From NCBI GenBank assembly GCA_022729255.1, contig JALDAG010000001.1, forward strand, positions 2,391-66,390: DNA of 64,000 nt. The letters run 5' to 3'. Numbering within the stretch: position 1 is the stretch's first letter; the number at the start of each line of letters is the position of its first letter. Positions 1-64,000 of this stretch are shown piece by piece. A program made the translations under genes and the position numbers. The DNA comes from Candidatus Nanohalarchaeota archaeon (lineage in GTDB: Archaea; Nanohalarchaeota; Nanosalinia; Nanosalinales; Nanoanaerosalinaceae). Below the pieces are notes generated by a model. It searched no databases and had not been told where the DNA came from. It worked only from the letters and a program-made list of their open reading frames with translations.

Positions 1-1271
1 AAATCATCTGCAGTGTTGACAAGTTTCGAACGTATTTCATAAGGTTTTAAACTTTCATCGTCTTCTTTTAGTAGGGCTGCGGCTCCGCTGACCATGGGGG
101 TGGACATTGAAGTACCTGTCATATTTTCATATTCATTATCGTTCACCGCTGCTTTGATTATCCCCGGAGCTACTAGGTCTGGCTTGTTGATCATAACCCA
201 TTCATCTTCCGATTCATCAAACTTTATGAAAGGTCCTCTGGAGGAAAAATCGGTGACATCGTCGTTTCCATCGACAGCTCCGACGGTTATGACTTCTTCC
301 ATGTGGCCAGGCATCGATAAAGTACGGTAAAAATCGCCATCGTTTCCAGCTGCAACTACTACTGTTATGTTCTTGTCATCCATCTCATCGAATATACTTC
401 GGAATAAACCTGTCATCTCATCTAGATGTCTTCTATTTACATACAATCCTAAGCTCATCGATACTATATCTGTACCATGTTCATCATGGTTTTTCAATAT
501 ATGCTCTAAACCTTCAACAATATCGCTAATACTGCCAGAACCATGTTCGAACACTTTATAAGCTCCTATTTTTGCTTCAGGAGCTACACCTCCAGGAAAT
601 TCGTCTTCGACTTTTTTTCCAGCCGCTATGCTTGAGACATGTGTGCCATGACTCTCGTAATCTATGTCCATAGGGTCTTCATCATCATCATCATTCACAA
701 AGTCGTATCCGTCATAGAATTTTTCACATCCCGAAAATTCTTCGCAACTTCCAAATACCTCATGTGTGTAATCCACACCTGTGTCTAGTACAGCTATATT
801 CACACCTTCTCCGGTAAGGTTATCGCTTCCGAAACCTTCTTCGTGTATCTTCTCCATCCCGACAGATTCCCTGGCATCCTCCATCCGGGTCTCAACTATG
901 TAGTCAGGGATAACGTATTCAACCTCTTCCTGTCTTTTAAGTTGCATAACATCTTCTGAACTCATGTCTTCAACATGAATACCTTTAAAACCGTGTTCAA
1001 AGTTTCTGACAACTTTTTCCTCTAGATCAATGTGTCCAAGCTTTTCATCTAATTCTTCAATTCTTTCCAAGGCATTTTCAGGTATATTACTAGAGCCCCT
1101 ATCCGGTCTGCTTCCTCGATCGTTACCGTTGTCATGAAAAGTAACTATGTAAGAACCTGGAACGGTGTTACCACTTATCTCTTCTCCATTAGGCGTATTT
1201 CCAATAACTAGTCCTGTTAAAAAAACAATGGTCAATAAAACTGTAAAAATTCTGATATATTTCCTAAACAT
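1..1271 (-). CDS. Secreted subtilisin-like serine protease (peptidase S8), 3'-partial; the C-terminus lies beyond the left window edge
   Basis: Absent from the ORF track because no stop lies inside the window. Manual minus-strand translation from the ATG at 1271..1269 gives MFRKYIRIFTVLLTIVFLTGLVIG (signal/anchor) and a propeptide-like region. S8 triad motifs follow: 'NIAVLDTGVD', 'ESHGTHVSSIAAG', 'NMTGTSMSTPMVSGAAALL'. The frame stays open to position 1. Confidence 0.85.
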   Translation of the reverse strand, partial: MFRKYIRIFTVLLTIVFLTGLVIGNTPNGEEISGNTVPGSYIVTFHDNGNDRGSRPDRGSSNIPENALERIEELDEKLGHIDLEEKVVRNFEHGFKGIHVEDMSSEDVMQLKRQEEVEYVIPDYIVETRMEDARESVGMEKIHEEGFGSDNLTGEGVNIAVLDTGVDYTHEVFGSCEEFSGCEKFYDGYDFVNDDDDEDPMDIDYESHGTHVSSIAAGKKVEDEFPGGVAPEAKIGAYKVFEHGSGSISDIVEGLEHILKNHDEHGTDIVSMSLGLYVNRRHLDEMTGLFRSIFDEMDDKNITVVVAAGNDGDFYRTLSMPGHMEEVITVGAVDGNDDVTDFSSRGPFIKFDESEDEWVMINKPDLVAPGIIKAAVNDNEYENMTGTSMSTPMVSGAAALLKEDDESLKPYEIRSKLVNTADD

Positions 1272-1380
1272 AACTAACAACTTTAGTTATTATTAGTAAA
1301 GCCTGATTTATACCTTTTACGACTTTCCCTGAAAGATTTCAGGATAAAGCTCAAAAAGGTTCTATTAAACAATTAATCTC

Positions 1381-1869
1381 ATGGAAGCAATAAAATGTAT
1401 CAAGGAGAGAAGATCGATCCGAAACTACAAAGAAGAAAAAATACCTGAAGAGGACATCAGAAAGATTCTTGACTGTGCGAGGCATGCACCATCTGCCAAC
1501 AACAAACAGCCATGGGAATTCGTGGTTGTGGAAAACGATGAACTGCTGGAAGAACTTGGAAGTATCTGCAGTTACGGAAAGTTCATAGAGAACTGCTCTC
1601 ATTGCATAGTAGTTCTTGGGAAAAAAGATGAGAAGTATTTCCTAGAAGATGGGTGTGCGGCCACAATGAACATACTGTTATCCGTTAAAGCGCTCGGCTA
1701 TGGAAGTTGCTGGGTTGCTGGTCATGGAAAAAAATACGAGCAAGAAGTTCTTGAAGCATTAAAAAAGAAGGATAAGAAACTGGTATCTATTTTACCGATT
1801 GGAGTACCTGATGAAAAACCTGGAAAAAATAAGAAATCACTTGAAAAAGTTACTGAATGGATTAAATGA
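1381..1869 (+). CDS. FMN-dependent nitroreductase family protein
   Basis: 162 aa. 'RRSIRNY' and 'HAPSANNKQPWEFVVV' are typical nitroreductase-fold N-terminal motifs. Confidence 0.8.
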   Translation: MEAIKCIKERRSIRNYKEEKIPEEDIRKILDCARHAPSANNKQPWEFVVVENDELLEELGSICSYGKFIENCSHCIVVLGKKDEKYFLEDGCAATMNILLSVKALGYGSCWVAGHGKKYEQEVLEALKKKDKKLVSILPIGVPDEKPGKNKKSLEKVTEWIK

Positions 1870-1922
1870 AATTAAAATAGATAGCAATCAAAAATTACCT
1901 CTTTGAAGCTGTCTCCATCTTA

Positions 1923-2351
1923 TTAACTTATAGAATATTTAGCAGAGGTGCTTTCCAATACTTTTTCCAAGTCTTCCTCCAAACTTTCAAGATCTTCGTA
2001 AAACATGAGGTGGGATCCACAGTTACAGTCGGAGCAACCAAATTTCCCTATTGACTTCCCGGAAAGTTTCTGGGCTAGAGAACATTCTATTTTTTCTCCG
2101 GGTATCCTGTAAACCCCTGTCAACTCTGAATGATTGTTACCGTTAATATAATCAATATGCCAGTGTCTCTTATTATTCTCTCCATTTAAAACTTCTCTAT
2201 GTCTATCTATCCTCTTGAATCCTCCAGGACCAAAAGCTGACCCGATATAAGTGTAAAAACCTTTTTCAAAACTAATAGTCCCAAGGCTTCCAACAGTTAT
2301 ATTGCAGCTGTCTTCCAAGTTCAAAACAAGAATGTATGTGCCTTTTTCCAT
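1923..2351 (-). CDS. GIY-YIG nuclease superfamily protein (DUF123-like)
   Basis: 142 aa. 'GFYTYIGSAFGPGGFKRIDRH', 'KRHWHIDYI' and the C-terminal 'CSDCNCGSHLMFY' match the DUF123/Uri-type pattern as I recall it. Confidence 0.7.
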   Translation of the reverse strand: MEKGTYILVLNLEDSCNITVGSLGTISFEKGFYTYIGSAFGPGGFKRIDRHREVLNGENNKRHWHIDYINGNNHSELTGVYRIPGEKIECSLAQKLSGKSIGKFGCSDCNCGSHLMFYEDLESLEEDLEKVLESTSAKYSIS

Positions 2352-2352
2352 C

Positions 2353-2889
2353 TTAATCTCTCACAATTTTGTCGGAACATTTGTTCTCAGATTCCTTTGA
2401 CGAGATATAAAAAACCGAAAATGTCAGGAAAATGATTGCAAGGAAATTGATCTCAAAACCATAGAATGGTAAAAAACTTAGGCCCATCGAAAATCCTAAT
2501 AAGGACAGGATGCTTGCAGTGCATGCAGGACAACCCGTAAAAACTAGGCCTATGAATGCTCCGGGTGTAGTAGATAACCCTTCAAAGGCAAAGTTATCCT
2601 TTATCATCAAAAAGTTTAAACCTAATAGGAAAGATGTTGCTAAAGTGATTGAAACACGGTGCCAGTGGTGGTTTAAACCATATAGATACAATGAATTAAC
2701 TAATGAAATCGGTAAATAGTGAATACCTGATTCAAAAATTGTTCTTGAGATCATTGAAAGGTTGTCTATGATACTGATAACCGAATAAAAGATAAAAGAG
2801 AATACAAACAGAATAACCAGGTTTTTAAACTCCTTAAATTTCCTGAGAATGTTTTTTAAGTTTTTCCTGTTGAGAGAGTTCAAAACCAT
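2353..2889 (-). CDS. Polytopic membrane protein with intramembrane 'GCPACT' CxxC motif; possible thiol-disulfide or metal-handling role, function unknown
   Basis: 178 aa with several hydrophobic segments and 'FTGCPACTASILSLLG'. No confident family assignment. Confidence 0.5.
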   Translation of the reverse strand: MVLNSLNRKNLKNILRKFKEFKNLVILFVFSFIFYSVISIIDNLSMISRTIFESGIHYLPISLVNSLYLYGLNHHWHRVSITLATSFLLGLNFLMIKDNFAFEGLSTTPGAFIGLVFTGCPACTASILSLLGFSMGLSFLPFYGFEINFLAIIFLTFSVFYISSKESENKCSDKIVRD

Positions 2890-2985
2890 AGAAATGTTTT
2901 TCTGATTCGAAGATTAATAAGTTTGTGCAGTAAATTTGCATTAAAAGAGGTAGGATAAAAAAAGTTCTCAACGGGTGGAAGAATA

Positions 2986-3231
2986 TTAGTCTTCCCCGTT
3001 TCCATGATCATGAGCTTTGTGATGTTCCTGTATATCCTTAATTATTTCTTGAGCTTTTTCGTTGATCTCTTCCTGATCTACCATTTCTTTATCAACAAGC
3101 ACTCCTAGAAGTGCGTTCATTGTCAGTTCAAGGTTTCCGATTTTCTGCTGAATAGCCTGCATTATCTGCTGCTGGCTTGGCTGGTTTTGATTTTCTGCCA
3201 TTTTTTCACCTAAGCGGTTTTTTCCTTCCAA
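2986..3231 (-). CDS. Small hypothetical protein (Gln-rich N-terminus, His-rich acidic C-terminus)
   Basis: 81-aa ORF. The likely real start is the internal 'MAENQNQ' (about 3201). No recognisable domain. Confidence 0.4.
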   Translation of the reverse strand: MEGKNRLGEKMAENQNQPSQQQIMQAIQQKIGNLELTMNALLGVLVDKEMVDQEEINEKAQEIIKDIQEHHKAHDHGNGED

Positions 3232-3318
3232 GGTTTTTAATAGTTGGTGTGTGCTGGAAAAAGAACATATATTTTAGATTAATGGCCTAAATCATTAATA
3301 GAATTTTCAGAGATCTAC

Positions 3319-3391
3319 AGCCCGGTGGTGTAGTGGTCAATCATACGAGGTTCTGGGCCTCGTGACTCTGGTTCGAATCCAGGCCGGGCTA
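3319..3391 (+). tRNA. tRNA-Gln (anticodon CUG), no intron, CCA not encoded
   Basis: Hand-folded. Acceptor AGCCCGG/CCGGGCT (A1:U72, A73, as typical for archaeal tRNA-Gln). Anticodon stem CGAGG/CCTCG, loop TTCTGGG. T-arm TCTGG-TTCGAAT-CCAGG. Confidence 0.9.
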
Positions 3392-3461
3392 TTATTTAGT
3401 TTTCTCTAGAACAGAAACTGTTTTTCGTTTTATTATCAAAAAATTTTGATAATAAGAAAAC

Positions 3462-4277
3462 CTATTCTCTTATGACTTCTCCATAAGAAACAGCTGAAGC
3501 CAGTAGCATGGTGGCTCCAAGCAGTTCAAGGCTTTCCTCAAGAAAACTGTCTATAAACCTGTATCTTACGTCCATGAAGCCATTTGATGCTTGTTCAGCC
3601 AACCTTTCATCTGTTTCATCATAAAGTTCTCTCAGTTCCTCTCCGCCTATATATACCGTTGCTTCATAAAATCCGTTTCCTATCATCCTGTTGATAGGTG
3701 TCAGGTCAGCAGGACCTGATAAGAAAACAGCTGTTCCGTAAAACAAGAATCCTAGAGCCAGGAGAATCGCTGTTATCCTGCTTTTCTTTATGAGTTTTCC
3801 GTATCTGATAACTGCGTATACAGGTAGAAAAGCTATAGCTCCGAAGTAAAGTGTCTCAAGTATATTGAGTGTACCCCATTCGAAAGAAAGGTATTCTCTT
3901 AGTACGAAATGCCTTATGTTTCCTGCGTCTTCCATAAGCATCAATACCGCAGCAACAGCAAATATCAGCCAGAAGATACCTTCTTTTTTCCTGTCTCTTT
4001 CATCAAGTCTTCCATACAGTACTCCACACGTAACGGCGAAGATACCGAGAAAAAACCATTGAAACATCTCTACAGGAGCTCTTTCCTTGAAAAGAAAATC
4101 AAATAAAAAAGGAACATTCAGTCCAGAATAAATCTCTCTAGTTCCAAAAACGTTCAGTACATCCGAAAATAAGACCATCAACCAGAAAACAACGAGAACT
4201 CCAACACCCAATCCAACGAAGTGCTTGTAACTTAATTCAAATTTCTTGTCCATGTTTGACATTATGATTGGCATCAA
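3462..4277 (-). CDS. Integral membrane protein, unknown function
   Basis: 271 aa with about 7 hydrophobic helices and an acidic C-terminal soluble tail. No recognised motif. Confidence 0.55.
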   Translation of the reverse strand: MMPIIMSNMDKKFELSYKHFVGLGVGVLVVFWLMVLFSDVLNVFGTREIYSGLNVPFLFDFLFKERAPVEMFQWFFLGIFAVTCGVLYGRLDERDRKKEGIFWLIFAVAAVLMLMEDAGNIRHFVLREYLSFEWGTLNILETLYFGAIAFLPVYAVIRYGKLIKKSRITAILLALGFLFYGTAVFLSGPADLTPINRMIGNGFYEATVYIGGEELRELYDETDERLAEQASNGFMDVRYRFIDSFLEESLELLGATMLLASAVSYGEVIRE

Positions 4278-4317
4278 AGTTTTTTATTAGTAAAATAAAA
4301 GAAAAAAAGGAGATGCT

Positions 4318-5310
4318 TCACTGGAAAAGTTGACTGTGTTCTCCAAGCAATGAATCCCTTACCTCTGCATTCTTTAGCATAGCCTTCTGGTCAACAATTG
4401 AACCTTCGACAGTGGAGTCTTCAATCCTTGCTTTTGGAAACACTATACAGTCTTTTAGCTGGCAATTCCTAACTTCTGCTCCAGCCATAACGTACACATT
4501 TCCCTCCATCTTAGTATTTTCTGTTCTCCCCTCAACTATCTGTTGACCCATCCCATGAACTGCCTGGTGGGCTTCAAGGTAACCTTCTCTTGTACCGACA
4601 TCGACCCATTCACCCTTGAAAGGAAAACCTTTGAAAGTTCTTTCGTTGTGAGCCCATTCTATAAGTCTTCCGGGTTCATCTAGGTACTGTTCAGCAGGTA
4701 TGTCCGTCTTTGAAAAATGCTCTTCATATAATTTAAAAAGATCTAGGTCTTTCTCTGGGAAGAAGTAGCAAGCTGTGGATGCAAGTGTGGATTTAGGATT
4801 TTCGGGTTTCTCCTGAAAACCTATGATCTCATTGTTCCCGTTCGTCTCAACAACTCCGAAGGAAGTGGCTTTCTCTTTCGAGTCTAAATCATAACATGCG
4901 AGTGCAGGATACCCGTTTACCTCTTCCAAAAATTCCTCTATGTCAAGAGAATAATAATTGTCTCCTCCGATTATCACGTAGTCATCGGAAGGTTTTTGAT
5001 CCAATAAGTTGATCATAGCTCCTATCGTACCTGGTTTCTCCTCTTCACAGTCCTGGTCCTCAACCACGACTTCGACAACACCTTCATAACCAAAATCACT
5101 TACATAATCCCTGAAATCGTCTCCAAACTTCTTGTTGGTAGAAATAAATATTTCTTCTATGTTCTTATTTTCAGCAAGATCTTTTATAATAAAATCTATT
5201 ATAGGTCTTCCGTTTATAGGTAGTAATGGTTTTGCTCTGTTTTTCGTTATGGGCCAAAGCCTTGTTGCATGTCCTCCAGCTAATACTATCGCTCTCATAG
5301 ATATATCCAC
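4318..5310 (-). CDS. Sugar-1-phosphate nucleotidylyltransferase (NTP-transferase plus C-terminal hexapeptide-like region)
   Basis: 'MRAIVLAGGHATRLWPITKNRAKPLLPINGRPII' is the canonical NTP-transferase N-terminus. The likely start is the MRAIV Met (about 5298). Confidence 0.8.
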   Translation of the reverse strand: MDISMRAIVLAGGHATRLWPITKNRAKPLLPINGRPIIDFIIKDLAENKNIEEIFISTNKKFGDDFRDYVSDFGYEGVVEVVVEDQDCEEEKPGTIGAMINLLDQKPSDDYVIIGGDNYYSLDIEEFLEEVNGYPALACYDLDSKEKATSFGVVETNGNNEIIGFQEKPENPKSTLASTACYFFPEKDLDLFKLYEEHFSKTDIPAEQYLDEPGRLIEWAHNERTFKGFPFKGEWVDVGTREGYLEAHQAVHGMGQQIVEGRTENTKMEGNVYVMAGAEVRNCQLKDCIVFPKARIEDSTVEGSIVDQKAMLKNAEVRDSLLGEHSQLFQ

Positions 5311-5400
5311 CTTAACGTATCAAAAAATGTATTACGTTATATTATTCATTCGAAAAACTTCTTTAAATAAGTTCTGTTAAAGAAAAAAAAGAAAAAGAGA

Positions 5401-6726
5401 TCAAGCGAAGATCTCCTTGTGGATGTTTTCAGGTGTCAAGAAATCTTTCTCCATCCCTATATTTCCATCTTCAAGATCTTTGATAGCGTGTTCAAAATCT
5501 TCCATCTTCACCTTTAAATCAGATAAGTCATCTCCCCTGTAAATAGCAGATAAAGCTGACTGTTTTGCTATCTGCTCTATGTCTCTACCACTCACCTGAT
5601 CAGGCATCTTATCAACAATCTCCCAAATATCGACGTCATCATCGATGTCGAATTTTCTAGTGTGCACCTGCAGAATCTCTTTCTTTGCATTGTTATCAGG
5701 CATGCTTACCTCTATTGCAGAACACCTGTTGATTATAGCAGGATCTATTATAGATGGTTTGTTGGTCGCGAAAATAGACACAACGTTCTGATTCCCTTCT
5801 TCTTTTCCAAGGCCATCAAGTTCTGATAAAAGTTGAGACATGGTTCTTTCAACTTCTTCTCCTCCATGTCTACGATTTTCTTGTCTCTTTTTAGCTATAG
5901 AATCAATCTCATCAATGAACACTATGGCAGGTTTATCACTGCTTCTAGCCTGGTCATAAAGTCTCCTAACTTTTTTGGCTCCCTCTCCAATGAACTTTTC
6001 AACAAGCTGAGGACCGTTTATCATGAACATGTCGGCCTCGTACTCATTCGCTAGAGCCTTGACCATCAAGGTTTTACCCGTTCCTGGAGGACCAACAAGC
6101 ATCAAACTCTTATCCAGATCAACACCCCATTTTTCGATCACTTTACGTCTTTCTTCCTCAAGCTGGATTCCGACGTTCCTTCTCAGGGTCTGTATAACAT
6201 CATCAAGTCCTCCTATATCTTGAAAAGTCTTAGAAGTATTGATACATTCAAAATCCGGGTCCTTTCTCTTTTTAAGAACATCTATTATTTGAAAGTTTTG
6301 AGGGTTCAAAGCAACCTCTGTGCCAACGGTTAGATTTCTCTGGGATAAATGACTGGGAAATCTAACCCCGTACTCTCCTTTTTGAGCTGATTGAGGTTCA
6401 ACCCATATCCAGTCGCCCTCGTACTCCTTTACTATGATACCTCTGAGAACAGTTGGGTGTTTACGGCTATCTTTCTTGCTTTTCTTAGATTTTTTCACCA
6501 TTTCCACCCCTTTAGATTCATTCTTGGATTTTATCTTAGATGCTAATTTTTTAATATGTTCTTTGTAAAAATCCTTATCCTTTTTCTTATCAAGAGAATT
6601 ATTGTAATACTTCAAAAGGTTTTTTAAATCCGATGATTCTTCCACAGCTTCCCTAATTTTATTAAGTTCCTCATCAGATATCTCACCATCAAGAATTTCT
6701 TCCCTGATATTAGGTTCTTCCGACAT
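5401..6726 (-). CDS. AAA+ ATPase, proteasome-activating-nucleotidase (PAN)-like, divergent
   Basis: 441 aa. It has a charged coiled-coil N-terminus, an OB-like segment ('VGTEVALNPQNFQIIDVL'), Walker A 'GPPGTGKT' and Walker B 'IVFIDEIDS'. It ends '...KEIFA' with no HbYX. Confidence 0.7.
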   Translation of the reverse strand: MSEEPNIREEILDGEISDEELNKIREAVEESSDLKNLLKYYNNSLDKKKDKDFYKEHIKKLASKIKSKNESKGVEMVKKSKKSKKDSRKHPTVLRGIIVKEYEGDWIWVEPQSAQKGEYGVRFPSHLSQRNLTVGTEVALNPQNFQIIDVLKKRKDPDFECINTSKTFQDIGGLDDVIQTLRRNVGIQLEEERRKVIEKWGVDLDKSLMLVGPPGTGKTLMVKALANEYEADMFMINGPQLVEKFIGEGAKKVRRLYDQARSSDKPAIVFIDEIDSIAKKRQENRRHGGEEVERTMSQLLSELDGLGKEEGNQNVVSIFATNKPSIIDPAIINRCSAIEVSMPDNNAKKEILQVHTRKFDIDDDVDIWEIVDKMPDQVSGRDIEQIAKQSALSAIYRGDDLSDLKVKMEDFEHAIKDLEDGNIGMEKDFLTPENIHKEIFA

Positions 6727-6799
6727 AAAAAGTCATTACCATTAAATTATTTAAATTTAGAGAATCTTCTCGGAAAACTTAACATTTATGATAATGAAC

Positions 6800-8059
6800 T
6801 TACTCTAAGAACTCTATCTCTGGTCTCTCAATTTCTGTTGTACAGACACCATCATCACATATGCCCATACACTCATCATCAGATTCACAGCCCGTGTTAG
6901 GTGGCTGTAAAAACTCTACAGAACCTATGTATTCGATGTTCGAATTTCCTACTATATCGATGGCTTGCACATAAAGATCGACCTCTTCATACTGTTCCGA
7001 AGAACTATATGCATACTCTATAGTATCCCCGCTCTCAAGACCGCTCATACTATACATTTCATTGTTGCACTGGTTGTCCTTACAAAATCTTACATCCCTC
7101 AAAGGATAAAGGACTGAATCATCGGAGAAATCAGCTTCAAAACCGTTTTCGTCATAATTGGGCCCGTTCATCCTAGGATAAATATCCGGACCGATCTCCA
7201 TAGTAAATACCACCGAATCACCTGCAACAACGGTGTCCTCAGAGATACATCCACCGGTTTCACATGATACACGAGGGTAATGAGAGTGATCAGTTATGTT
7301 AATATAGATATCTAGTTCTGAATTTTCATTCGAATCTCCAAACAAGTGGGAATTAGCAGTGGAGTACTCATCCATATGTCTATCATCTGTAAACGATATG
7401 ATCCTAAAGCAGTCTCCATAATTCAAACAGTCCTCTTCGAACTCAGAACTGGAAAGAAAATCTTCTTCCCCTGTTCTTAAATCGTAATGAGCAGCTTCTT
7501 CAGTCGTTGTGTTGTATCTTAACACTTCTGATACCTCGAAAGGAGTTTTATCGATGTCTTCAACTGCTTCGGGCACGAATCCCATGCAAACAGATCTATC
7601 AGTGTCGTAGTCTCCAGGTGTTCCAGCATGACTTCCATAAGCTCCATCTTCATAGTTTCTGTAATCTTCAGATATGGACAATACGTTTCTAGTTCTCTCA
7701 TGACAACCTTCATCAGTATCCTGATAATAGTCAACATGGAAGTAGCTTTCAACAATTCTTGTATACTCTTCTCTAGCTCCCTGATCATCAAATCTTCTTA
7801 CGTCAGCGCCTTCAAAAAAGGAATCATCCAGACAAACAGCTCTATCCCCTGAAAGTGAACCGTCATCCATATCCTTTATGTGAGCGCCGTAAACTTCATA
7901 ATCTTCTGATTGAGTTGTTAAAAGGAATACCTTTGTCTCATCATCCGCACAGCTAACATCATCATTCACTGTTTGTATACCCACTATAATACTTATTCCA
8001 GCCAGATAGACAAGTAGAAAAACAATCAAATGTCTGTTCCGGAAAACTTTTTTATCCAT
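6800..8059 (-). CDS. Membrane-anchored or secreted, highly acidic, Cys-rich protein, unknown function
   Basis: 419 aa with the N-terminal hydrophobic segment 'LIVFLLVYLAGISIIVGI', followed by a D/E/Y-rich ectodomain with many Cys pairs (ends 'CESDDECMGICDDGVC'). The start overlaps the upstream stop (TGATG). Confidence 0.6.
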   Translation of the reverse strand: MDKKVFRNRHLIVFLLVYLAGISIIVGIQTVNDDVSCADDETKVFLLTTQSEDYEVYGAHIKDMDDGSLSGDRAVCLDDSFFEGADVRRFDDQGAREEYTRIVESYFHVDYYQDTDEGCHERTRNVLSISEDYRNYEDGAYGSHAGTPGDYDTDRSVCMGFVPEAVEDIDKTPFEVSEVLRYNTTTEEAAHYDLRTGEEDFLSSSEFEEDCLNYGDCFRIISFTDDRHMDEYSTANSHLFGDSNENSELDIYINITDHSHYPRVSCETGGCISEDTVVAGDSVVFTMEIGPDIYPRMNGPNYDENGFEADFSDDSVLYPLRDVRFCKDNQCNNEMYSMSGLESGDTIEYAYSSSEQYEEVDLYVQAIDIVGNSNIEYIGSVEFLQPPNTGCESDDECMGICDDGVCTTEIERPEIEFLE

Positions 8060-8463
8060 CAGTAAACCACCCTCAAACTGTCATCTCCCTCGATTTCATA
8101 CTCACTTTCATCAACCCTGAAAACACCTTCAAACTCGTATTCTCCTGTACGGTGAGAACTAAAGTCATATGTAACATTTTCGCCCGTTGAAACCCCGTAA
8201 AATTCATATAGTTTATCATCAACTTCATCAATGATATATACAGAGCCTTCATATTCGCCAACTATTTCAAGGGTGACTTTGGTATTAGCAAGAACATAAT
8301 TTTCATCATACTCAATACTCCTAACAACATCAACATCATGTCTTGAGAAGAAACCCAGATATGTCACTACTCCTATGAGCAAAATACAGATAAGTGATAG
8401 AACTGCATGTGTGGACCTTCTATTTAGAAGGTCAGGTTTTTTTCGTACGTCTTTTCCTGGCAT
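8059..8463 (-). CDS. N-terminally anchored acidic protein, unknown function
   Basis: 134 aa with a basic N-terminus, the TM segment 'AVLSLICILLIGVVTYLGFF' and an acidic beta-rich ectodomain. Translationally coupled to 6800..8059. Confidence 0.55.
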   Translation of the reverse strand: MPGKDVRKKPDLLNRRSTHAVLSLICILLIGVVTYLGFFSRHDVDVVRSIEYDENYVLANTKVTLEIVGEYEGSVYIIDEVDDKLYEFYGVSTGENVTYDFSSHRTGEYEFEGVFRVDESEYEIEGDDSLRVVY

Positions 8464-8524
8464 ACAATACTCTGGATAAGTTTTCGTATAACTATTATAT
8501 AAAAATTTTAAAAGATTCGATGAA

Positions 8525-8622
8525 CGGACCCGGAGGGATTTGAACCCTCGACCTACAGCTATCTCCTAATATGGAAAAATTGTTAGGAGGCTGTCGCTCT
8601 ATCCGGGCTGAGCTACGGGCCC
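8525..8622 (-). tRNA. tRNA-Arg (anticodon CCU) with a 23-nt intron at the canonical 37/38 position
   Basis: The reverse complement folds as GGGCCCG-TA-GCTC-AGCCCGGATA-GAGC-G-ACAGC-[CTCCTA|intron ACAATTTTTCCATATTAGGAGAT|A]-GCTGT-AGGTC-GAGGG-TTCAAAT-CCCTC-CGGGTCC-G. The intron 3' part (TAGGAG) is complementary to the anticodon-loop CTCCTA. Confidence 0.85.
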
Positions 8623-8663
8623 TTTTTCTCGTTAAGATTACCGTGTAGGACTTTTATAATTTA

Positions 8664-9074
8664 TCATATGTCGTAAAAAAAATCTTTATCAGAACCCACA
8701 AGAGAATAAAAATCTTCTTTCCCTATAAAAACTTCGCAAAACTCTTTGTACGTACTTTCCATATCGTTTTTTGAGCCATCGGTTGTTACCAAAGTAGTTA
8801 TTTCAGAGGCTAAGTTGTCAAGGTCTTCATCGCTTTTTATTTCTTTTGATAAGTAACCTCTTTGACTATGTAGGTATTGAGAAACAGCTGGTTGGGTTAT
8901 TTCTAGTAATTCAGCTATTTCATTCTGGGTATATCCTCTATCATATAGTTTTTCCGCTACAACTTTCCTGAGAGCTGGAAGTACTTTTTCAATCAATGGT
9001 TCTGTTACCGGGTTCAACATACATGTGTATAACGCGGTTATAGTTTTAACTCTTACCATGAAAGATAGAATCAA
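8664..9074 (-). CDS. Helix-turn-helix transcriptional regulator
   Basis: 'GYTQNEIAELLEITQPAVSQYLHSQRG' is a clear HTH. The likely true start is 'MLNPVTEPL' (about 9020). Confidence 0.6.
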   Translation of the reverse strand: MILSFMVRVKTITALYTCMLNPVTEPLIEKVLPALRKVVAEKLYDRGYTQNEIAELLEITQPAVSQYLHSQRGYLSKEIKSDEDLDNLASEITTLVTTDGSKNDMESTYKEFCEVFIGKEDFYSLVGSDKDFFYDI

Positions 9075-9129
9075 AAGTGTTAGGAAACTTATTTAGTAAA
9101 AAGTAAACAACATATTCGAAGGGAGTTAG

Positions 9130-10317
9130 ATGAAAGCTATAATACTTGCAGCGGGAAACGGCACCAGGATGACACCTCTTGCAGAAAAAATCCCTAAACC
9201 TCTACTAAAGGTCGGAGGCAAACCGATTATAGAGTACAATATCGACAACATAAGAGATCACGTGGATGAGATAATAATCGTTGCGGGTTACAAGAAGGAT
9301 ATCATAGAAGAGAGATACGGAAAAGATGAAAAGATAAAAATCGTTGAACAAGATCCTCCTCTAGGGACCGCAGATGCAGCTCTAAAAGCCGAAAAATTTA
9401 TTGAGGACACCGTTGTCATAATGAACGGAGACGATATATATGGGAAAGATGTTTCTAAACTTAAAAATTATGAAAGAGCGTTTTTAGTAGCTGAATCCGA
9501 TACACCTGAAAAATTCGGTGTTTTTGAGAAAAAAGGTAAAAAAATAGTGGGTATAAGGGAAAAACCGGAAAATCCTCCGTCCAACCTGGTAAATGTGGGT
9601 TGTTTCAAAGTCTGCAAAAATTTCTTCGATCATCTAAAAAAAGTTGAGAAATCAGAGAGAGGAGAGTACGAGATAACCGATGCAATGCAGGAATATCTGG
9701 AGAAAGAGGAAATAGGATTTGTAAAGACTGATACTTGGTACCCATGTAGCTATCCATGGCAGCTTTTAGATGCTAATGAAAGTATTCTTGAGAATGTTGA
9801 AAGAGATATAGGAGGAGAAGTATCGGAATCGGCTGTGATAAAAGGAGAAGTTTTAGTGGAAAAAGGAGCTAAGATACTGGAAAACACGGTTATCCAGGGA
9901 CCAGCAATAATAAAGAAAGGATGTGAGATAGGTCCAATGGCACACATAAGACCTTTCACCGTTATAGAAGAAAACGTCAAAGTATCCAAATCCGAGGTCA
10001 AAAATTCTGTTGTGTGTGAGGGTGCAGCACTTCCCCATTTCAATTACGTTGGTGATTCATATATTGGTAGAAATGTGAACTTCGGTGCAGGATCTATAAC
10101 AGCTAACCTGAGAAACGATGGTAAAAACGTCAAGGTTAAGGTGAAAGGGGAACTTCTTGAAACAGGTAGAAAGAAGTTGGGTGCATTTGTCGGTTCAGAT
10201 ACAAAGATAGGTGTTAATTGTACTTTGAATCCTGGTGTAAAATTAGGTGCTGACGTCATCACTGATTCAAACATGAGGATAAAGAGAGATGTAGGTAACG
10301 GAGAAGTTATTAAATGA
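9130..10317 (+). CDS. glmU: Bifunctional sugar-1-phosphate nucleotidylyltransferase/acetyltransferase (archaeal GlmU-like)
   Basis: 395 aa. N-terminus 'MKAIILAAGNGTRMTPLAEKIPKPLLKVGGKPII'. The C-terminal half is a left-handed beta-helix hexapeptide repeat region. Confidence 0.75.
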   Translation: MKAIILAAGNGTRMTPLAEKIPKPLLKVGGKPIIEYNIDNIRDHVDEIIIVAGYKKDIIEERYGKDEKIKIVEQDPPLGTADAALKAEKFIEDTVVIMNGDDIYGKDVSKLKNYERAFLVAESDTPEKFGVFEKKGKKIVGIREKPENPPSNLVNVGCFKVCKNFFDHLKKVEKSERGEYEITDAMQEYLEKEEIGFVKTDTWYPCSYPWQLLDANESILENVERDIGGEVSESAVIKGEVLVEKGAKILENTVIQGPAIIKKGCEIGPMAHIRPFTVIEENVKVSKSEVKNSVVCEGAALPHFNYVGDSYIGRNVNFGAGSITANLRNDGKNVKVKVKGELLETGRKKLGAFVGSDTKIGVNCTLNPGVKLGADVITDSNMRIKRDVGNGEVIK

Positions 10318-10832
10318 AGCTAGGACTAGATTTTGATGGGGTATTATTCAACACGAAACTTCTTAAAAAAAAGCTTGAGGAAAGATATGATTGTTTCATG
10401 GAAAGCTACCATGAAAACAAAAAAGAAAGTGTATACAACAGTATTTATGATTTTCGTGGGCAGTGCAAAGACATGAACGTGGATTCCAAAGAGTTCCTTG
10501 AAACGGTTAAAGATTTATCGAAGGACTGTCTATATGACGATGTTGACAAGTTGAACGACATAGGGTTAGAGAAAGTTATAATAACAAGAGGTAAGAGAGA
10601 TTTCCAGAAGGCTAAGATTGAAGGCTCCGGTATATTGGATTACGTGGATGATTACAGGATAGTCGACGGAAATTATTCCAAAAACTTTGAGGACATAGAC
10701 ATACTTATCGATGATACACTGAATGAACTCTATGGTTTTAAAGGGAAAAAAATACATTTCGACCGTGAAGAAGCTGATCTAGAGCTTTTGATAGATACCT
10801 TAGAAAGTTTCAAGTACATAACAACAGTCTAA
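10314..10832 (+). CDS. HAD-superfamily-like small hydrolase (tentative)
   Basis: 172 aa. 'LGLDFDGVLFNT' resembles HAD motif I (DxDG). It overlaps the glmU stop by 4 nt (operon). Confidence 0.45.
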   Translation: MKLGLDFDGVLFNTKLLKKKLEERYDCFMESYHENKKESVYNSIYDFRGQCKDMNVDSKEFLETVKDLSKDCLYDDVDKLNDIGLEKVIITRGKRDFQKAKIEGSGILDYVDDYRIVDGNYSKNFEDIDILIDDTLNELYGFKGKKIHFDREEADLELLIDTLESFKYITTV

Positions 10833-10839
10833 TAAAAAA

Positions 10840-12135
10840 ATGGATCCGAGAAAAGTATTCAAAAGGTATGATATAAGAGGAGAGTATCCTAGAGAAATCG
10901 ACGATAGTTTTTCTGAGAAAATAGGTAGGGCTACCGGTACTTTCGCATTAAATAAAGGTGTGAACAAAGTTATAGTTTCAAGGGATAACAGAGAATCATC
11001 TAAAAAAGCAAAAAAAGCTCTTTTAGAAGGATTAAGGTATACAGGAGTTAATATAATTGATATTGGTGAAGGACCTACTGACAGATTGGCTATGGGCGCT
11101 AAAATGCATGGTGCTATAGGGGTACAGGTAACGGCATCACACTTGTCATGGGACAAAACAGGTTTCAAGATGGTTTACAAGGAAGGAAACGGATTCAGCA
11201 ACGATGACATGGATAAAATAAAAGAAATATTTCTTGAAAAAGATTTTGTTGACAGAGGAGAAAGCTTTGAAATAGATAACTCTTTTGAATTCGACGAGAC
11301 TTATGAAGAAGAATTATTGGATTATTTAGGGGACAAAAAGGGAGGTAATAGAAAAGTAGTGATTGAGTGTTGTAGAGGAACAGCAAAGCGCTTCGCACCT
11401 AAAATTTTTGAAAAACTCGGTTTCAAAGTAATTGAAGTAGAAAAAGAAGATGTTGATCCCTATCCTAGAAAAAGTAACAGAAAATTTGTCGAAGAAAAAG
11501 TTAAAGAATCAGGTGCAATACTTGGGATAGGTTTTGATCCTGACGCTGATCGTGTATATATCATACATCCAGAAAAAGGATGGATAGATGGAAATCATGT
11601 CATTTACTGTCTAATAAAAATGACCGAAGCTGAAAAGGTCGCATTATCAGTCGATACATCCTACATAGTTGAAGAAACAGGTGTAGATATCCGGTATTCA
11701 AGGGTTGGAGACATATTCGTATCCGAACTTGGGTTGGAAATGGAAGCTGATATCCTGGGTGAACCCAACGGACACTACGCTCTCACAGATTTCTGCTGGT
11801 ACAATTCAGGGATAATGGTTGGGGCCTACATCGCTAATAATGAAGAAGAGTTCTCGAATATTCTGGAGGAAATACCTGAGAATTACACTGCAAACCGTGA
11901 TTTAAAAACAACAGGAAAAGCTGCGAAGATGAGAAAGATGGAGAAAGCTGTAAAACATGTTGCAAAAAATTTCAATGTTTTGAACAATATTGACGGTATC
12001 AAGTTTGAGGGTGAAGGTTTTACCGCTTTGATTAGGTCTTCTGGTACCAGTAACAAGATAAGGATAACGGTTAACGGTGGAGAAAAATCTAGGGTTGAAG
12101 AGATTTCGGATATATTTTACAAGTTGCTTTCCTGA
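10840..12135 (+). CDS. Alpha-D-phosphohexomutase (phosphoglucosamine/phosphomanno/phosphogluco-mutase family)
   Basis: 431 aa. Active-site loop 'VTASHLSWDKTGFK' and metal loop 'GFDPDADR'. Lies in a glmU context. Confidence 0.8.
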   Translation: MDPRKVFKRYDIRGEYPREIDDSFSEKIGRATGTFALNKGVNKVIVSRDNRESSKKAKKALLEGLRYTGVNIIDIGEGPTDRLAMGAKMHGAIGVQVTASHLSWDKTGFKMVYKEGNGFSNDDMDKIKEIFLEKDFVDRGESFEIDNSFEFDETYEEELLDYLGDKKGGNRKVVIECCRGTAKRFAPKIFEKLGFKVIEVEKEDVDPYPRKSNRKFVEEKVKESGAILGIGFDPDADRVYIIHPEKGWIDGNHVIYCLIKMTEAEKVALSVDTSYIVEETGVDIRYSRVGDIFVSELGLEMEADILGEPNGHYALTDFCWYNSGIMVGAYIANNEEEFSNILEEIPENYTANRDLKTTGKAAKMRKMEKAVKHVAKNFNVLNNIDGIKFEGEGFTALIRSSGTSNKIRITVNGGEKSRVEEISDIFYKLLS

Positions 12136-13001
12136 TTTCTTATATAGTGAAACAGGTATTCCTGAGCGTACCCAACTTTTTTCTCTCCAAAATAATCTCT
12201 AAAGTTGTCACCAAGCCTTAAATAGTTCTTGTCGTATTTTTCAGGGTAATACTTCTTTACAGCTTTTTTGATCCATGTATCAACTGGAAAAGCTTCAAGT
12301 TTGCCAACTCCGAAGAGAAGAACACAGTCAGCGACCTTGTTGCCAACCCCAAAAAGTTTTTTGATCTCTCCATGAGCTTCCCTGTAATCCATTTTGAACA
12401 GTTTTTCCGGCACAACCAAACCATCTAAAATCTGTTTCACAGTTCTGACTACATATTTCGCTCTGTAACCTATACCTAAATCTCTTAAATCTTCTTCTGA
12501 AGCTTTTGAAAGCTGTTCCACATTTGGAAACTGCAAAAATGTTCTACCATCAACGTTTATCTTATCACCATAACGTTCTGCAATCCCATTAAACATCTTC
12601 TTAATCCTGGGGATCCTCATTTGAGGACTACAAAGATACGATATCAGGCAAGGAAAAAAATCGTCTTTCAACAACCTAAGACCCTTATAGCTGTCAAGAG
12701 CCTTGTCAAGTATCTCATCCTTACCTCTTAAACCTTCTTTTATGTCTCTTAAAGAATCGTTTAAATAAAATCTCTTCTCAATCTGTTCTTCCATTCCTCC
12801 TGTAGCTTTGTAGAACAATTTATCATCTTCCTGCCAAAGAATTAGAACGTTACCATTTGATGTGGTGAAATACTTGTTTCCTTCACCATCATAAAGCGTT
12901 CCCTCTGAAAGTCTGTACCAAGAAAATGTTTGGCCGACTTCTAGAGTGGTTTCTAAATCCAGTTCGTCCCTTGAAATATTTAGGTAGCCTTCATCCATCA
13001 A
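12117..13001 (-). CDS. ogg: 8-oxoguanine DNA glycosylase / AP lyase (Ogg, HhH-GPD)
   Basis: 294 aa. OGG_N-like 'LEVGQTFSWYR', HhH 'FGVGNKVADCVLLFG' and catalytic-Asp region 'FPVDTWIKK'. Confidence 0.8.
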   Translation of the reverse strand: MMDEGYLNISRDELDLETTLEVGQTFSWYRLSEGTLYDGEGNKYFTTSNGNVLILWQEDDKLFYKATGGMEEQIEKRFYLNDSLRDIKEGLRGKDEILDKALDSYKGLRLLKDDFFPCLISYLCSPQMRIPRIKKMFNGIAERYGDKINVDGRTFLQFPNVEQLSKASEEDLRDLGIGYRAKYVVRTVKQILDGLVVPEKLFKMDYREAHGEIKKLFGVGNKVADCVLLFGVGKLEAFPVDTWIKKAVKKYYPEKYDKNYLRLGDNFRDYFGEKKVGYAQEYLFHYIRNQESNL

Positions 13002-13034
13002 GAAATTTTATAGTTAACAACACTTTTTAACCTG

Positions 13035-13214
13035 TCACTGGTCACGGTTCTTGAACCTAAAAAAATCATCTCCCTTCTCAGTATCAGGTTTCTTAGAAGC
13101 TTTTTTTGCTTTTCTAGGGTTGTATGTCCTCCCACATCTGTGGCACTTTACTTTTTTTACGGCATTGGATCTTTGCTTGAAACCGCATTCAGGACATACA
13201 TAGTATTGAGCCAT
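13035..13214 (-). CDS. Small zinc-ribbon protein (59 aa; below the ORF-track cutoff)
   Basis: Manual translation: MAQYYVCPECGFKQRSNAVKKVKCHRCGRTYNPRKAKKASKKPDTEKGDDFFRFKNRDQ*. It has CPxC...CxxC and a basic tail, and fills an otherwise empty 250-nt gap. Confidence 0.5.
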   Translation of the reverse strand: MAQYYVCPECGFKQRSNAVKKVKCHRCGRTYNPRKAKKASKKPDTEKGDDFFRFKNRDQ

Positions 13215-13250
13215 GTAAAAATTTGTTGGACAAATCCTTAAACAATTTTC

Positions 13251-13745
13251 CTATTTTTTATCCTCTTTTTTTCTGATGGAAAACATCCTTTCTTGAAAGT
13301 TGAACTCCTCAAGAAGTTTTCTAGAGCAGAGAGGAACCAGTTCCTTCCAACTTTCTTCTTTTCTGGATGCCATCTTTCTTATTATTGTTCCTTGGTATCT
13401 GTCCCTGTCCAAAAATTTTGGTTTTTCAACCTGGTAACCTTCGCTTTCAAAACAACTCTTCGTCCATTCGTTTCCGGAAACTACCCTATCAAAATTTATC
13501 CTTTCCTCGATGTTTCGCACCCATTCTTCGTCTTCTTTTTTATCTGGAACTGGGAAAACATCTATACCTGGGAAACATTTGTGGAGAATCTTTCTTCTCT
13601 CGTTGAACGACAAAGGGTTGTCAAAACTGTTCATCTTCTCTGAGCTTCCCACAACAACAACAGGTTTACACTCTTTTTTTAACTGAGTGATAACGTGTTT
13701 GTGTCCTCTGTGGAATGGTTGAAACCTTCCTATGAACAGTTTTAT
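13251..13745 (-). CDS. nadM: Nicotinamide-nucleotide adenylyltransferase (archaeal NadM type); start codon non-canonical or unresolved
   Basis: The track ORF starts at an internal Met. The upstream in-frame sequence encodes '...ITIKLFIGRFQPFHRGHKHVITQLKKECKPVVVVGSSEKM', which contains the (G)RFQPFHxGH signature. No ATG, GTG or TTG lies between the TPI stop (13767..13769) and this motif. ATA at 13745 sits where the start is expected. Confidence 0.7.
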   Translation of the reverse strand: MKLFIGRFQPFHRGHKHVITQLKKECKPVVVVGSSEKMNSFDNPLSFNERRKILHKCFPGIDVFPVPDKKEDEEWVRNIEERINFDRVVSGNEWTKSCFESEGYQVEKPKFLDRDRYQGTIIRKMASRKEESWKELVPLCSRKLLEEFNFQERMFSIRKKEDKK

Positions 13746-13766
13746 TGTGATGAGTGGATACCTCTC

Positions 13767-14426
13767 TTAAAGATTTTTCAAAAGGTTTTCAACGGCTTCA
13801 TCCTGTTTATCAGCTTTAACCACGCCTGAAGCAACTAAAACACCTTTTGAACCTATTTCAAGGGCTTTTTTCACATCTTTATCTGTTTTTACACCTGCTC
13901 CTGTTAAAACCGGTGTGTCAACTGCTTCAATCACCTCTTTAAGAACTTCGGGCTTTGCTTCTGAGACAGAGATGTTTCCACCTATCAACTCGGGTGGCTC
14001 ATACGCTATGAAATCAGGGTTGAAGGTATCAACTTTTTTAGCCATTTCAACAGAGTCAACACATACCAAAGATGTAATTGAAAGTTCCCTACATCTCTTG
14101 ACAGTTTTCTCTATTTTTTCAATGGTTACTTGATCCTCTGAATGATTTATCAGGGTTCCTGAAGCACCATTATATTTAAGAGTCTCAGGTATATCTTTTC
14201 CTGTGTTTGAACCAAACCTTTCGGAGTCCACGTGTTGTGCATAAATAGGTAGCGATACCTTCTTTGATAACCTAAAAATATCGGTGTTTTGAACCGCTAA
14301 AACAATGTTTTTCCCAGTTTTATTGGCTATCTTCTCGCATTTTTTTGCGAGTTTAACTGCCTTTTCCTTCGACCCTTTCCTATAAGTCTTTAGGTTCACT
14401 ACAAGTGATGGTGTTCTCATAAACAC
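13767..14426 (-). CDS. tpiA: Triosephosphate isomerase, short archaeal type
   Basis: 219 aa. 'VVNLKTY', 'LINHSE', 'IAYEPPELIGG' and 'VLTGAGV'. The length is typical of archaeal TIM. Confidence 0.85.
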   Translation of the reverse strand: MFMRTPSLVVNLKTYRKGSKEKAVKLAKKCEKIANKTGKNIVLAVQNTDIFRLSKKVSLPIYAQHVDSERFGSNTGKDIPETLKYNGASGTLINHSEDQVTIEKIEKTVKRCRELSITSLVCVDSVEMAKKVDTFNPDFIAYEPPELIGGNISVSEAKPEVLKEVIEAVDTPVLTGAGVKTDKDVKKALEIGSKGVLVASGVVKADKQDEAVENLLKNL

Positions 14427-14469
14427 TTTTACTAATCGACAAGTTTTAAATTGTAGGTTTACATCTTAA

Positions 14470-14991
14470 TTGGTTATGGTCACCAGCAGGATACAGAATT
14501 TTTTAGCTGAACTATCAGAGTTTTATATGACAGAGCAGACCATGTTTTTCTTTTTCTTACAGATGGCCGTTATAATACTGATAATAACTGATATGGCTTA
14601 CAGGGATCTCAGCACTATGGAAAAAATATTTTTGTTGGTGATAGTCGTTGTTCTACCAATACCAGGACCTTTTATCTATGCTCTATTCATCATATTTAGA
14701 GAAGAACCTGTAAAAAAGGTTAAGTGTCCTCTATGTAATAGAGATATCGAGGTAACAGACAAATGTCCTGAATGTGGATATGTATTTGTCGAGAAAAAGT
14801 CAGTAAACGATAAAGAACATGTCTGCGGTTGTGGAAAAACTTTTGAGACATGGATAGGTTTAAAGAAACATTCCAAAAGTTGTGAAAAATCTGATAAGTC
14901 TGTTGAAGAAAAAAATAATGTTTGCGAATTATGTGGTAGTTCTTTCGATACTTCTAGAGGTCTCAATATACACAAGAGCAAAAAACACTGA
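14470..14991 (+). CDS. Membrane-anchored zinc-ribbon / C2H2 zinc-finger protein
   Basis: Two TM helices ('LLVIVVVLPIPGPFIYALFIIF', PLDc_N-like) are followed by 'CPLC...CPEC', 'CGCGKTFETWIGLKKHSKSC' and a classical C2H2 'CELCGSSFDTSRGLNIHKSKKH'. TTG start at 14470; alternative ATG at 14476. Confidence 0.6.
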   Translation: MVMVTSRIQNFLAELSEFYMTEQTMFFFFLQMAVIILIITDMAYRDLSTMEKIFLLVIVVVLPIPGPFIYALFIIFREEPVKKVKCPLCNRDIEVTDKCPECGYVFVEKKSVNDKEHVCGCGKTFETWIGLKKHSKSCEKSDKSVEEKNNVCELCGSSFDTSRGLNIHKSKKH

Positions 14992-17295
14992 TCAGAAATA
15001 GTCCATTATGTTCTCCTTGTCAAATACGTTCTCCTGACCGACCTGTTCCTTCAGCTTTTTAGCTGTCTTCCTACCTATAAGTTTTTTAAGCTTAGTGAAA
15101 CCGGTCTCCCTTATATCCGAACTAGTTCTCACACCGTTGTTGTATAATCTACGAGCTCTAACCCTGCCGATCTGTTTGAAACGCACAAGTTTAACTAATT
15201 CTTCTCTAATACCGTGTTTTATCCTTGTTCTCAACTTCCTGATATCTTCTCTCATCTCTTCCCATCCTTTAAGGTTTGAAAGTTCTTCTAAAGAATAAAG
15301 CAGCCAGTCAGCATTGTTTACTTTTGCCCTTATACCTCCTGGTGTTACCCCAAACTTTTCCATCATCCCGTCCTCCTCAACTTCTTCTATCCACGACTGC
15401 AACATTATTGCTGTCTTAAAAGATTCTAGAAAAGACTCGTAGCTAGGATCCCATGGATCCGGAGGTCTTTTGAAAAACTGTTTCTCCTCCCTCCCAATAA
15501 TATCCTCAAGATCCGATATCTCCTTGTTCTTAACCCTTAGCAACGGTTTCATCTCAACCGTTTGACATAACATGTTCAACAACGATAAAGAAGTTGGGGA
15601 ACCTCTTTCTGCCTCCATACAATCTATAAAATGGTAAGCAGTTTCAGGATCTATGTAAAGTTCTGCTATCCTTCTTCCTAACCTTGTTGGTTTAAAACTG
15701 TTGTTTTCAAGTATATGGATGAAATCATAATCCTCAAGTTTTTCCGATATAACCATCAGTTTGTTCTCTATCTCACCTATGTCACCGTACTGATAAGCAT
15801 AAAAAGTCTCAGCAAAAAACGATTTAAGCTGTTCAAAGTTTTCAACAAACCCTGTTGCAATAAGGGAAAGTGTGTGCATCCTCAATACAGGCTCTACTGC
15901 AAGTTTTGAGTAAATGTTTTCAGGTTCTCCAAGTATATATCTGTCACGGATCTCTTTCCTCATTCCCTGGTTCTTTGCAACTGATACCGCCTGTCCCTCT
16001 GAATGATGTTCAGGTCTCCCAGCTCTCCCTGCCATCTGTTTGTATTCAAGTACAGGTATGAAATTTAATCCAGAATCCGTGTATCGCTTAAGATCCCGGA
16101 TAATTATTCTGTATGCAGGCATTGAAACACCAGCTGCGAGTGTGGGTGTCGCAGAAACTGATTTTATAAGGTCTTTTCTGAAAGCCTCTTCAACCATGCT
16201 TCTCTGTTTAGAAGTTAGACCAGCATGGTGAAAAGCAGAACCGTTTTTCACGCATCTTGCAAGTCGTTTACATTGTTTTGTTGGACTTCCAAGAACTTCT
16301 TTCAAATCCTCCGATAACTCTGCAAGCTGTTTTACCTCCTTTCTATCTAAAAACTTTTTACATACTTTTCCAACTTTCTCGGCCTCAGCTTCTGCGCTTT
16401 TTCTTGAATTAACAAAGTTTATGGTCTGTTTTTTTCTTTCTAGAGCATCCTGGAAAAGGTCGAGTGTTGGCTTAGAATTTTCCTTCTTTATCTCCTCTAC
16501 CTCCTTTTCAAGATTTTCCTCTAGTCTTTCCTCCTCCAACTTTTCCGTTCCCCTCTTAAACAAACTATCATTATTAGAACCTATATCCACGTCTTTTTTG
16601 TTCAAGAAAAACTCTATCTTACCATCCCAGTAAACGCCTTCTTTTAGCTCCACTGGTCTGTAATCTGATTCTACAAGTACTGAATCCAACCAATCAGCCA
16701 TTACATCTGAGTTGTTGATGGTTGCTGAAAGACCTAACAACTGAAAATTCATGAGCTCTCTCAACCTTGTAAGTGTTACTTCTAATGTAGGGCCTCTACT
16801 CCTTGAGTTCAAGAGATGTATCTCGTCCTCCACCACTAGATCAACATCTTTTATCCAAGTAGGGTTGTGCCTCAAAACAGCGTCCAGTTTTTCCACAGTC
16901 ATAACTATCAAATCCTTTGAGGACAACTTTGAACCGGAAGAATCCTTGTCACCTATACTTATAGAAACCTTGTAATCCTCTCCAAATAGTTTTTTGTAGT
17001 CCCTGTATTTTTCAGATGCAAGTGCTTTAAGAGGAACAAGGTAAATTGCTTTTTTCCCGGCTTCAAGAACTTTCGATATAGCTAAAGTAGCTATAAGAGT
17101 CTTTCCAGAAGCGGTCGGAGATGAAACAATCATGCTCTTACCTTCCAAAACTCCTTTTTCTACGGCTTGCACCTGAGGGGGGTTGAGATCTCTAATACCT
17201 TTTTCCAAAAGTTTTTGCGAGAGAGATTCAGGTATATCAAGTTCTGTTACTTCCATCGACACACATATCTTTTGTAGAGAATGATTTTTAACCAT
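14992..17295 (-). CDS. hel308: Ski2-like DNA helicase Hel308
   Basis: 767 aa. 'SSPTASGKTLIA' (motif I), 'VVEDEIHLL' (DEIH), 'GLSATINN', 'HHAGL' and C-terminal winged-helix/ratchet/HhH-like regions. The likely start is 'MEVTELD' at 17256. Confidence 0.85.
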   Translation of the reverse strand: MVKNHSLQKICVSMEVTELDIPESLSQKLLEKGIRDLNPPQVQAVEKGVLEGKSMIVSSPTASGKTLIATLAISKVLEAGKKAIYLVPLKALASEKYRDYKKLFGEDYKVSISIGDKDSSGSKLSSKDLIVMTVEKLDAVLRHNPTWIKDVDLVVEDEIHLLNSRSRGPTLEVTLTRLRELMNFQLLGLSATINNSDVMADWLDSVLVESDYRPVELKEGVYWDGKIEFFLNKKDVDIGSNNDSLFKRGTEKLEEERLEENLEKEVEEIKKENSKPTLDLFQDALERKKQTINFVNSRKSAEAEAEKVGKVCKKFLDRKEVKQLAELSEDLKEVLGSPTKQCKRLARCVKNGSAFHHAGLTSKQRSMVEEAFRKDLIKSVSATPTLAAGVSMPAYRIIIRDLKRYTDSGLNFIPVLEYKQMAGRAGRPEHHSEGQAVSVAKNQGMRKEIRDRYILGEPENIYSKLAVEPVLRMHTLSLIATGFVENFEQLKSFFAETFYAYQYGDIGEIENKLMVISEKLEDYDFIHILENNSFKPTRLGRRIAELYIDPETAYHFIDCMEAERGSPTSLSLLNMLCQTVEMKPLLRVKNKEISDLEDIIGREEKQFFKRPPDPWDPSYESFLESFKTAIMLQSWIEEVEEDGMMEKFGVTPGGIRAKVNNADWLLYSLEELSNLKGWEEMREDIRKLRTRIKHGIREELVKLVRFKQIGRVRARRLYNNGVRTSSDIRETGFTKLKKLIGRKTAKKLKEQVGQENVFDKENIMDYF

Positions 17296-17353
17296 AAACG
17301 TTTACAAAATCTTGAGGTGTAACATTTTATTAGGAATTAACTTAACTTTTGTT

Positions 17354-18319
17354 ATGGGAAAAAAAGTTTTAGCTTTTGAGACCGGAGGTTCTACGTTTTT
17401 ATCCGGTATTATAGAAGAGGGATCCTCGAAGATACATGGGTTAAACAAGGAAAAGATTGCTTGTGACAACAAAAATGATTATCTTGAGGAAATTATTTTA
17501 TGTATAAAAGAAACCGTAGAACAGTCCTCTTTCTCATTAAAAGAAATTAATTCAATTGGAGTGGTCTCAGCTGGAAAATGGGATTTCAAAGAAGGAATTG
17601 TCACACCCCCAAACCTCCCTTTTAAAACTCAGCCTTTACCCATAGCCAAAAATATACACGAAAATTTTGGGAGACCTGTTTACATGGAAAACGATGTAAA
17701 TGCAGGGGTACTGGCTGAAATGCTTTTTGGACACGGAAAAAAAACTGATTCAAGGTACATAGGTTACCTGACTATCAGCAGCGGCATAGGTTTTGGTCTA
17801 TACGATAAACAAAAAGAAGAAATTTTCTCAGGGGAGACGGGACAGGCACCAGAGGTAGGCCATAACGTTGTGGAAAAAAACGGTTTGAAATGCGGATGTG
17901 GCGGTAGAGGTCACTGGGAAACTTATGGATCAGGAAACGGTGTTGTTAATATCTACGAAGAACTCCACGGAGAAAATATCTCTGCAAAAAAAATATATGA
18001 AAGAGCTGAAAAAGGAGACGAAAGATTTCTGGAGGTGATCGAAAAAGCAGCTGAATACAACGCAATCGGTGTAGGACAGATAATAAATGCTTATCAACCT
18101 GGTTTAATCGTTTTCGGAGGCACACCTGTTTTCAAATCAAGAAAAATGGTGTTCGGAAAGTTAAAGAAACTGATCGAGGATCCTCCTAGAAAAAACGAGT
18201 ACACCTATATCAGTGAGGAAAAATTACCGGATTTAAGGGTATCTGAATTGGGTGAAAACAATATTTTGCTGGGTGCTGGAGCGATCGCGCTTAAAAAAAT
18301 CGAAGGAAAACGTCTATAA
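17354..18319 (+). CDS. ROK-family sugar kinase (glucokinase-like)
   Basis: 'LAFETGGSTF', 'ENDVNAGVLAE' and the zinc motif 'CGCGGRGHWETYGSGNG'. The ATG at 17354 is preferred over the 17312 extension. Confidence 0.8.
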   Translation: MGKKVLAFETGGSTFLSGIIEEGSSKIHGLNKEKIACDNKNDYLEEIILCIKETVEQSSFSLKEINSIGVVSAGKWDFKEGIVTPPNLPFKTQPLPIAKNIHENFGRPVYMENDVNAGVLAEMLFGHGKKTDSRYIGYLTISSGIGFGLYDKQKEEIFSGETGQAPEVGHNVVEKNGLKCGCGGRGHWETYGSGNGVVNIYEELHGENISAKKIYERAEKGDERFLEVIEKAAEYNAIGVGQIINAYQPGLIVFGGTPVFKSRKMVFGKLKKLIEDPPRKNEYTYISEEKLPDLRVSELGENNILLGAGAIALKKIEGKRL

Positions 18320-19192
18320 ATCAAAATCCTCTTTTAGCACCAATGAAACCTTTTTTCCAAGTTCCTCAATTGAAAAACCTGGTCCAACATCATCGAAAGC
18401 TTTCTCTCCCGAGATACCAAGTATATATGTGGACAGACAAGAGGCTTTCAACCCTTTTGTTTCCGATAAAAACCTTGCTATCATACCTGCCAATAGATCT
18501 CCTGTACCTCCCTTTGAGAGATATGGACAACCTGTCTCATTTACAAAAACTGTTTCTCCATCACTTATAACATCTTTTTCTCCTTTTAAGACGATTGTTG
18601 ACTGGTAAACCCTCGCCGCTTTCTTCACTTTTTCTTTTATAGCTGCTAGGTCGCCTTCAACTTCTTCATAAATCCTTTCGAATTCCTTTAAATGAGGTGT
18701 TAAAACCACTTTTCTACCCTTAAAGTCCAACTCCTTTAACCTAGTTGTCAACATATCAGCATCGATAACAACCGGTATATCAGTGGAGGATAACACTTCA
18801 AGAAGGGTTTCAACGGTTTTAGGATCTTTCGTTGTACCGTTTCCCACTACTAAAGAGGTACAAGTTGATACTTCTTCGACTATCTCTTCTACATTATCAT
18901 CGAATTCACCGACTCTAGCGGTTAGAAAATCTTTTTTATGGTTACATGCTATTTCAACAGATTTTTCATTGGATACTATCTTCACTAGATCAGCTCCTGT
19001 TCTAAGAGCTCCTAGACCCACTATCGAAGGTGTGGACATATATTTATTGCTTCCTCCCAAAACACCTATAATCCCGTTTTCCCCCTTAGCTGAGTCTTCT
19101 TTCCTCTGAATAAAACTTTTATCCATCCAGTCTACAACGGATTTTTCATCTCTCATCTCTGTTTCCAACAACTTCTTCGATTGTTTCTTCAA
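18314..19192 (-). CDS. nnrD: ADP/ATP-dependent NAD(P)H-hydrate dehydratase (YjeF C-terminal / NnrD)
   Basis: 'GVLGGSNKYMSTPSIVGLGALRTGADLV', 'LTPHLKEFE' and 'KGGTGDLLAGMIA'. Internal Mets at 19156 or 19126 would reduce or remove the overlap with the upstream gene. Confidence 0.8.
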   Translation of the reverse strand: MKKQSKKLLETEMRDEKSVVDWMDKSFIQRKEDSAKGENGIIGVLGGSNKYMSTPSIVGLGALRTGADLVKIVSNEKSVEIACNHKKDFLTARVGEFDDNVEEIVEEVSTCTSLVVGNGTTKDPKTVETLLEVLSSTDIPVVIDADMLTTRLKELDFKGRKVVLTPHLKEFERIYEEVEGDLAAIKEKVKKAARVYQSTIVLKGEKDVISDGETVFVNETGCPYLSKGGTGDLLAGMIARFLSETKGLKASCLSTYILGISGEKAFDDVGPGFSIEELGKKVSLVLKEDFDL

Positions 19193-20510
19193 GTTTTCTG
19201 GAGAACTCCGATTTTATTTCCTTGTAGTCCTTCTCCGTCTCAGCTTCCATTGTAATCCTTATTTTTGGAGATGTGTTGGATGCTCTGATAAGAACCCATC
19301 CGTTTTCAAGCTCTACTCTGACACCGTCCACTGTGCTGGTGTCTTCGTACTCCTTTAAAAGCTTGTCCTTTACTTTTTCGACTACTTCAAACTTATCAGA
19401 ATCAGGGCATTTGAAAGGTATCCTGTCACCGAAATATTCGGGCATATCATCTAGCTCTTCTTCTATATCTTCAAAATCGGAGATCTTTGATGCGAAAAGA
19501 ACTGATGCGGCTACTCCATCATCCAAAGGAAATATCTGAGGTACCGCGAAGTGACCTGCTCTTTCAACCCCGAACAATGCTTCATTTTCCTTGATTGCTT
19601 TGAAGAGATACGTGTGACCCACCCTAACTCTTTCAACGTTACTATCATGCTTCTCCGCAACATCCTCTATCCTTCTTGAGCATTCCACATTTGCAACTAC
19701 ATCGCCATTTTTATCCTCTAATAGCTTGTCTAGAACAAGATAAGCTGTTTCATCAGCCCTGAGAAGTTTACCATTGTTTGTTATTATGAAACACCTATCT
19801 GAATCACCATCGTAAGCTATACCTATATCATATTCATCGACTTTATCCAGCATCTTTGATATGGAATCCTCATTAACATCTGATTCCCTGTTGGGAAAAT
19901 CTCCATCAGGTTTTCCGTGTAACACGTCCACATTGAAACCCAGCTTATCCAATATTTCAGGTGCTGTAAGACCTGCAACACCGTTACCGCAGTCTATCAA
20001 AACATCTAAATCTCCTTCTTCTACGTTTTTAACAACGTATTCAATGTATTCGTCTCTGATATCTTCTTTCAATACTTTAGCTTCATCACCTTCTTCAAAC
20101 GACTCCTCAATAAATATATCTCTTATTTGATTGTTTTCTTCTTCCAGGTATCCAACTCCATCACTATGGTAGAACTTTACGCCGTTCCACATAGGTGGTA
20201 GGTGCGATGCGGTGATATAAGCTGTTTCAAAACCTCTTTTCCAACCGTAGTAAAGAACTGTTCCAAAAGGCTCAAGTCCAAGATCAACAATCCTTTTGAC
20301 TTTAGTACTCTTTAAGCCTTCTATAAATGCTTTTTTCAGTTTTATTGATGTATTACGAGCATCATGTCCGACTACAACTTTTTTATGTCCTTTTTTTATT
20401 ATAAAAGTACCAAATGCTTTCCCTATCTTTTTCATAACTTCTGGGGTCAGCTTTTCTTCCGTGTTTCCCCTGATATCATATGCTCTGAAAATGTCTTTAA
20501 TTTCGGCCAT
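19146..20510 (-). CDS. Phosphomannomutase/phosphoglucomutase (alpha-D-phosphohexomutase)
   Basis: 454 aa. 'ITASHLPPMWNGVKF', 'GIAYDGDSDRC' and 'IRASNTSPKIR'. Confidence 0.85.
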   Translation of the reverse strand: MAEIKDIFRAYDIRGNTEEKLTPEVMKKIGKAFGTFIIKKGHKKVVVGHDARNTSIKLKKAFIEGLKSTKVKRIVDLGLEPFGTVLYYGWKRGFETAYITASHLPPMWNGVKFYHSDGVGYLEEENNQIRDIFIEESFEEGDEAKVLKEDIRDEYIEYVVKNVEEGDLDVLIDCGNGVAGLTAPEILDKLGFNVDVLHGKPDGDFPNRESDVNEDSISKMLDKVDEYDIGIAYDGDSDRCFIITNNGKLLRADETAYLVLDKLLEDKNGDVVANVECSRRIEDVAEKHDSNVERVRVGHTYLFKAIKENEALFGVERAGHFAVPQIFPLDDGVAASVLFASKISDFEDIEEELDDMPEYFGDRIPFKCPDSDKFEVVEKVKDKLLKEYEDTSTVDGVRVELENGWVLIRASNTSPKIRITMEAETEKDYKEIKSEFSRKLEETIEEVVGNRDER

Positions 20511-20611
20511 AGAGAATTTTATGTGAACTTATTAATTAAATTTTTACGGAAGCATCTCAAACAAAAAAAGACGGTGTCATTTTTATTAGTGAGGAACGAC
20601 TGTTTTAAGTT

Positions 20612-20869
20612 ATGGTTGAAGATCTGGACGACTTTGAGGGTAACTATTTCGAAGAGCTTGAAAAGGTCAATAAAAAACTCAAAGAACTTGTTAAAATATT
20701 GATAGATCACATCAAAGGAGAAGGTGTCGATTATCAGTACAAGTACGGAGAGGGCTGGACAGTGAATGAACATAATTCGATGAAGAAACAACTTGACACT
20801 GAAGACCCTGAAGAGCAGTTAAAAGTCGTCAATAACCTTATAAGAAACTACCAGATCGATAAAGATTGA
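20612..20869 (+). CDS. Small acidic hypothetical protein
   Basis: 85-aa ORF with no recognisable motif. It is convergent with 20870..21475. Confidence 0.4.
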   Translation: MVEDLDDFEGNYFEELEKVNKKLKELVKILIDHIKGEGVDYQYKYGEGWTVNEHNSMKKQLDTEDPEEQLKVVNNLIRNYQIDKD

Positions 20870-21475
20870 TCATTTTCTCTCCTTCTTTGCTTTCTCAAGC
20901 AGTTCCTTTACCCTTTCTTCCCTGCTCTCATCCTCAAGCAAACGATCCCTTAAAACAGATTCTAGAAGCTCCCATTCTCCTTTTTTGACCATTTCATAAA
21001 CGTCTGTCCTGCGGAAAATTTCAAGAAACTCCTTTTTATCGAGAGAACTTATTTCGCCGAAGAGTCCTCTCTCCTCGAGAAAACTCTGTCTCTTCTTTAT
21101 ATTCACGATAGTATTAGTGACTCTTAAAGCATCCATATAGGCTTTGTGTTCATCTTGAAGTATCTTTATCTCGTTTTCCACTGAATATATTTCTTCGGCT
21201 AGTTCCTTCTCCAAAAATTCGTCTTCTGTATCCACAAGTTTATTGAACAACTGTTCCCTTTCATTCAATAATTGTTTCCTCTTGTCCCTTCTAAGACTTA
21301 TTTTCTCCTTTAATTCATCTCTTTTTTCAAGAAAGTAGTCCGTGTCTTTTTCTATAATATCAAAACCTTTCTTACTGCCAGGTAAGATTCTGTTGAAATA
21401 TTTTTTTATCAACCCCATCTTATTTTTATCATCATTCAACAAATTATTCACCAATAACGAAAAATTTAAATCCAA
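20870..21475 (-). CDS. Coiled-coil hypothetical protein
   Basis: 201 aa, strongly helical and charged. The likely start is 'MGLIKKYF' (about 21418). No confident family. Confidence 0.5.
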   Translation of the reverse strand: MDLNFSLLVNNLLNDDKNKMGLIKKYFNRILPGSKKGFDIIEKDTDYFLEKRDELKEKISLRRDKRKQLLNEREQLFNKLVDTEDEFLEKELAEEIYSVENEIKILQDEHKAYMDALRVTNTIVNIKKRQSFLEERGLFGEISSLDKKEFLEIFRRTDVYEMVKKGEWELLESVLRDRLLEDESREERVKELLEKAKKERK

Positions 21476-21518
21476 TATATTAAAAATTTGGATTTAATTA
21501 GTTTTAGAAGTGGTTCGT

Positions 21519-23030
21519 ATGTCTGATAAAAAAGATTTCGTAGAGCAACTAGATTCGCATGTTAAACAGAACGGTTTCATTTGGGGTCCTGAACCTGAGA
21601 TATACAATGGACTCGCAGGGTTTTACACATACGGACCTTCAGGAAAACTTCTCAAGAACAAGATTGAAAATGTTATGAGAGACGTTTTCAGAGATCTCAA
21701 ATTTTACGAGGTTGAAGCCCCTATAATCATGCCAAGAGATGTTTGGAAGGCTTCAGGCCACCTTGATACGTTTATTGATCCTATGGTTCTCTGCTCAAAT
21801 TGTGAGGGTAGTTACAGGGCTGACAAGCTTATAGAGGAAAAAACAGATATCGAGACTGCTGACGGATTTTCGGACGAAAAATTACTGAATATAATAGATG
21901 AAAAAGGAATTAAATGCCCCTCATGTGGTGGAAAATTTAAAAAAGAGGTTCACGACTACAATCTGATGATGAAGACCTCTGTTGCTGGCCAAGAATCATA
22001 CAACAGGCCTGAAACAGCAACAACAACTTTTCTACCTTTCAAGAGGTACTGGAGGTTTTTTAGGAAAAAGCTTCCGATGAAAGTCTTTCAGATAGGTAAA
22101 GCTTTTAGAAACGAGATAAGTCCTAGACAGCATGTTTTAAGGGGTAGAGAGTTCACACAGGCAGAAGGACAGATATTCGTCCATCCGGATCAAAAAAACG
22201 ACTGGGATGAGTATGAGAATGTCAAGGAGAAAAAGCTTCCTTTATACTCAGAAGAGATGCAGAACAAGGAACAGAAATGGGATATGATAACCATTCAAGA
22301 AGCAAGAAATAAAGGTTATCTATCTTCAGAAGCCTATTCCTGGTGTCTATCAGTGGCCTACGATCTTTTTGTTTCGATAGGAATTCCAAAAGATAGGATA
22401 AGACTAAGGGAACACGGTGATGACGAAAAATCTCATTATGCCAGAGAGGCATGGGATGTTGAAATAAGGCTTGACAGTTTTGGCTGGACAGAGGTATGCG
22501 GTGTCCACGACAGGACAGACTACGATCTTTCAAGCCATGACAAACATTCACACGAAGATCTGAGTGTCACGACCAACGATGGTGAAAAGGTGATCCCTCA
22601 CATATTGGAGATAGCCTTTGGAACTGACAGGCCCACATTCGCTGTTTTGGACATTTTTTTCGACAAGGAAAAAGGAGTTCTCAACATACCAAAACACGTG
22701 TCCCCCATTGATGTATCTGTCTTTCCTCTCATCAGTAAAGAAGGTCTAACAGACATTGCAGAGGAAATATATAGACAGCTACACGAACAAAAGTTCGATG
22801 TCGAGTATGATGACAGAGGAAGTATAGGTAAAAGATACGCCAGGAATGACGCCAAAGGAACAGCTGTCTGTGTAACCGTTGACTTCGAAACAAAAGAAGA
22901 TGACACAGTTACTATGAGGGATAGGGATTCTCAAGAACAAGTAAGAGTTAAGATTTCAGAACTCCCGAGCAAACTGGAGAGATGGCTCTACACGGACATG
23001 GATTTTGAAGATATTGGAGAACTTGTTTAA
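21519..23030 (+). CDS. glyS: Glycyl-tRNA synthetase (archaeal/eukaryotic alpha2 type)
   Basis: 'FIWGPEPEIYNGLAGFYTYGPSGKLLKNKIE', 'FRNEISPR' and a C-terminal anticodon-binding domain. The ATG at 21519 lies inside the GTG-initiated track ORF (21510). Confidence 0.9.
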   Translation: MSDKKDFVEQLDSHVKQNGFIWGPEPEIYNGLAGFYTYGPSGKLLKNKIENVMRDVFRDLKFYEVEAPIIMPRDVWKASGHLDTFIDPMVLCSNCEGSYRADKLIEEKTDIETADGFSDEKLLNIIDEKGIKCPSCGGKFKKEVHDYNLMMKTSVAGQESYNRPETATTTFLPFKRYWRFFRKKLPMKVFQIGKAFRNEISPRQHVLRGREFTQAEGQIFVHPDQKNDWDEYENVKEKKLPLYSEEMQNKEQKWDMITIQEARNKGYLSSEAYSWCLSVAYDLFVSIGIPKDRIRLREHGDDEKSHYAREAWDVEIRLDSFGWTEVCGVHDRTDYDLSSHDKHSHEDLSVTTNDGEKVIPHILEIAFGTDRPTFAVLDIFFDKEKGVLNIPKHVSPIDVSVFPLISKEGLTDIAEEIYRQLHEQKFDVEYDDRGSIGKRYARNDAKGTAVCVTVDFETKEDDTVTMRDRDSQEQVRVKISELPSKLERWLYTDMDFEDIGELV

Positions 23031-23057
23031 AAACAAGTTCCAAACCTTTGTTTTTTA

Positions 23058-23978
23058 TTGTTTCATTACAACTTCAGTTGTATGGCTGAATGTTCGGAAT
23101 GTGGGGAATCCATATCTATGCCCTTCAAGTGTAAGTTCTGTGGTGAAAAACTGTGTTCAAAACACAGGTTACCAGAGAACCACGGCTGTGAAAAGATGGA
23201 CCAATATTTAGAAAAACAGAGGAACAAGAAGATAATTTATGATGCAGTTCAGGAGGAGAAAGAATACAGGGAGAAAAGTATGAGAGAAAAAAGAAACATA
23301 CTTGGAAAATTTAAGAACGTTATAAAAAATGTCAGGTCACCTAGAAGAAGATCTTATAGAAGAAGTCCTGCCGCAGAAGCTTTCAGGTATTCTTTTCCTG
23401 ACATGGCAACATTCACATTGCTTGGGCTGATTTTTCTGGGTTACATACTTCAATTATTCGTGCCCGGATTCAACGAACTTTTCCAGCTTGTTCCCGAACT
23501 TGCTTTCACCGAACCTTGGAGACTCATATCTCCGATATTTCTTCATGGCAACCCCACACATCTCTTTGTTAACTCTATAGTTCTCTTTTTCTTTGGTTCT
23601 GAGCTGGAGAAAAGGATAGGAACATGGAGATTTGTAAAACTGTTCTTTATATCCGGTATCATAGCATCCATAGGCTATGCGATCTATATGTTGGAGATAA
23701 CAGGGCTAAACACGCCTGCAGTAGGAGCTTCAGGAGCATTATACGGAGTTTTTGCAGCGCTTGCAATCATAGCTCCTGAGATAAGAGTTTTAGCGTTTTT
23801 CATAATACCTATGGGGATAAGGACAGCTCTTGTAGTATTTGCTTTATTCGATCTATTTCTTTTAACTCAGCAAACCCCTATAGCCAGTATAGCACACCTT
23901 ACAGGGCTTGTAGTAGGCCTTTATTATGGTTACAAGGTCAGAAAGAGTGGTAAATACAATCGTAGTTGGTTAATCTGA
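23058..23978 (+). CDS. Rhomboid intramembrane serine protease with an N-terminal AN1-type zinc finger
   Basis: AN1: 'CSECGESISMPFKCKFCGEKLCSKHRLPENHGC'. Rhomboid: 'FLHGNPTHL', 'GASGALYGVF' and 'HLTGLVVG'. Alternative start 'MAECSECG' at 23082. Confidence 0.85.
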   Translation: MFHYNFSCMAECSECGESISMPFKCKFCGEKLCSKHRLPENHGCEKMDQYLEKQRNKKIIYDAVQEEKEYREKSMREKRNILGKFKNVIKNVRSPRRRSYRRSPAAEAFRYSFPDMATFTLLGLIFLGYILQLFVPGFNELFQLVPELAFTEPWRLISPIFLHGNPTHLFVNSIVLFFFGSELEKRIGTWRFVKLFFISGIIASIGYAIYMLEITGLNTPAVGASGALYGVFAALAIIAPEIRVLAFFIIPMGIRTALVVFALFDLFLLTQQTPIASIAHLTGLVVGLYYGYKVRKSGKYNRSWLI

Positions 23979-23981
23979 TCA

Positions 23982-24554
23982 CTATCCTGACTTTTCAGTC
24001 TTGATCCATACCTCATTAAACATCTCGTTCCGCCCATAAACAATATAGAAAGGTCTGTCCTTAAAATCAACTGTTTCAAAGCCTTCCTCGAACAACAAAC
24101 CTATTTCATCGGTTCCTTGATCTAAATTAAGAACAACAGTTTCAGTATATTCTCCACTGTCGAAATAGATTGTTTCTTCAATGGAACCGTCAACAGTAAT
24201 GTTTATCTCATTCATACCCTCTAAGTAATTACCTACCACAATATCAAAATCGCCGTCATCATTTTCTATACCCACCATAGAAACATAGCTTGCTCCTATT
24301 CCTTTACCAGAATTCACTGTCATCAAGAAATTCATGTAGCCTTCTATGTTTTCCTCAACCTTCCTTGAAGAATAGTTTTGACTCAAACTGTTATCTATAA
24401 GGTAAGGTACCTCTTCAATACCTTTTTCAAAAAAATCTCTTGTATGAGGATCAGGATCCGCTGTTAAAAAAGCTCTTCCCTGTAGTCCAACAACTACAAG
24501 TATCATTATAGCGAGCAATATCAATCCTATGGTAAAAAACTGACCTTTTCTCAT
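23982..24554 (-). CDS. Type IV pilin-like protein (class III signal peptide)
   Basis: 190 aa. N-terminus 'MRKGQFFTIGLILLAIMILVV'. Third gene of a 4- and 7-nt overlapping trio. Confidence 0.55.
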   Translation of the reverse strand: MRKGQFFTIGLILLAIMILVVVGLQGRAFLTADPDPHTRDFFEKGIEEVPYLIDNSLSQNYSSRKVEENIEGYMNFLMTVNSGKGIGASYVSMVGIENDDGDFDIVVGNYLEGMNEINITVDGSIEETIYFDSGEYTETVVLNLDQGTDEIGLLFEEGFETVDFKDRPFYIVYGRNEMFNEVWIKTEKSG

Positions 24555-25069
24555 CGGTATCCAACCTCCAAACTGACTTTACCGTCAGTTTCGCCTCTGT
24601 TTCTGAACCTGAGATTAAAGAATCCTTGACCAAAATTGATACGTTCTCTTCCATCCGGATCAGTAAGATTTATTTTTTCATCCGAGTAATCCAGAGAAAG
24701 TTTTATGTTGACTCCATCGCTTGAAGACATATTCACAGGGCCAATACGAGTTTGGGAACCTGCAGAAACCACATCTGCTTCAGTTTCAATAGTATAATAA
24801 AAAGTATCATTGGCTGGCTCGAAAGTGTATCTCCCATAATCTGTAGTGATGGAAGCCTCTGTTCTACTGCCTTCACCATAAGAAACTGTCTGCCTGATCT
24901 TTGAATCTATGTTCAACAGGGTGTCCTGTGCACTCTGTATGGATGCTACTTGTCTCGATCTTTCCAATAAAGGCATACCCATGGTAAGTACTATAACAAC
25001 TCCTGAAATAATCAGGAAGACAACAAGCATGTAAGATACCAGTGGAGATACTGCTTTCCTCCTCACCAT
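24551..25069 (-). CDS. Archaeal type IV pilin-like protein (class III signal peptide)
   Basis: 172 aa. 'MVRRKAVSPLVSYMLVVFLIISGVVIVL' resembles the archaeal pilin N-terminal 'R(A/G)VSPV' class. Confidence 0.6.
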   Translation of the reverse strand: MVRRKAVSPLVSYMLVVFLIISGVVIVLTMGMPLLERSRQVASIQSAQDTLLNIDSKIRQTVSYGEGSRTEASITTDYGRYTFEPANDTFYYTIETEADVVSAGSQTRIGPVNMSSSDGVNIKLSLDYSDEKINLTDPDGRERINFGQGFFNLRFRNRGETDGKVSLEVGYR

Positions 25070-25479
25070 ATATAGACTGACACCACCGAATAAGTAACTT
25101 CGTTTCCGTTTTCCAACAAGTCTTCACCAACTGTAACAGCATAACCAGCACTTATCTTGAAATCTTCGGGATAGTCTCCGCTTAACTCATAATCCATCTC
25201 TCCATCCTTGTCCATATACAATATCTCAACTGCCGTGTTTGCTGACACGTATTTATTGATCTCTTGGTGTATCGATTCCGGATCTCTTGAAATAACTTTA
25301 TCCCTCAAGAAACCCTTTGAATCCAGTGATTCTAGGGTCTGCATGGTGATTCTGTAAGAAACTTCATGGGTAACAGGTTGACCTACAAGTGAGGGAAGCA
25401 CATTTATCAAAAAAACGAAAAATATAGTTGAAGCGATCACCGCTTCAAGAGTTGATACAAATCCCTTTCTCTCAACCAT
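25063..25479 (-). CDS. Archaeal type IV pilin-like protein (class III signal peptide)
   Basis: 138 aa. 'MVERKGFVSTLEAVIASTIFFVFLI' shows a KG|F prepilin-peptidase-type site with a hydrophobic helix. Confidence 0.6.
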   Translation of the reverse strand: MVERKGFVSTLEAVIASTIFFVFLINVLPSLVGQPVTHEVSYRITMQTLESLDSKGFLRDKVISRDPESIHQEINKYVSANTAVEILYMDKDGEMDYELSGDYPEDFKISAGYAVTVGEDLLENGNEVTYSVVSVYIW

Positions 25480-25511
25480 AAATGTTTATTAGCTGTGAGG
25501 GAGGTTAAAGT

Positions 25512-27800
25512 TTATGGTATATGCTGCTCCATGTAAATTTCTTCGGAAACTGAAATCCCCGAATTCTCCTTTGAAACCCTGTAAAGATAAGAAGTAACTG
25601 AATCCTCCAAATCTTTGTCGTGGGTGATCAAGATAAGTTGATCAACTATATCCGACACGTCTTCCCTGAGAGTGTCTGAAAGGTCTGAAACAGTTCTTTC
25701 ATCAAGATTATGGGTGGGTTCATCCAACATCAAAACATTAAATCTTTTTCCAAGCACAGCTGATAATGCGAGTCTCATAGTCAAAGCAGCTGAATGTCTC
25801 TCTCCACCGGATACCTCTCCCTCTACGGGAACTTTATTACCCCTTGAATCACAGATTTTTAGGATGTAATCTTCCTCCACACTGATCTCAATATCGGAAT
25901 AATAATCATATGGGTATATGTTATCCCATATCTCCTTCATAACGTCATTGAGATTTTCTATAAATTGTTTTCTCAACTTTTCCTGAGCTTCCTTGAGTTT
26001 TTTCCTAAAAGACACGAAAAAATCCTCTAGAATCCTGTATCTTTCGATATCTTCCTCTATCTTATCTATCAAAGATTTCCTCTTTTTTAGTTCCTCAACT
26101 CGTTTTTTGTACTGTTCCAGGACTTCTTTCTTAGACTCTTTTTCTTTTTGAACAATCCTTATATCAGATTTTACCTCGTTGAACTTTTTCTCTAGGTTCT
26201 TAAAATTTTCAGAATCAAAATCGTTTTCTTTTTTCTTTTCCCTCAGTTTTTTGAGATCTTTTTTGCTTTTATCAATTTTCCTCTTGAATTTGAAGAAGTC
26301 TTTCAGGTCCTTCATCTTTTCTTTTTTCTCCTCCAACTTTTTCCTGTCTAAATTTGACAATTTTTCCTCAAGTTCTTCTATTTTCTCATATAAATCTTCT
26401 TTATCGGATTTTTCTTCTTTAAGCCTCTTCTTTTTCTCAACAATTTTTTCTTCAACGTCTCCCAGCTTCAAAATATCCGATCTTCTCCTATTTAATCCCT
26501 CAAGTTGTTTTGATAATCTTTCGATTCTTTCTTCAATTTTTTCCATCCTTGATTCTATATCTTGCTTCTTTTCTCCTAAGGATTCGATCATTTTTTCCCT
26601 TTGTTCATCATCTAGATCCCTTTCACAGGTAGGACATTTACCTTCAGTATCGGATAGTTGCTCGATAGAATCCTCAATGTTTTCTTTTTCACTTTTCAAT
26701 CCGGATACCTTGCTCTTCAATCCCTCCAGCTTTTTCTTTTGATTTTCTATGGCTTTCTCAACCTTCTCCAACTTTTCAAACTCTTTTTTATCTTTATTTA
26801 GACTCTCAATCTTTTCTTTAATTTTATCGATGTTTTTATCCTTGTATTCAAGCTTGTTTTTCTTGTTGGAAAGTTTTTCACTTAGCTCTTTCGCTTCCAT
26901 TAATTTTTCGTCGATATCCGAAATCTTTTCATCCAAACTTCCCTCATCTTCAACAGCTTTATCATCCAGTTCTTCCCTTAATTCCTCCAAGTTCTCGTTA
27001 AGAGAAATAATTTTTCCGTTCAAATTCTCAATTTTCCTCTCCAGTTTTTCATCTTTCTTTTTGGCTTTCTTCCCTAACTCATATTTTTTATCCAGGCTTC
27101 TCTTTTCTTCAATGAGTTTCTTTCCTTTTTCTTCATGTTCTTCGATTTCACCCTCTATATCCTCTCTTTTTTCCAAAAGTTTCTCAAGATCCTTATCTTC
27201 GAAACTTTCTTTGTTGTCCTTGAGATCTCCCTCCTTGTAGTCACGTTTGTTCCTTACAGAGTTTTTAAGCTTAACAAGGGTTTTACGTGCTTTTTCAAAC
27301 CTGTCTAACCCTAATAATTTATCTATTTTTTCTTTTCTCTCTCCAGGCCTCATGTCAAGGAAAAAATCCAAGGAGTTCTGTTCCGAAAAAACGATGGTCG
27401 TAAAAAGATCAAAGTTCAGACCTATGATTTCCTCGATTTTTTCAGAAACCTCGGTAGCCTGAGGACCAGCGATAACATCTCCTTCCATTCTAAGAATCGA
27501 TTTAGTGGTTCCTCTACCCCTTTTTATCACTCTTTCAACAGAATAAGTATCATCTATCTCGAAAAATATTTTTACTTTCGCCGACTCCTCGCGATTAGGA
27601 GCTCTTTTTATGATATCATCTATATTTATTCTCCTCTCCTTTATAGAAGGCAAAGTTCCGTAAAGACCAAAAACTATGGATTCTAGTACTGAAGATTTCC
27701 CAGACCCCATCTCTCCAATCAGGGCGTTCACACCTTCATCAAAAACAAATTCTTCATCCCTGTACGATTTCCAGTTTTCAAGAACCACTTTTTTTATCAT
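25512..27800 (-). CDS. rad50: DNA double-strand break repair ATPase Rad50
   Basis: 762 aa. Walker A 'GEMGSGKSS', a long K/E coiled coil, zinc hook 'CPTCERDL', signature 'SGGERHSAALTMRLAL' and Walker B 'LMLDEPTHNLD'. Confidence 0.9.
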   Translation of the reverse strand: MIKKVVLENWKSYRDEEFVFDEGVNALIGEMGSGKSSVLESIVFGLYGTLPSIKERRINIDDIIKRAPNREESAKVKIFFEIDDTYSVERVIKRGRGTTKSILRMEGDVIAGPQATEVSEKIEEIIGLNFDLFTTIVFSEQNSLDFFLDMRPGERKEKIDKLLGLDRFEKARKTLVKLKNSVRNKRDYKEGDLKDNKESFEDKDLEKLLEKREDIEGEIEEHEEKGKKLIEEKRSLDKKYELGKKAKKKDEKLERKIENLNGKIISLNENLEELREELDDKAVEDEGSLDEKISDIDEKLMEAKELSEKLSNKKNKLEYKDKNIDKIKEKIESLNKDKKEFEKLEKVEKAIENQKKKLEGLKSKVSGLKSEKENIEDSIEQLSDTEGKCPTCERDLDDEQREKMIESLGEKKQDIESRMEKIEERIERLSKQLEGLNRRRSDILKLGDVEEKIVEKKKRLKEEKSDKEDLYEKIEELEEKLSNLDRKKLEEKKEKMKDLKDFFKFKRKIDKSKKDLKKLREKKKENDFDSENFKNLEKKFNEVKSDIRIVQKEKESKKEVLEQYKKRVEELKKRKSLIDKIEEDIERYRILEDFFVSFRKKLKEAQEKLRKQFIENLNDVMKEIWDNIYPYDYYSDIEISVEEDYILKICDSRGNKVPVEGEVSGGERHSAALTMRLALSAVLGKRFNVLMLDEPTHNLDERTVSDLSDTLREDVSDIVDQLILITHDKDLEDSVTSYLYRVSKENSGISVSEEIYMEQHIP

Positions 27801-27804
27801 TTAA

Positions 27805-29049
27805 TCAACCTCCGAAGTAATCCAGAACGGTTTTTCCATCCTTCTTAACATCTTTTTCCTTATTTTCCTCTCCCTCTAAATCATCCATGAATTCTTCAAG
27901 TTCATCTAGGTCTTTTTTCTCAAACTCTTCAAGTACGGATTCGGAATCTCCTTCGCACAGTTTCTCAAATATTTCCTTTATACCGTTAAAACTGAAATCC
28001 CTTGAGATATATCTGAAACCCAATTCATCTACTTTTTCTCCAGAATCAATGCTATTTCCTCTTTCCTTTATTCCTTTTGTGTTATCCCCTATTTTAATTA
28101 TAGCTGAATCTATTTTCTCTCGTATCTCTTTTTTGCTGAAATTTGCCTCTGTTTCTCCATCTAAAACAACCCTGACAAGAGGTTTCTTCTCTTTTCCAGA
28201 GGATTTATCAACCACTTGTTCAATAACCTCGTCCACTATCTCTCGACCTTCCATGTCTGAAACATCAATTTTAAGATGAAAAACTTCTCTCGGAGAGTTT
28301 AATGGTTCAAATCTAATATCCCTACTTTCAGTATCTATAAATATGATGCCTTTATCTTCCTCAGCTTCTTTTTTCCTAACCTGTGTGGTTATGGTAGAAC
28401 CAGGGAAAACTAAAGGTAGCTCTCTACTCTCAAAATCAAGGTTTTTCCAGTGTATATGGCCGTCTATGATGTAGTCGAATCCATCCGGTAGGTCCGAAAG
28501 TGAGATGCCTTTGTTTATCTCGTCAGTGTACACAAAATTTTCTATTGACTGGTGTAGCATCAGAACGTTTACACCTTTTTCAGGTGTTGGATTCCATTTT
28601 TTAAGTATATCTGAGGCGTATCTCTCCGGTACACCTGACATACCAAAAATGTTCACTCGCTCACCTCCCTTTTCAAGAGTTATAGAATCGTTGTGAAGAT
28701 GTACAAGCACTCCTGCATCTTCCAAAAGCTCTATAGGATTAACGTATTCTTTACTTCTCCTCTCATGTGTGCCGTGTATAGCTATCACAGGTGTCCTAGT
28801 ATCTTTCCACTCATAATCTTTGATTCTAGCTTTATCGCCGGTATCCTCAAACAACTTGAACAGTTTGAAAGCTTTTGAAAAAACTTCTTGGTTAGGTGTC
28901 TTGGAATCGAAGATATCACCAGGTAGAAGAACAGCATCGGCTTTTTTAGCTTTTTCAAAGGCTTCTCTGGCGTTTTGGAAACTATCTAAATTTCTCTCGG
29001 AGTTCCACTTAAAACCGAAATGGGTGTCACTTACAACGGCTAATATCAT
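27805..29049 (-). CDS. mre11: DNA double-strand break repair nuclease Mre11
   Basis: 414 aa. Phosphoesterase motifs 'VSDTHFG', 'LPGDIFD', 'IHGTHERR' and 'DGHIHW'. Lies 4 nt upstream of rad50. Confidence 0.9.
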   Translation of the reverse strand: MILAVVSDTHFGFKWNSERNLDSFQNAREAFEKAKKADAVLLPGDIFDSKTPNQEVFSKAFKLFKLFEDTGDKARIKDYEWKDTRTPVIAIHGTHERRSKEYVNPIELLEDAGVLVHLHNDSITLEKGGERVNIFGMSGVPERYASDILKKWNPTPEKGVNVLMLHQSIENFVYTDEINKGISLSDLPDGFDYIIDGHIHWKNLDFESRELPLVFPGSTITTQVRKKEAEEDKGIIFIDTESRDIRFEPLNSPREVFHLKIDVSDMEGREIVDEVIEQVVDKSSGKEKKPLVRVVLDGETEANFSKKEIREKIDSAIIKIGDNTKGIKERGNSIDSGEKVDELGFRYISRDFSFNGIKEIFEKLCEGDSESVLEEFEKKDLDELEEFMDDLEGEENKEKDVKKDGKTVLDYFGG

Positions 29050-29118
29050 TAAGAATTTTTTCGGAACCGAATCTTAAAAACAATATTGGAAATAAGAAAA
29101 AAAAAGGGATTTATGGAT

Positions 29119-29706
29119 TCACTCCATCATCCCGATTATTTCTCCTCTTTCAAGGTCTATAGGATCTATTCCTGCAAGTCCTCCCATGAACATTAGACCT
29201 GATCTCTTAGATACATATACGTTGAACTCTTGAGTAGCCTGTTCATCCTCCAAAAGCATGGTCACAACGAATATGTCCTCATAGGTATCCTGATCGATAG
29301 ATGTTACCGTTATGTTTATATCTTCATCCACATCTCCCATCTGCTGTACTATGTAATCAGTAACCATTTCATCAATCTCGTCAAGGGTGAACTCTTCAGC
29401 CTCCACCATTTCCGCGGGGTACATCACTATAAATGTCAAAGCAAAACCTATCAGTATACCCAATAAAATGTTGACGAAAGGCCTTTCCCAGGTATTTAAT
29501 TCTTCACCAGAAACCGTTTCATCTTCAAGTTCAACTTCTCTATCCTCTATCTTGTTTTCTATCCATTCCTTCAGAGTCTTTCTATCCTTTCCTTCAATCT
29601 CAGCTTCAAGCAATTTTTCTAAATTAATTTTTTCATTTTCCTCGACTTCTTCTTTCACTTCAGATATAGTCTTATCGAGAATCTCTCCATAGTTTTCATC
29701 TGTCAT
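29119..29706 (-). CDS. Acidic single-pass membrane protein, unknown function
   Basis: 195 aa with the central TM 'FVNILLGILIGFALTFIVMY'. Its N-terminal motif is shared with the MCP at 58584 (see findings). Confidence 0.55.
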   Translation of the reverse strand: MTDENYGEILDKTISEVKEEVEENEKINLEKLLEAEIEGKDRKTLKEWIENKIEDREVELEDETVSGEELNTWERPFVNILLGILIGFALTFIVMYPAEMVEAEEFTLDEIDEMVTDYIVQQMGDVDEDINITVTSIDQDTYEDIFVVTMLLEDEQATQEFNVYVSKRSGLMFMGGLAGIDPIDLERGEIIGMME

Positions 29707-29935
29707 CTTAACACCTAATATTTTATTAGGACTTATTAGTTAAAAAATTAAGAACATTGAGAACTCGGGTTTTAAAAATGTTTATCACCTAAAAAGATGT
29801 TAGGTGGATTATTTTGGAAGGTGACTATGTTCCACGGAGTTGAAGAAACTATCTTAGTTACAGCTTTATTCGTGACATCCACTTTTTTCTTGAACAAAAA
29901 TTCGTTCATACAAAATCTTTATAGGAGTGATAAAT

Positions 29936-31381
29936 ATGTCTAAAAAACAAGAACTGGGTATAACAGTAAAAAAAGATGAAAACATATCGGAATGGTACAC
30001 ACAGGTCGTCAAAAAAGCTGATCTAGCTGATTATGCGCCTGTAAAAGGTTGCATGATCATTAAACCATACGGTATGAAGATCTGGGAAAGGATAAAAAAG
30101 AAGTTCAATAAGATGATAGAAAACGAGGTTGATAACGCATATTTTCCTTTACTGATCCCTGAATCATATCTCGAGAAGGAAAAAGAAATCGTTGAGGGAT
30201 TCGATCCTGAAGTTGCATGGGTCGAAAATGCAGGTAAAGACGGTAAATTGGAGGAAAGACTCGCTATAAGACCTACTTCGGAATCTATAATAGCAGAGTA
30301 TATGTCAAAAAACATCAGAAGTTACAGAGATCTTCCTTTCAGGATTAATCAGTGGGCTAATATAATGAGATGGGAGGCAACAGATACCAGGCCTTTCCTA
30401 AGAACCCGGGAGTTCCTCTGGCAGGAAGGACACACAGCACATGAAAACGAAGAAAAAGCTGATGAGGAAGTTTTAAAGAGACTGGATCAGTACGAACAAC
30501 TTTATGAAGACATCATGGCTATACCTGTACTGAAAGGGAGAAAACCTGAACATGACAAGTTCCCAGGAGCAACTATGACAACTACAGTTGAATGTTTGAT
30601 GCCTGACGGCAAATCTATTCAAGGAGGTACATCCCACAACCTTGGAACAAACTTTGCAAAAGCTTTCGATATCAGATACGAGGATGAGAATCAAAATAAA
30701 CATCTTTGCCACACCGCCTCTTGGGGAATATCAACTAGATCTATCGGCGCACTTATTTTGGCTCATGGAGATGACAAAGGTCTCGTTCTGCCTCCAAACA
30801 TATCTCCATTGGAAGTGGTCATAGTACCTATATTCGTCGGGAAAGACGATGAAAAAGTAGAAAAGTTTTCAGAAAAGGTAAAGGAGAAACTCGACGGATT
30901 CAGGACAAAGATCGATTATGATAAGGACAAAAGTCCTGGTTTCAAATTCAACCACTGGGAGCTTAGAGGAGTTCCTCTTAGAATTGAGATCGGACCAAAC
31001 GAGGTCAAGGAAAAGAAATTAACTCTGGTAAGAAGGGATAACGGTGAAAAAGAGACATTTAAAATCAGAAATATAGAGGATAAAGTCGAGGAGATCTTAG
31101 AGGATATACAGTACAGTCTTTACTCGAAACTAGAAGATTATAGAGAGGAACACATCAGTGAAGCAGGAAGTTTTGAGGAAATACTGGAAAGTATTGATAA
31201 GAAGAAGGGATATGTCAAGAGTTTCTGGTGCGGAAGAGAAGGTTGCGAAGAAAAAGTGAAGGAAGAAGTGCACGCTGAGATTGTTCTGGTACCTCTTAAA
31301 AAGGAAAAATTGAAGGATGAAAAGTGTGCGATTTGTGGAGAAACTGCCGAAGAGATAGCCTTTTTCGCTAAGAACTATTGA
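29936..31381 (+). CDS. proS: Prolyl-tRNA synthetase (archaeal/eukaryotic type)
   Basis: 'ISEWYTQVVKKADLADYAPVKGCMIIKPYG', 'RPTSE', 'FRINQWANIMRWE' and a C-terminal zinc-like 'CGREGCEE...CAICG'. SD 'AGGAGTGA' lies 5 nt before the ATG at 29936. Confidence 0.9.
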   Translation: MSKKQELGITVKKDENISEWYTQVVKKADLADYAPVKGCMIIKPYGMKIWERIKKKFNKMIENEVDNAYFPLLIPESYLEKEKEIVEGFDPEVAWVENAGKDGKLEERLAIRPTSESIIAEYMSKNIRSYRDLPFRINQWANIMRWEATDTRPFLRTREFLWQEGHTAHENEEKADEEVLKRLDQYEQLYEDIMAIPVLKGRKPEHDKFPGATMTTTVECLMPDGKSIQGGTSHNLGTNFAKAFDIRYEDENQNKHLCHTASWGISTRSIGALILAHGDDKGLVLPPNISPLEVVIVPIFVGKDDEKVEKFSEKVKEKLDGFRTKIDYDKDKSPGFKFNHWELRGVPLRIEIGPNEVKEKKLTLVRRDNGEKETFKIRNIEDKVEEILEDIQYSLYSKLEDYREEHISEAGSFEEILESIDKKKGYVKSFWCGREGCEEKVKEEVHAEIVLVPLKKEKLKDEKCAICGETAEEIAFFAKNY

Positions 31382-31414
31382 AGGGTTTAAAAAACTCTTC
31401 AAAAACTTTATTTT

Positions 31415-31861
31415 TTAATGGTTGTGATTATTTCTTTTTCTCCTTAATTCTCTTCTTTTTTTCCTTCTCTCCCTCTTATCTGTTCTGGAAGGAGCTCTAT
31501 CATAGTGATGTTGTTCATCCATTTTTTCATTTTTTTCAGGTTCTTTGGAAGGACTAGGTTTTTCTTCAGTGTTCTTAATCGTTTTTTCTTCTTCATCTAT
31601 CTTTCCAATGCTTTCAATCCTTTTCTTTTCCCTGTACTTTTTGAAAATACCAATCCCTATCCTTATTATACCAACAGCTATCAGTAATGTTCCAATACCC
31701 AACATTATATTTTGGACATATGTAGCTATCAGTTCCAAGTTGAAGGGAAAGAATTCCGGTATCTCTCCAACCTGTTCGATAACTGAATTATACATCTCCA
31801 TGACATAGAAACCAATCGCAAAAACTATTATACCTATGAAAAGGTTAGAGTATTTTCCCAT
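31415..31861 (-). CDS. Small membrane protein with a highly basic C-terminal tail
   Basis: Start taken at 'MGKYSNLFIG' (31861). Two TM helices are followed by a K/E/R-rich tail ending 'RRKKRRELRRKRNNHNH'. No family assignment. Confidence 0.5.
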   Translation of the reverse strand: MGKYSNLFIGIIVFAIGFYVMEMYNSVIEQVGEIPEFFPFNLELIATYVQNIMLGIGTLLIAVGIIRIGIGIFKKYREKKRIESIGKIDEEEKTIKNTEEKPSPSKEPEKNEKMDEQHHYDRAPSRTDKRERRKKRRELRRKRNNHNH

Positions 31862-31994
31862 TGTAAAGAAATATGTACTACTAACATAAAATATTTTGCT
31901 GTCAAAGTTTTTATCCCTCCACCAAATAACCACTTATTTAAATGTTAGAGTTATAATTTGTTTTAGAATTCTTGAAGCAGTCTGGTGTTTTACC

Positions 31995-32645
31995 ATGAAT
32001 AGTATGGATGGACAGAAAATGCAAGAAAAAGATATGAAAAAGATGCAGACAGGTACAACTACACTTGGATTAGTAACAGATGAAGGTGTTGTACTTGCAG
32101 CTGACAACCGAGCAACAATCGGTCATCTTAAAGCATCAAAAAAAGCGAAAAAAGTTTTTAAATTACATGAGGATATTGCGATGACTATTGCAGGTTCAGT
32201 AGGAGATGCGCAAAAGATTGTCAGGTTGATGAGAGCTCAAATCAATCTCTATAACATCGAAAACAGGGATTTATCCGTAAAAGGTGCTTCAACTCTTTTA
32301 TCAAATGTTTTAAATGCTAACAAGATGATGCCGTTTATGAACCAATTCATAATAGGCGGAACCAACCCAGAAAATGTTTTGTATGATCTGGATCCTGTTG
32401 GAGGATTGATGGATCACAAAGAATTTACTGCAACCGGTTCAGGATCGCCCACAGCCTACGGTGTTTTAGAGGATAGGTATGAGGAAAATATGTCTCATGA
32501 AGAAGGTATCAAACTTGCTATAAGAGCTATAAAAGCAGCAAGTGAAAGAGATACTGCTTCTGGGGACGGTATGGATGTAGTGACCATCACCAAAGAAGGC
32601 TACAAGGAACTCGATGAATCAGATATCGAGGAATACCTTGGTTAG
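31995..32645 (+). CDS. psmB: Proteasome beta subunit
   Basis: A short propeptide is followed by the active-site 'TGTTTLGLVTDEGVVLAADNRAT'. The ATG at 31995 is preferred; the 31896 extension is hydrophobic junk overlapping the divergent gene. Confidence 0.9.
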   Translation: MNSMDGQKMQEKDMKKMQTGTTTLGLVTDEGVVLAADNRATIGHLKASKKAKKVFKLHEDIAMTIAGSVGDAQKIVRLMRAQINLYNIENRDLSVKGASTLLSNVLNANKMMPFMNQFIIGGTNPENVLYDLDPVGGLMDHKEFTATGSGSPTAYGVLEDRYEENMSHEEGIKLAIRAIKAASERDTASGDGMDVVTITKEGYKELDESDIEEYLG

Positions 32646-32690
32646 GAAACAGCTTATTTAAAAAAATATAGACAAGGAGAGGATTTCTGA

Positions 32691-34568
32691 GTGACAGGAT
32701 TAGACGAAGTAAAGAAGATGCTGCCGAATGATGCGGCGATACAGGAAGCGTGTTATGAAGCATCAGATATAGTTTTCTATACTAGAAATAAGGATTTCTT
32801 CCTTAACAACGAAGACATAATTAAACAGATTGTATCGAATTTTAAAAAAAGAGTGGAAGTAAGACCCGCTCCAAACATAAGGATAGATGCTTCTGAAGCC
32901 AAGAAAGTTATCCAGGAACTTGTTCCTGAGGAGGCAGGACTTGGTAACATTCATTTCCAACCCGGATTCGGTAAAGTGATTATTGAGGCAAAAAAACCTG
33001 GTTTAGTTATAGGGAAATCAGGTAAAACTCTTGAAGAGATCAAGAAAAAGACTAAGTGGATGCCTTTAGTAAACAGGATACCTGCGATAGATTCTAAAGT
33101 GGTTGATAGAGCGCGTGAAATAATACAGGAAGGTTCAGAGTTCAGAAAAGATTTCTTAAATGATATAGGTAAAAAAATACAGTTAAACAAATCGATAGGA
33201 AACGAGTGGATCAGAATTACAGGCCTTGGTAGCTGCAGGCAGGTGGGAAGATCAAGCTTTTTGCTTCAGACAGAAGAATCCAATGTAATGCTTGACTGTG
33301 GAATAAATCCTTCAGGAAAAGACAGGGATTCATACCCTATACTAAATGTGCCTGAACTTGATTTGCAGGCTCTTGACGCTGTTATCATTACACACGCACA
33401 CCTTGATCACTGCGGATTTTTACCATATCTATTTGCGTACGGCTACGATGGACCTGTTTACTGTACAGAACCAACTAGAGATTTAATGATACTATTACAA
33501 CTTGATTACCTTGACGTACTTCATAGAGAAGGTAAGAGCTCTCCCTACGATTCTACACATATTAAGGAAGAGATAAAAAGGACTATACCTCTATCATATG
33601 GAGAAGTAGCTGATATAACTCCTGATATGAGACTTACGTTTAACAACGCAGGACATATACTGGGAAGTGCTTCTGTCCATCTACACATAGGGGAGGGTCT
33701 CCACAACATAGTATACACCGGCGACATAAAATATGATAAGTCAGAGCTTCTTAGACCTGCTGATCCGAAGTTCAATAGGGTTGAAACCTTGATACTGGAA
33801 TCCACTTATGGAGATCAGAAGAACAAGAAGATATCACGAAAGAAATCGACTGAACAATTCAAAAAGATGGTCAGGGAAACTATCAAAAATGATGGTCATG
33901 TGATAATACCTGCATTTGCTGTTGGAAGATCTCAAGAAGTTATGATGCTATTAGCAGAGGAAGCTGAAAAAGATTACTTCGATGTTCCCGTATATCTGGA
34001 CGGTATGATATGGGATGCGACGGCTTTACATACAGCTTATCCTGAATATCTGTCCAAGAAGGTTCAGAAAAAGATATTTAACGACGAAAACAATCCTTTC
34101 CTTCATGAATGTTTCCAGAGAATAGGTGGACAGGAGGAAAGAAGAGAAGTTGTTAAGGAAGATTCTAACGTCATACTTGCTACTTCCGGAATGATCTCAG
34201 GAGGTCCAATAATGTATTACCTTGATGAGCTCGCGGAAGACAAGAACAACAGACTTATTTTTGTTGGTTACCAAGCAAAAGGCACATACGGTAACAAGAT
34301 ACAGAACGGAACCAAAAAAATTACTTTCCCAGGTAACGACAAACCTACAAAGATGAACTTGGAAATAAAAACTGCCAAGGGCTTTTCAGGACATTCAACC
34401 AAAAGCCAGCTCATAAACTATGTTTCCAATTTACCTAACAAACCCAAAAAAATCTTGACTAACCACGGAGACAGCAACGCAACTTTCCGACTTTCATCAA
34501 CCCTGCACAAGATGTTCAATATCAACACAACTTCTCCAAGAAACCTTGAAACCATAAGACTGGACTGA
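32691..34568 (+). CDS. aCPSF1 beta-CASP ribonuclease (2 KH domains, metallo-beta-lactamase and beta-CASP)
   Basis: 625 aa. KH 'VIGKSGKTLEEIK', MBL 'ITHAHLDHCG', then beta-CASP and the RMMBL C-terminus. GTG start with upstream 'GGAGAGG'. Confidence 0.9.
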   Translation: MTGLDEVKKMLPNDAAIQEACYEASDIVFYTRNKDFFLNNEDIIKQIVSNFKKRVEVRPAPNIRIDASEAKKVIQELVPEEAGLGNIHFQPGFGKVIIEAKKPGLVIGKSGKTLEEIKKKTKWMPLVNRIPAIDSKVVDRAREIIQEGSEFRKDFLNDIGKKIQLNKSIGNEWIRITGLGSCRQVGRSSFLLQTEESNVMLDCGINPSGKDRDSYPILNVPELDLQALDAVIITHAHLDHCGFLPYLFAYGYDGPVYCTEPTRDLMILLQLDYLDVLHREGKSSPYDSTHIKEEIKRTIPLSYGEVADITPDMRLTFNNAGHILGSASVHLHIGEGLHNIVYTGDIKYDKSELLRPADPKFNRVETLILESTYGDQKNKKISRKKSTEQFKKMVRETIKNDGHVIIPAFAVGRSQEVMMLLAEEAEKDYFDVPVYLDGMIWDATALHTAYPEYLSKKVQKKIFNDENNPFLHECFQRIGGQEERREVVKEDSNVILATSGMISGGPIMYYLDELAEDKNNRLIFVGYQAKGTYGNKIQNGTKKITFPGNDKPTKMNLEIKTAKGFSGHSTKSQLINYVSNLPNKPKKILTNHGDSNATFRLSSTLHKMFNINTTSPRNLETIRLD

Positions 34569-34655
34569 ATATTTTTTTCTAAAAACCCCAACCTTTTTAA
34601 AGGTATACGTTGATTATTTATAAACAAACAAATTTCTTTATAAACAAATTTTCAT

Positions 34656-35309
34656 ATGAAAGACAAAATGGAAAAGGAAAAGTACCGGGAAAAAGAAGCA
34701 GATAAAATATATGAAGAACAGGTTGGATCCATCTATGACGCATATTTTTTGTGGAGTGAAGAAGTAAATAAATGGCTCGAAGGAGATATAAAAACCAATC
34801 AAGGAGGAAAAGAAAATAAGATTACCGGGAAAAGGCTTTACGAACTAGCCATAAAAGAATTAAATTTGTACGAAAAAGAAAAATACGAACAAAAATCTAT
34901 CAACCGGTTTTTGGAGAAAAACAGGGAAATATTCGGGGTTAAGGACGGATATTTTATTTCAGGACTTCTAAAATTAACCAGGAAAAAAGAAGTACCTCAT
35001 AAAAAAACCGAATTCTTGGAAATAACGGGAAAGAAAGACGTGATAGACGGTTTCATAAGTATACCAGGTATCAAGGAAATCTCTGCACTCGGATTTTTAA
35101 ACAACACTTTTCTTGAGATAAGAGGAGAAGCAGGCATGTTGCTTGGTAGAAACTCATATCAAAGCATAATAGAAGTTGAGGAAGCCGAGACATTAGGTCT
35201 TGACACGGAAGATACGGATTACTTTTTACACAAAAGTAAAGGTAAACCTTTTATCATGGGTTCTGGACGTATATGGTATAAAAAAAATGGTGAGTGGGAG
35301 TTGTACTGA
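34656..35309 (+). CDS. Hypothetical protein
   Basis: 217-aa ORF with no recognisable motif. Confidence 0.5.
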   Translation: MKDKMEKEKYREKEADKIYEEQVGSIYDAYFLWSEEVNKWLEGDIKTNQGGKENKITGKRLYELAIKELNLYEKEKYEQKSINRFLEKNREIFGVKDGYFISGLLKLTRKKEVPHKKTEFLEITGKKDVIDGFISIPGIKEISALGFLNNTFLEIRGEAGMLLGRNSYQSIIEVEEAETLGLDTEDTDYFLHKSKGKPFIMGSGRIWYKKNGEWELY

Positions 35310-35318
35310 AATTTTTGT

Positions 35319-36995
35319 TTACATTTCTTCCAGACAATCAATACCAAGAAGACCCATACCTACCGAAGAAACACTTTCAAATAATTCCACAATCTTTAAT
35401 CTTCTCTTCATTGTGTCTTCATCAGCCTTTAATACCGGGCATTTGTGGTAAAAACTATTGAAAATCTCGCAAAGCTCCGATAAATAATTAGCTATCTTTG
35501 CAGGTTCTCTAGAATCCACAGCATTTTCGATCATCTCAGGAAACCTCGATAATTTTTTCAAAAAAGAAAACTCGGTGTCGGAAAATTCTCCAATAAATTC
35601 TCCTTTCGAATCCGTTTTTTTAATAATAGACTTAGCCCTAGTATTTGAGTACTGTAAATAAGGTCCTGAATCACCTTCAAATGTAAGTACATCATCCCAG
35701 TTAAACACTATATCTTTTTGTTTTGTTACACACAGATTAGCATATTTCAAAGCTCCTATCCCTATCTTTTCAGCATTTTTCTTTAGTTCAACAGATTCTA
35801 TTCTTTCTTTAGCTTTTTCAACAGCTTTATCTATTAATTCAGATACTCTTACAATATTACCTGATCTTGAAGACATAGATCCTTCCTTTAGATTTAATAG
35901 GCCGTAAGAGATGTGTTCACAACCCTCAATATCGATACCCATCATATCACATATATTGAAAAGTTGTTTGAAATGTAGGTCCTGTTCAGAAGCAACAACG
36001 TATAGGTTTAAATCAAAATCTTCGTCCTCTTTCCTCTTCTTCAAATTTGCCATATCCCTTGAAAGGTATAACGTAGTTCCATCCGATTTTTTTAGAACGG
36101 TTGCAGGCATTTCTTCTCCAAACTCAACGAAAAGGCTACCATCAGGATCTTTTTTTATAACTCCTTTTTGCAAGCCTTCTTCAAGAATTTCTTTTGTCTC
36201 ATCAAGGATTTTCGATTCTCCTGTCCACCTGTCAAACTTGATTCCCATCCTATGGTAATCTTTCTTGTGATAATCAATAGAAACCTCTCTAAATAGTTTC
36301 CAAAGACGAAATGCTTCTTCTTCTTTATTTTCTATTTTATTGGCCCACTCCCTTCCTTTTTCCAATAATCTATCATCAGTTTCCATTTTCTCGTGGAACT
36401 CTACGTATAAATTGTAGAGGTGTTCCATAGGGTTCTTCTCGAATTCTTCTTTGCTTCCGTATTCTTTGAAAGCGTAAACAAGTTTTCCGTACTGCGTTCC
36501 CCAGTCTCCAATATAATTTTCAGATACAACATCGTATCCAACAAAATCCAACATTCTTTGTATAGAATCTCCAAGGACATTATTCCTGAAATGTCCTATG
36601 TGCATTGGTTTGGCAACGTTTGGTGAAGAGAATTCTACAAGTGCCTTGCCCTTTCTTTCCTTCAGGCCCATCCTTTCCTTGCTAAGTGTTTCAACGATTT
36701 TTTCAGCAAATAGATCCTTTTTAACAAAAAAATTCACGAATCCTGGTCCTGCTACCTCAATTTTTTCCAAAAAACCTAGTTCTATCTCTTCCTTTAACTT
36801 TTCAGCTATCTCCCTAGGATTACCGCCTTTTTCAGAAGCAACCTTCATCGCTGGAAATGAAAAATCTCCTCTTTCTCCCTCTGAATCCTCAATATCTTTT
36901 ATTGAAGCTTCGGTCTCTAAAACATCATTTATGCTTTCCACAATCTTATTTTTAAAATATTTCATTTCTACACCTTGTTGAACAGCGTCCGACAA
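35319..36995 (-). CDS. argS: Arginyl-tRNA synthetase
   Basis: 558 aa. 'SSPNVAKPMHIGHFRNNVLGD' (HIGH), a DALR anticodon-binding C-terminus and a terminal Met. TTG start at 36995; alternative ATG 'MKYFKN' at 36965. Confidence 0.9.
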   Translation of the reverse strand: MSDAVQQGVEMKYFKNKIVESINDVLETEASIKDIEDSEGERGDFSFPAMKVASEKGGNPREIAEKLKEEIELGFLEKIEVAGPGFVNFFVKKDLFAEKIVETLSKERMGLKERKGKALVEFSSPNVAKPMHIGHFRNNVLGDSIQRMLDFVGYDVVSENYIGDWGTQYGKLVYAFKEYGSKEEFEKNPMEHLYNLYVEFHEKMETDDRLLEKGREWANKIENKEEEAFRLWKLFREVSIDYHKKDYHRMGIKFDRWTGESKILDETKEILEEGLQKGVIKKDPDGSLFVEFGEEMPATVLKKSDGTTLYLSRDMANLKKRKEDEDFDLNLYVVASEQDLHFKQLFNICDMMGIDIEGCEHISYGLLNLKEGSMSSRSGNIVRVSELIDKAVEKAKERIESVELKKNAEKIGIGALKYANLCVTKQKDIVFNWDDVLTFEGDSGPYLQYSNTRAKSIIKKTDSKGEFIGEFSDTEFSFLKKLSRFPEMIENAVDSREPAKIANYLSELCEIFNSFYHKCPVLKADEDTMKRRLKIVELFESVSSVGMGLLGIDCLEEM

Positions 36996-37332
36996 AAAGT
37001 TATGGAATCTAGTTGTTGTTTAACATTAAAAAAAGATTGTTTGCCCTAAAAAATATTCAAATTTATAAATGTATTTAAACCTTTAAAAAATGCTTTAAAA
37101 CTCTTATAGCTATTTATAAGTGTATTACAGAAAAATTTATATAAAATTGTTTATAAGAACTCTTTAGTGATTCATATTGTTATTAGAAAGAAAAAATGCT
37201 ATTAGGAACAAGGATATAGACAAGATCTGGGCAAGGATAGACCCATTGATGCACAGAAGATATGAAAAAACAACTTATGAGAATAAATCTAAATAAAAAA
37301 ACAAAAAATTAGAGAGAAAAAAACTCTCCTTC

Positions 37333-37677
37333 TTACCTGTGAACGTGTGCATAATGAGGTGTTGCCACAAGCCATTCTTCATCTATGCCTGCAACATCTC
37401 CATCAATTGACCTCACAGTCTTCTTGATACGGTCGATAGCTCTCTTAAGATCTGTCATATCTTTTTCCTTGAGAGGCTTTATTTTCACCCATACTATATC
37501 TCCGTTTCTCAGCATCTTTTGTACCGATTCTGAATCTCGGAACTCATGAAGTGTTGCCACTCTAATTTTTACCTTCTTGTTCTTATTATCGTTTCCTGGC
37601 TCAAGCTCCACGTACTCATCAGGCTCAAGTTTCTCAATTTGATCGTTTTTTCCACCAAAAATATTCTTCAAGGGCAC
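37333..37677 (-). CDS. sepF: SepF-like cell-division protein (DUF552)
   Basis: 114 aa. 'KIRVATLHEFRDSESVQKMLRNGDIVWVKIKPL...DLKRAIDRIK...DGDVAGIDEEWLVATP' fits archaeal SepF. GTG start with SD 'GGAGGT' 7 nt upstream. Confidence 0.75.
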   Translation of the reverse strand: MPLKNIFGGKNDQIEKLEPDEYVELEPGNDNKNKKVKIRVATLHEFRDSESVQKMLRNGDIVWVKIKPLKEKDMTDLKRAIDRIKKTVRSIDGDVAGIDEEWLVATPHYAHVHR

Positions 37678-37853
37678 AGTATAAACCTCCTACAATCATA
37701 TGTTCGACACAAGTTTACTTAAATCTAACCTGTCAAAAAAAGGTTTATCAGATTTTATATATCTAAGGTTTAAAGAATTGTATCAACAGCAACAAAGTCT
37801 TTCAGATAAGAAAAAGATTTAAACGAGCAGTGATATCTCAAATAAAATAGAAA

Positions 37854-37960
37854 CCCTCCTTAGCTCAGTCTGGCAGAGCGTCCGCCTGTAGTTCCAGCCG
37901 GGTGCTGACCAATGGAAGCCAGTCAGCGGAATGTCCCCCGTTCAAATCGGGGAGGAGGGA
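37854..37960 (+). tRNA. tRNA-Tyr (anticodon GUA) with a 33-nt intron at 37/38
   Basis: Hand-folded: CCCTCCT-TA-GCTC-AGTCTGGCA-GAGC-G-TCCGC-[CTGTAG|33-nt intron|A]-GCGGA-ATGTC-CCCCG-TTCAAAT-CGGGG-AGGAGGG-A. The C1:G72 pair is the archaeal/eukaryal tRNA-Tyr identity feature. Confidence 0.9.
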
Positions 37961-37967
37961 TTTTTTT
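37961..37967 (+). terminator. Oligo-T tract immediately after tRNA-Tyr
   Basis: Seven consecutive T directly follow discriminator A37960. Archaeal RNAP terminates at oligo-T. Confidence 0.4.
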
Positions 37968-38020
37968 GTTCTCCAAAGATTTCCGAAACAATTAATATGT
38001 TCAGTTCATTTTCTTTATCT

Positions 38021-38872
38021 ATGGAAATCAAAATTGGTGCTCATGTATCTATCTCAGGAGGATTCATAAAGGCTCTTGACAGAGAGGAAAAAATTGGTGG
38101 TAACTGTGGACAGGTTTTTGTTCATTCGCCCAGGGTTTGGAAATTCGGGGATCTTTCGAAAAAAGAAGCCAGGGATTTCAGAGAAGAATATAATAAAAGA
38201 GGCTGGGGACCTATACTTGTCCATTCAAACTACTTGATAAACCTTGCAACACCAAAACCTGATCTCTTTAAGAGATCCGTGGAGACACTGAAGGAAGAAT
38301 TGAGAAGGGCTGAGATGCTGGGCATGGAATATGTCGTGTTCCACCCAGGAAGCCATACGGGTTCAGGAGAAGAAAAAGGTATTAAAAGCATAGTTCAAGG
38401 CCTCAACATGGTCAGAGAAGTCATAGGGACTAATACTAAGCTTCTTCTTGAAAACACTGCAGGAAAGGGAACTTCTCTAGGAAAAAACGCTGATCAACTT
38501 TCAAAAATGTTTGAAAGATCTGAGCTTACTTTTGATGATGCGGGTGTCTGTATCGATACTTGTCATGCTTTCTCAGCTGGTTACAACATAAATACAAAAG
38601 AAGGTCTTGATGATTTTGTAGAAGAATTCGATTCAAAGATTGGTTGGGATAACATTAAAGCCATCCACCTCAATGATTCAAAGTATCCTCAAGGTTCTGA
38701 AAAGGATGAACACGCCCACATAGGTGAAGGCGAGATAGGTGAAGAAGGTATGAAAAACATAGTGAACCATCCCAAAATCAAAGAGAAACCGTTGATACTC
38801 GAGACACCTGTGGATAAAAAGAAAGGTTACAAGGAAAACATCGAAAAAGTGATGGAGCTATTGAATGACTAA
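38021..38872 (+). CDS. nfo: Endonuclease IV (AP endonuclease, Nfo)
   Basis: 'MEIKIGAHVSISGG', 'HSNYLINLA', 'VFHPGSH', 'LENTAGKG', 'CIDTCHAF', 'HLNDSK' and 'DEHAHIGEGEIG'. The track ORF start at 37931 overlaps the tRNA and is rejected. Confidence 0.9.
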   Translation: MEIKIGAHVSISGGFIKALDREEKIGGNCGQVFVHSPRVWKFGDLSKKEARDFREEYNKRGWGPILVHSNYLINLATPKPDLFKRSVETLKEELRRAEMLGMEYVVFHPGSHTGSGEEKGIKSIVQGLNMVREVIGTNTKLLLENTAGKGTSLGKNADQLSKMFERSELTFDDAGVCIDTCHAFSAGYNINTKEGLDDFVEEFDSKIGWDNIKAIHLNDSKYPQGSEKDEHAHIGEGEIGEEGMKNIVNHPKIKEKPLILETPVDKKKGYKENIEKVMELLND

Positions 38873-39102
38873 TCGAAACGTATCTCGGTTATCTCCACGT
38901 CTTTCTCCTTTGAAACTCTTTTTTTAAACTCTTCAATAGCTGATTCTTTTCCTTCAACATCTAGTAAGATAATGCCTGTTTCTCCTCCCCTGTTAAAACC
39001 TATCCTTGTTTTTATCAAACTGCCAAATCCTGTCAATACTTTTTGGAGTTTTTGAGCGTTTTTTCTCCTTTTGGAAAGTTTTAAAGCTATTATTTCCTCC
39101 AT
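38869..39102 (-). CDS. Small ACT/NikR-C-like protein, tentatively the TM1266-type 'iron-only hydrogenase system regulator' family
   Basis: 77 aa. Its size and the pattern 'KLQKVLTGFGSLIKTRIGFNRGGETGIILLDVEG...' resemble my recollection of TM1266-family sequences. It is divergent from the hydrogenase operon. Confidence 0.4.
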   Translation of the reverse strand: MEEIIALKLSKRRKNAQKLQKVLTGFGSLIKTRIGFNRGGETGIILLDVEGKESAIEEFKKRVSKEKDVEITEIRFD

Positions 39103-39181
39103 AAAAAATTTTTGATTTCAACCGTAAAAAAAATTTCTGTATGAAAAAGTATTTTTAACAGACAGACGAATTTATTTATGT

Positions 39182-39601
39182 ATGGCGATGCCTGAAGAAC
39201 CTCTCTTAAATATTTTGAAGAAAGAGCAGGAAAGACACGGATATTTATCCGATCATATATTGAAGCAGTTGAGCATTGAAATCGGTGTTCCTCTCTCAAA
39301 GCTGTATGGTATCACACAATTCTACACTATGTTGAGAACCGAACCCGTAGGAAAAAATATTATAGAGATATGTATGTCGACTTCATGTTTCTTGAACGAA
39401 AGTGAAACATTGAAAGAGTATCTTGAAAAAAAACTGGGTATAAATACGGGTGAAACCACTGAGGATGGAGAATTTTCTCTATTCAGAGTTTCATGTATCG
39501 GTTGCTGTAACGAACCACCCGCAATGCTGGTCAACGATGAACCCTACACCAAACTGACAGAAGAAAGGATAGATTTTATAATAGACGAGTTGAAAAACTG
39601 A
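39182..39601 (+). CDS. NuoE/HydC-like thioredoxin-fold [2Fe-2S] subunit
   Basis: 139 aa. Cys pattern 'CMSTSC' ... 'CIGCCNEPPAMLVND' (Cx4C...Cx3C). Its stop overlaps the next start (TGATG). Confidence 0.8.
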   Translation: MAMPEEPLLNILKKEQERHGYLSDHILKQLSIEIGVPLSKLYGITQFYTMLRTEPVGKNIIEICMSTSCFLNESETLKEYLEKKLGINTGETTEDGEFSLFRVSCIGCCNEPPAMLVNDEPYTKLTEERIDFIIDELKN

Positions 39602-40716
39602 TGCAGATCTTGAGAAAAACAAATATGGAAGCATTGAAGCTTCTAGAGGTTATGGACAGAGAAAATATTCTAAAAAAAATGGAGGAAAAGAGTCTTGTAG
39701 GGAGAGGTGGTGCAGGTTTTCCAACGGCAAAAAAATGGAAAATGGCGCTTGAACAAGACGATGATATCTATCTTGTGATAAATGCTGATGAGGGAGAACC
39801 AGGAACATTCAAGGACAAGTTTGTCCTAGAGAACAATCTAGAAACGTTCGTCGAAGGAGTCATGATAAGTTCAAAGATATTGGATGTTGAAAAAACTTAC
39901 ATATATCTCAGAGGAGAATATGAATATTTAAGACAAGATATAGAAGACACTATAGAAGAAATGAACAATAAAACTTCCAAAGAATTCGATATAACGATAG
40001 TGAGGGGAGCCGGAGCATATGTATGCGGTGAAGAAACTTCTATACTTCAATCTATCATGGGCCACAGAGGCAATTCCATGGAGAAACCTCCTTACCCAAC
40101 ACAAGAAGGTCTATGGAAAAAACCGACTGTTGTAAACAACGTTGAGACTATAACATGTGTGCCTCAACTTCTGTTGTATGATGACTGGAACCCTGATCTC
40201 AGGCTTTTCTCACTTTCTGGAAATGTTTCGAACCCTGGACTGTTTGAAGCACCGCTAGGAGTAAAAGTTTCAACGCTTATAGATCTAGCAAGACCTAAAA
40301 ATAATTTGAAAGCTATGTCTCTTGGAAACTTTGGAGGTATAATGCCTATAGAAGAAAACATGGAGATAACTCCTGAACTTATCAGCGATGAGAACTGTTT
40401 CCACGGGACTTTTTCCTTAATATGGATCGATGAAACCAACAACATTGCTGATATATGCAAGAACATCTCAGAGTTCTATACTTATGAATCATGCGGAAAG
40501 TGCACTCCATGTAGAGAAGGCTCTAAAGAAATTTTAGACCTTCTTAACAAGATATGCAGTGGTCAAGGAACCAAAAAAGATATAGAGTTACTTGAAAATA
40601 CTGCGAAACACGTCAACCAAACTAGTCTTTGTGGTCTCGGTAAAACAGTAGGTAAACATGTTTTAACAGGTCTAGAACATTTCAAAACCGATTTTATGGA
40701 GAAGGTAAATCAATGA
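39601..40716 (+). CDS. NuoF/HydB-like FMN- and NAD(H)-binding [4Fe-4S] subunit (minimal, 371 aa)
   Basis: 'GRGGAGFPTAKKW', 'NADEGEPGTFKD', 'GAGAYVCGEETSILQSIMG', 'ESCGKCTPCREG' and 'SLCGLG'. It has no extra ferredoxin-type domains. Confidence 0.85.
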   Translation: MQILRKTNMEALKLLEVMDRENILKKMEEKSLVGRGGAGFPTAKKWKMALEQDDDIYLVINADEGEPGTFKDKFVLENNLETFVEGVMISSKILDVEKTYIYLRGEYEYLRQDIEDTIEEMNNKTSKEFDITIVRGAGAYVCGEETSILQSIMGHRGNSMEKPPYPTQEGLWKKPTVVNNVETITCVPQLLLYDDWNPDLRLFSLSGNVSNPGLFEAPLGVKVSTLIDLARPKNNLKAMSLGNFGGIMPIEENMEITPELISDENCFHGTFSLIWIDETNNIADICKNISEFYTYESCGKCTPCREGSKEILDLLNKICSGQGTKKDIELLENTAKHVNQTSLCGLGKTVGKHVLTGLEHFKTDFMEKVNQ

Positions 40717-42365
40717 ATATAGAAATCGATGGGGAAGAGATAACAGCAAAAGAGGGCAGAACTATACTTGATATATGCAGGGAACACGGCAAGGAAATAC
40801 CTACGAAGTGTTATCTAAAAGACCTCCTTACAGATTCTAGGTGCAGAGTTTGTCTAGTTGAAATGAACGGTAAACTCGTTACTTCCTGCTCAAGTTATCC
40901 AAAAGAAGGTTCTAAAATATATACCGACACTGAAAAAGTTTTGAAAGCACGTGAAAAAAATCTTGAACTGATGAAACAAGAAAAGGATTCTTCTGAAGCT
41001 TACAAGCTGTTCAAAGAGGTCGGTATTGGTAACAACAGGTTCGACAAGGAAGATCACAAGTTGGAGATACTGGGACAGTCACTTCTGAGAGAGATGGATG
41101 AATGTGTTAACTGTGGTAGATGTGTGAATGTTTGCGACCAGATCCAAGGTGTAAACGCCATTGATTTTGCTGGTAGAGGCCATGAATCAAGGGTCACACC
41201 ACACAGAGAAAAGAAACTTTCCGAAGTATCGTGCATAAGATGCGGGCAGTGCATATTAAGATGCGAAGAAAACGCTCTTAAAGAGAAAAGCCACCTTGAA
41301 AAGGTGGAAGAAGCTCTTGCAGATGATACAAAGTATGTCGTAGCTCAGACAGCTCCTGCGGTAAGAGCTTCTCTTGGAGAATTATTTGATATCGAGCCAG
41401 GTAGAAATGTGGAGGGAGAAATGGTTTCTGCTTTAAGAAAAAAAGGTTTTGACAGTGTGTTTGATACTGTGTTCGGAGCTGACCTGACAATAGTGGAGGA
41501 AGCTTCGGAACTGATAGAACGAATCAAAAATAACGGTCCTTTCCCAATGATAACAAGTTGTTGTCCTGCATGGATCCTCTACATGGAACAGTTTCATCCT
41601 GAACTTATGGAAAACGTTTCAAGCTGTAAGAGCCCTCACATGATGGTAGGAGCCCTCACAAAAACATTTTTTGCGGATAAATTGGATAAAAAAAGAGATA
41701 ATATCGTAGTAGTTTCCATAATGCCCTGCACATCGAAGAAGTTCGAGGTTTCAAGAGTGGAAATGAAAGAAGACGTCGATTATGTATTAACAACAAGAGA
41801 AACAGCGAAAATGCTTAAAAAAGATTCTATAGATCTAAAAGAATTGGATACTGACTCTTTTGACAAACCTCTCGGGATTTCAACAGGTGCAGGCAAGATA
41901 TTCGGTGCAACTGGCGGTGTAATGGAAGCAGCTATTAGAACAGCTAACGATAAACTTGATGGCGGAGACATAAACTTCAGGCTTGAAGAGGTGAGGGGCG
42001 AACACGGAATAAAAAGAGGGGAGGTAGACATAGGAGATCAAAAAGTAAGGTTCATTGTAGCTCATGGAGGTAAAAACATAGAAAAAACTATAGAATTGTT
42101 GGATGATGGAGAAGAGATTCATTTCATAGAATTCATGGCCTGTCCTGGAGGATGCGTATGTGGAGGTGGTCAGCCTAAATCAGAAAATAATCTTTTCCCA
42201 GAAAGAGCTGCCGCACTGTACATAAGCGATGAAAACGCTGATTTAAGGCTTTCACACAACAACCCCGCTGTGAAAAAGGTTTATGAAGATTTTCTGGATG
42301 AGCCTCTTTCAGAAAAATCGGAAAAGTTACTTCACACGTTTTACATTAAAAGAAACAAGTTCTAA
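40713..42365 (+). CDS. hydA: [FeFe]-hydrogenase catalytic subunit HydA (2Fe-2S plus 2x4Fe-4S accessory domains, H-cluster domain and small-subunit-like tail)
   Basis: 550 aa. H-cluster motifs 'MITSCCPAW', 'IMPCTSKKFE' and 'EFMACPGGCVCGGGQP'. N-terminal 'C-x10-C-x2-C-x11-C', then 'CVNCGRCVNVC' and 'CIRCGQCILRC'. ATGA overlap with the upstream gene. Confidence 0.9.
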   Translation: MNIEIDGEEITAKEGRTILDICREHGKEIPTKCYLKDLLTDSRCRVCLVEMNGKLVTSCSSYPKEGSKIYTDTEKVLKAREKNLELMKQEKDSSEAYKLFKEVGIGNNRFDKEDHKLEILGQSLLREMDECVNCGRCVNVCDQIQGVNAIDFAGRGHESRVTPHREKKLSEVSCIRCGQCILRCEENALKEKSHLEKVEEALADDTKYVVAQTAPAVRASLGELFDIEPGRNVEGEMVSALRKKGFDSVFDTVFGADLTIVEEASELIERIKNNGPFPMITSCCPAWILYMEQFHPELMENVSSCKSPHMMVGALTKTFFADKLDKKRDNIVVVSIMPCTSKKFEVSRVEMKEDVDYVLTTRETAKMLKKDSIDLKELDTDSFDKPLGISTGAGKIFGATGGVMEAAIRTANDKLDGGDINFRLEEVRGEHGIKRGEVDIGDQKVRFIVAHGGKNIEKTIELLDDGEEIHFIEFMACPGGCVCGGGQPKSENNLFPERAAALYISDENADLRLSHNNPAVKKVYEDFLDEPLSEKSEKLLHTFYIKRNKF

Positions 42366-42976
42366 CTTCTCAAAATCAGATCATAAATATCGTCAAACCT
42401 GCTTTTTAGATTTTTAACTCTCTCAACTGCCTCTGAGTACTTCTTTTCCGAAAATTTGTCTATTATACAACACATCTCTTCTTCTAACTCATTAGAAGAT
42501 TCTTTCTCTATATCCATAACTTTCAAGTACTCATTAGCCATCCTCATCCTGGCGACAGAAAGGCTGTATTCTTTTAAATCATTAGTTTCCCTATCATCTG
42601 ATAAGCTTTCAAGGGTTTCATCGATATAATCACCTATTTTTTCAAGGTAGCCCTTTCTTCTTATAATGGCTATAGACGTTTTAGGCAGCTCAACACCCAA
42701 CTTTTTGGAGAACTTCACCGCTTTTTTTATGTCATCCTCCATCCTATAAACGTTTCCGGATAATGCGAACTTCCTTGCATTCCGCATATGGAAAGGTATT
42801 CCTCTTTCATAGGCTCTGTAAATTATCTCTTTTGTCTCTTTTTGATCCAAATCAATTTTTTCGAGGTGGTGCAGGGTTCCACTGACCCTTCCGTGTTCTG
42901 CTTCTATCTTTGCTTCATACAAAGGACCTCCTTCAAGAATGTCCTTCTCATCAAAGTAAAATTTACGGTAAAACAT
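42362..42976 (-). CDS. Hypothetical protein
   Basis: 204-aa ORF, helical and charged, with no recognisable motif. Its stop overlaps the hydA stop region (convergent). Confidence 0.5.
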   Translation of the reverse strand: MFYRKFYFDEKDILEGGPLYEAKIEAEHGRVSGTLHHLEKIDLDQKETKEIIYRAYERGIPFHMRNARKFALSGNVYRMEDDIKKAVKFSKKLGVELPKTSIAIIRRKGYLEKIGDYIDETLESLSDDRETNDLKEYSLSVARMRMANEYLKVMDIEKESSNELEEEMCCIIDKFSEKKYSEAVERVKNLKSRFDDIYDLILRS

Positions 42977-43021
42977 GTTAAAACAAAAAGAAACCGAAAG
43001 TTTTAAGTTTTCCCGAAAAAA

Positions 43022-43705
43022 CTATTTCCCGAAGTTTCTATCGGATGACCTATAGAATTCAATTGCTCTCTCGAATTCTTCCTCTGAAAACTCGGGCCAG
43101 AGCTGATCCGAGAAAAAAAGTTCCGCATAAGATGACTGCCAGATAAGAAAATTGCTAAGTCTCTGGTATCCCCCTGTTCTAATCACAAGGTCTATACTGG
43201 AACTGCTGTAGAGGTTCTCCTCCAAGTTTTTTTCATTGAATTCCATGTTTTTTTCCTTCATACTCCTCGCAGCATCTACTATCTCTTTCCTACCCCCATA
43301 ACCCATGCAAATATTCAGTTTATAATCCCCTTTTTCAGATGTGTTCTCTTCTATTTCTTCTATGGTTTCAGATATAGGTTCAAGAAGTTCTTTTCTGCCC
43401 AGAAATTCTATGTTAACCTCGTATTTTTTCATGACCTCTGATTTATACAGATCAGAAGCCTTTTTATTGAATATATCAAAGATGGTTTTTATCTCATTTT
43501 CATCTCTTCTCAAGTTTTCTGTACTCAGCGCATAGAAAAAAATTTCCTCTAAGGATTCCTGTTCCACAACCCATTGATAAACTTCCTCTACTTTTTCGAA
43601 TCCTTTTTCATAAGCTTCTCTGTAATCCAAACCATTTTTTCTTGCGTATCTCCTGTTACCATCAGGTATGATACCCATAGAAGCCAGTTTTTTCTCTTTT
43701 CCCAC
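43022..43705 (-). CDS. uppS: Cis-prenyltransferase (undecaprenyl/di-trans,poly-cis-polyprenyl diphosphate synthase)
   Basis: 'GIIPDGNRRYA', 'YALSTENLRR' and 'IRTGGYQRLSNFLIWQSSYAELFFSDQLWPEF'. Confidence 0.9.
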   Translation of the reverse strand: MGKEKKLASMGIIPDGNRRYARKNGLDYREAYEKGFEKVEEVYQWVVEQESLEEIFFYALSTENLRRDENEIKTIFDIFNKKASDLYKSEVMKKYEVNIEFLGRKELLEPISETIEEIEENTSEKGDYKLNICMGYGGRKEIVDAARSMKEKNMEFNEKNLEENLYSSSSIDLVIRTGGYQRLSNFLIWQSSYAELFFSDQLWPEFSEEEFERAIEFYRSSDRNFGK

Positions 43706-43774
43706 CTTTTAATTACCTCACAACGAATTACTTATGTCTAAAAATTATAAAAATTTGTCTCCCGAAGCTTTATT

Positions 43775-44653
43775 GTGGTCTTAATGGTTATACCTAAAAG
43801 TTATGCTGAAGAAATGGAAGTTTTGTTTGAGAATGAAAAGAAGAAATCGGTAGATGATTACATTGATACTCTCGAGAACTTCAAGGATGCGATGAATTAT
43901 AGGGACATAGAGTTTTCGGAGCTTCCGGATATTATTGGAGGAGTCACTATACCATATATAGAACCATTGGACAATGGTGTAAAAGTTAAAGGCGGTGAAA
44001 TCAAGATCAACGACAAGTTTCTTGAAACACCGGGTTCAGAGCACAACTACAGAGATTTTGTTGAAACAGTCTTCCATGAAGCGGTTCACCTCGAGGATTT
44101 CAGGCTGGAATCGGAGACAGATTACAGTTTTAACAGAAAAGAGAGGGATTACAAGGCTATGCTTTCGGAGGGACTAGCATCAAAAATAGGTAAGAATGGT
44201 TACAACGAGGCTAAAAAATTCTACGAGATGTTTTATGACAGGGTTGAAGACCGTTATTACGATAATATTTTAAACGAGTATGATGCAGACGTCGGGGAAA
44301 TACTTGAGGAAATAAGCTCGGAGAAACACTTAGTTCATGTTGGTCTCAATTCTAAAGAAGATGTATATGATTTCCAGATGATGGACAAAGAGATATTCGG
44401 TGATGATGACGAATTAAGCGAGGAAGATATCTATGGTATATTAGACGAAATTTACCCTGTAGGGATAGATAGGGACAGGAGCTACATAATAGATTTCAGG
44501 GATGAAGATGTTGATGCGGATAAGATCGGTGAACATTACTTAAACGCACATGATAGAGTTGAAAGCGTTTTACTTAAATTCTCAGATGAGATGGATAAGA
44601 GCGGAGTCAGTTTTTCAGATGACTTGATCCCGTTCAACTACATAGATTATTGA
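43775..44653 (+). CDS. Acidic hypothetical protein with an HExxH motif (possible minimal zinc metallopeptidase, SprT-like)
   Basis: 292 aa. 'GGEIKINDKFL...FVETVFHEAVHLEDF'. This single motif is the only support, so function is tentative. Confidence 0.45.
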   Translation: MVLMVIPKSYAEEMEVLFENEKKKSVDDYIDTLENFKDAMNYRDIEFSELPDIIGGVTIPYIEPLDNGVKVKGGEIKINDKFLETPGSEHNYRDFVETVFHEAVHLEDFRLESETDYSFNRKERDYKAMLSEGLASKIGKNGYNEAKKFYEMFYDRVEDRYYDNILNEYDADVGEILEEISSEKHLVHVGLNSKEDVYDFQMMDKEIFGDDDELSEEDIYGILDEIYPVGIDRDRSYIIDFRDEDVDADKIGEHYLNAHDRVESVLLKFSDEMDKSGVSFSDDLIPFNYIDY

Positions 44654-45033
44654 ACAAGAGGGAGGTTAAGCAGTATATGAATGTCGTTAAAAAAGAGGAT
44701 GGATGGATCAATAGAGAGAATTACAGAAAAAAAGTCATAGCCGATCAAAGCATTTTAGGAGAAGGCAGAGTTATACAGATAGTGGAGGTAAAACCTGGCG
44801 ATGAAGTTAAGACACACAAGCACAACAAAACAGAGGAAATATTCTTTATATTGAGTTCTGCAGGGAAGATAATCATCAACGGTAATGAAATAGAAACCAC
44901 GGATGAACAATTACTGGTATGTAATGCAGGGGATTCCCACAGCGTTGTCAACGATTCCGATGAAACATTAAGGATACTTGTCTTCAAATACAATTTTGTT
45001 GAGGACGACACTGAATGGTTGAAGGATGGATAG
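44650..45033 (+). CDS. Cupin-domain protein
   Basis: 127 aa. 'VKPGDEVKTHKHNKTEEIFFILSSAG...GDSHSVVNDSDETLRILVF' fits the cupin_2 two-motif pattern. Confidence 0.6.
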   Translation: MNKREVKQYMNVVKKEDGWINRENYRKKVIADQSILGEGRVIQIVEVKPGDEVKTHKHNKTEEIFFILSSAGKIIINGNEIETTDEQLLVCNAGDSHSVVNDSDETLRILVFKYNFVEDDTEWLKDG

Positions 45034-45901
45034 GTACAAAGACATCATACCAGACTATGATGAATTCAAGGAAGTTGTTAAGACACATCAGCCATTCGAT
45101 ATAAGGGTTAATACGAACAAAACAAGTATAAAAGAAATCAAACGAATTTTTAAGGAACAAGGTGTGGGGTTCCAGCAGAGGGAATGGAACAAAAAATTCT
45201 TCAAGATTGATGAAAGACCTGGTAAGCTGTTTCAGCACTGGCTTGGCAAGATATATTCTCAAGAATCAACTTCGGGTATACCTCCTACCACATTCAACCT
45301 GGAAACCAACGACAAAATAATCGATATGTGTGCCGCGCCAGGTTCAAAGACCACTCAGATATCTGCATTGATGGATAACAAAGGAGACATACTTGCCAAC
45401 GATAAGTATTCCAATAGGATAAAAAGCCTCCTTGCAAATGTATACCGACTTGGTTGTCTTAATGTCAAAGTAATCGAGAGAGATGCAAGGGACATACCCG
45501 AGGAAAAAAAGTTCGACAAGGTACTTGTTGACGCACCATGCTCTGCTGAAGGAAATCTTAGGGAAAAAGAGTATCTTCGAGAAGGTGCTGATATGGAAGA
45601 CATTAAAAGTATTTCATCTCTTCAGGAACAGCTTCTGGACAAAGCGTTTAGGTTGTGCAAGAAAGGAGGTGAGATAGTTTATTCGACTTGTACTTTTGCC
45701 CCCGAAGAAAACGAGTTAAACGTACAAAAATTTCTTGAAAGAGGAAGATTAGTCGATCCGGGATTCGATTTCGAACATTCAAAAGGTTTGACAGAATGGG
45801 ATGGGAAAAAACTTTCGGAAGATCTTAGAAACTGTGTGAGGGTTTACCCTCATCAGCTGGATTCAGGAGGGATATTCATTGCCAAGTTCAAAAAGATGTG
45901 A
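45026..45901 (+). CDS. NOL1/NOP2/Sun (RsmB/RsmF-type) RNA cytosine-C5 methyltransferase, catalytic part
   Basis: 'DMCAAPGSKTT' (SAM), 'VLVDAPCSAEGNLR' and 'IVYSTCTFAPEENE' (catalytic Cys motifs). It ends 'GGIFIAKFKKM*' at an A5 run. Confidence 0.85.
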   Translation: MDRYKDIIPDYDEFKEVVKTHQPFDIRVNTNKTSIKEIKRIFKEQGVGFQQREWNKKFFKIDERPGKLFQHWLGKIYSQESTSGIPPTTFNLETNDKIIDMCAAPGSKTTQISALMDNKGDILANDKYSNRIKSLLANVYRLGCLNVKVIERDARDIPEEKKFDKVLVDAPCSAEGNLREKEYLREGADMEDIKSISSLQEQLLDKAFRLCKKGGEIVYSTCTFAPEENELNVQKFLERGRLVDPGFDFEHSKGLTEWDGKKLSEDLRNCVRVYPHQLDSGGIFIAKFKKM

Positions 45902-46325
45902 GACATATATCAAGGAAAGGTTTGGAGTTGAAAAGATCTTGAGAGAGTATAATTTTGTGGAGAGAAGTGGGGATTACTGGATTATACCTGAAAACATGGA
46001 AGTCACAGGCGAATACATAACAACAGGTATCAGAGCATTGAGGGATACAGGTGTAGGTTTGAAACCGACAACATATTTTTTGCAAGTGGTTGGAGAAGAT
46101 ATTTCCAAAAATGTCTTCAAGCTTGACAGGACATCCCTTAAAAAGATGGTCTTTGAAAGGGAAAAAATCAGGTTAAATCAATGTGAAGACAAGGTTGAAA
46201 ACGGTTATGTTGCCCTGGAATTCATGGGAGAAATAATCGGATGCGGTTTGAAGAAAAATGATGGTCTGGTGACTCAGATCCCTAAGGGACGCGCAAAGAT
46301 ATTGGAAGAACTGATCTTAGATTAG
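45879..46325 (+). CDS. RsmF C-terminal / PUA-like RNA-binding domain ORF (+1 frame relative to 45026..45901); probable detached C-terminus of the methyltransferase
   Basis: 148 aa with only a TTG start. 'GYVALEFMGEIIGCGLKKNDGLVTQIPKGRAK' resembles the PUA-like domain normally fused C-terminally to RsmF-type enzymes. Confidence 0.5.
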   Translation: MPSSKRCETYIKERFGVEKILREYNFVERSGDYWIIPENMEVTGEYITTGIRALRDTGVGLKPTTYFLQVVGEDISKNVFKLDRTSLKKMVFEREKIRLNQCEDKVENGYVALEFMGEIIGCGLKKNDGLVTQIPKGRAKILEELILD

Positions 46326-46375
46326 GATCGAAAAAGACTTGGAAAGGTATAAAAAAGTTGCGATATATCAAATAG

Positions 46376-46493
46376 TTGCTGACGGCCAGAGCGAGGGGGC
46401 AACACCCGTACCCATCTCGAACACGGAAGTAAAGTCCCTCAGCGATCAGGTAAGTACTGCCTAATCGGCGGAAAAATCTGGACGCTGTCAGCC
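46376..46493 (+). rRNA. 5S rRNA (orphan; no 16S/23S in the window)
   Basis: '...CCCGTACCCATCTCGAACACGGAAGTAAAGTCCCTCAGCG...' matches the conserved 5S loop B/helix III core. The terminal helix GCTGACGGC/GCTGTCAGC has 9 bp with one G:U. Ends are accurate to within a few nt. Confidence 0.85.
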
Positions 46494-46537
46494 TATTTTT
46501 ACCCCTTATTCTAAGTATATAATCAAGAAAAAATGGT

Positions 46538-47485
46538 TTATACCTTGTCGATCGCTATCTCCCCAAAACCGTGGTCTTCAGGATTGTCATTAAATTCTTC
46601 ATAAGAAGGTATAACCAGACCTATATTTTTCTTTATCCAGTGTCTCTGAGAGTTATAACAAATGATATTGTTCGAAAGCTGTTTCATTATCTCATCGTAT
46701 GCTCTTTGTTTTTTGAATTGAGTTGTTAAATCTCCCTTTATCTCTATACTTCCCGTATCTTCTTCTAAACTTCCCTCTACTACTTTCTCAACATGATCGG
46801 CGAGTCCATAAGCAACTGAAATTGTCTTGAAATTGTTTTTTTCTCTTCCAGTTTCAATTATTTTATCGTAAACATTTTCGAAGCGTTCTTCGAATTCCGG
46901 TGCTTTCTCCCTCGGTTCATACAGAAGATCGGTTAGGAAAAAATAGCTTCTATCTGAATTCAAAAAACTTTCACACGTCTTTTCAACCGCATCGAGGTAT
47001 TTATCACGCCACAAAATATCATCTTCAAGGCTGTTACCTTCAAGCAATTTTACAGCTGAAGCATAGACATCAGGGTTCTCGGTTTTTTCCCCTATATCCA
47101 TCAAACTTTCATAGGCATTGTATAAATCAGAAAAATCCGATCCATCTTTTATTTCCGTTATATCTATAAATTTTCTAAGGAACAACGCCCCGTAGGGATT
47201 TAATCTCTTCATCTCCTCATATTTTTCCTTGTAGCTACTCTCTCTTTTCTCTCCATTTGTAAAAACTATCTCCATCTCCCGGTTTAAGCTCTCTATTTCT
47301 TCTCCATACTGTTTCATCAGGGCTTCTGTAGAAAAAATTTTGGTTATCAAATCGTTTCTAACTGGTTTTTCAAAGGTTTTTTCCATATCAATTCCTCTTT
47401 TTATGTGACTGTCCGAAAAATCCCCAGAAACAGTTAACTTTTTAAAGTAGCTTGACCTTAATATTAAGTTAACTTCTGGGTTCAT
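46538..47485 (-). CDS. Hypothetical protein
   Basis: 315-aa ORF, acidic and helical, with no recognisable motif. Confidence 0.5.
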   Translation of the reverse strand: MNPEVNLILRSSYFKKLTVSGDFSDSHIKRGIDMEKTFEKPVRNDLITKIFSTEALMKQYGEEIESLNREMEIVFTNGEKRESSYKEKYEEMKRLNPYGALFLRKFIDITEIKDGSDFSDLYNAYESLMDIGEKTENPDVYASAVKLLEGNSLEDDILWRDKYLDAVEKTCESFLNSDRSYFFLTDLLYEPREKAPEFEERFENVYDKIIETGREKNNFKTISVAYGLADHVEKVVEGSLEEDTGSIEIKGDLTTQFKKQRAYDEIMKQLSNNIICYNSQRHWIKKNIGLVIPSYEEFNDNPEDHGFGEIAIDKV

Positions 47486-47798
47486 AAGGATTTCTTAGAG
47501 GGTTACACCACAACCCTCTAACTAATACCCATCCGATTCTTATAAATTTATCGTAAACTTCTTAATAATCTTTTTAACAAATGTAAATCTTTTTTTGTAA
47601 ATTATTTTAATCCTTCATCTTAAGGATTAGACCATCTTAATAATATTTTGTGATAAAGTTTAGGTATGGATGAAGAAGAAAATGATAAGGATAAAGATCC
47701 TGCGGAATCCATAAGAGATATTATAAAAAAATATTATGAAGGTATAAAGAAACGGGAGGAAGAAGGAGTCGGGGCCGACTGAAGCATAGGTGAAAAAA

Positions 47799-49058
47799 AT
47801 GGATAAAGATCTTGGGAACAACAGTATGGAAACTTTGTGTAAAACATGTTCTGTACAGCTGGAAAAAATAAAAAACGGTGGACGATTTATAGATAATAAA
47901 GAAATTTTAAAAACTCCTAAGAAGGTTTTCACAGCCAATATACCTTTAAGAATGGATGATGGAACCGTTGAGATAATCCCCGCATTTAGGATACAGTACA
48001 ATGATGCGAGAGGACCTACCAAGGGAGGAATAAGATTTCACAAAAATGTTTCACAGGAAGAAGTGAAAAAACTGGCTTTCCTCATGACCATCAAATCATC
48101 AGTTGTGGACATACCTTTCGGAGGAGGAAAAGGAGGAGTAAAGATAGATCCCTCAAAATTATCGGAATCAGAGAAAGAAAGACTTTCCAGGGAATACATA
48201 AGGCATTTCCACAGATTCATAGGTCCTGAACAAGACATACCCGCACCCGATGTGAATACAAATGAGAAGATCATGGGGTGGATGACAGATGAGTACGAGA
48301 AAATAAAGGGCAAGAAACTACCGGGAATCATAACAGGTAAACCACTTTCCCTTGGAGGAAGTAAGGGAAGAAGCTATGCAACAAGCCTTGGAGGAGCTAT
48401 AATCCTTGAAGAATACTTGAAAGAGAAAGATATCGGCAGGGTGGAAGTAGCTATACAGGGATTCGGCAATGTTGGTTCAAACCTGGCAAAGATACTCCAC
48501 GAAAGAGGTCACAAGGTGGTTGCGGTCAGTGATGCAGAAGGAGGTATCCTAGATACCAACGGCATTGACATCTTAGATCTTTTCAAAAAATATGAGAAAG
48601 ATGGCGACCTTAAAAATATGGAGGGAAGTATAGAAGAAATATCCAACAAAAAATTGCTGGAGCTGGATGTTGATGTTCTGGTGCCTGCTGCCATAGAGGA
48701 TCAGATACATGAGGAAAACGTTGACGATGTAAAGGCTGATATAATACTTGAAATGGCTAATAGCCCTATAACAACTGAGGCAGACAAGGTATTGGAGAAA
48801 AGCGACAAAGTTGTTATACCGGACATATTAGCTAATGCTGGTGGTGTCACTGTATCCTACTTCGAATGGCTGCAGAACATATCACACGAGTACTGGACAG
48901 AAGAAAGAGTTAACAAAAAACTTGAGGACTACATGGTGAGAGCTTTTAAGGATGTCTTGGAGATTAGTAAGAAAGAAGGATGTGGATTCAGAGAAGCTGC
49001 TTACATATTAGGGATCAGAAAAGTTCTTGAAGCAGAAAAGTCAAGAGGGAACCTCTGA
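47799..49058 (+). CDS. gdhA: Glutamate dehydrogenase
   Basis: 'ARGPTKGGIRFH', 'PFGGGKGG', 'DIPAPDVNT' and 'GFGNVGS'. The ATG at 47799 lies inside the GTG-initiated track ORF (47790). Confidence 0.9.
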   Translation: MDKDLGNNSMETLCKTCSVQLEKIKNGGRFIDNKEILKTPKKVFTANIPLRMDDGTVEIIPAFRIQYNDARGPTKGGIRFHKNVSQEEVKKLAFLMTIKSSVVDIPFGGGKGGVKIDPSKLSESEKERLSREYIRHFHRFIGPEQDIPAPDVNTNEKIMGWMTDEYEKIKGKKLPGIITGKPLSLGGSKGRSYATSLGGAIILEEYLKEKDIGRVEVAIQGFGNVGSNLAKILHERGHKVVAVSDAEGGILDTNGIDILDLFKKYEKDGDLKNMEGSIEEISNKKLLELDVDVLVPAAIEDQIHEENVDDVKADIILEMANSPITTEADKVLEKSDKVVIPDILANAGGVTVSYFEWLQNISHEYWTEERVNKKLEDYMVRAFKDVLEISKKEGCGFREAAYILGIRKVLEAEKSRGNL

Positions 49059-49074
49059 GAAAGGGTTTCTTTTT
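49058..49074 (+). terminator. Short hairpin plus T-run after gdhA
   Basis: AGAAA-GGG-TTTCT is followed by TTTT, starting at the last base of the stop codon. Confidence 0.3.
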
Positions 49075-49214
49075 ATTGTTCTTGGACCATCCACCATTTA
49101 TAAAAAAGATTTCTTCCCGTTTTATACCGGGACACAAGTATCAACACGGCATAGTTTAAAACAGTTGTGTTTCAATTAATAAAACATAAAACCTTTTTTA
49201 ACAGGTGCTTACAG

Positions 49215-51407
49215 ATGGCAGACGAAGAAACAAAGAAAATAATGGAGATCATTGGAAATCCTGAACAAATCAGGAACATTGGAATAGTGGCGCATATAGA
49301 CCACGGAAAAACAACTTTATCAGACAACTTGCTTGCAAGGGCCGGAATGATTTCGGATCAACTTGCTGGTTCTCAACTTTTCATGGACTATGATGACCAA
49401 GAACAAGAGAGAGGAATAACTATATACTCCGCAAACGTTTCGATGGTTCACGAGTTCAAGGACGATAAATTTTTGATAAACCTGATAGATACACCGGGGC
49501 ACGTTGACTTTGGAGGCGACGTTACCAGAGCTATGAGAGCAGTTGACGGAGCAATGGTAGTTGTTGATGCAGTTGACGGTGTGATGCCTCAGACTGAAAC
49601 AGTTTTAGAACAAGCATTGAAGGAAAGAGTCAAACCGATACTTTTCATAAACAAGGTTGACAGACTGATCAAAGAACTTGAGCTTACAGGGCAGGAGATG
49701 CAGGAAAGATTCCAGAAGATAATCGCAGAGGTCAACAGATTGATAAGGAAGATGTGCCCTGAAGAATTTAAGGATGAATGGCAGGTAAATGTAAAAGAAG
49801 GATCTGTTGCTTTCGGTTCAGCACTTCTCAACTGGGCTATTTCCATCCCATACATGAAAGAGACAGGTATCAATTTCAACGATATCGTAGAGCATGTGAA
49901 CAATGATGAGGATAAAGAACTTGCTAGTAAAGCACCTATAGAAGAAGTAACTCTAAACATGGTTATCAAACACCTTGTAAATCCTAAAGACGCACAGAGA
50001 TACAGGATTCCCGCTATATGGAACGGGGATATGGAGTCAGAGTACGGCAAGTCCATGTCAACTTGTAACAGTGAAGGACCTTTCGTTGGCGTTGTAACAA
50101 ACGTCGAGACAGACAAGCACGCTGGAACCATCTGTACGGTTAGGATGTTTTCTGGAAAGGTCAATGAAGGAGAAGAAATCTTTGGTGTAGGATCAAGACA
50201 GGATCAAAGGGTTCAGAAGGTAGGTATCTACTCAGGACCAAGAAAACTGCCTGTTAACTCCGTACCAGCAGGTAACATCGCTGCGCTTACCGGCGTGGAC
50301 TACTCAACCGGAGAAACTATAGTTGAGAAAGGATACGATATACAGCCTTTTGAACAGATAGAGCACGTTTTCGAACCCGTTGTAACAAAGTCCATTGAGC
50401 CAAAAAGAACTTCAGATCTTCCTGATCTTATTGAAGCTCTAAGAAACAGAGCTAAAGAGGACAACACAATCGCTATTTCAATAGATGAGGAAACAGGAGA
50501 AACTCTTGTATCAGGTCTTGGAGAACTCCACATCGAAGCAAAGATAGAGAGGTATTTGAAGGAACAAGGCATAGATATACAGGTTTCAGAACCTATCGTT
50601 GTTTACAGGGAATCAATAGAAGGCAAATCAGAAGAATTCATGGGTAAATCTCCGAACAGACACAACAAGTTTTTCATGTCTGTAGAACCTGTACCTCAAA
50701 AAGCATATGAGAAGATAATGGCAGGGGAGGTTCCAGAAGGAAAAGTAAGAGATCAGGACGAACAGAAAGTCAGGGATGTCCTCATGGAAGCAGGAGTCGA
50801 CAAAGAAGATGCCAGCAAGGTCCACAATGTCTACAAAGGAAACCTTTTCGTCGACCGGACAAGAGGTGTAAAATTCCTCAATGATGTCATGGAATTAGTC
50901 GTAAAGGCTTTCCAAAACATGTGTGACGAAGGACCTCTCGCAGCAGAACCATCCGTTAAGCTGATGGTTAAGATACACGATGCATCGATTCACGAGGATC
51001 ACGTTCACAGGGGACCTGCACAAGTCATACCAGCTGTTAGAGAAGCGATCACAAGAGCTATGCTTGATGCTGATGCAACGATACTCGAACCAAAACAGAT
51101 CATCAGGATAGATTCTCCCTCTGACAAAATGGGTCAAGCCATGAAAGAAGTTAACAACAGAAGAGGGAAAATCATAGATATGGAAGAGGAAGAAGGATCT
51201 TCAAAAATCCAGGCAGCTCTTCCGGTCGCAGAGATGTTTGGGTTCGAAGCTTCACTGAAGTCAGCAACTCGTGGAAGAGGTTTTTACAACCTGATGGACC
51301 AGGTCTTCGAACCACTTCCAAAGAACCTGATGAAACAAACCGTCCTTGAAATCAGAAAGAGAAAAGGAATGAAAACAGAAATCCCAGGTATGGAGCAAGA
51401 ACAATAA
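49215..51407 (+). CDS. fusA: Translation elongation factor 2 (aEF-2)
   Basis: 'IRNIGIVAHIDHGKTTLSD', 'DTPGHVDF', 'NKVDR' and the diphthamide loop 'HEDHVHRGPAQV'. The ATG at 49215 ('MADEETKK') is preferred over the 49167 extension. Confidence 0.95.
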   Translation: MADEETKKIMEIIGNPEQIRNIGIVAHIDHGKTTLSDNLLARAGMISDQLAGSQLFMDYDDQEQERGITIYSANVSMVHEFKDDKFLINLIDTPGHVDFGGDVTRAMRAVDGAMVVVDAVDGVMPQTETVLEQALKERVKPILFINKVDRLIKELELTGQEMQERFQKIIAEVNRLIRKMCPEEFKDEWQVNVKEGSVAFGSALLNWAISIPYMKETGINFNDIVEHVNNDEDKELASKAPIEEVTLNMVIKHLVNPKDAQRYRIPAIWNGDMESEYGKSMSTCNSEGPFVGVVTNVETDKHAGTICTVRMFSGKVNEGEEIFGVGSRQDQRVQKVGIYSGPRKLPVNSVPAGNIAALTGVDYSTGETIVEKGYDIQPFEQIEHVFEPVVTKSIEPKRTSDLPDLIEALRNRAKEDNTIAISIDEETGETLVSGLGELHIEAKIERYLKEQGIDIQVSEPIVVYRESIEGKSEEFMGKSPNRHNKFFMSVEPVPQKAYEKIMAGEVPEGKVRDQDEQKVRDVLMEAGVDKEDASKVHNVYKGNLFVDRTRGVKFLNDVMELVVKAFQNMCDEGPLAAEPSVKLMVKIHDASIHEDHVHRGPAQVIPAVREAITRAMLDADATILEPKQIIRIDSPSDKMGQAMKEVNNRRGKIIDMEEEEGSSKIQAALPVAEMFGFEASLKSATRGRGFYNLMDQVFEPLPKNLMKQTVLEIRKRKGMKTEIPGMEQEQ

Positions 51408-51441
51408 ATTTTTTAAAAACCATTTTGGAAGGTTTATAACA

Positions 51442-51468
51442 GGTTTAAAAGCCTGTAAACCTTTTTTT
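51442..51468 (+). terminator. Hairpin plus T7 tract downstream of aEF-2
   Basis: GGTTTA-aaagcctg-TAAACC is followed directly by TTTTTTT (51462..51468). Confidence 0.35.
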
Positions 51469-51550
51469 ATATCCTTCCAGAACCGGTTATATTTATAAAG
51501 TTTTTTTTGGAAAAAGGGTTTAGACGTATTAATGCTAAAAGGTGAATACT

Positions 51551-52837
51551 ATGGCAGAAAAGAAACCACACATAAATCTCGTATCAATCGGGCACGTTGA
51601 CCACGGAAAATCTACCATGATCGGTAGACTTCTATGGGATACCGATAACCTGCCCGAATCTGAGAAGAGAAAGCTAAAAGACGCTGCAAAAGAAGCAGGA
51701 AAAGAAACATTCGAATTCGCATTTGCGATGGACAACTTAAAAGAAGAAAGAGAAAGAGGAGTTACAATCGATCTAAGACATCAGAGATTCGACTCTGAGA
51801 ACTATTATTTCACTATGATCGACGCTCCTGGTCACAGAGACTTTATCAAAAACATGATAACAGGAGCTGCTCAGGCAGACGCAGGAATACTTGTAGTAGC
51901 TGCGGACGACGGGGTTCAGCCTCAGACAAAAGAGCACTCCTATCTGGCAAAAACATTGGGAATAAAACAGCTTGTAGTAGCTGTAAACAAGATGGATATC
52001 CCTAACTACTCCGAAGAAAGATATAAAGAGGTTAAAAAAGAAGTATCACAGCTTTTGAAAGGAGTAGGCTTCCCAGTGAAGAAGATAAAGTTCATCCCTA
52101 TTTCGGCTTACCAGGGTGACAACGTGGTGGAGAAATCCGACAACCTTGACTGGTACGATGGACCTTCACTGCTTGAAGCACTTGACGATTTTGAAGCTCC
52201 TGAAAAACCTGTTGACCTACCTCTAAGAGTTCCTATCCAGGACGCCTACAAGATCAAAGGTGTGGGTACAGTTCCTGTAGGAAGAGTTGAGACAGGACAA
52301 CTAAAAACAGGAATGGATGTTAAGTTCGAACCAGCTTCAACCAGGCTTAACAAGAACGTTGGTGGAGAAGTCAAGACTATCGAGATGCACCACGAAGAAG
52401 TTGAAGAAGCAAACCCAGGAGACAACATTGGTTTCAACGTTAGAGGCGTTGGAAAAGACGATGTAAAAAGAGGAGACGTCGCAGGTACACCTGATAATCC
52501 TCCAACAGTTGCCGAGAAATTCAAGGCACAGATCATCGTATTGAGCCACCCTAACGTGATAACAGAAGGATACACTCCAGTATTCCACGTTAACACGGCA
52601 CAGGTCGCATGTACATTCACAGATCTGATTAAGACCCAGAATCCAAAGACAGGAGAGCTGAAGGAAGAGAACCCTGATTACATTAAAGAAGGTGAATCAG
52701 CTATAGTAGAACTGAGACCGCAAAGCCCTATGGTCATAGAGACCAAGGACGATGTTCCACAGCTTTCAAGGTTTGCAATCAGAGACATGGGACAGACAGT
52801 TGGTGCAGGACTCTGTATCGAAGTAGAGGAGAAGTAA
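51551..52837 (+). CDS. tuf: Translation elongation factor 1-alpha (aEF-1alpha)
   Basis: '[15 protein letters not shown]', 'DAPGHRDF' and 'NKMD'. SD 'AGGTGA' lies before the ATG at 51551 ('MAEKKPH'). Confidence 0.95.
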
Positions 52838-52913
52838 GATCTCTCCTCCTTTTTGAATTATTTTTTCTTTACATCAAAAATTTTAATATCGTAGACATTC
52901 AATTAATTTAACA

Positions 52914-53951
52914 ATGAAAGAACTGGAGATCTTAATTGATAGGGAGAAAGGACGTCTTTTCTACAAAAATGTTTCATCAATCATATCTGAACAAAACGAT
53001 ATTCCGAATATACATCAGAGTCTGAGGAACAAGATAGGTCCAACAGCAGACCGCCTTTTCCACAAACTTTTCAAAAACATGATAAAAAAATACGGATTTC
53101 TTTACGAAGGCAGAGACGAAACTGAAGAAGATATAAGAAAAATGCTTCAAGAAATTTCCTACCTCGGTTACGGCAAACTGATGTTATCAGAATACAACGA
53201 AAAGATACTGATAAACGTTGAGAACTCTTTTGATCGATCATTCAATAAGAGATACGAAACAAGAACTATAATAGGTATACTTGAAGGCGCATTCGAAGAA
53301 TTACTGGGTAAAAAATGTTCCTGTGAACACGTGAGCTGTGAAAACGAAAAAAGCTGTGATTACGAGATAGAGATATCCGAAGAACCTGTAGAAAAGGAAA
53401 ACAATGAATCCAGTTATGGAGACTATACTAGTGTTAAAGACTTAGAAACCAGGCATCTAAGGTACAGAGATGGAGAGCTCTGGTACAAGGACACTAGAAA
53501 CATCATTTTACATGTTGATTTTATAAGCAACACCATAGAAGAACTTGGTAACCTCTTAGGTAGAGGCGCAAGAGGAATATTTTATGAAGCAAGTAAATAC
53601 GCAGCCATCAAAAGAATAAACAGTATAAAGAAATATAGGTTACTCACAACATTCAGTTTTCTATTTAGACCGTTGATCAAGAAAAACATGGAGGAAGAGT
53701 ACCTAATGAGAGGTTTTGGTAATCCCGAAGTTGAAGTTAAAAGCGATAAAATAATTCTTGATCTCGAGAACTGCCACAACTGTCACGGAATTGAATCGGA
53801 TTCAGCCATATGTTATGATATACAGGGACAAGTTGCAGGTGTTGCAGAGTCGATGATGGGCTCAAAAGTTATCTGTGAGGAAGAAAAATGTATTGCAAAA
53901 GGTGACGATTTTTGTAGATATGTCGCAAAGAAAAGAAACAGCAAATTATAA
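52914..53951 (+). CDS. Cys-rich protein with two V4R-like (4-vinyl-reductase-type) modules
   Basis: 345 aa. The first half ends 'GILEGAFEELLGKKCSCEHVSCENEKSCDYEIEI'. The C-terminus 'GQVAGVAESMMGSKVICEEEKCIAKGDDFCRYV' shows the V4R 'E..C.A.G...C.F/Y' signature. Confidence 0.6.
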   Translation: MKELEILIDREKGRLFYKNVSSIISEQNDIPNIHQSLRNKIGPTADRLFHKLFKNMIKKYGFLYEGRDETEEDIRKMLQEISYLGYGKLMLSEYNEKILINVENSFDRSFNKRYETRTIIGILEGAFEELLGKKCSCEHVSCENEKSCDYEIEISEEPVEKENNESSYGDYTSVKDLETRHLRYRDGELWYKDTRNIILHVDFISNTIEELGNLLGRGARGIFYEASKYAAIKRINSIKKYRLLTTFSFLFRPLIKKNMEEEYLMRGFGNPEVEVKSDKIILDLENCHNCHGIESDSAICYDIQGQVAGVAESMMGSKVICEEEKCIAKGDDFCRYVAKKRNSKL

Positions 53952-54027
53952 TTCATTTTAATCTCAAAAAAATTGATTAAAACAGCTCTGAAAAAATAAA
54001 AAAATTGATCCGTTTTTTAACGGATAA

Positions 54028-54321
54028 CTACATTTTCTCTCTCAAGATTTCAGGCATGTCTAAATCATTAAAATCTCTTTTTTCGAGTTCTCTTGCAATC
54101 ATAGTAACACTTAAGCTTCCTATAGAATCCGCAAAAGAATACACAACATTTTCAAGAGCTTTCTTTCCATCTATGTTTACTTCTAAAACATTCCCGTCTT
54201 CATCAATTTTAATTCCTTCTGATCTCTTAGCTAGTTTTATGGCTGTTTTCTTACCAAGTATATCCTTTTCCCTCTCAATTGCGATTTCTATAGCTTCTTT
54301 GTATCCTTCCATAATCAACAC
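54028..54321 (-). CDS. Small hypothetical protein co-oriented with the V4R gene
   Basis: 97 aa with a 1-nt gap from the upstream V4R gene stop. No recognised motif. Confidence 0.45.
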   Translation of the reverse strand: MLIMEGYKEAIEIAIEREKDILGKKTAIKLAKRSEGIKIDEDGNVLEVNIDGKKALENVVYSFADSIGSLSVTMIARELEKRDFNDLDMPEILREKM

Positions 54322-54322
54322 C

Positions 54323-54916
54323 TCAGAAAATATCCTGATCCATCAACCAAGAATCACCTGGTTTGTCGCCAACGAAAAACCTGACTTTACAGAATTCTTC
54401 GCCCTTAGCTATACACATCAATTCTTCAGCCTGAATCGGTGCTCCTAGAATACTGTGTGCTGCTCCTGATGCGAAACCTCTCAAAAAATCGCATACAGGT
54501 TTATCTGATCTAATTTCTCCATGTTTTTCAAGAGACCATTCAGCTTCCGGGGAATAATCAACCCTTACAACAATGTTTTTAGGTGGTTCATACCTCAAAA
54601 CTTCGAATCTGCCATAACCGATCTGCTCTAAAATTTCTAATGCTTTAAGAAGCGTTTCTTTCTTACTCTCTTGTTCTGGTATCTTTTCAGCGGTTTCCCT
54701 CCCGGATTTGTACGCCTCCAGGAAAAACTTTCTTTTTCCGATGACTTCTGCAGCTTTGTCTGTTATCTCGTCGAACTGTTTTATAAAATCGATGTAGTTT
54801 TCTTTGATACTGGGAAGAAATGAAGCCGGTACAACAAGTAATCTTTCATCTCCAATATGTATCAATCCTTTATCCTCATCAAAATCAGCTAATTCTTCTA
54901 TTATCCATTCTGTCAT
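54323..54916 (-). CDS. V4R-domain protein (predicted small-molecule binding)
   Basis: 197 aa. 'CDFLRGFASGAAHSILGAPIQAEELMCIAKGEEFCKVRF' is a classic V4R C-terminus. Confidence 0.65.
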   Translation of the reverse strand: MTEWIIEELADFDEDKGLIHIGDERLLVVPASFLPSIKENYIDFIKQFDEITDKAAEVIGKRKFFLEAYKSGRETAEKIPEQESKKETLLKALEILEQIGYGRFEVLRYEPPKNIVVRVDYSPEAEWSLEKHGEIRSDKPVCDFLRGFASGAAHSILGAPIQAEELMCIAKGEEFCKVRFFVGDKPGDSWLMDQDIF

Positions 54917-55090
54917 AAAACCACCTGTATATCATTATTTGATATATCAGTATTAATAAAAGGATAGTTATTACATTCGCATAACAAATAAAAGATTCGG
55001 TTTTTGTTTTCGTTTTATGGGTTTTTATAAAGAGAAAGATTTTGTAGAGGTATGATAAATTTGTAGAACCTTACAACTTTAAAAAAAGAA

Positions 55091-56065
55091 GTGGATAAAA
55101 ATCAAAAATCGGTGATAAAAATACAAGAAAAATTGCAGAGTATCTACAAAGATGTTATCGCTTATCCCAAACACAATGTGATAGAGATGAAAGACATGGG
55201 ATATACTGAGCATTCGGTGATAGAAAATACTGTTTTGAGAAAAAAGATGCGTGAAGCAGAAGTCATAAGAGAGCATAGTTCAGATATAGACTCACTGGAA
55301 ACTGTTGATTTAACACCCGGAAAAAACGTTGTAAAACCTTTTTATGGTGGGACAGTTAACATAACCTTTAATAAGGACAGGGAAAATTCAAAGCTTATTT
55401 TATCTAGAGAACTTCTTAGGAACAGACTTGACATATTTTCAGGGGATGGGATAGAGGAAAACAGCTGGGAGACTTCAATGTTGATAAACGGGAACCACCA
55501 GTTATTCTACAAAAAGAAAGACAACACTATATACATTCCTGAATACCTTTTTGAAGGAAGCGAAGTAAACAAGAAAATAGAGAGATATATCAGAGAAACT
55601 GTTGAAAAAAACCATCTTGATATCGATTTTTTAGATACCTCCGAGGTAACCTACAAAAAGAATGATAGCATCATAACTTCTCCGAATAATTCATGGATTA
55701 TAAGATACCAGTTAGAAGATGGAAGATACGAATATATTAAAGCTGGTGTGTCACCTTTACCCGAAAAATCGGTGATTGAAACGTTTAAATACAGCTTTAA
55801 AGAGAAACCATTATTTACTTATCCTATAGACATACGGAATTTAGGGCAGCACGAGCCAAAAGGGATTACAGAGATAAACCTGGGCAAACCGATTATTAAA
55901 AATTATGTTCGAGGAGAAATAATAGATGTTATCGTTGGAAAAAATTATAACGAATTTATGGATTACGAAGTCTCTGAAACTGTGCTTAAAGCTGTTTCAA
56001 AGGAAAATAAAAACTTTGGAGATGACATCAACTTCAGATTTTTGAGAAAGGAGAGTAATAAGTGA
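55091..56065 (+). CDS. Uncharacterised protein, paralog A of a tandem pair upstream of cheY (CheF/DUF439-like? unverified)
   Basis: 324 aa with a GTG start. It shares blocks with paralog B: 'IY.DV.AYP..N', 'DLTPG', 'GG..NI.F', 'KL.L', 'W E.S...NGN.Q', 'SPNNSW.IRY' and 'N.NFG.DIN'. Confidence 0.55.
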   Translation: MDKNQKSVIKIQEKLQSIYKDVIAYPKHNVIEMKDMGYTEHSVIENTVLRKKMREAEVIREHSSDIDSLETVDLTPGKNVVKPFYGGTVNITFNKDRENSKLILSRELLRNRLDIFSGDGIEENSWETSMLINGNHQLFYKKKDNTIYIPEYLFEGSEVNKKIERYIRETVEKNHLDIDFLDTSEVTYKKNDSIITSPNNSWIIRYQLEDGRYEYIKAGVSPLPEKSVIETFKYSFKEKPLFTYPIDIRNLGQHEPKGITEINLGKPIIKNYVRGEIIDVIVGKNYNEFMDYEVSETVLKAVSKENKNFGDDINFRFLRKESNK

Positions 56066-57012
56066 TGGACGAAACGTATGATATCATATATCGAAATGTT
56101 GTAGCTTATCCTAATCAAAATATTTTGAAATTTGAGGAAGCCGAAATAGAGAAGAATTTGGATTTAAATCAGGAAAACGTTAAAGAATTGGAAAAAAGGT
56201 GGGGAAAAGCTAATTTTATTAAATTAGCGAATAGAGGAAGAAAAATTTATGATAAAATCGATTTAACACCTGGAGAATCATTTCTAAAAGGATACAGAGG
56301 AGGTTGTCTTAACATTATCTTTGCTGAGAAAGAAAGACCGGCAAAACTTCTACTGACAAAGAATTTTTCAGAAGGTTATTTAGATATCTCTAGAGACAAA
56401 AGAATAACGGATGACGACTGGGAGTTGTCGTGTTTCCTAAACGGCAATCAACAAATCTACCTAGATAAAGAAAAAGAAGAGGTTCAGCTACCTAACTATG
56501 TTTTAGAAAGTTCTAACATCAATGAAAAAACAGAAGAATTCATAAAAAATAAGATAAGAGCTAATTCGGGATACTTTGTAGGAGATACTATGGAAAACCC
56601 TGGTTTCAGTAGAAAGACTGCGCTTGTATCTTATCCTAACAATTTCTGGCATATCAGGTATGAATCATTAAAAGGCGATAAAAAACAGTTCAGATCAGGT
56701 GTCTTTCTTGATTCTGATGATAACTCCTTAAACACCTACTTTTACAATTTCAGGGAAAAAACAAAGAATAGTTACGTCCCTATTAACATAGGAAAAACTT
56801 TTTCAGATATAGTAGAGAATGTAGAGATAAATATGGACAGGGATCCGGAAATCGAGATATATCAAAACATAGATTTAAAGAAAGTCATGGATCTTGAAAG
56901 TTTCATCAAAAGCGGTTTATACAAACCTTCGAAGGGTTTAAAAGAAGCTTTAAAGAGAAAAAACCATAATTTTGGTCGTGATATTAACACAAGCTATGTA
57001 TATGAGTTTTAA
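56062..57012 (+). CDS. Uncharacterised protein, paralog B of the tandem pair
   Basis: 316 aa. Its start overlaps the paralog A stop by 4 nt. It shares the same conserved blocks ('IIYRNVVAYPNQN', 'IDLTPG', 'SYPNNFWHIRY', 'NHNFGRDIN'). Confidence 0.55.
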   Translation: MMDETYDIIYRNVVAYPNQNILKFEEAEIEKNLDLNQENVKELEKRWGKANFIKLANRGRKIYDKIDLTPGESFLKGYRGGCLNIIFAEKERPAKLLLTKNFSEGYLDISRDKRITDDDWELSCFLNGNQQIYLDKEKEEVQLPNYVLESSNINEKTEEFIKNKIRANSGYFVGDTMENPGFSRKTALVSYPNNFWHIRYESLKGDKKQFRSGVFLDSDDNSLNTYFYNFREKTKNSYVPINIGKTFSDIVENVEINMDRDPEIEIYQNIDLKKVMDLESFIKSGLYKPSKGLKEALKRKNHNFGRDINTSYVYEF

Positions 57013-57161
57013 TTATCAATATACATTTAAAACTACGTTAAAACCGATTTGAATTTCCCAAAAAAATCAAACTTTTAGGCTGTTTTTATAGTATAAAAAC
57101 TTTTTAAGTTGGATTTACACATACAAAAATAATTTAAACACTCTAAATCAATTAAATTGAC

Positions 57162-57518
57162 ATGGCCAAGATACTGTCGATTGAGGATTCAGCTTTTGAA
57201 AGAAAAGTGATATCAAAGGTTTTAAGAGACACCAAACATGAACTTATTTTAGCAAAAAATGGTAAAGAAGGTCTAAAAAAACTTGAGGAAGAAAAACCGG
57301 ATCTTTTACTTCTAGACCTCAGGTTACCCGATATAGATGGTATAGATATATTGAAAGAAATAAAAAGCAAGGATTTAAATGTAGTTATAGTATCGATTAT
57401 CAGGGAGGAGAAAACAAAGGAAGAAACGATGAAACTTGGCGCAAAAAAATATATCAGCAAGCCAATAACAAAGGACAAACTCCTGCCTACGATCGATGAA
57501 GTACTGGGTGATCTATAA
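57162..57518 (+). CDS. Single-domain response regulator receiver (CheY-like)
   Basis: 118 aa. 'ILSIEDSAF', phospho-acceptor context 'LLLLDLRLPDIDG', 'VIVSI' and 'KKYISKP'. Confidence 0.8.
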   Translation: MAKILSIEDSAFERKVISKVLRDTKHELILAKNGKEGLKKLEEEKPDLLLLDLRLPDIDGIDILKEIKSKDLNVVIVSIIREEKTKEETMKLGAKKYISKPITKDKLLPTIDEVLGDL

Positions 57519-57877
57519 TGGATGTACTAATAACGGACGATTCGTCTTTCATGAGAAAAGTTTTACACAACATAGTAAAGGATTTAGAATTCGATGAGAT
57601 ATATGAAGCAGAGAGTGGCGAAGAGTGCATAAAGAAATTTAAAAATAAAAAACCTGTACTTGTTCTCTTAGATATAGTTATGGGAGGGATGAGCGGTCTT
57701 GAAACACTTGAAAAAATAATGGAGATTGATGAAAATCAGAGAGTTATAATGATCTCCGCTGTTGGCCAGAAAAAGATGGTTGAGGATGCCATTAACAAAG
57801 GGGCAAAAGAGTTCATAGAGAAACCATTTGACAACAAAGATGTCAAAGAGACGATTGTGAATGTTCTTTCAGGTTAA
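57518..57877 (+). CDS. cheY: Chemotaxis response regulator CheY
   Basis: 119 aa. 'VLITDDSSFMRK', 'VLLDIVMGGMSG', 'VIMISAVG' and 'EFIEKPF'. Its start overlaps the previous stop. Confidence 0.85.
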   Translation: MDVLITDDSSFMRKVLHNIVKDLEFDEIYEAESGEECIKKFKNKKPVLVLLDIVMGGMSGLETLEKIMEIDENQRVIMISAVGQKKMVEDAINKGAKEFIEKPFDNKDVKETIVNVLSG

Positions 57878-57891
57878 AAACCTGATAATTT

Positions 57892-58473
57892 TTATCTTAT
57901 ATTTCTAGCTTTCTTTGCAGCCATCTTCTTGAGTTCTTCTTCACTTATCTCTTCTACTTCCTCTTCTTTTTCATCAGAACTCATTTTATCGGTGATCTCT
58001 TTCATCTCAACAGCTTCTTCTTCACCGAAACCTTTATTCAAATCAAGTATGATTATCAATCTTTCATCGAGAACCGCCACTCCTTTCATGTAGTTAGTAT
58101 GAATTTTTTCTTCTAGAATCTTTGGCGAATCCTTTATCCTGTTTTCTTTAACTCTCATTACCTCTTCAACATCATCTACAAGCATTCCAACGGTTGTATC
58201 ATACATTTCAAGTATAACTATAAATTTAGCGTCCTTTTTAGTTAAGTTGAATTTTTCCTCTAGATCTATAACAGGTACAACTTGCCCTCTCACATTTGTT
58301 ATGCCTTTGATAAAACTAGGAACGTTGGGTAGAGGAGTGATCTTTTTCTCTTCTGATTTTGTTATCTCTTTGACATATTCTATCTCAATAGCATAGTCCT
58401 CATTAGATAGTTCAAATACGAAAAGCTGAACAGTATTGAGTGATTGTATATTATCTTTAGATTCTTGTTCCAT
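57892..58473 (-). CDS. cheW: Chemotaxis coupling protein CheW (with acidic C-terminal tail)
   Basis: 193 aa. 'LFVFELSNEDYAIEIEYVKEI', 'PNVPSFIKGITNVRGQVVPVIDL' and 'VGMLVDDVEEV'. Confidence 0.85.
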   Translation of the reverse strand: MEQESKDNIQSLNTVQLFVFELSNEDYAIEIEYVKEITKSEEKKITPLPNVPSFIKGITNVRGQVVPVIDLEEKFNLTKKDAKFIVILEMYDTTVGMLVDDVEEVMRVKENRIKDSPKILEEKIHTNYMKGVAVLDERLIIILDLNKGFGEEEAVEMKEITDKMSSDEKEEEVEEISEEELKKMAAKKARNIR

Positions 58474-58583
58474 CTACATCTTTCCTCCACTTAAAAAAAT
58501 ATTTTTTCAATGACTCGTCCCAATTAATAATTAATATAACCTAATTTAAATATTATAACAACAATCCAAAAAAGGTGTGGACA

Positions 58584-59642
58584 ATGGAACCAGAAGAACT
58601 ATCAGAACTTTCAGTTAAGGAGATTAAGGACAGTATTGGAGAAAAACCGGAAAATATCGAGGAACTGATTAAAGAAGAGGAAAAAGGGAAAAATAGAAAA
58701 AGTCTCATCACCTGGTTAAAGAGTATGGAACACGAAGGTTCAAACAAAAAAGGCAATATAAAAGGGAATGAAGAAAAAATGATTGAAGAAAAATTGGAAA
58801 ATCTTGAAGGAGAAATTGAGAATATAACTTCATATTCTTCCGAACTTACTAGGATAACAGAACAAATGGCTGGAAGAAGTCAAAACCAAGCACAAGAACT
58901 TGAACTACTTGAAGAAAATCTTACCGAGTTATCTGCTTCTGTACAAGAAGTAGCATCTAATTCTGAAGATGCCGCAACATCCATTGCATCTATAAATGAA
59001 TTCGCTCAGGAAGGAGGACGTGCTGCAGAAGAGGGAATGCAGAAAATGGTCGAGATGGAGCACTCCGTAAAAGATGCGAGAAAAGCGGTGGAGAAACTTG
59101 GTGAGAAGAGCAAAAATATAAGGGAAATCACCAAAACCATAACCGATATAGCAGAAAAAACAGATTTATTAGCTCTTAATGCAGCTATCGAAGCCGCTAG
59201 AGCTGGGGAACAGGGACGAGGGTTTGCAGTAGTTGCAGATGAAGTAAAACAACTTGCAGAAGATTCTTCGGAATCAGCGGAAATGATATCTGATATGGTC
59301 GCGGATATGGAGAAAAACATTAGCGATGTAGTTAATAAGATAGAAAAAAGTCAGCAGGATTTAGAAACAAGTTCAGGTGTTATCAGATCCGCTCTCACAG
59401 CACTGGAAGAGATTTCAAGCAACATCTCCGAATTATCCACTGAGATGCAGGAGATTTCTTCAGCATCACAGCAACAGGCATCCGGTACCACGGATATAAA
59501 AAATACTGCGGATGAAATAGCTCAGGCGGCAGAAGAACTTTCTTCAGGCATACAGGAAGTAAGTTCTACAGTGAAACAGCAAAACACAACAATCAAAGAA
59601 TTATCAGGCAGTATTGAAGATATCTCAGAAATAGTTGATTGA
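58584..59642 (+). CDS. Soluble methyl-accepting chemotaxis protein (no TM segments)
   Basis: Highly conserved signalling hairpin '[36 protein letters not shown]'. No hydrophobic helices. SD 'AGGTG' lies before the ATG at 58584 (the track ORF starts at GTG 58575). Confidence 0.85.
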
Positions 59643-59653
59643 AAGGTGAATAG

Positions 59654-60274
59654 ATGGTACACTGGATAGCAGGAAAGGTAAAACTCACTGATTTGCAGAA
59701 AGAAGGGTTAGAAGAGATAGGTAACATTGGTTCAGGACAATCAACTGATTTTCTTTCAGACATCATCAAAAGAAAGGTTGAGATAGCGACACCTGAGATG
59801 GGTGTGATACCTTTATCAGAGTCAACAAAAGAACTAAAAGAAAAATTTTATAAAAAAAATCCTGTTTTCAATGTATACGTTCCTATAACAGGTCTAAAAG
59901 GTGGAATATCTGTAATACTGGATAAAAAAGATTATATAGAACTTATAAATCTTATAGAGCATCAAATAGATGAAAAATATACGCTTATGGAGCTCTCAGA
60001 AGATATAGCTAAATGTTATCTGGAAGCTGTCAACAATTTCTTGTATAAATCCTTGGGATTTGGAAACGGTAAACTATTTTATATGCCCATAGATTCGCTT
60101 CTGGACTATCTCTCGAACAACATGGTTACAGATGAAGAAAAAAAATCCGATGCCCTAATAATAAACACTGAATTCCATATCTCTGATGAAATCAGCGGAA
60201 AAATAGTTCTTCTAATCAACATAGGTCATATCAGTGAACTTACAGATGCCCTTGACAAATTACTAAATATTTAA
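59654..60274 (+). CDS. CheC-family (CheC/CheX-like) CheY-P phosphatase homolog
   Basis: 206 aa. 'LQKEGLEEIGNIGSGQSTDFLSDII' matches the first CheC E-x2-N motif region. SD 'AGGTGA' upstream. Confidence 0.65.
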   Translation: MVHWIAGKVKLTDLQKEGLEEIGNIGSGQSTDFLSDIIKRKVEIATPEMGVIPLSESTKELKEKFYKKNPVFNVYVPITGLKGGISVILDKKDYIELINLIEHQIDEKYTLMELSEDIAKCYLEAVNNFLYKSLGFGNGKLFYMPIDSLLDYLSNNMVTDEEKKSDALIINTEFHISDEISGKIVLLINIGHISELTDALDKLLNI

Positions 60275-60729
60275 TACCTTTTCGTTTCTCCCATCGGCAT
60301 ACTCACAACCACCGTTCCGGACCAACAGTGGAACCAGATGGATCTTCCTCTGTCTCCTCCAACGTCTTCCTCAACTATATCTATCCCATATTTATCAAGC
60401 TCTTTTCTAACCGATATTATGTTCTTTTTACCTATCTCTATGGAAGATTCAAAGAGAGATGCTCCTCCAAATATCTTAGCAACTATTTCATCCATATCAC
60501 ATTTTCTCTCCTTAAAATCTTCGACCATGCATTTTATCAGATTATTGGCATATTTTAAGGAACCTTTATCCATGTTGGACGGAAGCATTACATGTCCAAG
60601 TCCTCCTAGTTCATTGTCCTTATCGTAGAGGCAGACAGCAATACAGCTCCCAATACCAAGTGATTTAAGGACCTTCTTCCCTTCACATATTTTATAATCT
60701 CCCATTTTAACGTTTAGATTAATAGCCAT
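60271..60729 (-). CDS. cheD: Chemoreceptor glutamine deamidase CheD
   Basis: 152 aa. 'LGIGSCIAVCLYD', 'GGLGHVMLP', 'KIFGGASLF' and 'DVGGDRGRS'. Confidence 0.85.
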   Translation of the reverse strand: MAINLNVKMGDYKICEGKKVLKSLGIGSCIAVCLYDKDNELGGLGHVMLPSNMDKGSLKYANNLIKCMVEDFKERKCDMDEIVAKIFGGASLFESSIEIGKKNIISVRKELDKYGIDIVEEDVGGDRGRSIWFHCWSGTVVVSMPMGETKRY

Positions 60730-60741
60730 TTATCTCATCTT

Positions 60742-61368
60742 TTAAGAAATCTCGTCTAACCTGTTTTTAAGGAACTCCTCGGATTCTGGGTGGAATAAAA
60801 ATAAAAAGTAAGCGTTTTCCTTTTCATCAAAGTTGAATCTTGTCTTGAATACCAGGGCTTCATCTCTTTCTCTTGCTATAGGAAGTATAAAGTGATCCAT
60901 CAAAGCTCCTAAGAAATCGATCTTGATATTTGGAACTTCTTCATATAGTCTAACATCTATGTATTCAGTTATAGCTGTCAAACAGCTTCCTGTTATGATG
61001 TTGCCTGTTTCTTTCAAAGCTGATTTCTCCATTTCAGATAATTCATTGCTTGATTCAGATTCTGTTAGGTATGATGAAAGGTTTTTTGCGCTTGAATAAT
61101 CTAGCATGAATACCAGTTTACCTAATTCCTTCTTTTTTTCTGAATCATTATTCTCTATCTTTACATCAAGAAAAACAGAAGCTACCAGTGTGGAACCTCC
61201 TCCGAATTTCTCACTGATATCCTTTATATCCACAAATTTTATGTACGGAAACTCGACTTCTATCCTTTTCCCGGTCATTTTCGAAAGAGCTTTTGAAGCA
61301 TTTCCTGCTCCTACATGTGAAACCTCCTTCAAAACATCTATTATTTCTTCATCGAAAATTTTAATCAC
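60742..61368 (-). CDS. cheC: CheY-P phosphatase CheC
   Basis: 208 aa. 'DVLKEVSHVGAGNASKALSKMTG' and 'SALKETGNIITGSCLTAI' (both E-x2-N motifs). Confidence 0.8.
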   Translation of the reverse strand: MIKIFDEEIIDVLKEVSHVGAGNASKALSKMTGKRIEVEFPYIKFVDIKDISEKFGGGSTLVASVFLDVKIENNDSEKKKELGKLVFMLDYSSAKNLSSYLTESESSNELSEMEKSALKETGNIITGSCLTAITEYIDVRLYEEVPNIKIDFLGALMDHFILPIARERDEALVFKTRFNFDEKENAYFLFLFHPESEEFLKNRLDEIS

Positions 61369-62950
61369 CTAGAAGAGAAGCTACATCTATAATAACAGCG
61401 GGTTTCCCATCAGAAAGAATAGAAGCCCCTGCTATACCTTTTGGTTTTCCTACACCTATATCCTTAATAACAAAGTCCTGAACTTCTTTTATCTCATCCA
61501 CTATAAACCCTGCTTTCTCACCTCCACTCTTCACTACAACTACTGTATACTTGTCATCCTCCATTTCAAAGTCAGAATCGTATTCAAGTGCATCAGCCAA
61601 ATTTATTAGAGGAATTTCGACACCGTTAAATATGAACACTTTTTGACTCTCTAGTTCGTTCACTTCATCACTATACACATATATACATCTTTCTATCGAG
61701 TTCAGAGGAATAGCTAATCTATGTATACCTATCCTGATCAAGAAACATCTTACAACTGCCAATGATAATGGAAGTTCCATTATTATCTCTGTTCCTTCCT
61801 CCAATTCAGTATCAATTTTATATAATCCATGTAGAGAATTTGCTGTTTCTTTTACGACGTTTAGACCAACACCTCTTCCAGATACCTGTGTAACCTCTTT
61901 ATTCGTAGAGAAACTTGAATCAAATAGTAGATCTAGTATATCATCTTCCTTCATATCCTTAAGCTCTTCTCTTGTTATAACATTTCTTTCCAGTGCAGTT
62001 TCTTTAATATCTTCTACATCTATACCTCTACCATCATCCTTTACAGATATAACAGCAAGATTTCTTTCTCTTTTAGCCTCAAGTATTATTTTTCCTTTCT
62101 CTGATTTTCCTTTTTCCTTTCTCTTCTCAGGAGACTCTATTCCATGATCGATGGCGTTCCTCAACATATGTATGATTGGTTCACCGATATAATCCAGTAT
62201 GGTTCTATCAAGTCTAAGATCGCTTCCTCTGATTTCGAAATCTATTTGTTTATCAAGAGATTTTGCGGTATCCCTCACCAATCTTGGGAACCTTTCAAAT
62301 ACTTGTGAAACAGGTATCATCCTAGCCCTTGATATCTCGTGTTGTATATCCTCTCCAAGCCTTTTCAGCTGATTCATAGTAGATTCTATTTCTTCCGAAT
62401 CTACAGATTCCAAAAGCCCTCTTAGTTTCTTTTCTGTAATCATCAATTCTCCTACAGAATTCATCAAATCATCCAATCTATCAACATCGACTTTTATCTC
62501 TTCTACTTTTTCCGCTTTTTCCGGAGAAGCAGCAAGTTCTTCTCCTTGAACATCTTTGAACTCTTCTCCTTTTTTAGCTCTTTCAAGATTATCAAGAAGT
62601 TCAGATACGTCTTTTTCAGGGTCTTTTCTCGTTTCTTCAACTTCTTCAACCATCTCTCCAAGTGCATCTATGCTTTGAAGAAGAAGATCGATAAGTTTTC
62701 CATCCATCTCTATCTCTTTCTTCTTCATAAGATCGAAGATATCCTCTATAGAATGAGCAAGATCGGATATATCATCTAAACCCATGCCGGCTGCAGAACC
62801 CTTTATAGTGTGAGCAGCCCTAAATAAATCGTCTAATGTATCCTCATCCCTTGTATCCTCAAATTCAAGTATATCATCGCTCAATACCTTGAGATTCTCT
62901 TTTGCCTCATCCAAAAAAGTCCCCAAAAACTCCTTGCTTTCTTCTTGCAT
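61361..62950 (-). CDS. cheA: Chemotaxis histidine kinase CheA (short form, apparently without a P2 domain)
   Basis: 529 aa. HPt 'FRAAHTIKGSAAGMG', dimerisation 'VDVDRLDDLMNSVGELMI', 'HMLRNAIDHGIE', 'DDGRGID', 'GRGVGLNVV' and a CheW-like C-terminus. Confidence 0.9.
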   Translation of the reverse strand: MQEESKEFLGTFLDEAKENLKVLSDDILEFEDTRDEDTLDDLFRAAHTIKGSAAGMGLDDISDLAHSIEDIFDLMKKKEIEMDGKLIDLLLQSIDALGEMVEEVEETRKDPEKDVSELLDNLERAKKGEEFKDVQGEELAASPEKAEKVEEIKVDVDRLDDLMNSVGELMITEKKLRGLLESVDSEEIESTMNQLKRLGEDIQHEISRARMIPVSQVFERFPRLVRDTAKSLDKQIDFEIRGSDLRLDRTILDYIGEPIIHMLRNAIDHGIESPEKRKEKGKSEKGKIILEAKRERNLAVISVKDDGRGIDVEDIKETALERNVITREELKDMKEDDILDLLFDSSFSTNKEVTQVSGRGVGLNVVKETANSLHGLYKIDTELEEGTEIIMELPLSLAVVRCFLIRIGIHRLAIPLNSIERCIYVYSDEVNELESQKVFIFNGVEIPLINLADALEYDSDFEMEDDKYTVVVVKSGGEKAGFIVDEIKEVQDFVIKDIGVGKPKGIAGASILSDGKPAVIIDVASLLGD

Positions 62951-62956
62951 TATTAC

Positions 62957-63937
62957 TCACTCAAAAATTTCTCTTAACAGTTCGATTATACTTTCCACAT
63001 CAATAATATAATCGGCATCGTCCTGCTCTATAATATATTGACCTATACCAAATATTAAACTTGTGGATTCATCCTCTACGATAACATTTCCTCCTCTGGA
63101 TTTCACAAACCTTGCACCTATAACACCGTCCTTTCCCATGCCAGAAAAAACTATCGACAGAACATTCTCTCCAAATATTTCGGAACATGTCCGGAAAAGC
63201 CTGTCTATACTAGGAGAATCTTTCTTTTCTGATTGTTTTTCAACAATATAAACTTCGTCCTCTTGTTCCTCAAATATATTGTCCTGATTCCCTGAACATA
63301 TGTATATAGAGTTATCCAGTTTTGTTTTACCGATAACATACTTCACTTCCTTTTCAAGAAGTGTGTTCAGTCTGTCAGCGAACAATGAGGAGAATCCTGG
63401 CGACATGTGTATACAGATCACCACAGGTATATTGATCTCTTCATCCAAGTTTTTAAGAACACTTTCAATATCGGAGGAAGAACCTGTGGAACCTGCCAAA
63501 AGGACAATATCTTTTTCTTTTTTTATATCTATATCGTTTCTCTGATTTGAAACGCCACCAGATTTTTTGCTCTTGGAAAAAGCAGCTTTTATTATGTTAA
63601 CTAACTTTTCATCATCCATATCAAGACCTATTACATCAAATGCATCGTAAGAAAATGAACTAACAGCTTCTTCTCTTCCATGTCGAGATCCATCATAAAC
63701 CATTATCACTTCAACATCATATTTTTCCTTCAATAAGTACAATATATCCAACCCAGATATTTCATCGAAAAAAACCGAAAGAACAACCACCTTAACGTTT
63801 TCAAGATTGACATGTGAAAAAATCAGTGAGCCATTACCCACTAATTTAACTGTTTTATCACCCATCTCTTTGTTTATTATATCCATCAGTTCATTTCTGA
63901 CCATGAAGTTCGGGTGAGCGATCAGTATATCGGTCAT
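62957..63937 (-). CDS. cheB: Chemotaxis methylesterase CheB with a degenerate N-terminal receiver
   Basis: 326 aa. C-terminal esterase motifs 'LLAGSTGSSS', 'ICIHMSPGFSSLFADRLN' and 'FSGMGKDGV...VIVEDESTSLIFGI'. The N-terminal REC-like region lacks the acidic residues (see findings). Confidence 0.8.
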   Translation of the reverse strand: MTDILIAHPNFMVRNELMDIINKEMGDKTVKLVGNGSLIFSHVNLENVKVVVLSVFFDEISGLDILYLLKEKYDVEVIMVYDGSRHGREEAVSSFSYDAFDVIGLDMDDEKLVNIIKAAFSKSKKSGGVSNQRNDIDIKKEKDIVLLAGSTGSSSDIESVLKNLDEEINIPVVICIHMSPGFSSLFADRLNTLLEKEVKYVIGKTKLDNSIYICSGNQDNIFEEQEDEVYIVEKQSEKKDSPSIDRLFRTCSEIFGENVLSIVFSGMGKDGVIGARFVKSRGGNVIVEDESTSLIFGIGQYIIEQDDADYIIDVESIIELLREIFE

Positions 63938-64000
63938 AAATTTTTTTTGGTGGGTATGAATAAAAAATTGTTTTCCTTTAATTATTTAATCTCAAATCTT

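Follow-up and report, generated by a model that had tools for sequence, protein, structure and literature searches.

The window, the whole 64-kb stretch of DNA that was analysed, carries a hydC-hydB-hydA operon that is native to a Nanohaloarchaeota-related DPANN archaeon, has been maintained vertically and encodes a minimal heterotrimeric [FeFe]-hydrogenase. Judged from its sequence and by analogy to characterized homologs, this hydrogenase is fairly likely to function as a ferredoxin-independent, non-bifurcating NADH:H+ oxidoreductase, built as one alpha-beta-gamma protomer that would contain about 22 Fe. Its stripped-down subunits suggest that electrons are exchanged only between NADH and H2, in contrast to the bifurcation assigned to such enzymes in the literature.

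Operon structure and genomic setting

The locus comprises four open reading frames, all found where the first-pass annotation had placed them, and is preceded by a tRNA gene:

37854-37960: intron-containing tRNA, anticodon GUA (Rfam, 50.1 bits), 909 nt upstream of the locus
38869-39102, minus strand: 77-aa ORF, divergent member of the TM1266 / CPF_0552 (ACT-like) superfamily
39103-39181, no strand: 79-bp divergent intergenic region between the 77-aa ORF and hydC
39182-39601, plus strand: hydC, 139 aa, NuoE-like thioredoxin-fold [2Fe-2S] subunit
39601-40716, plus strand: hydB, 371 aa, core-only NuoF-like FMN/NADH subunit with one N3-type [4Fe-4S]
40713-42365, plus strand: hydA, 550 aa, catalytic [FeFe]-hydrogenase

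The proposed translational coupling of the three structural genes is borne out at their junctions, where hydC and hydB overlap by 1 nt (cTGATGc) and hydB and hydA by 4 nt (caATGAat). The 77-aa gene lies upstream of hydCBA and is transcribed divergently from hydC. An A/T-rich TATA-like box, GAAAAAGTATTTTTAAC, at 39143-39159 (23-39 nt upstream of the hydC ATG) is kept in an alignment of three related loci, one of which (68% HydA identity) has a spacer shorter by 40 nt, and is a putative promoter. A scan of the locus for sigma-70 promoters and terminators returned chance-level results, these models being bacterial and not applicable to archaea.

The flanks are archaeal, as had been claimed. They include the GUA tRNA, which was found by Rfam and not detected by ARAGORN, and housekeeping genes for aCPSF1, SepF, the proteasome, EF-2 and EF-1alpha; the intron-containing tRNAs of the window point the same way. 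By EF-2, the nearest genomes are DPANN MAGs labelled Nanohaloarchaeota (76-78% identity). An assembly chimera, or bacterial contamination placed into an archaeal contig, is effectively refuted for this locus, although some members of the clade carry bacterial labels and one related locus (L092), with EF-Ts and LptFG neighbours, indicates that the cassette does occur in bacteria. The identical operon is present in independently assembled contigs (ENA ERZ27266011; Logan SRR9330139, SRR9330141 and SRR9330143) that cross both of its borders at 99.9-100% identity, three additional assemblies built from separate read sets being among them, which makes a break at the borders very unlikely. The operon occupies the same archaeal site in two diverged sister species: a sister species with 84% nucleotide identity is colinear for 20.9 kb, and synteny is kept at HydA identities of 85% and 68%, the more distant relative retaining the hydCBA cassette and its flanking genes apart from a single local rearrangement. 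The GC content is 0.35-0.42 across the operon, inside the 0.32-0.44 range of the window and in keeping with the earlier view that there is no compositional break. Operon dS values (~0.9-1.1) are in line with that of neighbouring nfo (~0.8), and dN/dS values of 0.05-0.09 across the operon genes resemble those of housekeeping neighbours.

Subunits of a minimal [FeFe]-hydrogenase

HydA is an authentic catalytic subunit bearing the H-cluster motifs quoted in the first-pass annotation. It passes the cutoff of the NCBIfam '[FeFe] hydrogenase, group A' model (475.8 bits against 405.95), which rules out a Nar1-like non-catalytic homolog, whereas its best model, 'NADH-dependent [FeFe] hydrogenase, group A6', the assignment of the Syntrophomonas wolfei type, scores 678 bits, below the cutoff of 765; some relatives at 53-54% identity are named NADH-dependent group A6 by NCBI. 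Domain matches (Fe_hyd_lg_C, E=2e-91; Fe_hyd_SSU, E=3.9e-20; Fer2_4 and 4Fe-4S dicluster models) agree with the architecture described before, namely an N-terminal [2Fe-2S], two [4Fe-4S], the H-cluster domain and a fused small-subunit-like tail. The cluster ligands (C33/44/47/59, C131/134/137/141, C174/177/180/184 and C284/339/477/481) are invariant in 120/120 homologs, as are the H-cluster motif cysteines C283/C284, C339, C477 and C481 and the residues mapped here to the proton relay (E263, E266, R270 and S303). The closest solved relatives are HydA1 of T. kivui (8A6T_A; 508 bits, aligned end to end) and of A. woodii. [quoted passage not shown]

The partner subunits are NuoE-like and NuoF-like, as domain matches confirm. 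HydC matches PF01257 (2Fe-2S thioredoxin-like; E=6.2e-43), carries Cys 64, 69, 105 and 109 in a Cx4C...CxxxC pattern, and is encoded by a gene with a dN/dS of 0.054. In HydB, the domain search recovered only PF01512 (Nuo51 FMN; E=5.4e-40) and PF10589 (NuoF 4Fe-4S; E=1.7e-28), with no Fer4, 2Fe-2S or other ferredoxin-type domain. Its motifs are GRGGAGF, ADEGEPGTFKD, GAGAYVCGEE and C298/C301/C304/C344; GGPSG is absent. An AF2 model (pLDDT 86.9, pTM 0.87) covers the whole NuoF fold (TM 0.74-0.78, normalised to the target) and just the core of bifurcating HydB (TM 0.53-0.62, likewise normalised). HydB is natively this short: the length is seen again in independent assemblies and in sister species, and all 120 best homologs among the matches listed measure 355-410 aa, which excludes shortening by a sequencing error; the hydB dN/dS is 0.067. 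Invariant C186, C266, H268, H337 and H353 of the short family could mark an unrecognised cofactor or partner site.

The configuration of the cassette is already published for DPANN archaea, and its framing as unusual is not sustained. Trimeric DPANN HydABC, usually without HydEFG, has been described and labelled "group A3, electron-bifurcating" (Huang 2021; Greening 2024), and Nanohaloarchaeota are listed among the DPANN that form one HydA clade (Huang 2021). Representative loci (L010 Woesearchaeota, L011 Micrarchaeia, L012, L033 Aenigmarchaeota) share the gene order, a ~370-aa hydB and a ~555-aa hydA, which is the standard arrangement across DPANN, with 50-55% identity to the window in HydA and 55-62% in HydB; the window lineage forms a long-branched subclade beside them, its HydA relatives at 63-85% identity being MAGs. 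The absence of HydE, HydF and HydG was correctly reported for the window, where no radical-SAM or HydF-like candidate is found in 64 kb, and maturases are likewise missing near the DPANN cassettes. Such absence is the rule in archaea and not the exception, the full HydEFG set occurring in only 5/130 archaeal genomes (Greening 2024). The description of the operon as bacterial-style is imprecise: the three subunits do have bacterial homologs, but HydA and HydB differ from those of the classical bacterial bifurcating operon and fall into a separate clade in a distance tree.

Bifurcation markers and the proposed electron path

Bifurcating HydABC from T. maritima, A. woodii and T. kivui (Furlan 2022; Katsyv 2023; Schut 2022) is composed of three homologous subunits and has the core chain between H-cluster and FMN in common with the window enzyme. 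Unlike these proteins, whose HydB spans ~590-660 aa, the window HydB lacks the N-terminal [2Fe-2S] domain, the C-terminal 2x[4Fe-4S] domain (clusters B1/B3/B4 in Furlan numbering) and the Zn-hinge ligands, and throughout the short family the Cys/His that bifurcating HydB conserves have been substituted or lost by truncation. The Bfu-specific residues are also missing. Solved bifurcating enzymes read PGAFMD, GAGAFVCGEE and GGPSGG; HydB carries T69/K71 in place of A232/M234 (PGTFKD) and Y140 in place of F367 (GAGAY; T. maritima numbering). Among the matches listed, T/K occurs in 118/120 homologs, Y in 105/120 and GGPSG in 0/120. A survey of 82 loci from named genomes separates four archaeal loci, with HydB of 370-372 aa and HydA without the His-ligated cluster, from ~70 bacterial loci with HydB of ~590-660 aa, A/M, F, GGPSG and the His-ligated cluster. 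HydB thus shows every feature by which Losey 2020 recognises non-bifurcating enzymes and agrees with the Schut 2022 criteria, with two of three marker residues examined, these markers being correlative and derived from a handful of characterised enzymes. All published markers tested are consistent with the earlier suggestion of a simpler NAD(P)H-coupled enzyme, drawn from the core-only HydB, and HydB is probably non-bifurcating, of the ferredoxin-independent S. wolfei type.

The S. wolfei enzyme, Hyd1ABC, compared here by description, is a ferredoxin-independent 115-kDa heterotrimer, and the same assembly is predicted for the window enzyme. Its 407-aa HydB is also core-only, without the N-terminal [2Fe-2S] and C-terminal [4Fe-4S], with complex-I-like NADH/FMN-site residues and GGPSG missing, and its HydC is likewise a separate NuoE-like protein. 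About 30 Fe, including five [4Fe-4S], are predicted for Hyd1ABC, whereas the window ligands would hold ~22 Fe because HydA has also lost its His-ligated cluster. HydEFG are encoded next to the S. wolfei operon, unlike at the window locus.

A mechanism can be proposed from the sequence together with mutant and structural data on homologs. NADH would bind at the FMN of the core-only HydB, and electrons would pass in a linear chain from FMN through the HydB N3-type [4Fe-4S], the HydA N-terminal [2Fe-2S] and the two HydA [4Fe-4S] to the H-cluster, where protons would be reduced to H2, the reverse reaction being possible; the HydC [2Fe-2S] would sit beside FMN, like N1a of complex I. Ferredoxin is probably uninvolved because the modules of the ferredoxin (bifurcation) branch are all lacking, namely the two extra FeS domains of HydB, its Zn-hinge ligands and the Bfu-specific residues at its FMN/NADH site. 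The His-ligated cluster, also missing, links two protomers in bifurcating enzymes and is the proposed ferredoxin-docking cluster in CpI. Its deletion in T. kivui yields a monomeric protomer with undisturbed activity, and the T. maritima core chain runs without it; bifurcation falls about tenfold when the N-terminal cluster of T. kivui HydB is deleted. In vitro, no bifurcation is shown by a fungal Hyd+NuoEF complex whose NuoF is a core form. In the direction from NADH to H2, a very low H2 partial pressure would be needed, by way of an H2-consuming host or neighbour; alternatively, H2 uptake may serve to make NADH.

It is unlikely that the enzyme is instead a group A3 bifurcating/confurcating HydABC, in which NADH and reduced ferredoxin are oxidised together to yield H2. 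The hydC-hydB-hydA organisation is the operational HydDB criterion for A3, the nearest solved HydA relatives are bifurcating, and HydC is retained with its C1 cluster, which is implicated in bifurcation. Huang 2021 and Greening 2024 place the DPANN enzymes in this group, model a HydABC trimer, and link it to fermenters that make NADH and, through PFOR (Greening 2024), reduced ferredoxin, for which a sink is needed. That label, however, is based on gene organisation and not on HydB content, and the window HydB content does not support it: the BfuBC core that defines the Bfu family carries six FeS clusters (Schut 2022) against two in HydBC here, the Bfu-specific residues tested are in the non-bifurcating state, and the C-terminal domain proposed as the ferredoxin site, without which T. 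kivui HydABC shows just a low level of bifurcation, is absent. More doubtful still is the same minimal non-bifurcating architecture working with NADPH or another nucleotide, or taking up H2 for biosynthetic reductant. Nucleotide specificity is not uniform in the family, NADP+ being the substrate of T. kivui HydABC; the S. wolfei enzyme works in both directions; and an NAD(P)H-using glutamate dehydrogenase is encoded 5 kb downstream in each of the three related genomes. The NADH-site residues, however, match those of complex I NuoF, an NADH user.

That the protein is never matured to a holo-hydrogenase, and is a relic or solely an FeS/flavin NADH oxidoreductase, is very improbable. Maturase candidates are indeed absent from the window, relatives have HpnJ-like or Elp3 radical-SAM genes nearby and not HydE or HydG, and most archaeal genomes with [FeFe]-hydrogenases are missing maturases (Greening 2024). 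Yet the maturase search covered 64 kb, hydrogenases of archaea that encode no maturases become active when the cofactor is supplied, and a different route of maturation has been put forward (Greening 2024). The H-cluster ligands and mapped proton-relay residues are invariant and the hydA dN/dS is 0.09, pointing to selection on catalysis.

The divergent 77-aa gene

The resemblance of the 77-aa protein to the TM1266 family of putative regulators holds, but below every curated cutoff: it scores 61.5 bits against NCBIfam CPF_0552_fam (cutoff 85), 22.2 against TIGR03959 TM1266 (60.8) and 21.2 against Pfam PF21699 (27). The sole structure matched by its family profile is PDB 2NZC (TM1266; E=5.6e-8, full length), which has the same length, and the LQKxLTxxGxxIKTRxG core of the TM1266 / CPF_0552 family is conserved. 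Relatives at E<=1e-3 number only 37 among 1.84 billion representatives. Bacterial TM1266 genes sit with hydE/F/G; this one adjoins hydCBA, the structural genes, in a window that contains no maturase genes, and shares the [FeFe]-hydrogenase association of TIGR03959, the 'iron-only hydrogenase system putative regulator'. Its divergent position is kept in the relatives with HydA 85% and 68% identical, and its dN/dS is 0.053. It is a lineage-specific companion of hydCBA, whose role may be either regulatory or maturation-related. In five other loci (L010, L011, L012, L092 and L093), the cassette is accompanied by a ~175-aa multi-pass membrane protein ('hyd6TM'-like) that is absent from the window, which has its TM1266-superfamily gene in that place.

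Structure and integrity of the hydCBA operon

The hydrogenase locus is comprised of hydC, hydB and hydA, encoding NuoE-like, NuoF-like and catalytic [FeFe]-hydrogenase subunits, and of a small divergent gene, arranged as follows.

37854-37960 (+): intron-containing tRNA with anticodon GUA (tRNA-Tyr), 107 nt, its anticodon loop extended by an insert of 36 nt; 909 nt upstream of the locus
38869-39102 (-): 77-aa ORF
39182-39601 (+): hydC, NuoE-type 2Fe-2S protein (E=6e-43)
39601-40716 (+): hydB, 371 aa, Nuo51 FMN domain and NuoF 4Fe-4S domain alone
40713-42365 (+): hydA, [FeFe]-hydrogenase domains, passing the group A cutoff
42362-42976 (-): 204-aa ORF, convergent with hydA and overlapping its stop; no significant family match

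The first-pass annotation described the locus correctly, and the four ORFs lie at the coordinates it gave; the overlaps are 1 nt at the hydC/hydB junction (cTGATGc) and 4 nt at the hydB/hydA junction (caATGAat). The three subunits total 1060 aa, and their adjacent hydC-hydB-hydA order is the arrangement by which HydDB operationally defines group A3. The tRNA-Tyr gene scores 50.1 bits against Rfam. A second long tRNA gene lies at 8525-8622 (-), its length of 98 nt allowing for a putative intron; both genes were recovered with Rfam, and neither by ARAGORN run in bacterial mode, which returns only a tRNA-Gln at 3319-3391. A stand-alone 5S rRNA gene is located at 46378-46493 (+; 74.4 bits).

The same operon is found in three independent assemblies of other read sets, namely an ENA contig (ERZ27266011; 99.92% identity over 20,963 bp) and two Logan contigs (SRR9330143, 99.98%; SRR9330139, 99.93%; each over ~8.5 kb), all of which extend without a break from the tRNA-Tyr gene across the operon as far as the 5S rRNA gene and encode exactly the window proteins. 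A sister species with a HydA 85% identical to that of the window (the 85% relative) is colinear over 20.9 kb at 84% nucleotide identity, in the order ProRS, proteasome, aCPSF1, ArgRS, SepF, Nfo, 77-aa gene, hydC, hydB, hydA and onward to EF-2, and a more distant one (the 68% relative) keeps the cassette despite a local uppS rearrangement. HydB is 371 aa in all of these relatives. With the 85% relative as reference, the 77-aa gene, hydC, hydB and hydA have dN/dS values of 0.053, 0.054, 0.067 and 0.092, compared with 0.07 and 0.03 for the housekeeping neighbours nfo and sepF at similar dS, and the GC content shows no break across the locus. The independent contigs, syntenic relatives, dN/dS values and uniform GC therefore establish the short HydB as native and the locus as resident. 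A truncation of hydB by sequencing error, raised at the outset, does not fit a length conserved under this selection, and an assembly artefact at the operon borders is ruled out by the independent assemblies together with the diverged syntenic relatives.

The 204-aa ORF is present in the 85% relative (dN/dS 0.17) and missing in the 68% relative, and thus falls outside the hydrogenase system. In the latter genome (L007, region 7389-8427), the prenyltransferase gene uppS is placed between nfo and the small gene of TM1266 type and not downstream of hydA; a 292-aa ORF is missing as well, and hydCBA and the small gene stay linked across the rearrangement. Both Logan contigs begin at or within the tRNA-Tyr gene and end inside the 5S rRNA gene, and it may be guessed that conserved RNA genes cause these assembly breaks.

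A catalytic HydA and a core-only HydB

HydA carries the H-cluster signatures TSCCPAW, MPCTSKKFE and EFMACPGGCVCGGGQP, the large-subunit C-terminal domain (PF02906; E=2e-91), a small-subunit domain (E=3.9e-20), and matches to N-terminal 2Fe-2S and 4Fe-4S dicluster models. It passes the NCBIfam cutoff for group A [FeFe] hydrogenases (TIGR02512; 475.8 bits against 405.95). In the best 120 listed homologs the H-cluster ligands C284, C339, C477 and C481 are invariant, likewise all other cluster ligands, and so are C283, E263, E266, R270 and S303, a putative proton relay assigned to CpI by motif position rather than by CpI alignment. The proton-transfer residues of CpI are C299, E279, E282, R286 and S319, and set catalytic enzymes apart from Nar1/NARF proteins. 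The E263-C283 stretch is also near-identical to the aligned segment of Thermoanaerobacter kivui HydA1. The group A score, the invariant ligands and the mapped relay residues rule out a Nar1/NARF-like, non-catalytic HydA, and the subunit is, as first annotated, of catalytic type, a group A [FeFe]-hydrogenase with predicted activity. The best-scoring specific model is that of group A6 (NF040763), at 678 bits and under its cutoff of 765; the model for clostridial ferredoxin hydrogenases reaches 520 bits.

One cluster is consistently missing. The HxxxCxxCx5C motif of a His-ligated [4Fe-4S] cluster, visible in the T. kivui alignment, was found neither in the window HydA nor in any of its best 120 listed homologs, and it is present in all but 3 of the 78 bacterial loci sampled from named genomes. 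In Thermotoga maritima HydABC this cluster takes no part in the chain that links the H-cluster with FMN; it lies where two protomers meet, 9.0 Å from its mate, and corresponds to the CpI cluster proposed for ferredoxin docking.

HydB is reduced as well. Markers of bifurcation (Losey et al. 2020) include extra HydB FeS domains, A/E232 and M234 as opposed to T/S and K/S/A, F367 as opposed to Y, and GGPSG in the SLBB domain, with positions in T. maritima numbering. What defines the bifurcating HydABC (Bfu) family is a BfuBC core that holds FMN and six FeS clusters (HydB has five of these and HydC one), together with Bfu-specific residues, features not possessed by the Syntrophomonas wolfei enzyme or complex I (Schut et al. 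2022). The solved bifurcating structures read PGAFMD, GAGAFVCGEE and GGPSGG, in agreement with the T. maritima numbering. The window HydB reads ADEGEPGTFKD and GAGAYVCGEE, so that T69, K71 and Y140 occupy the marker positions in the non-bifurcating state of Losey (T/S232, K/S/A234, Y367, no GGPSG), and it has neither GGPSG nor any FeS site besides C298/C301/C304/C344, these being the four of its nine cysteines that form the N3-type site. The Bfu-specific residues (A/E232, M234, F367) with GGPSG, and the six-cluster BfuBC core with its ferredoxin-type 4Fe-4S domain, are accordingly absent. The protein instead resembles the ~400-aa HydB type without N-terminal [2Fe-2S] and C-terminal [4Fe-4S] clusters (371 aa against 407 aa in S. 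wolfei), and comparison with 64 bifurcating HydBs revealed no N- or C-terminal extension. Its relatives share this state: within the best 120 listed homologs, all of 355-410 aa, T/K is found in 118 and Y in 105, and GGPSG in none. The same division separates loci in named genomes.

HydB in archaeal and bacterial hydrogenase loci of named genomes (4 archaeal; 78 bacterial, ~70 of them full-length; the alignment-based contig scan is a sample, not a census)
Feature; archaeal loci; bacterial loci
HydB length; 370-372 aa (4 loci); ~590-660 aa (~70 full-length loci)
HydB extensions; none; ~130-230 aa N-terminal and ~70 aa C-terminal
Residues at the NADH/FMN site; of complex-I type wherever legible (3 loci with T/K, 2 with Y); A/M and F, barring one unreadable locus for each
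GGPSG; absent; present

[quoted passage not shown] Conserved Cys/His residues of bifurcating HydB fall at positions equivalent to 247, 281 and 368 of the window HydB, with two more Cys just beyond the C-terminus of that protein, and include the probable ligands of this hinge; the short family has I, N/D, Y/K or no residue at these columns. A different set is conserved in the short HydBs outside the N3 site, comprising C266 and H268 (each 120 of the best 120 listed), H337 (119), H353 (116) and C186 (107), columns that hold non-ligand residues in bifurcating HydB and in the NuoF of Aquifex. These five could form a putative structural metal site. The predicted structure of the window HydB (pLDDT 86.9, pTM 0.87) spans the whole NuoF fold and only the core of bifurcating HydB, and the fold comparison does not discriminate between the two, complex-I NuoF and the bifurcating core both giving a query-normalised TM of 0.82-0.88.

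Electron flow and the published bifurcating label

The DPANN enzyme has been called electron-bifurcating on the basis of gene organisation (Huang et al. 2021; Greening et al. 2024), and the gene order at the window locus is that of such an enzyme. The subunits themselves point elsewhere. [quoted passage not shown] Intact enzymes of similar build are also known, as the S. wolfei Hyd1ABC, a 115-kDa heterotrimer with a 407-aa HydB, both oxidizes NADH and reduces NAD+ without ferredoxin, and a fungal Hyd+NuoEF complex behaves in the same way. The missing modules, taken with the T. kivui, S. wolfei and fungal precedents, argue for a prediction of non-bifurcating activity, and by this analogy the window enzyme is probably a single-protomer, ferredoxin-independent NADH:H+ oxidoreductase. 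Electrons would pass from FMN to the one HydB [4Fe-4S] cluster, to the HydA [2Fe-2S] cluster, through two HydA [4Fe-4S] clusters and on to the H-cluster, with the HydC [2Fe-2S] cluster placed beside the flavin. Such an enzyme is predicted to hold ~22 Fe, compared with a predicted 30 Fe in that of S. wolfei. The initial proposal that a minimal HydB makes for a simpler NAD(P)H-coupled enzyme is thus well supported, with the bifurcation markers tested in their non-bifurcating state, and this reading contradicts the label used in the DPANN literature. Loss of the His-ligated HydA cluster, moreover, co-varies with the loss of the HydB modules.

A ferredoxin-independent enzyme that makes H2 from NADH works only at very low H2; thermodynamically, it would bind these reduced-genome archaea to hosts or neighbours that consume H2, and it would alter models of DPANN redox balance. 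As a natural "minimal HydABC" of 1060 aa, the cassette would also be a convenient test of the requirements for bifurcation and of HydEFG-independent maturation. A far bolder reading, which we regard as unlikely, is that the DPANN-type cassette represents a distinct, mis-annotated subclass of [FeFe]-hydrogenase and the most reduced NADH:H2 oxidoreductase known, having a core-only HydB with a Cys/His metal site, a HydA without the His-ligated cluster, one protomer with ~22 Fe, no ferredoxin branch, and maturation free of HydEFG. Were this so, maturation would perhaps be aided by lineage-specific companions, namely a ~175-aa membrane protein in most lineages and, here, the TM1266-like protein; published metabolic models that give DPANN a bifurcating hydrogenase would be wrong; and the cells would need H2-scavenging partners or an Rnf-type ferredoxin-to-NADH link, or would use H2 to supply NADH.

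Companion genes, distribution and host lineage

The resemblance of the 77-aa product to TM1266, proposed at first reading, holds at the level of profile comparison. The protein itself scores under the cutoffs of PF21699 (21.2 against 27), TIGR03959 (22.2 against 60.8) and NF052672 (61.5 against 85), and a profile of 12 members of its family matches the TM1266 structure (2NZC) over residues 5-76 with E=5.6e-8, the runner-up having E=0.06. The name 'regulator' attached to the TM1266 family is a putative one. The family is small, 37 representatives being detectable among 1.84 billion; purifying selection acts on the gene, as its dN/dS attests, and its divergent place beside hydC is kept in three related genomes, including one with a changed flanking gene. 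The region 23-39 nt ahead of the hydC start holds a conserved A/T-rich box (39143-39159), a plausible candidate for an archaeal promoter element; a scan for bacterial promoters and terminators, with models not apt for archaea, gave matches at chance level (counts of 10 and 4, with 9.7 and 2.9 expected). Near the 82 other hyd loci listed, the search for TM1266-like genes returned a single marginal match (L044, E=0.002), and the 77-aa gene is therefore not a general companion of the cassette. Genes of the TM1266/CPF_0552 family are found in the neighbourhood of hydE, hydF and hydG. The 77-aa gene is linked to hydCBA instead, and the 64-kb window holds no candidate for any of these maturases.

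Other short-HydB cassettes adjoin a multi-pass membrane protein of ~175 aa, encoded at 5857-6399 (-) in a Woesearchaeota locus (L010), 3882-4400 (-) in a Micrarchaeia locus (L011), ~30-557 (-) in a further short-HydB locus (L012), and 10685-11227 (-) and 6764-7303 (-) in two loci labelled bacterial (L092 and L093). It is 43-53% identical between loci, matches no Pfam or NCBIfam model, and is probably the 'hyd6TM' of Greening et al. (2024); tblastn found no homolog in the window. The divergent 180- and 172-aa genes that Woesearchaeota and Micrarchaeia carry upstream of hydC were considered as two-domain versions of the 77-aa gene and rejected, having no similarity to it and no NCBIfam match and proving to be this membrane protein. 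Radical-SAM genes near relatives were similarly considered as HydE or HydG and identified as an HpnJ-like B12 radical SAM protein and Elp3.

HydA has many relatives at ~50-55% identity with the labels Woesearchaeota, Pacearchaeota, Nanoarchaeota and Micrarchaeota, and the order hydC, hydB of 370-372 aa, hydA recurs in two Woesearchaeota genomes, one of them of 1 Mb, in a Micrarchaeia contig and in an Aenigmarchaeota genome. This layout is very common within DPANN. A scan of genome contigs with HydA alone gave no match, and the window species therefore seems not to be among the GTDB species representatives. A single HydA clade including Micrarchaeota, Aenigmarchaeota and Nanohaloarchaeota has been described (Huang et al. 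2021), and 'group A3' HydABC is reported from at least six DPANN phyla, with all three maturases in only 5 of 130 archaeal hydrogenase genomes and an alternative maturation pathway proposed (Greening et al. 2024). The archaeal host, the missing maturases and the NuoF-core HydB, held to be unusual in the first-pass annotation, are thus all the published norm for DPANN. The window locus adds a Nanohaloarchaeota-related lineage to those DPANN already known to have trimeric [FeFe]-hydrogenases, and its only non-routine parts are the non-bifurcating reading against the published label, the disappearance of the His-ligated cluster that co-varies with it, and the HydB Cys/His set.

The description of the operon as bacterial-style requires qualification. 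In a neighbour-joining distance tree without support values, read here for the separation of an archaeal-type clade and not for which way transfer went, HydAs that lack the His-ligated cluster are placed outside the classical bacterial bifurcating group, all but the Aenigmarchaeota one forming a single clade, with the window lineage as a long-branched subclade. At least one clade member does lie among bacterial genes: on a 193.6-kb scaffold (L092; ENA ERZ23498665 scaffold_14, NCBI label Desulfuromonadales), a short-HydB cassette stands beside EF-Ts and LptF/LptG, its HydA lacking the His-ligated cluster and its HydB reading PGAFKD, a mixed state. Because of this bacterial setting, L092 suggests that the cassette has been transferred between archaea and bacteria.

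The neighbours of the window locus are archaeal (aCPSF1, SepF, proteasome, EF-2, EF-1alpha and intron-bearing tRNAs). EF-2 finds its best matches, at 76-78% identity, in MAGs labelled Nanohaloarchaea or Nanohaloarchaeota, and is 62-63% identical to that of Nanohalobium and 59-60% to those of Aenigmarchaeota. The host is a Nanohaloarchaeota-related DPANN lineage, with window proteins of only moderately acidic character (median predicted pI 5.4). Five EF-2 homologs from related Nanohaloarchaeota MAGs (P0255, P0293, P0303, P0342 and P0343) are ~1180-1270 aa long and bear extra PF14528 and PF14890 domains, of the intein and homing-endonuclease kind; the window EF-2, of 730 aa, is without this insert. 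The window further contains a chemotaxis cluster (57162-63937) encoding two CheY-like receivers, CheW, an MCP signalling-domain protein, CheC, CheD, CheA and CheB, which is uncommon in a reduced-genome archaeon of DPANN type. Two V4R-type domain proteins are encoded at 52914-53951 (+) and 54323-54916 (-), one of which is similar to MsvR, a redox-sensing regulator, in the C-terminal part of the latter (E=2.4e-9, far under the cutoff).
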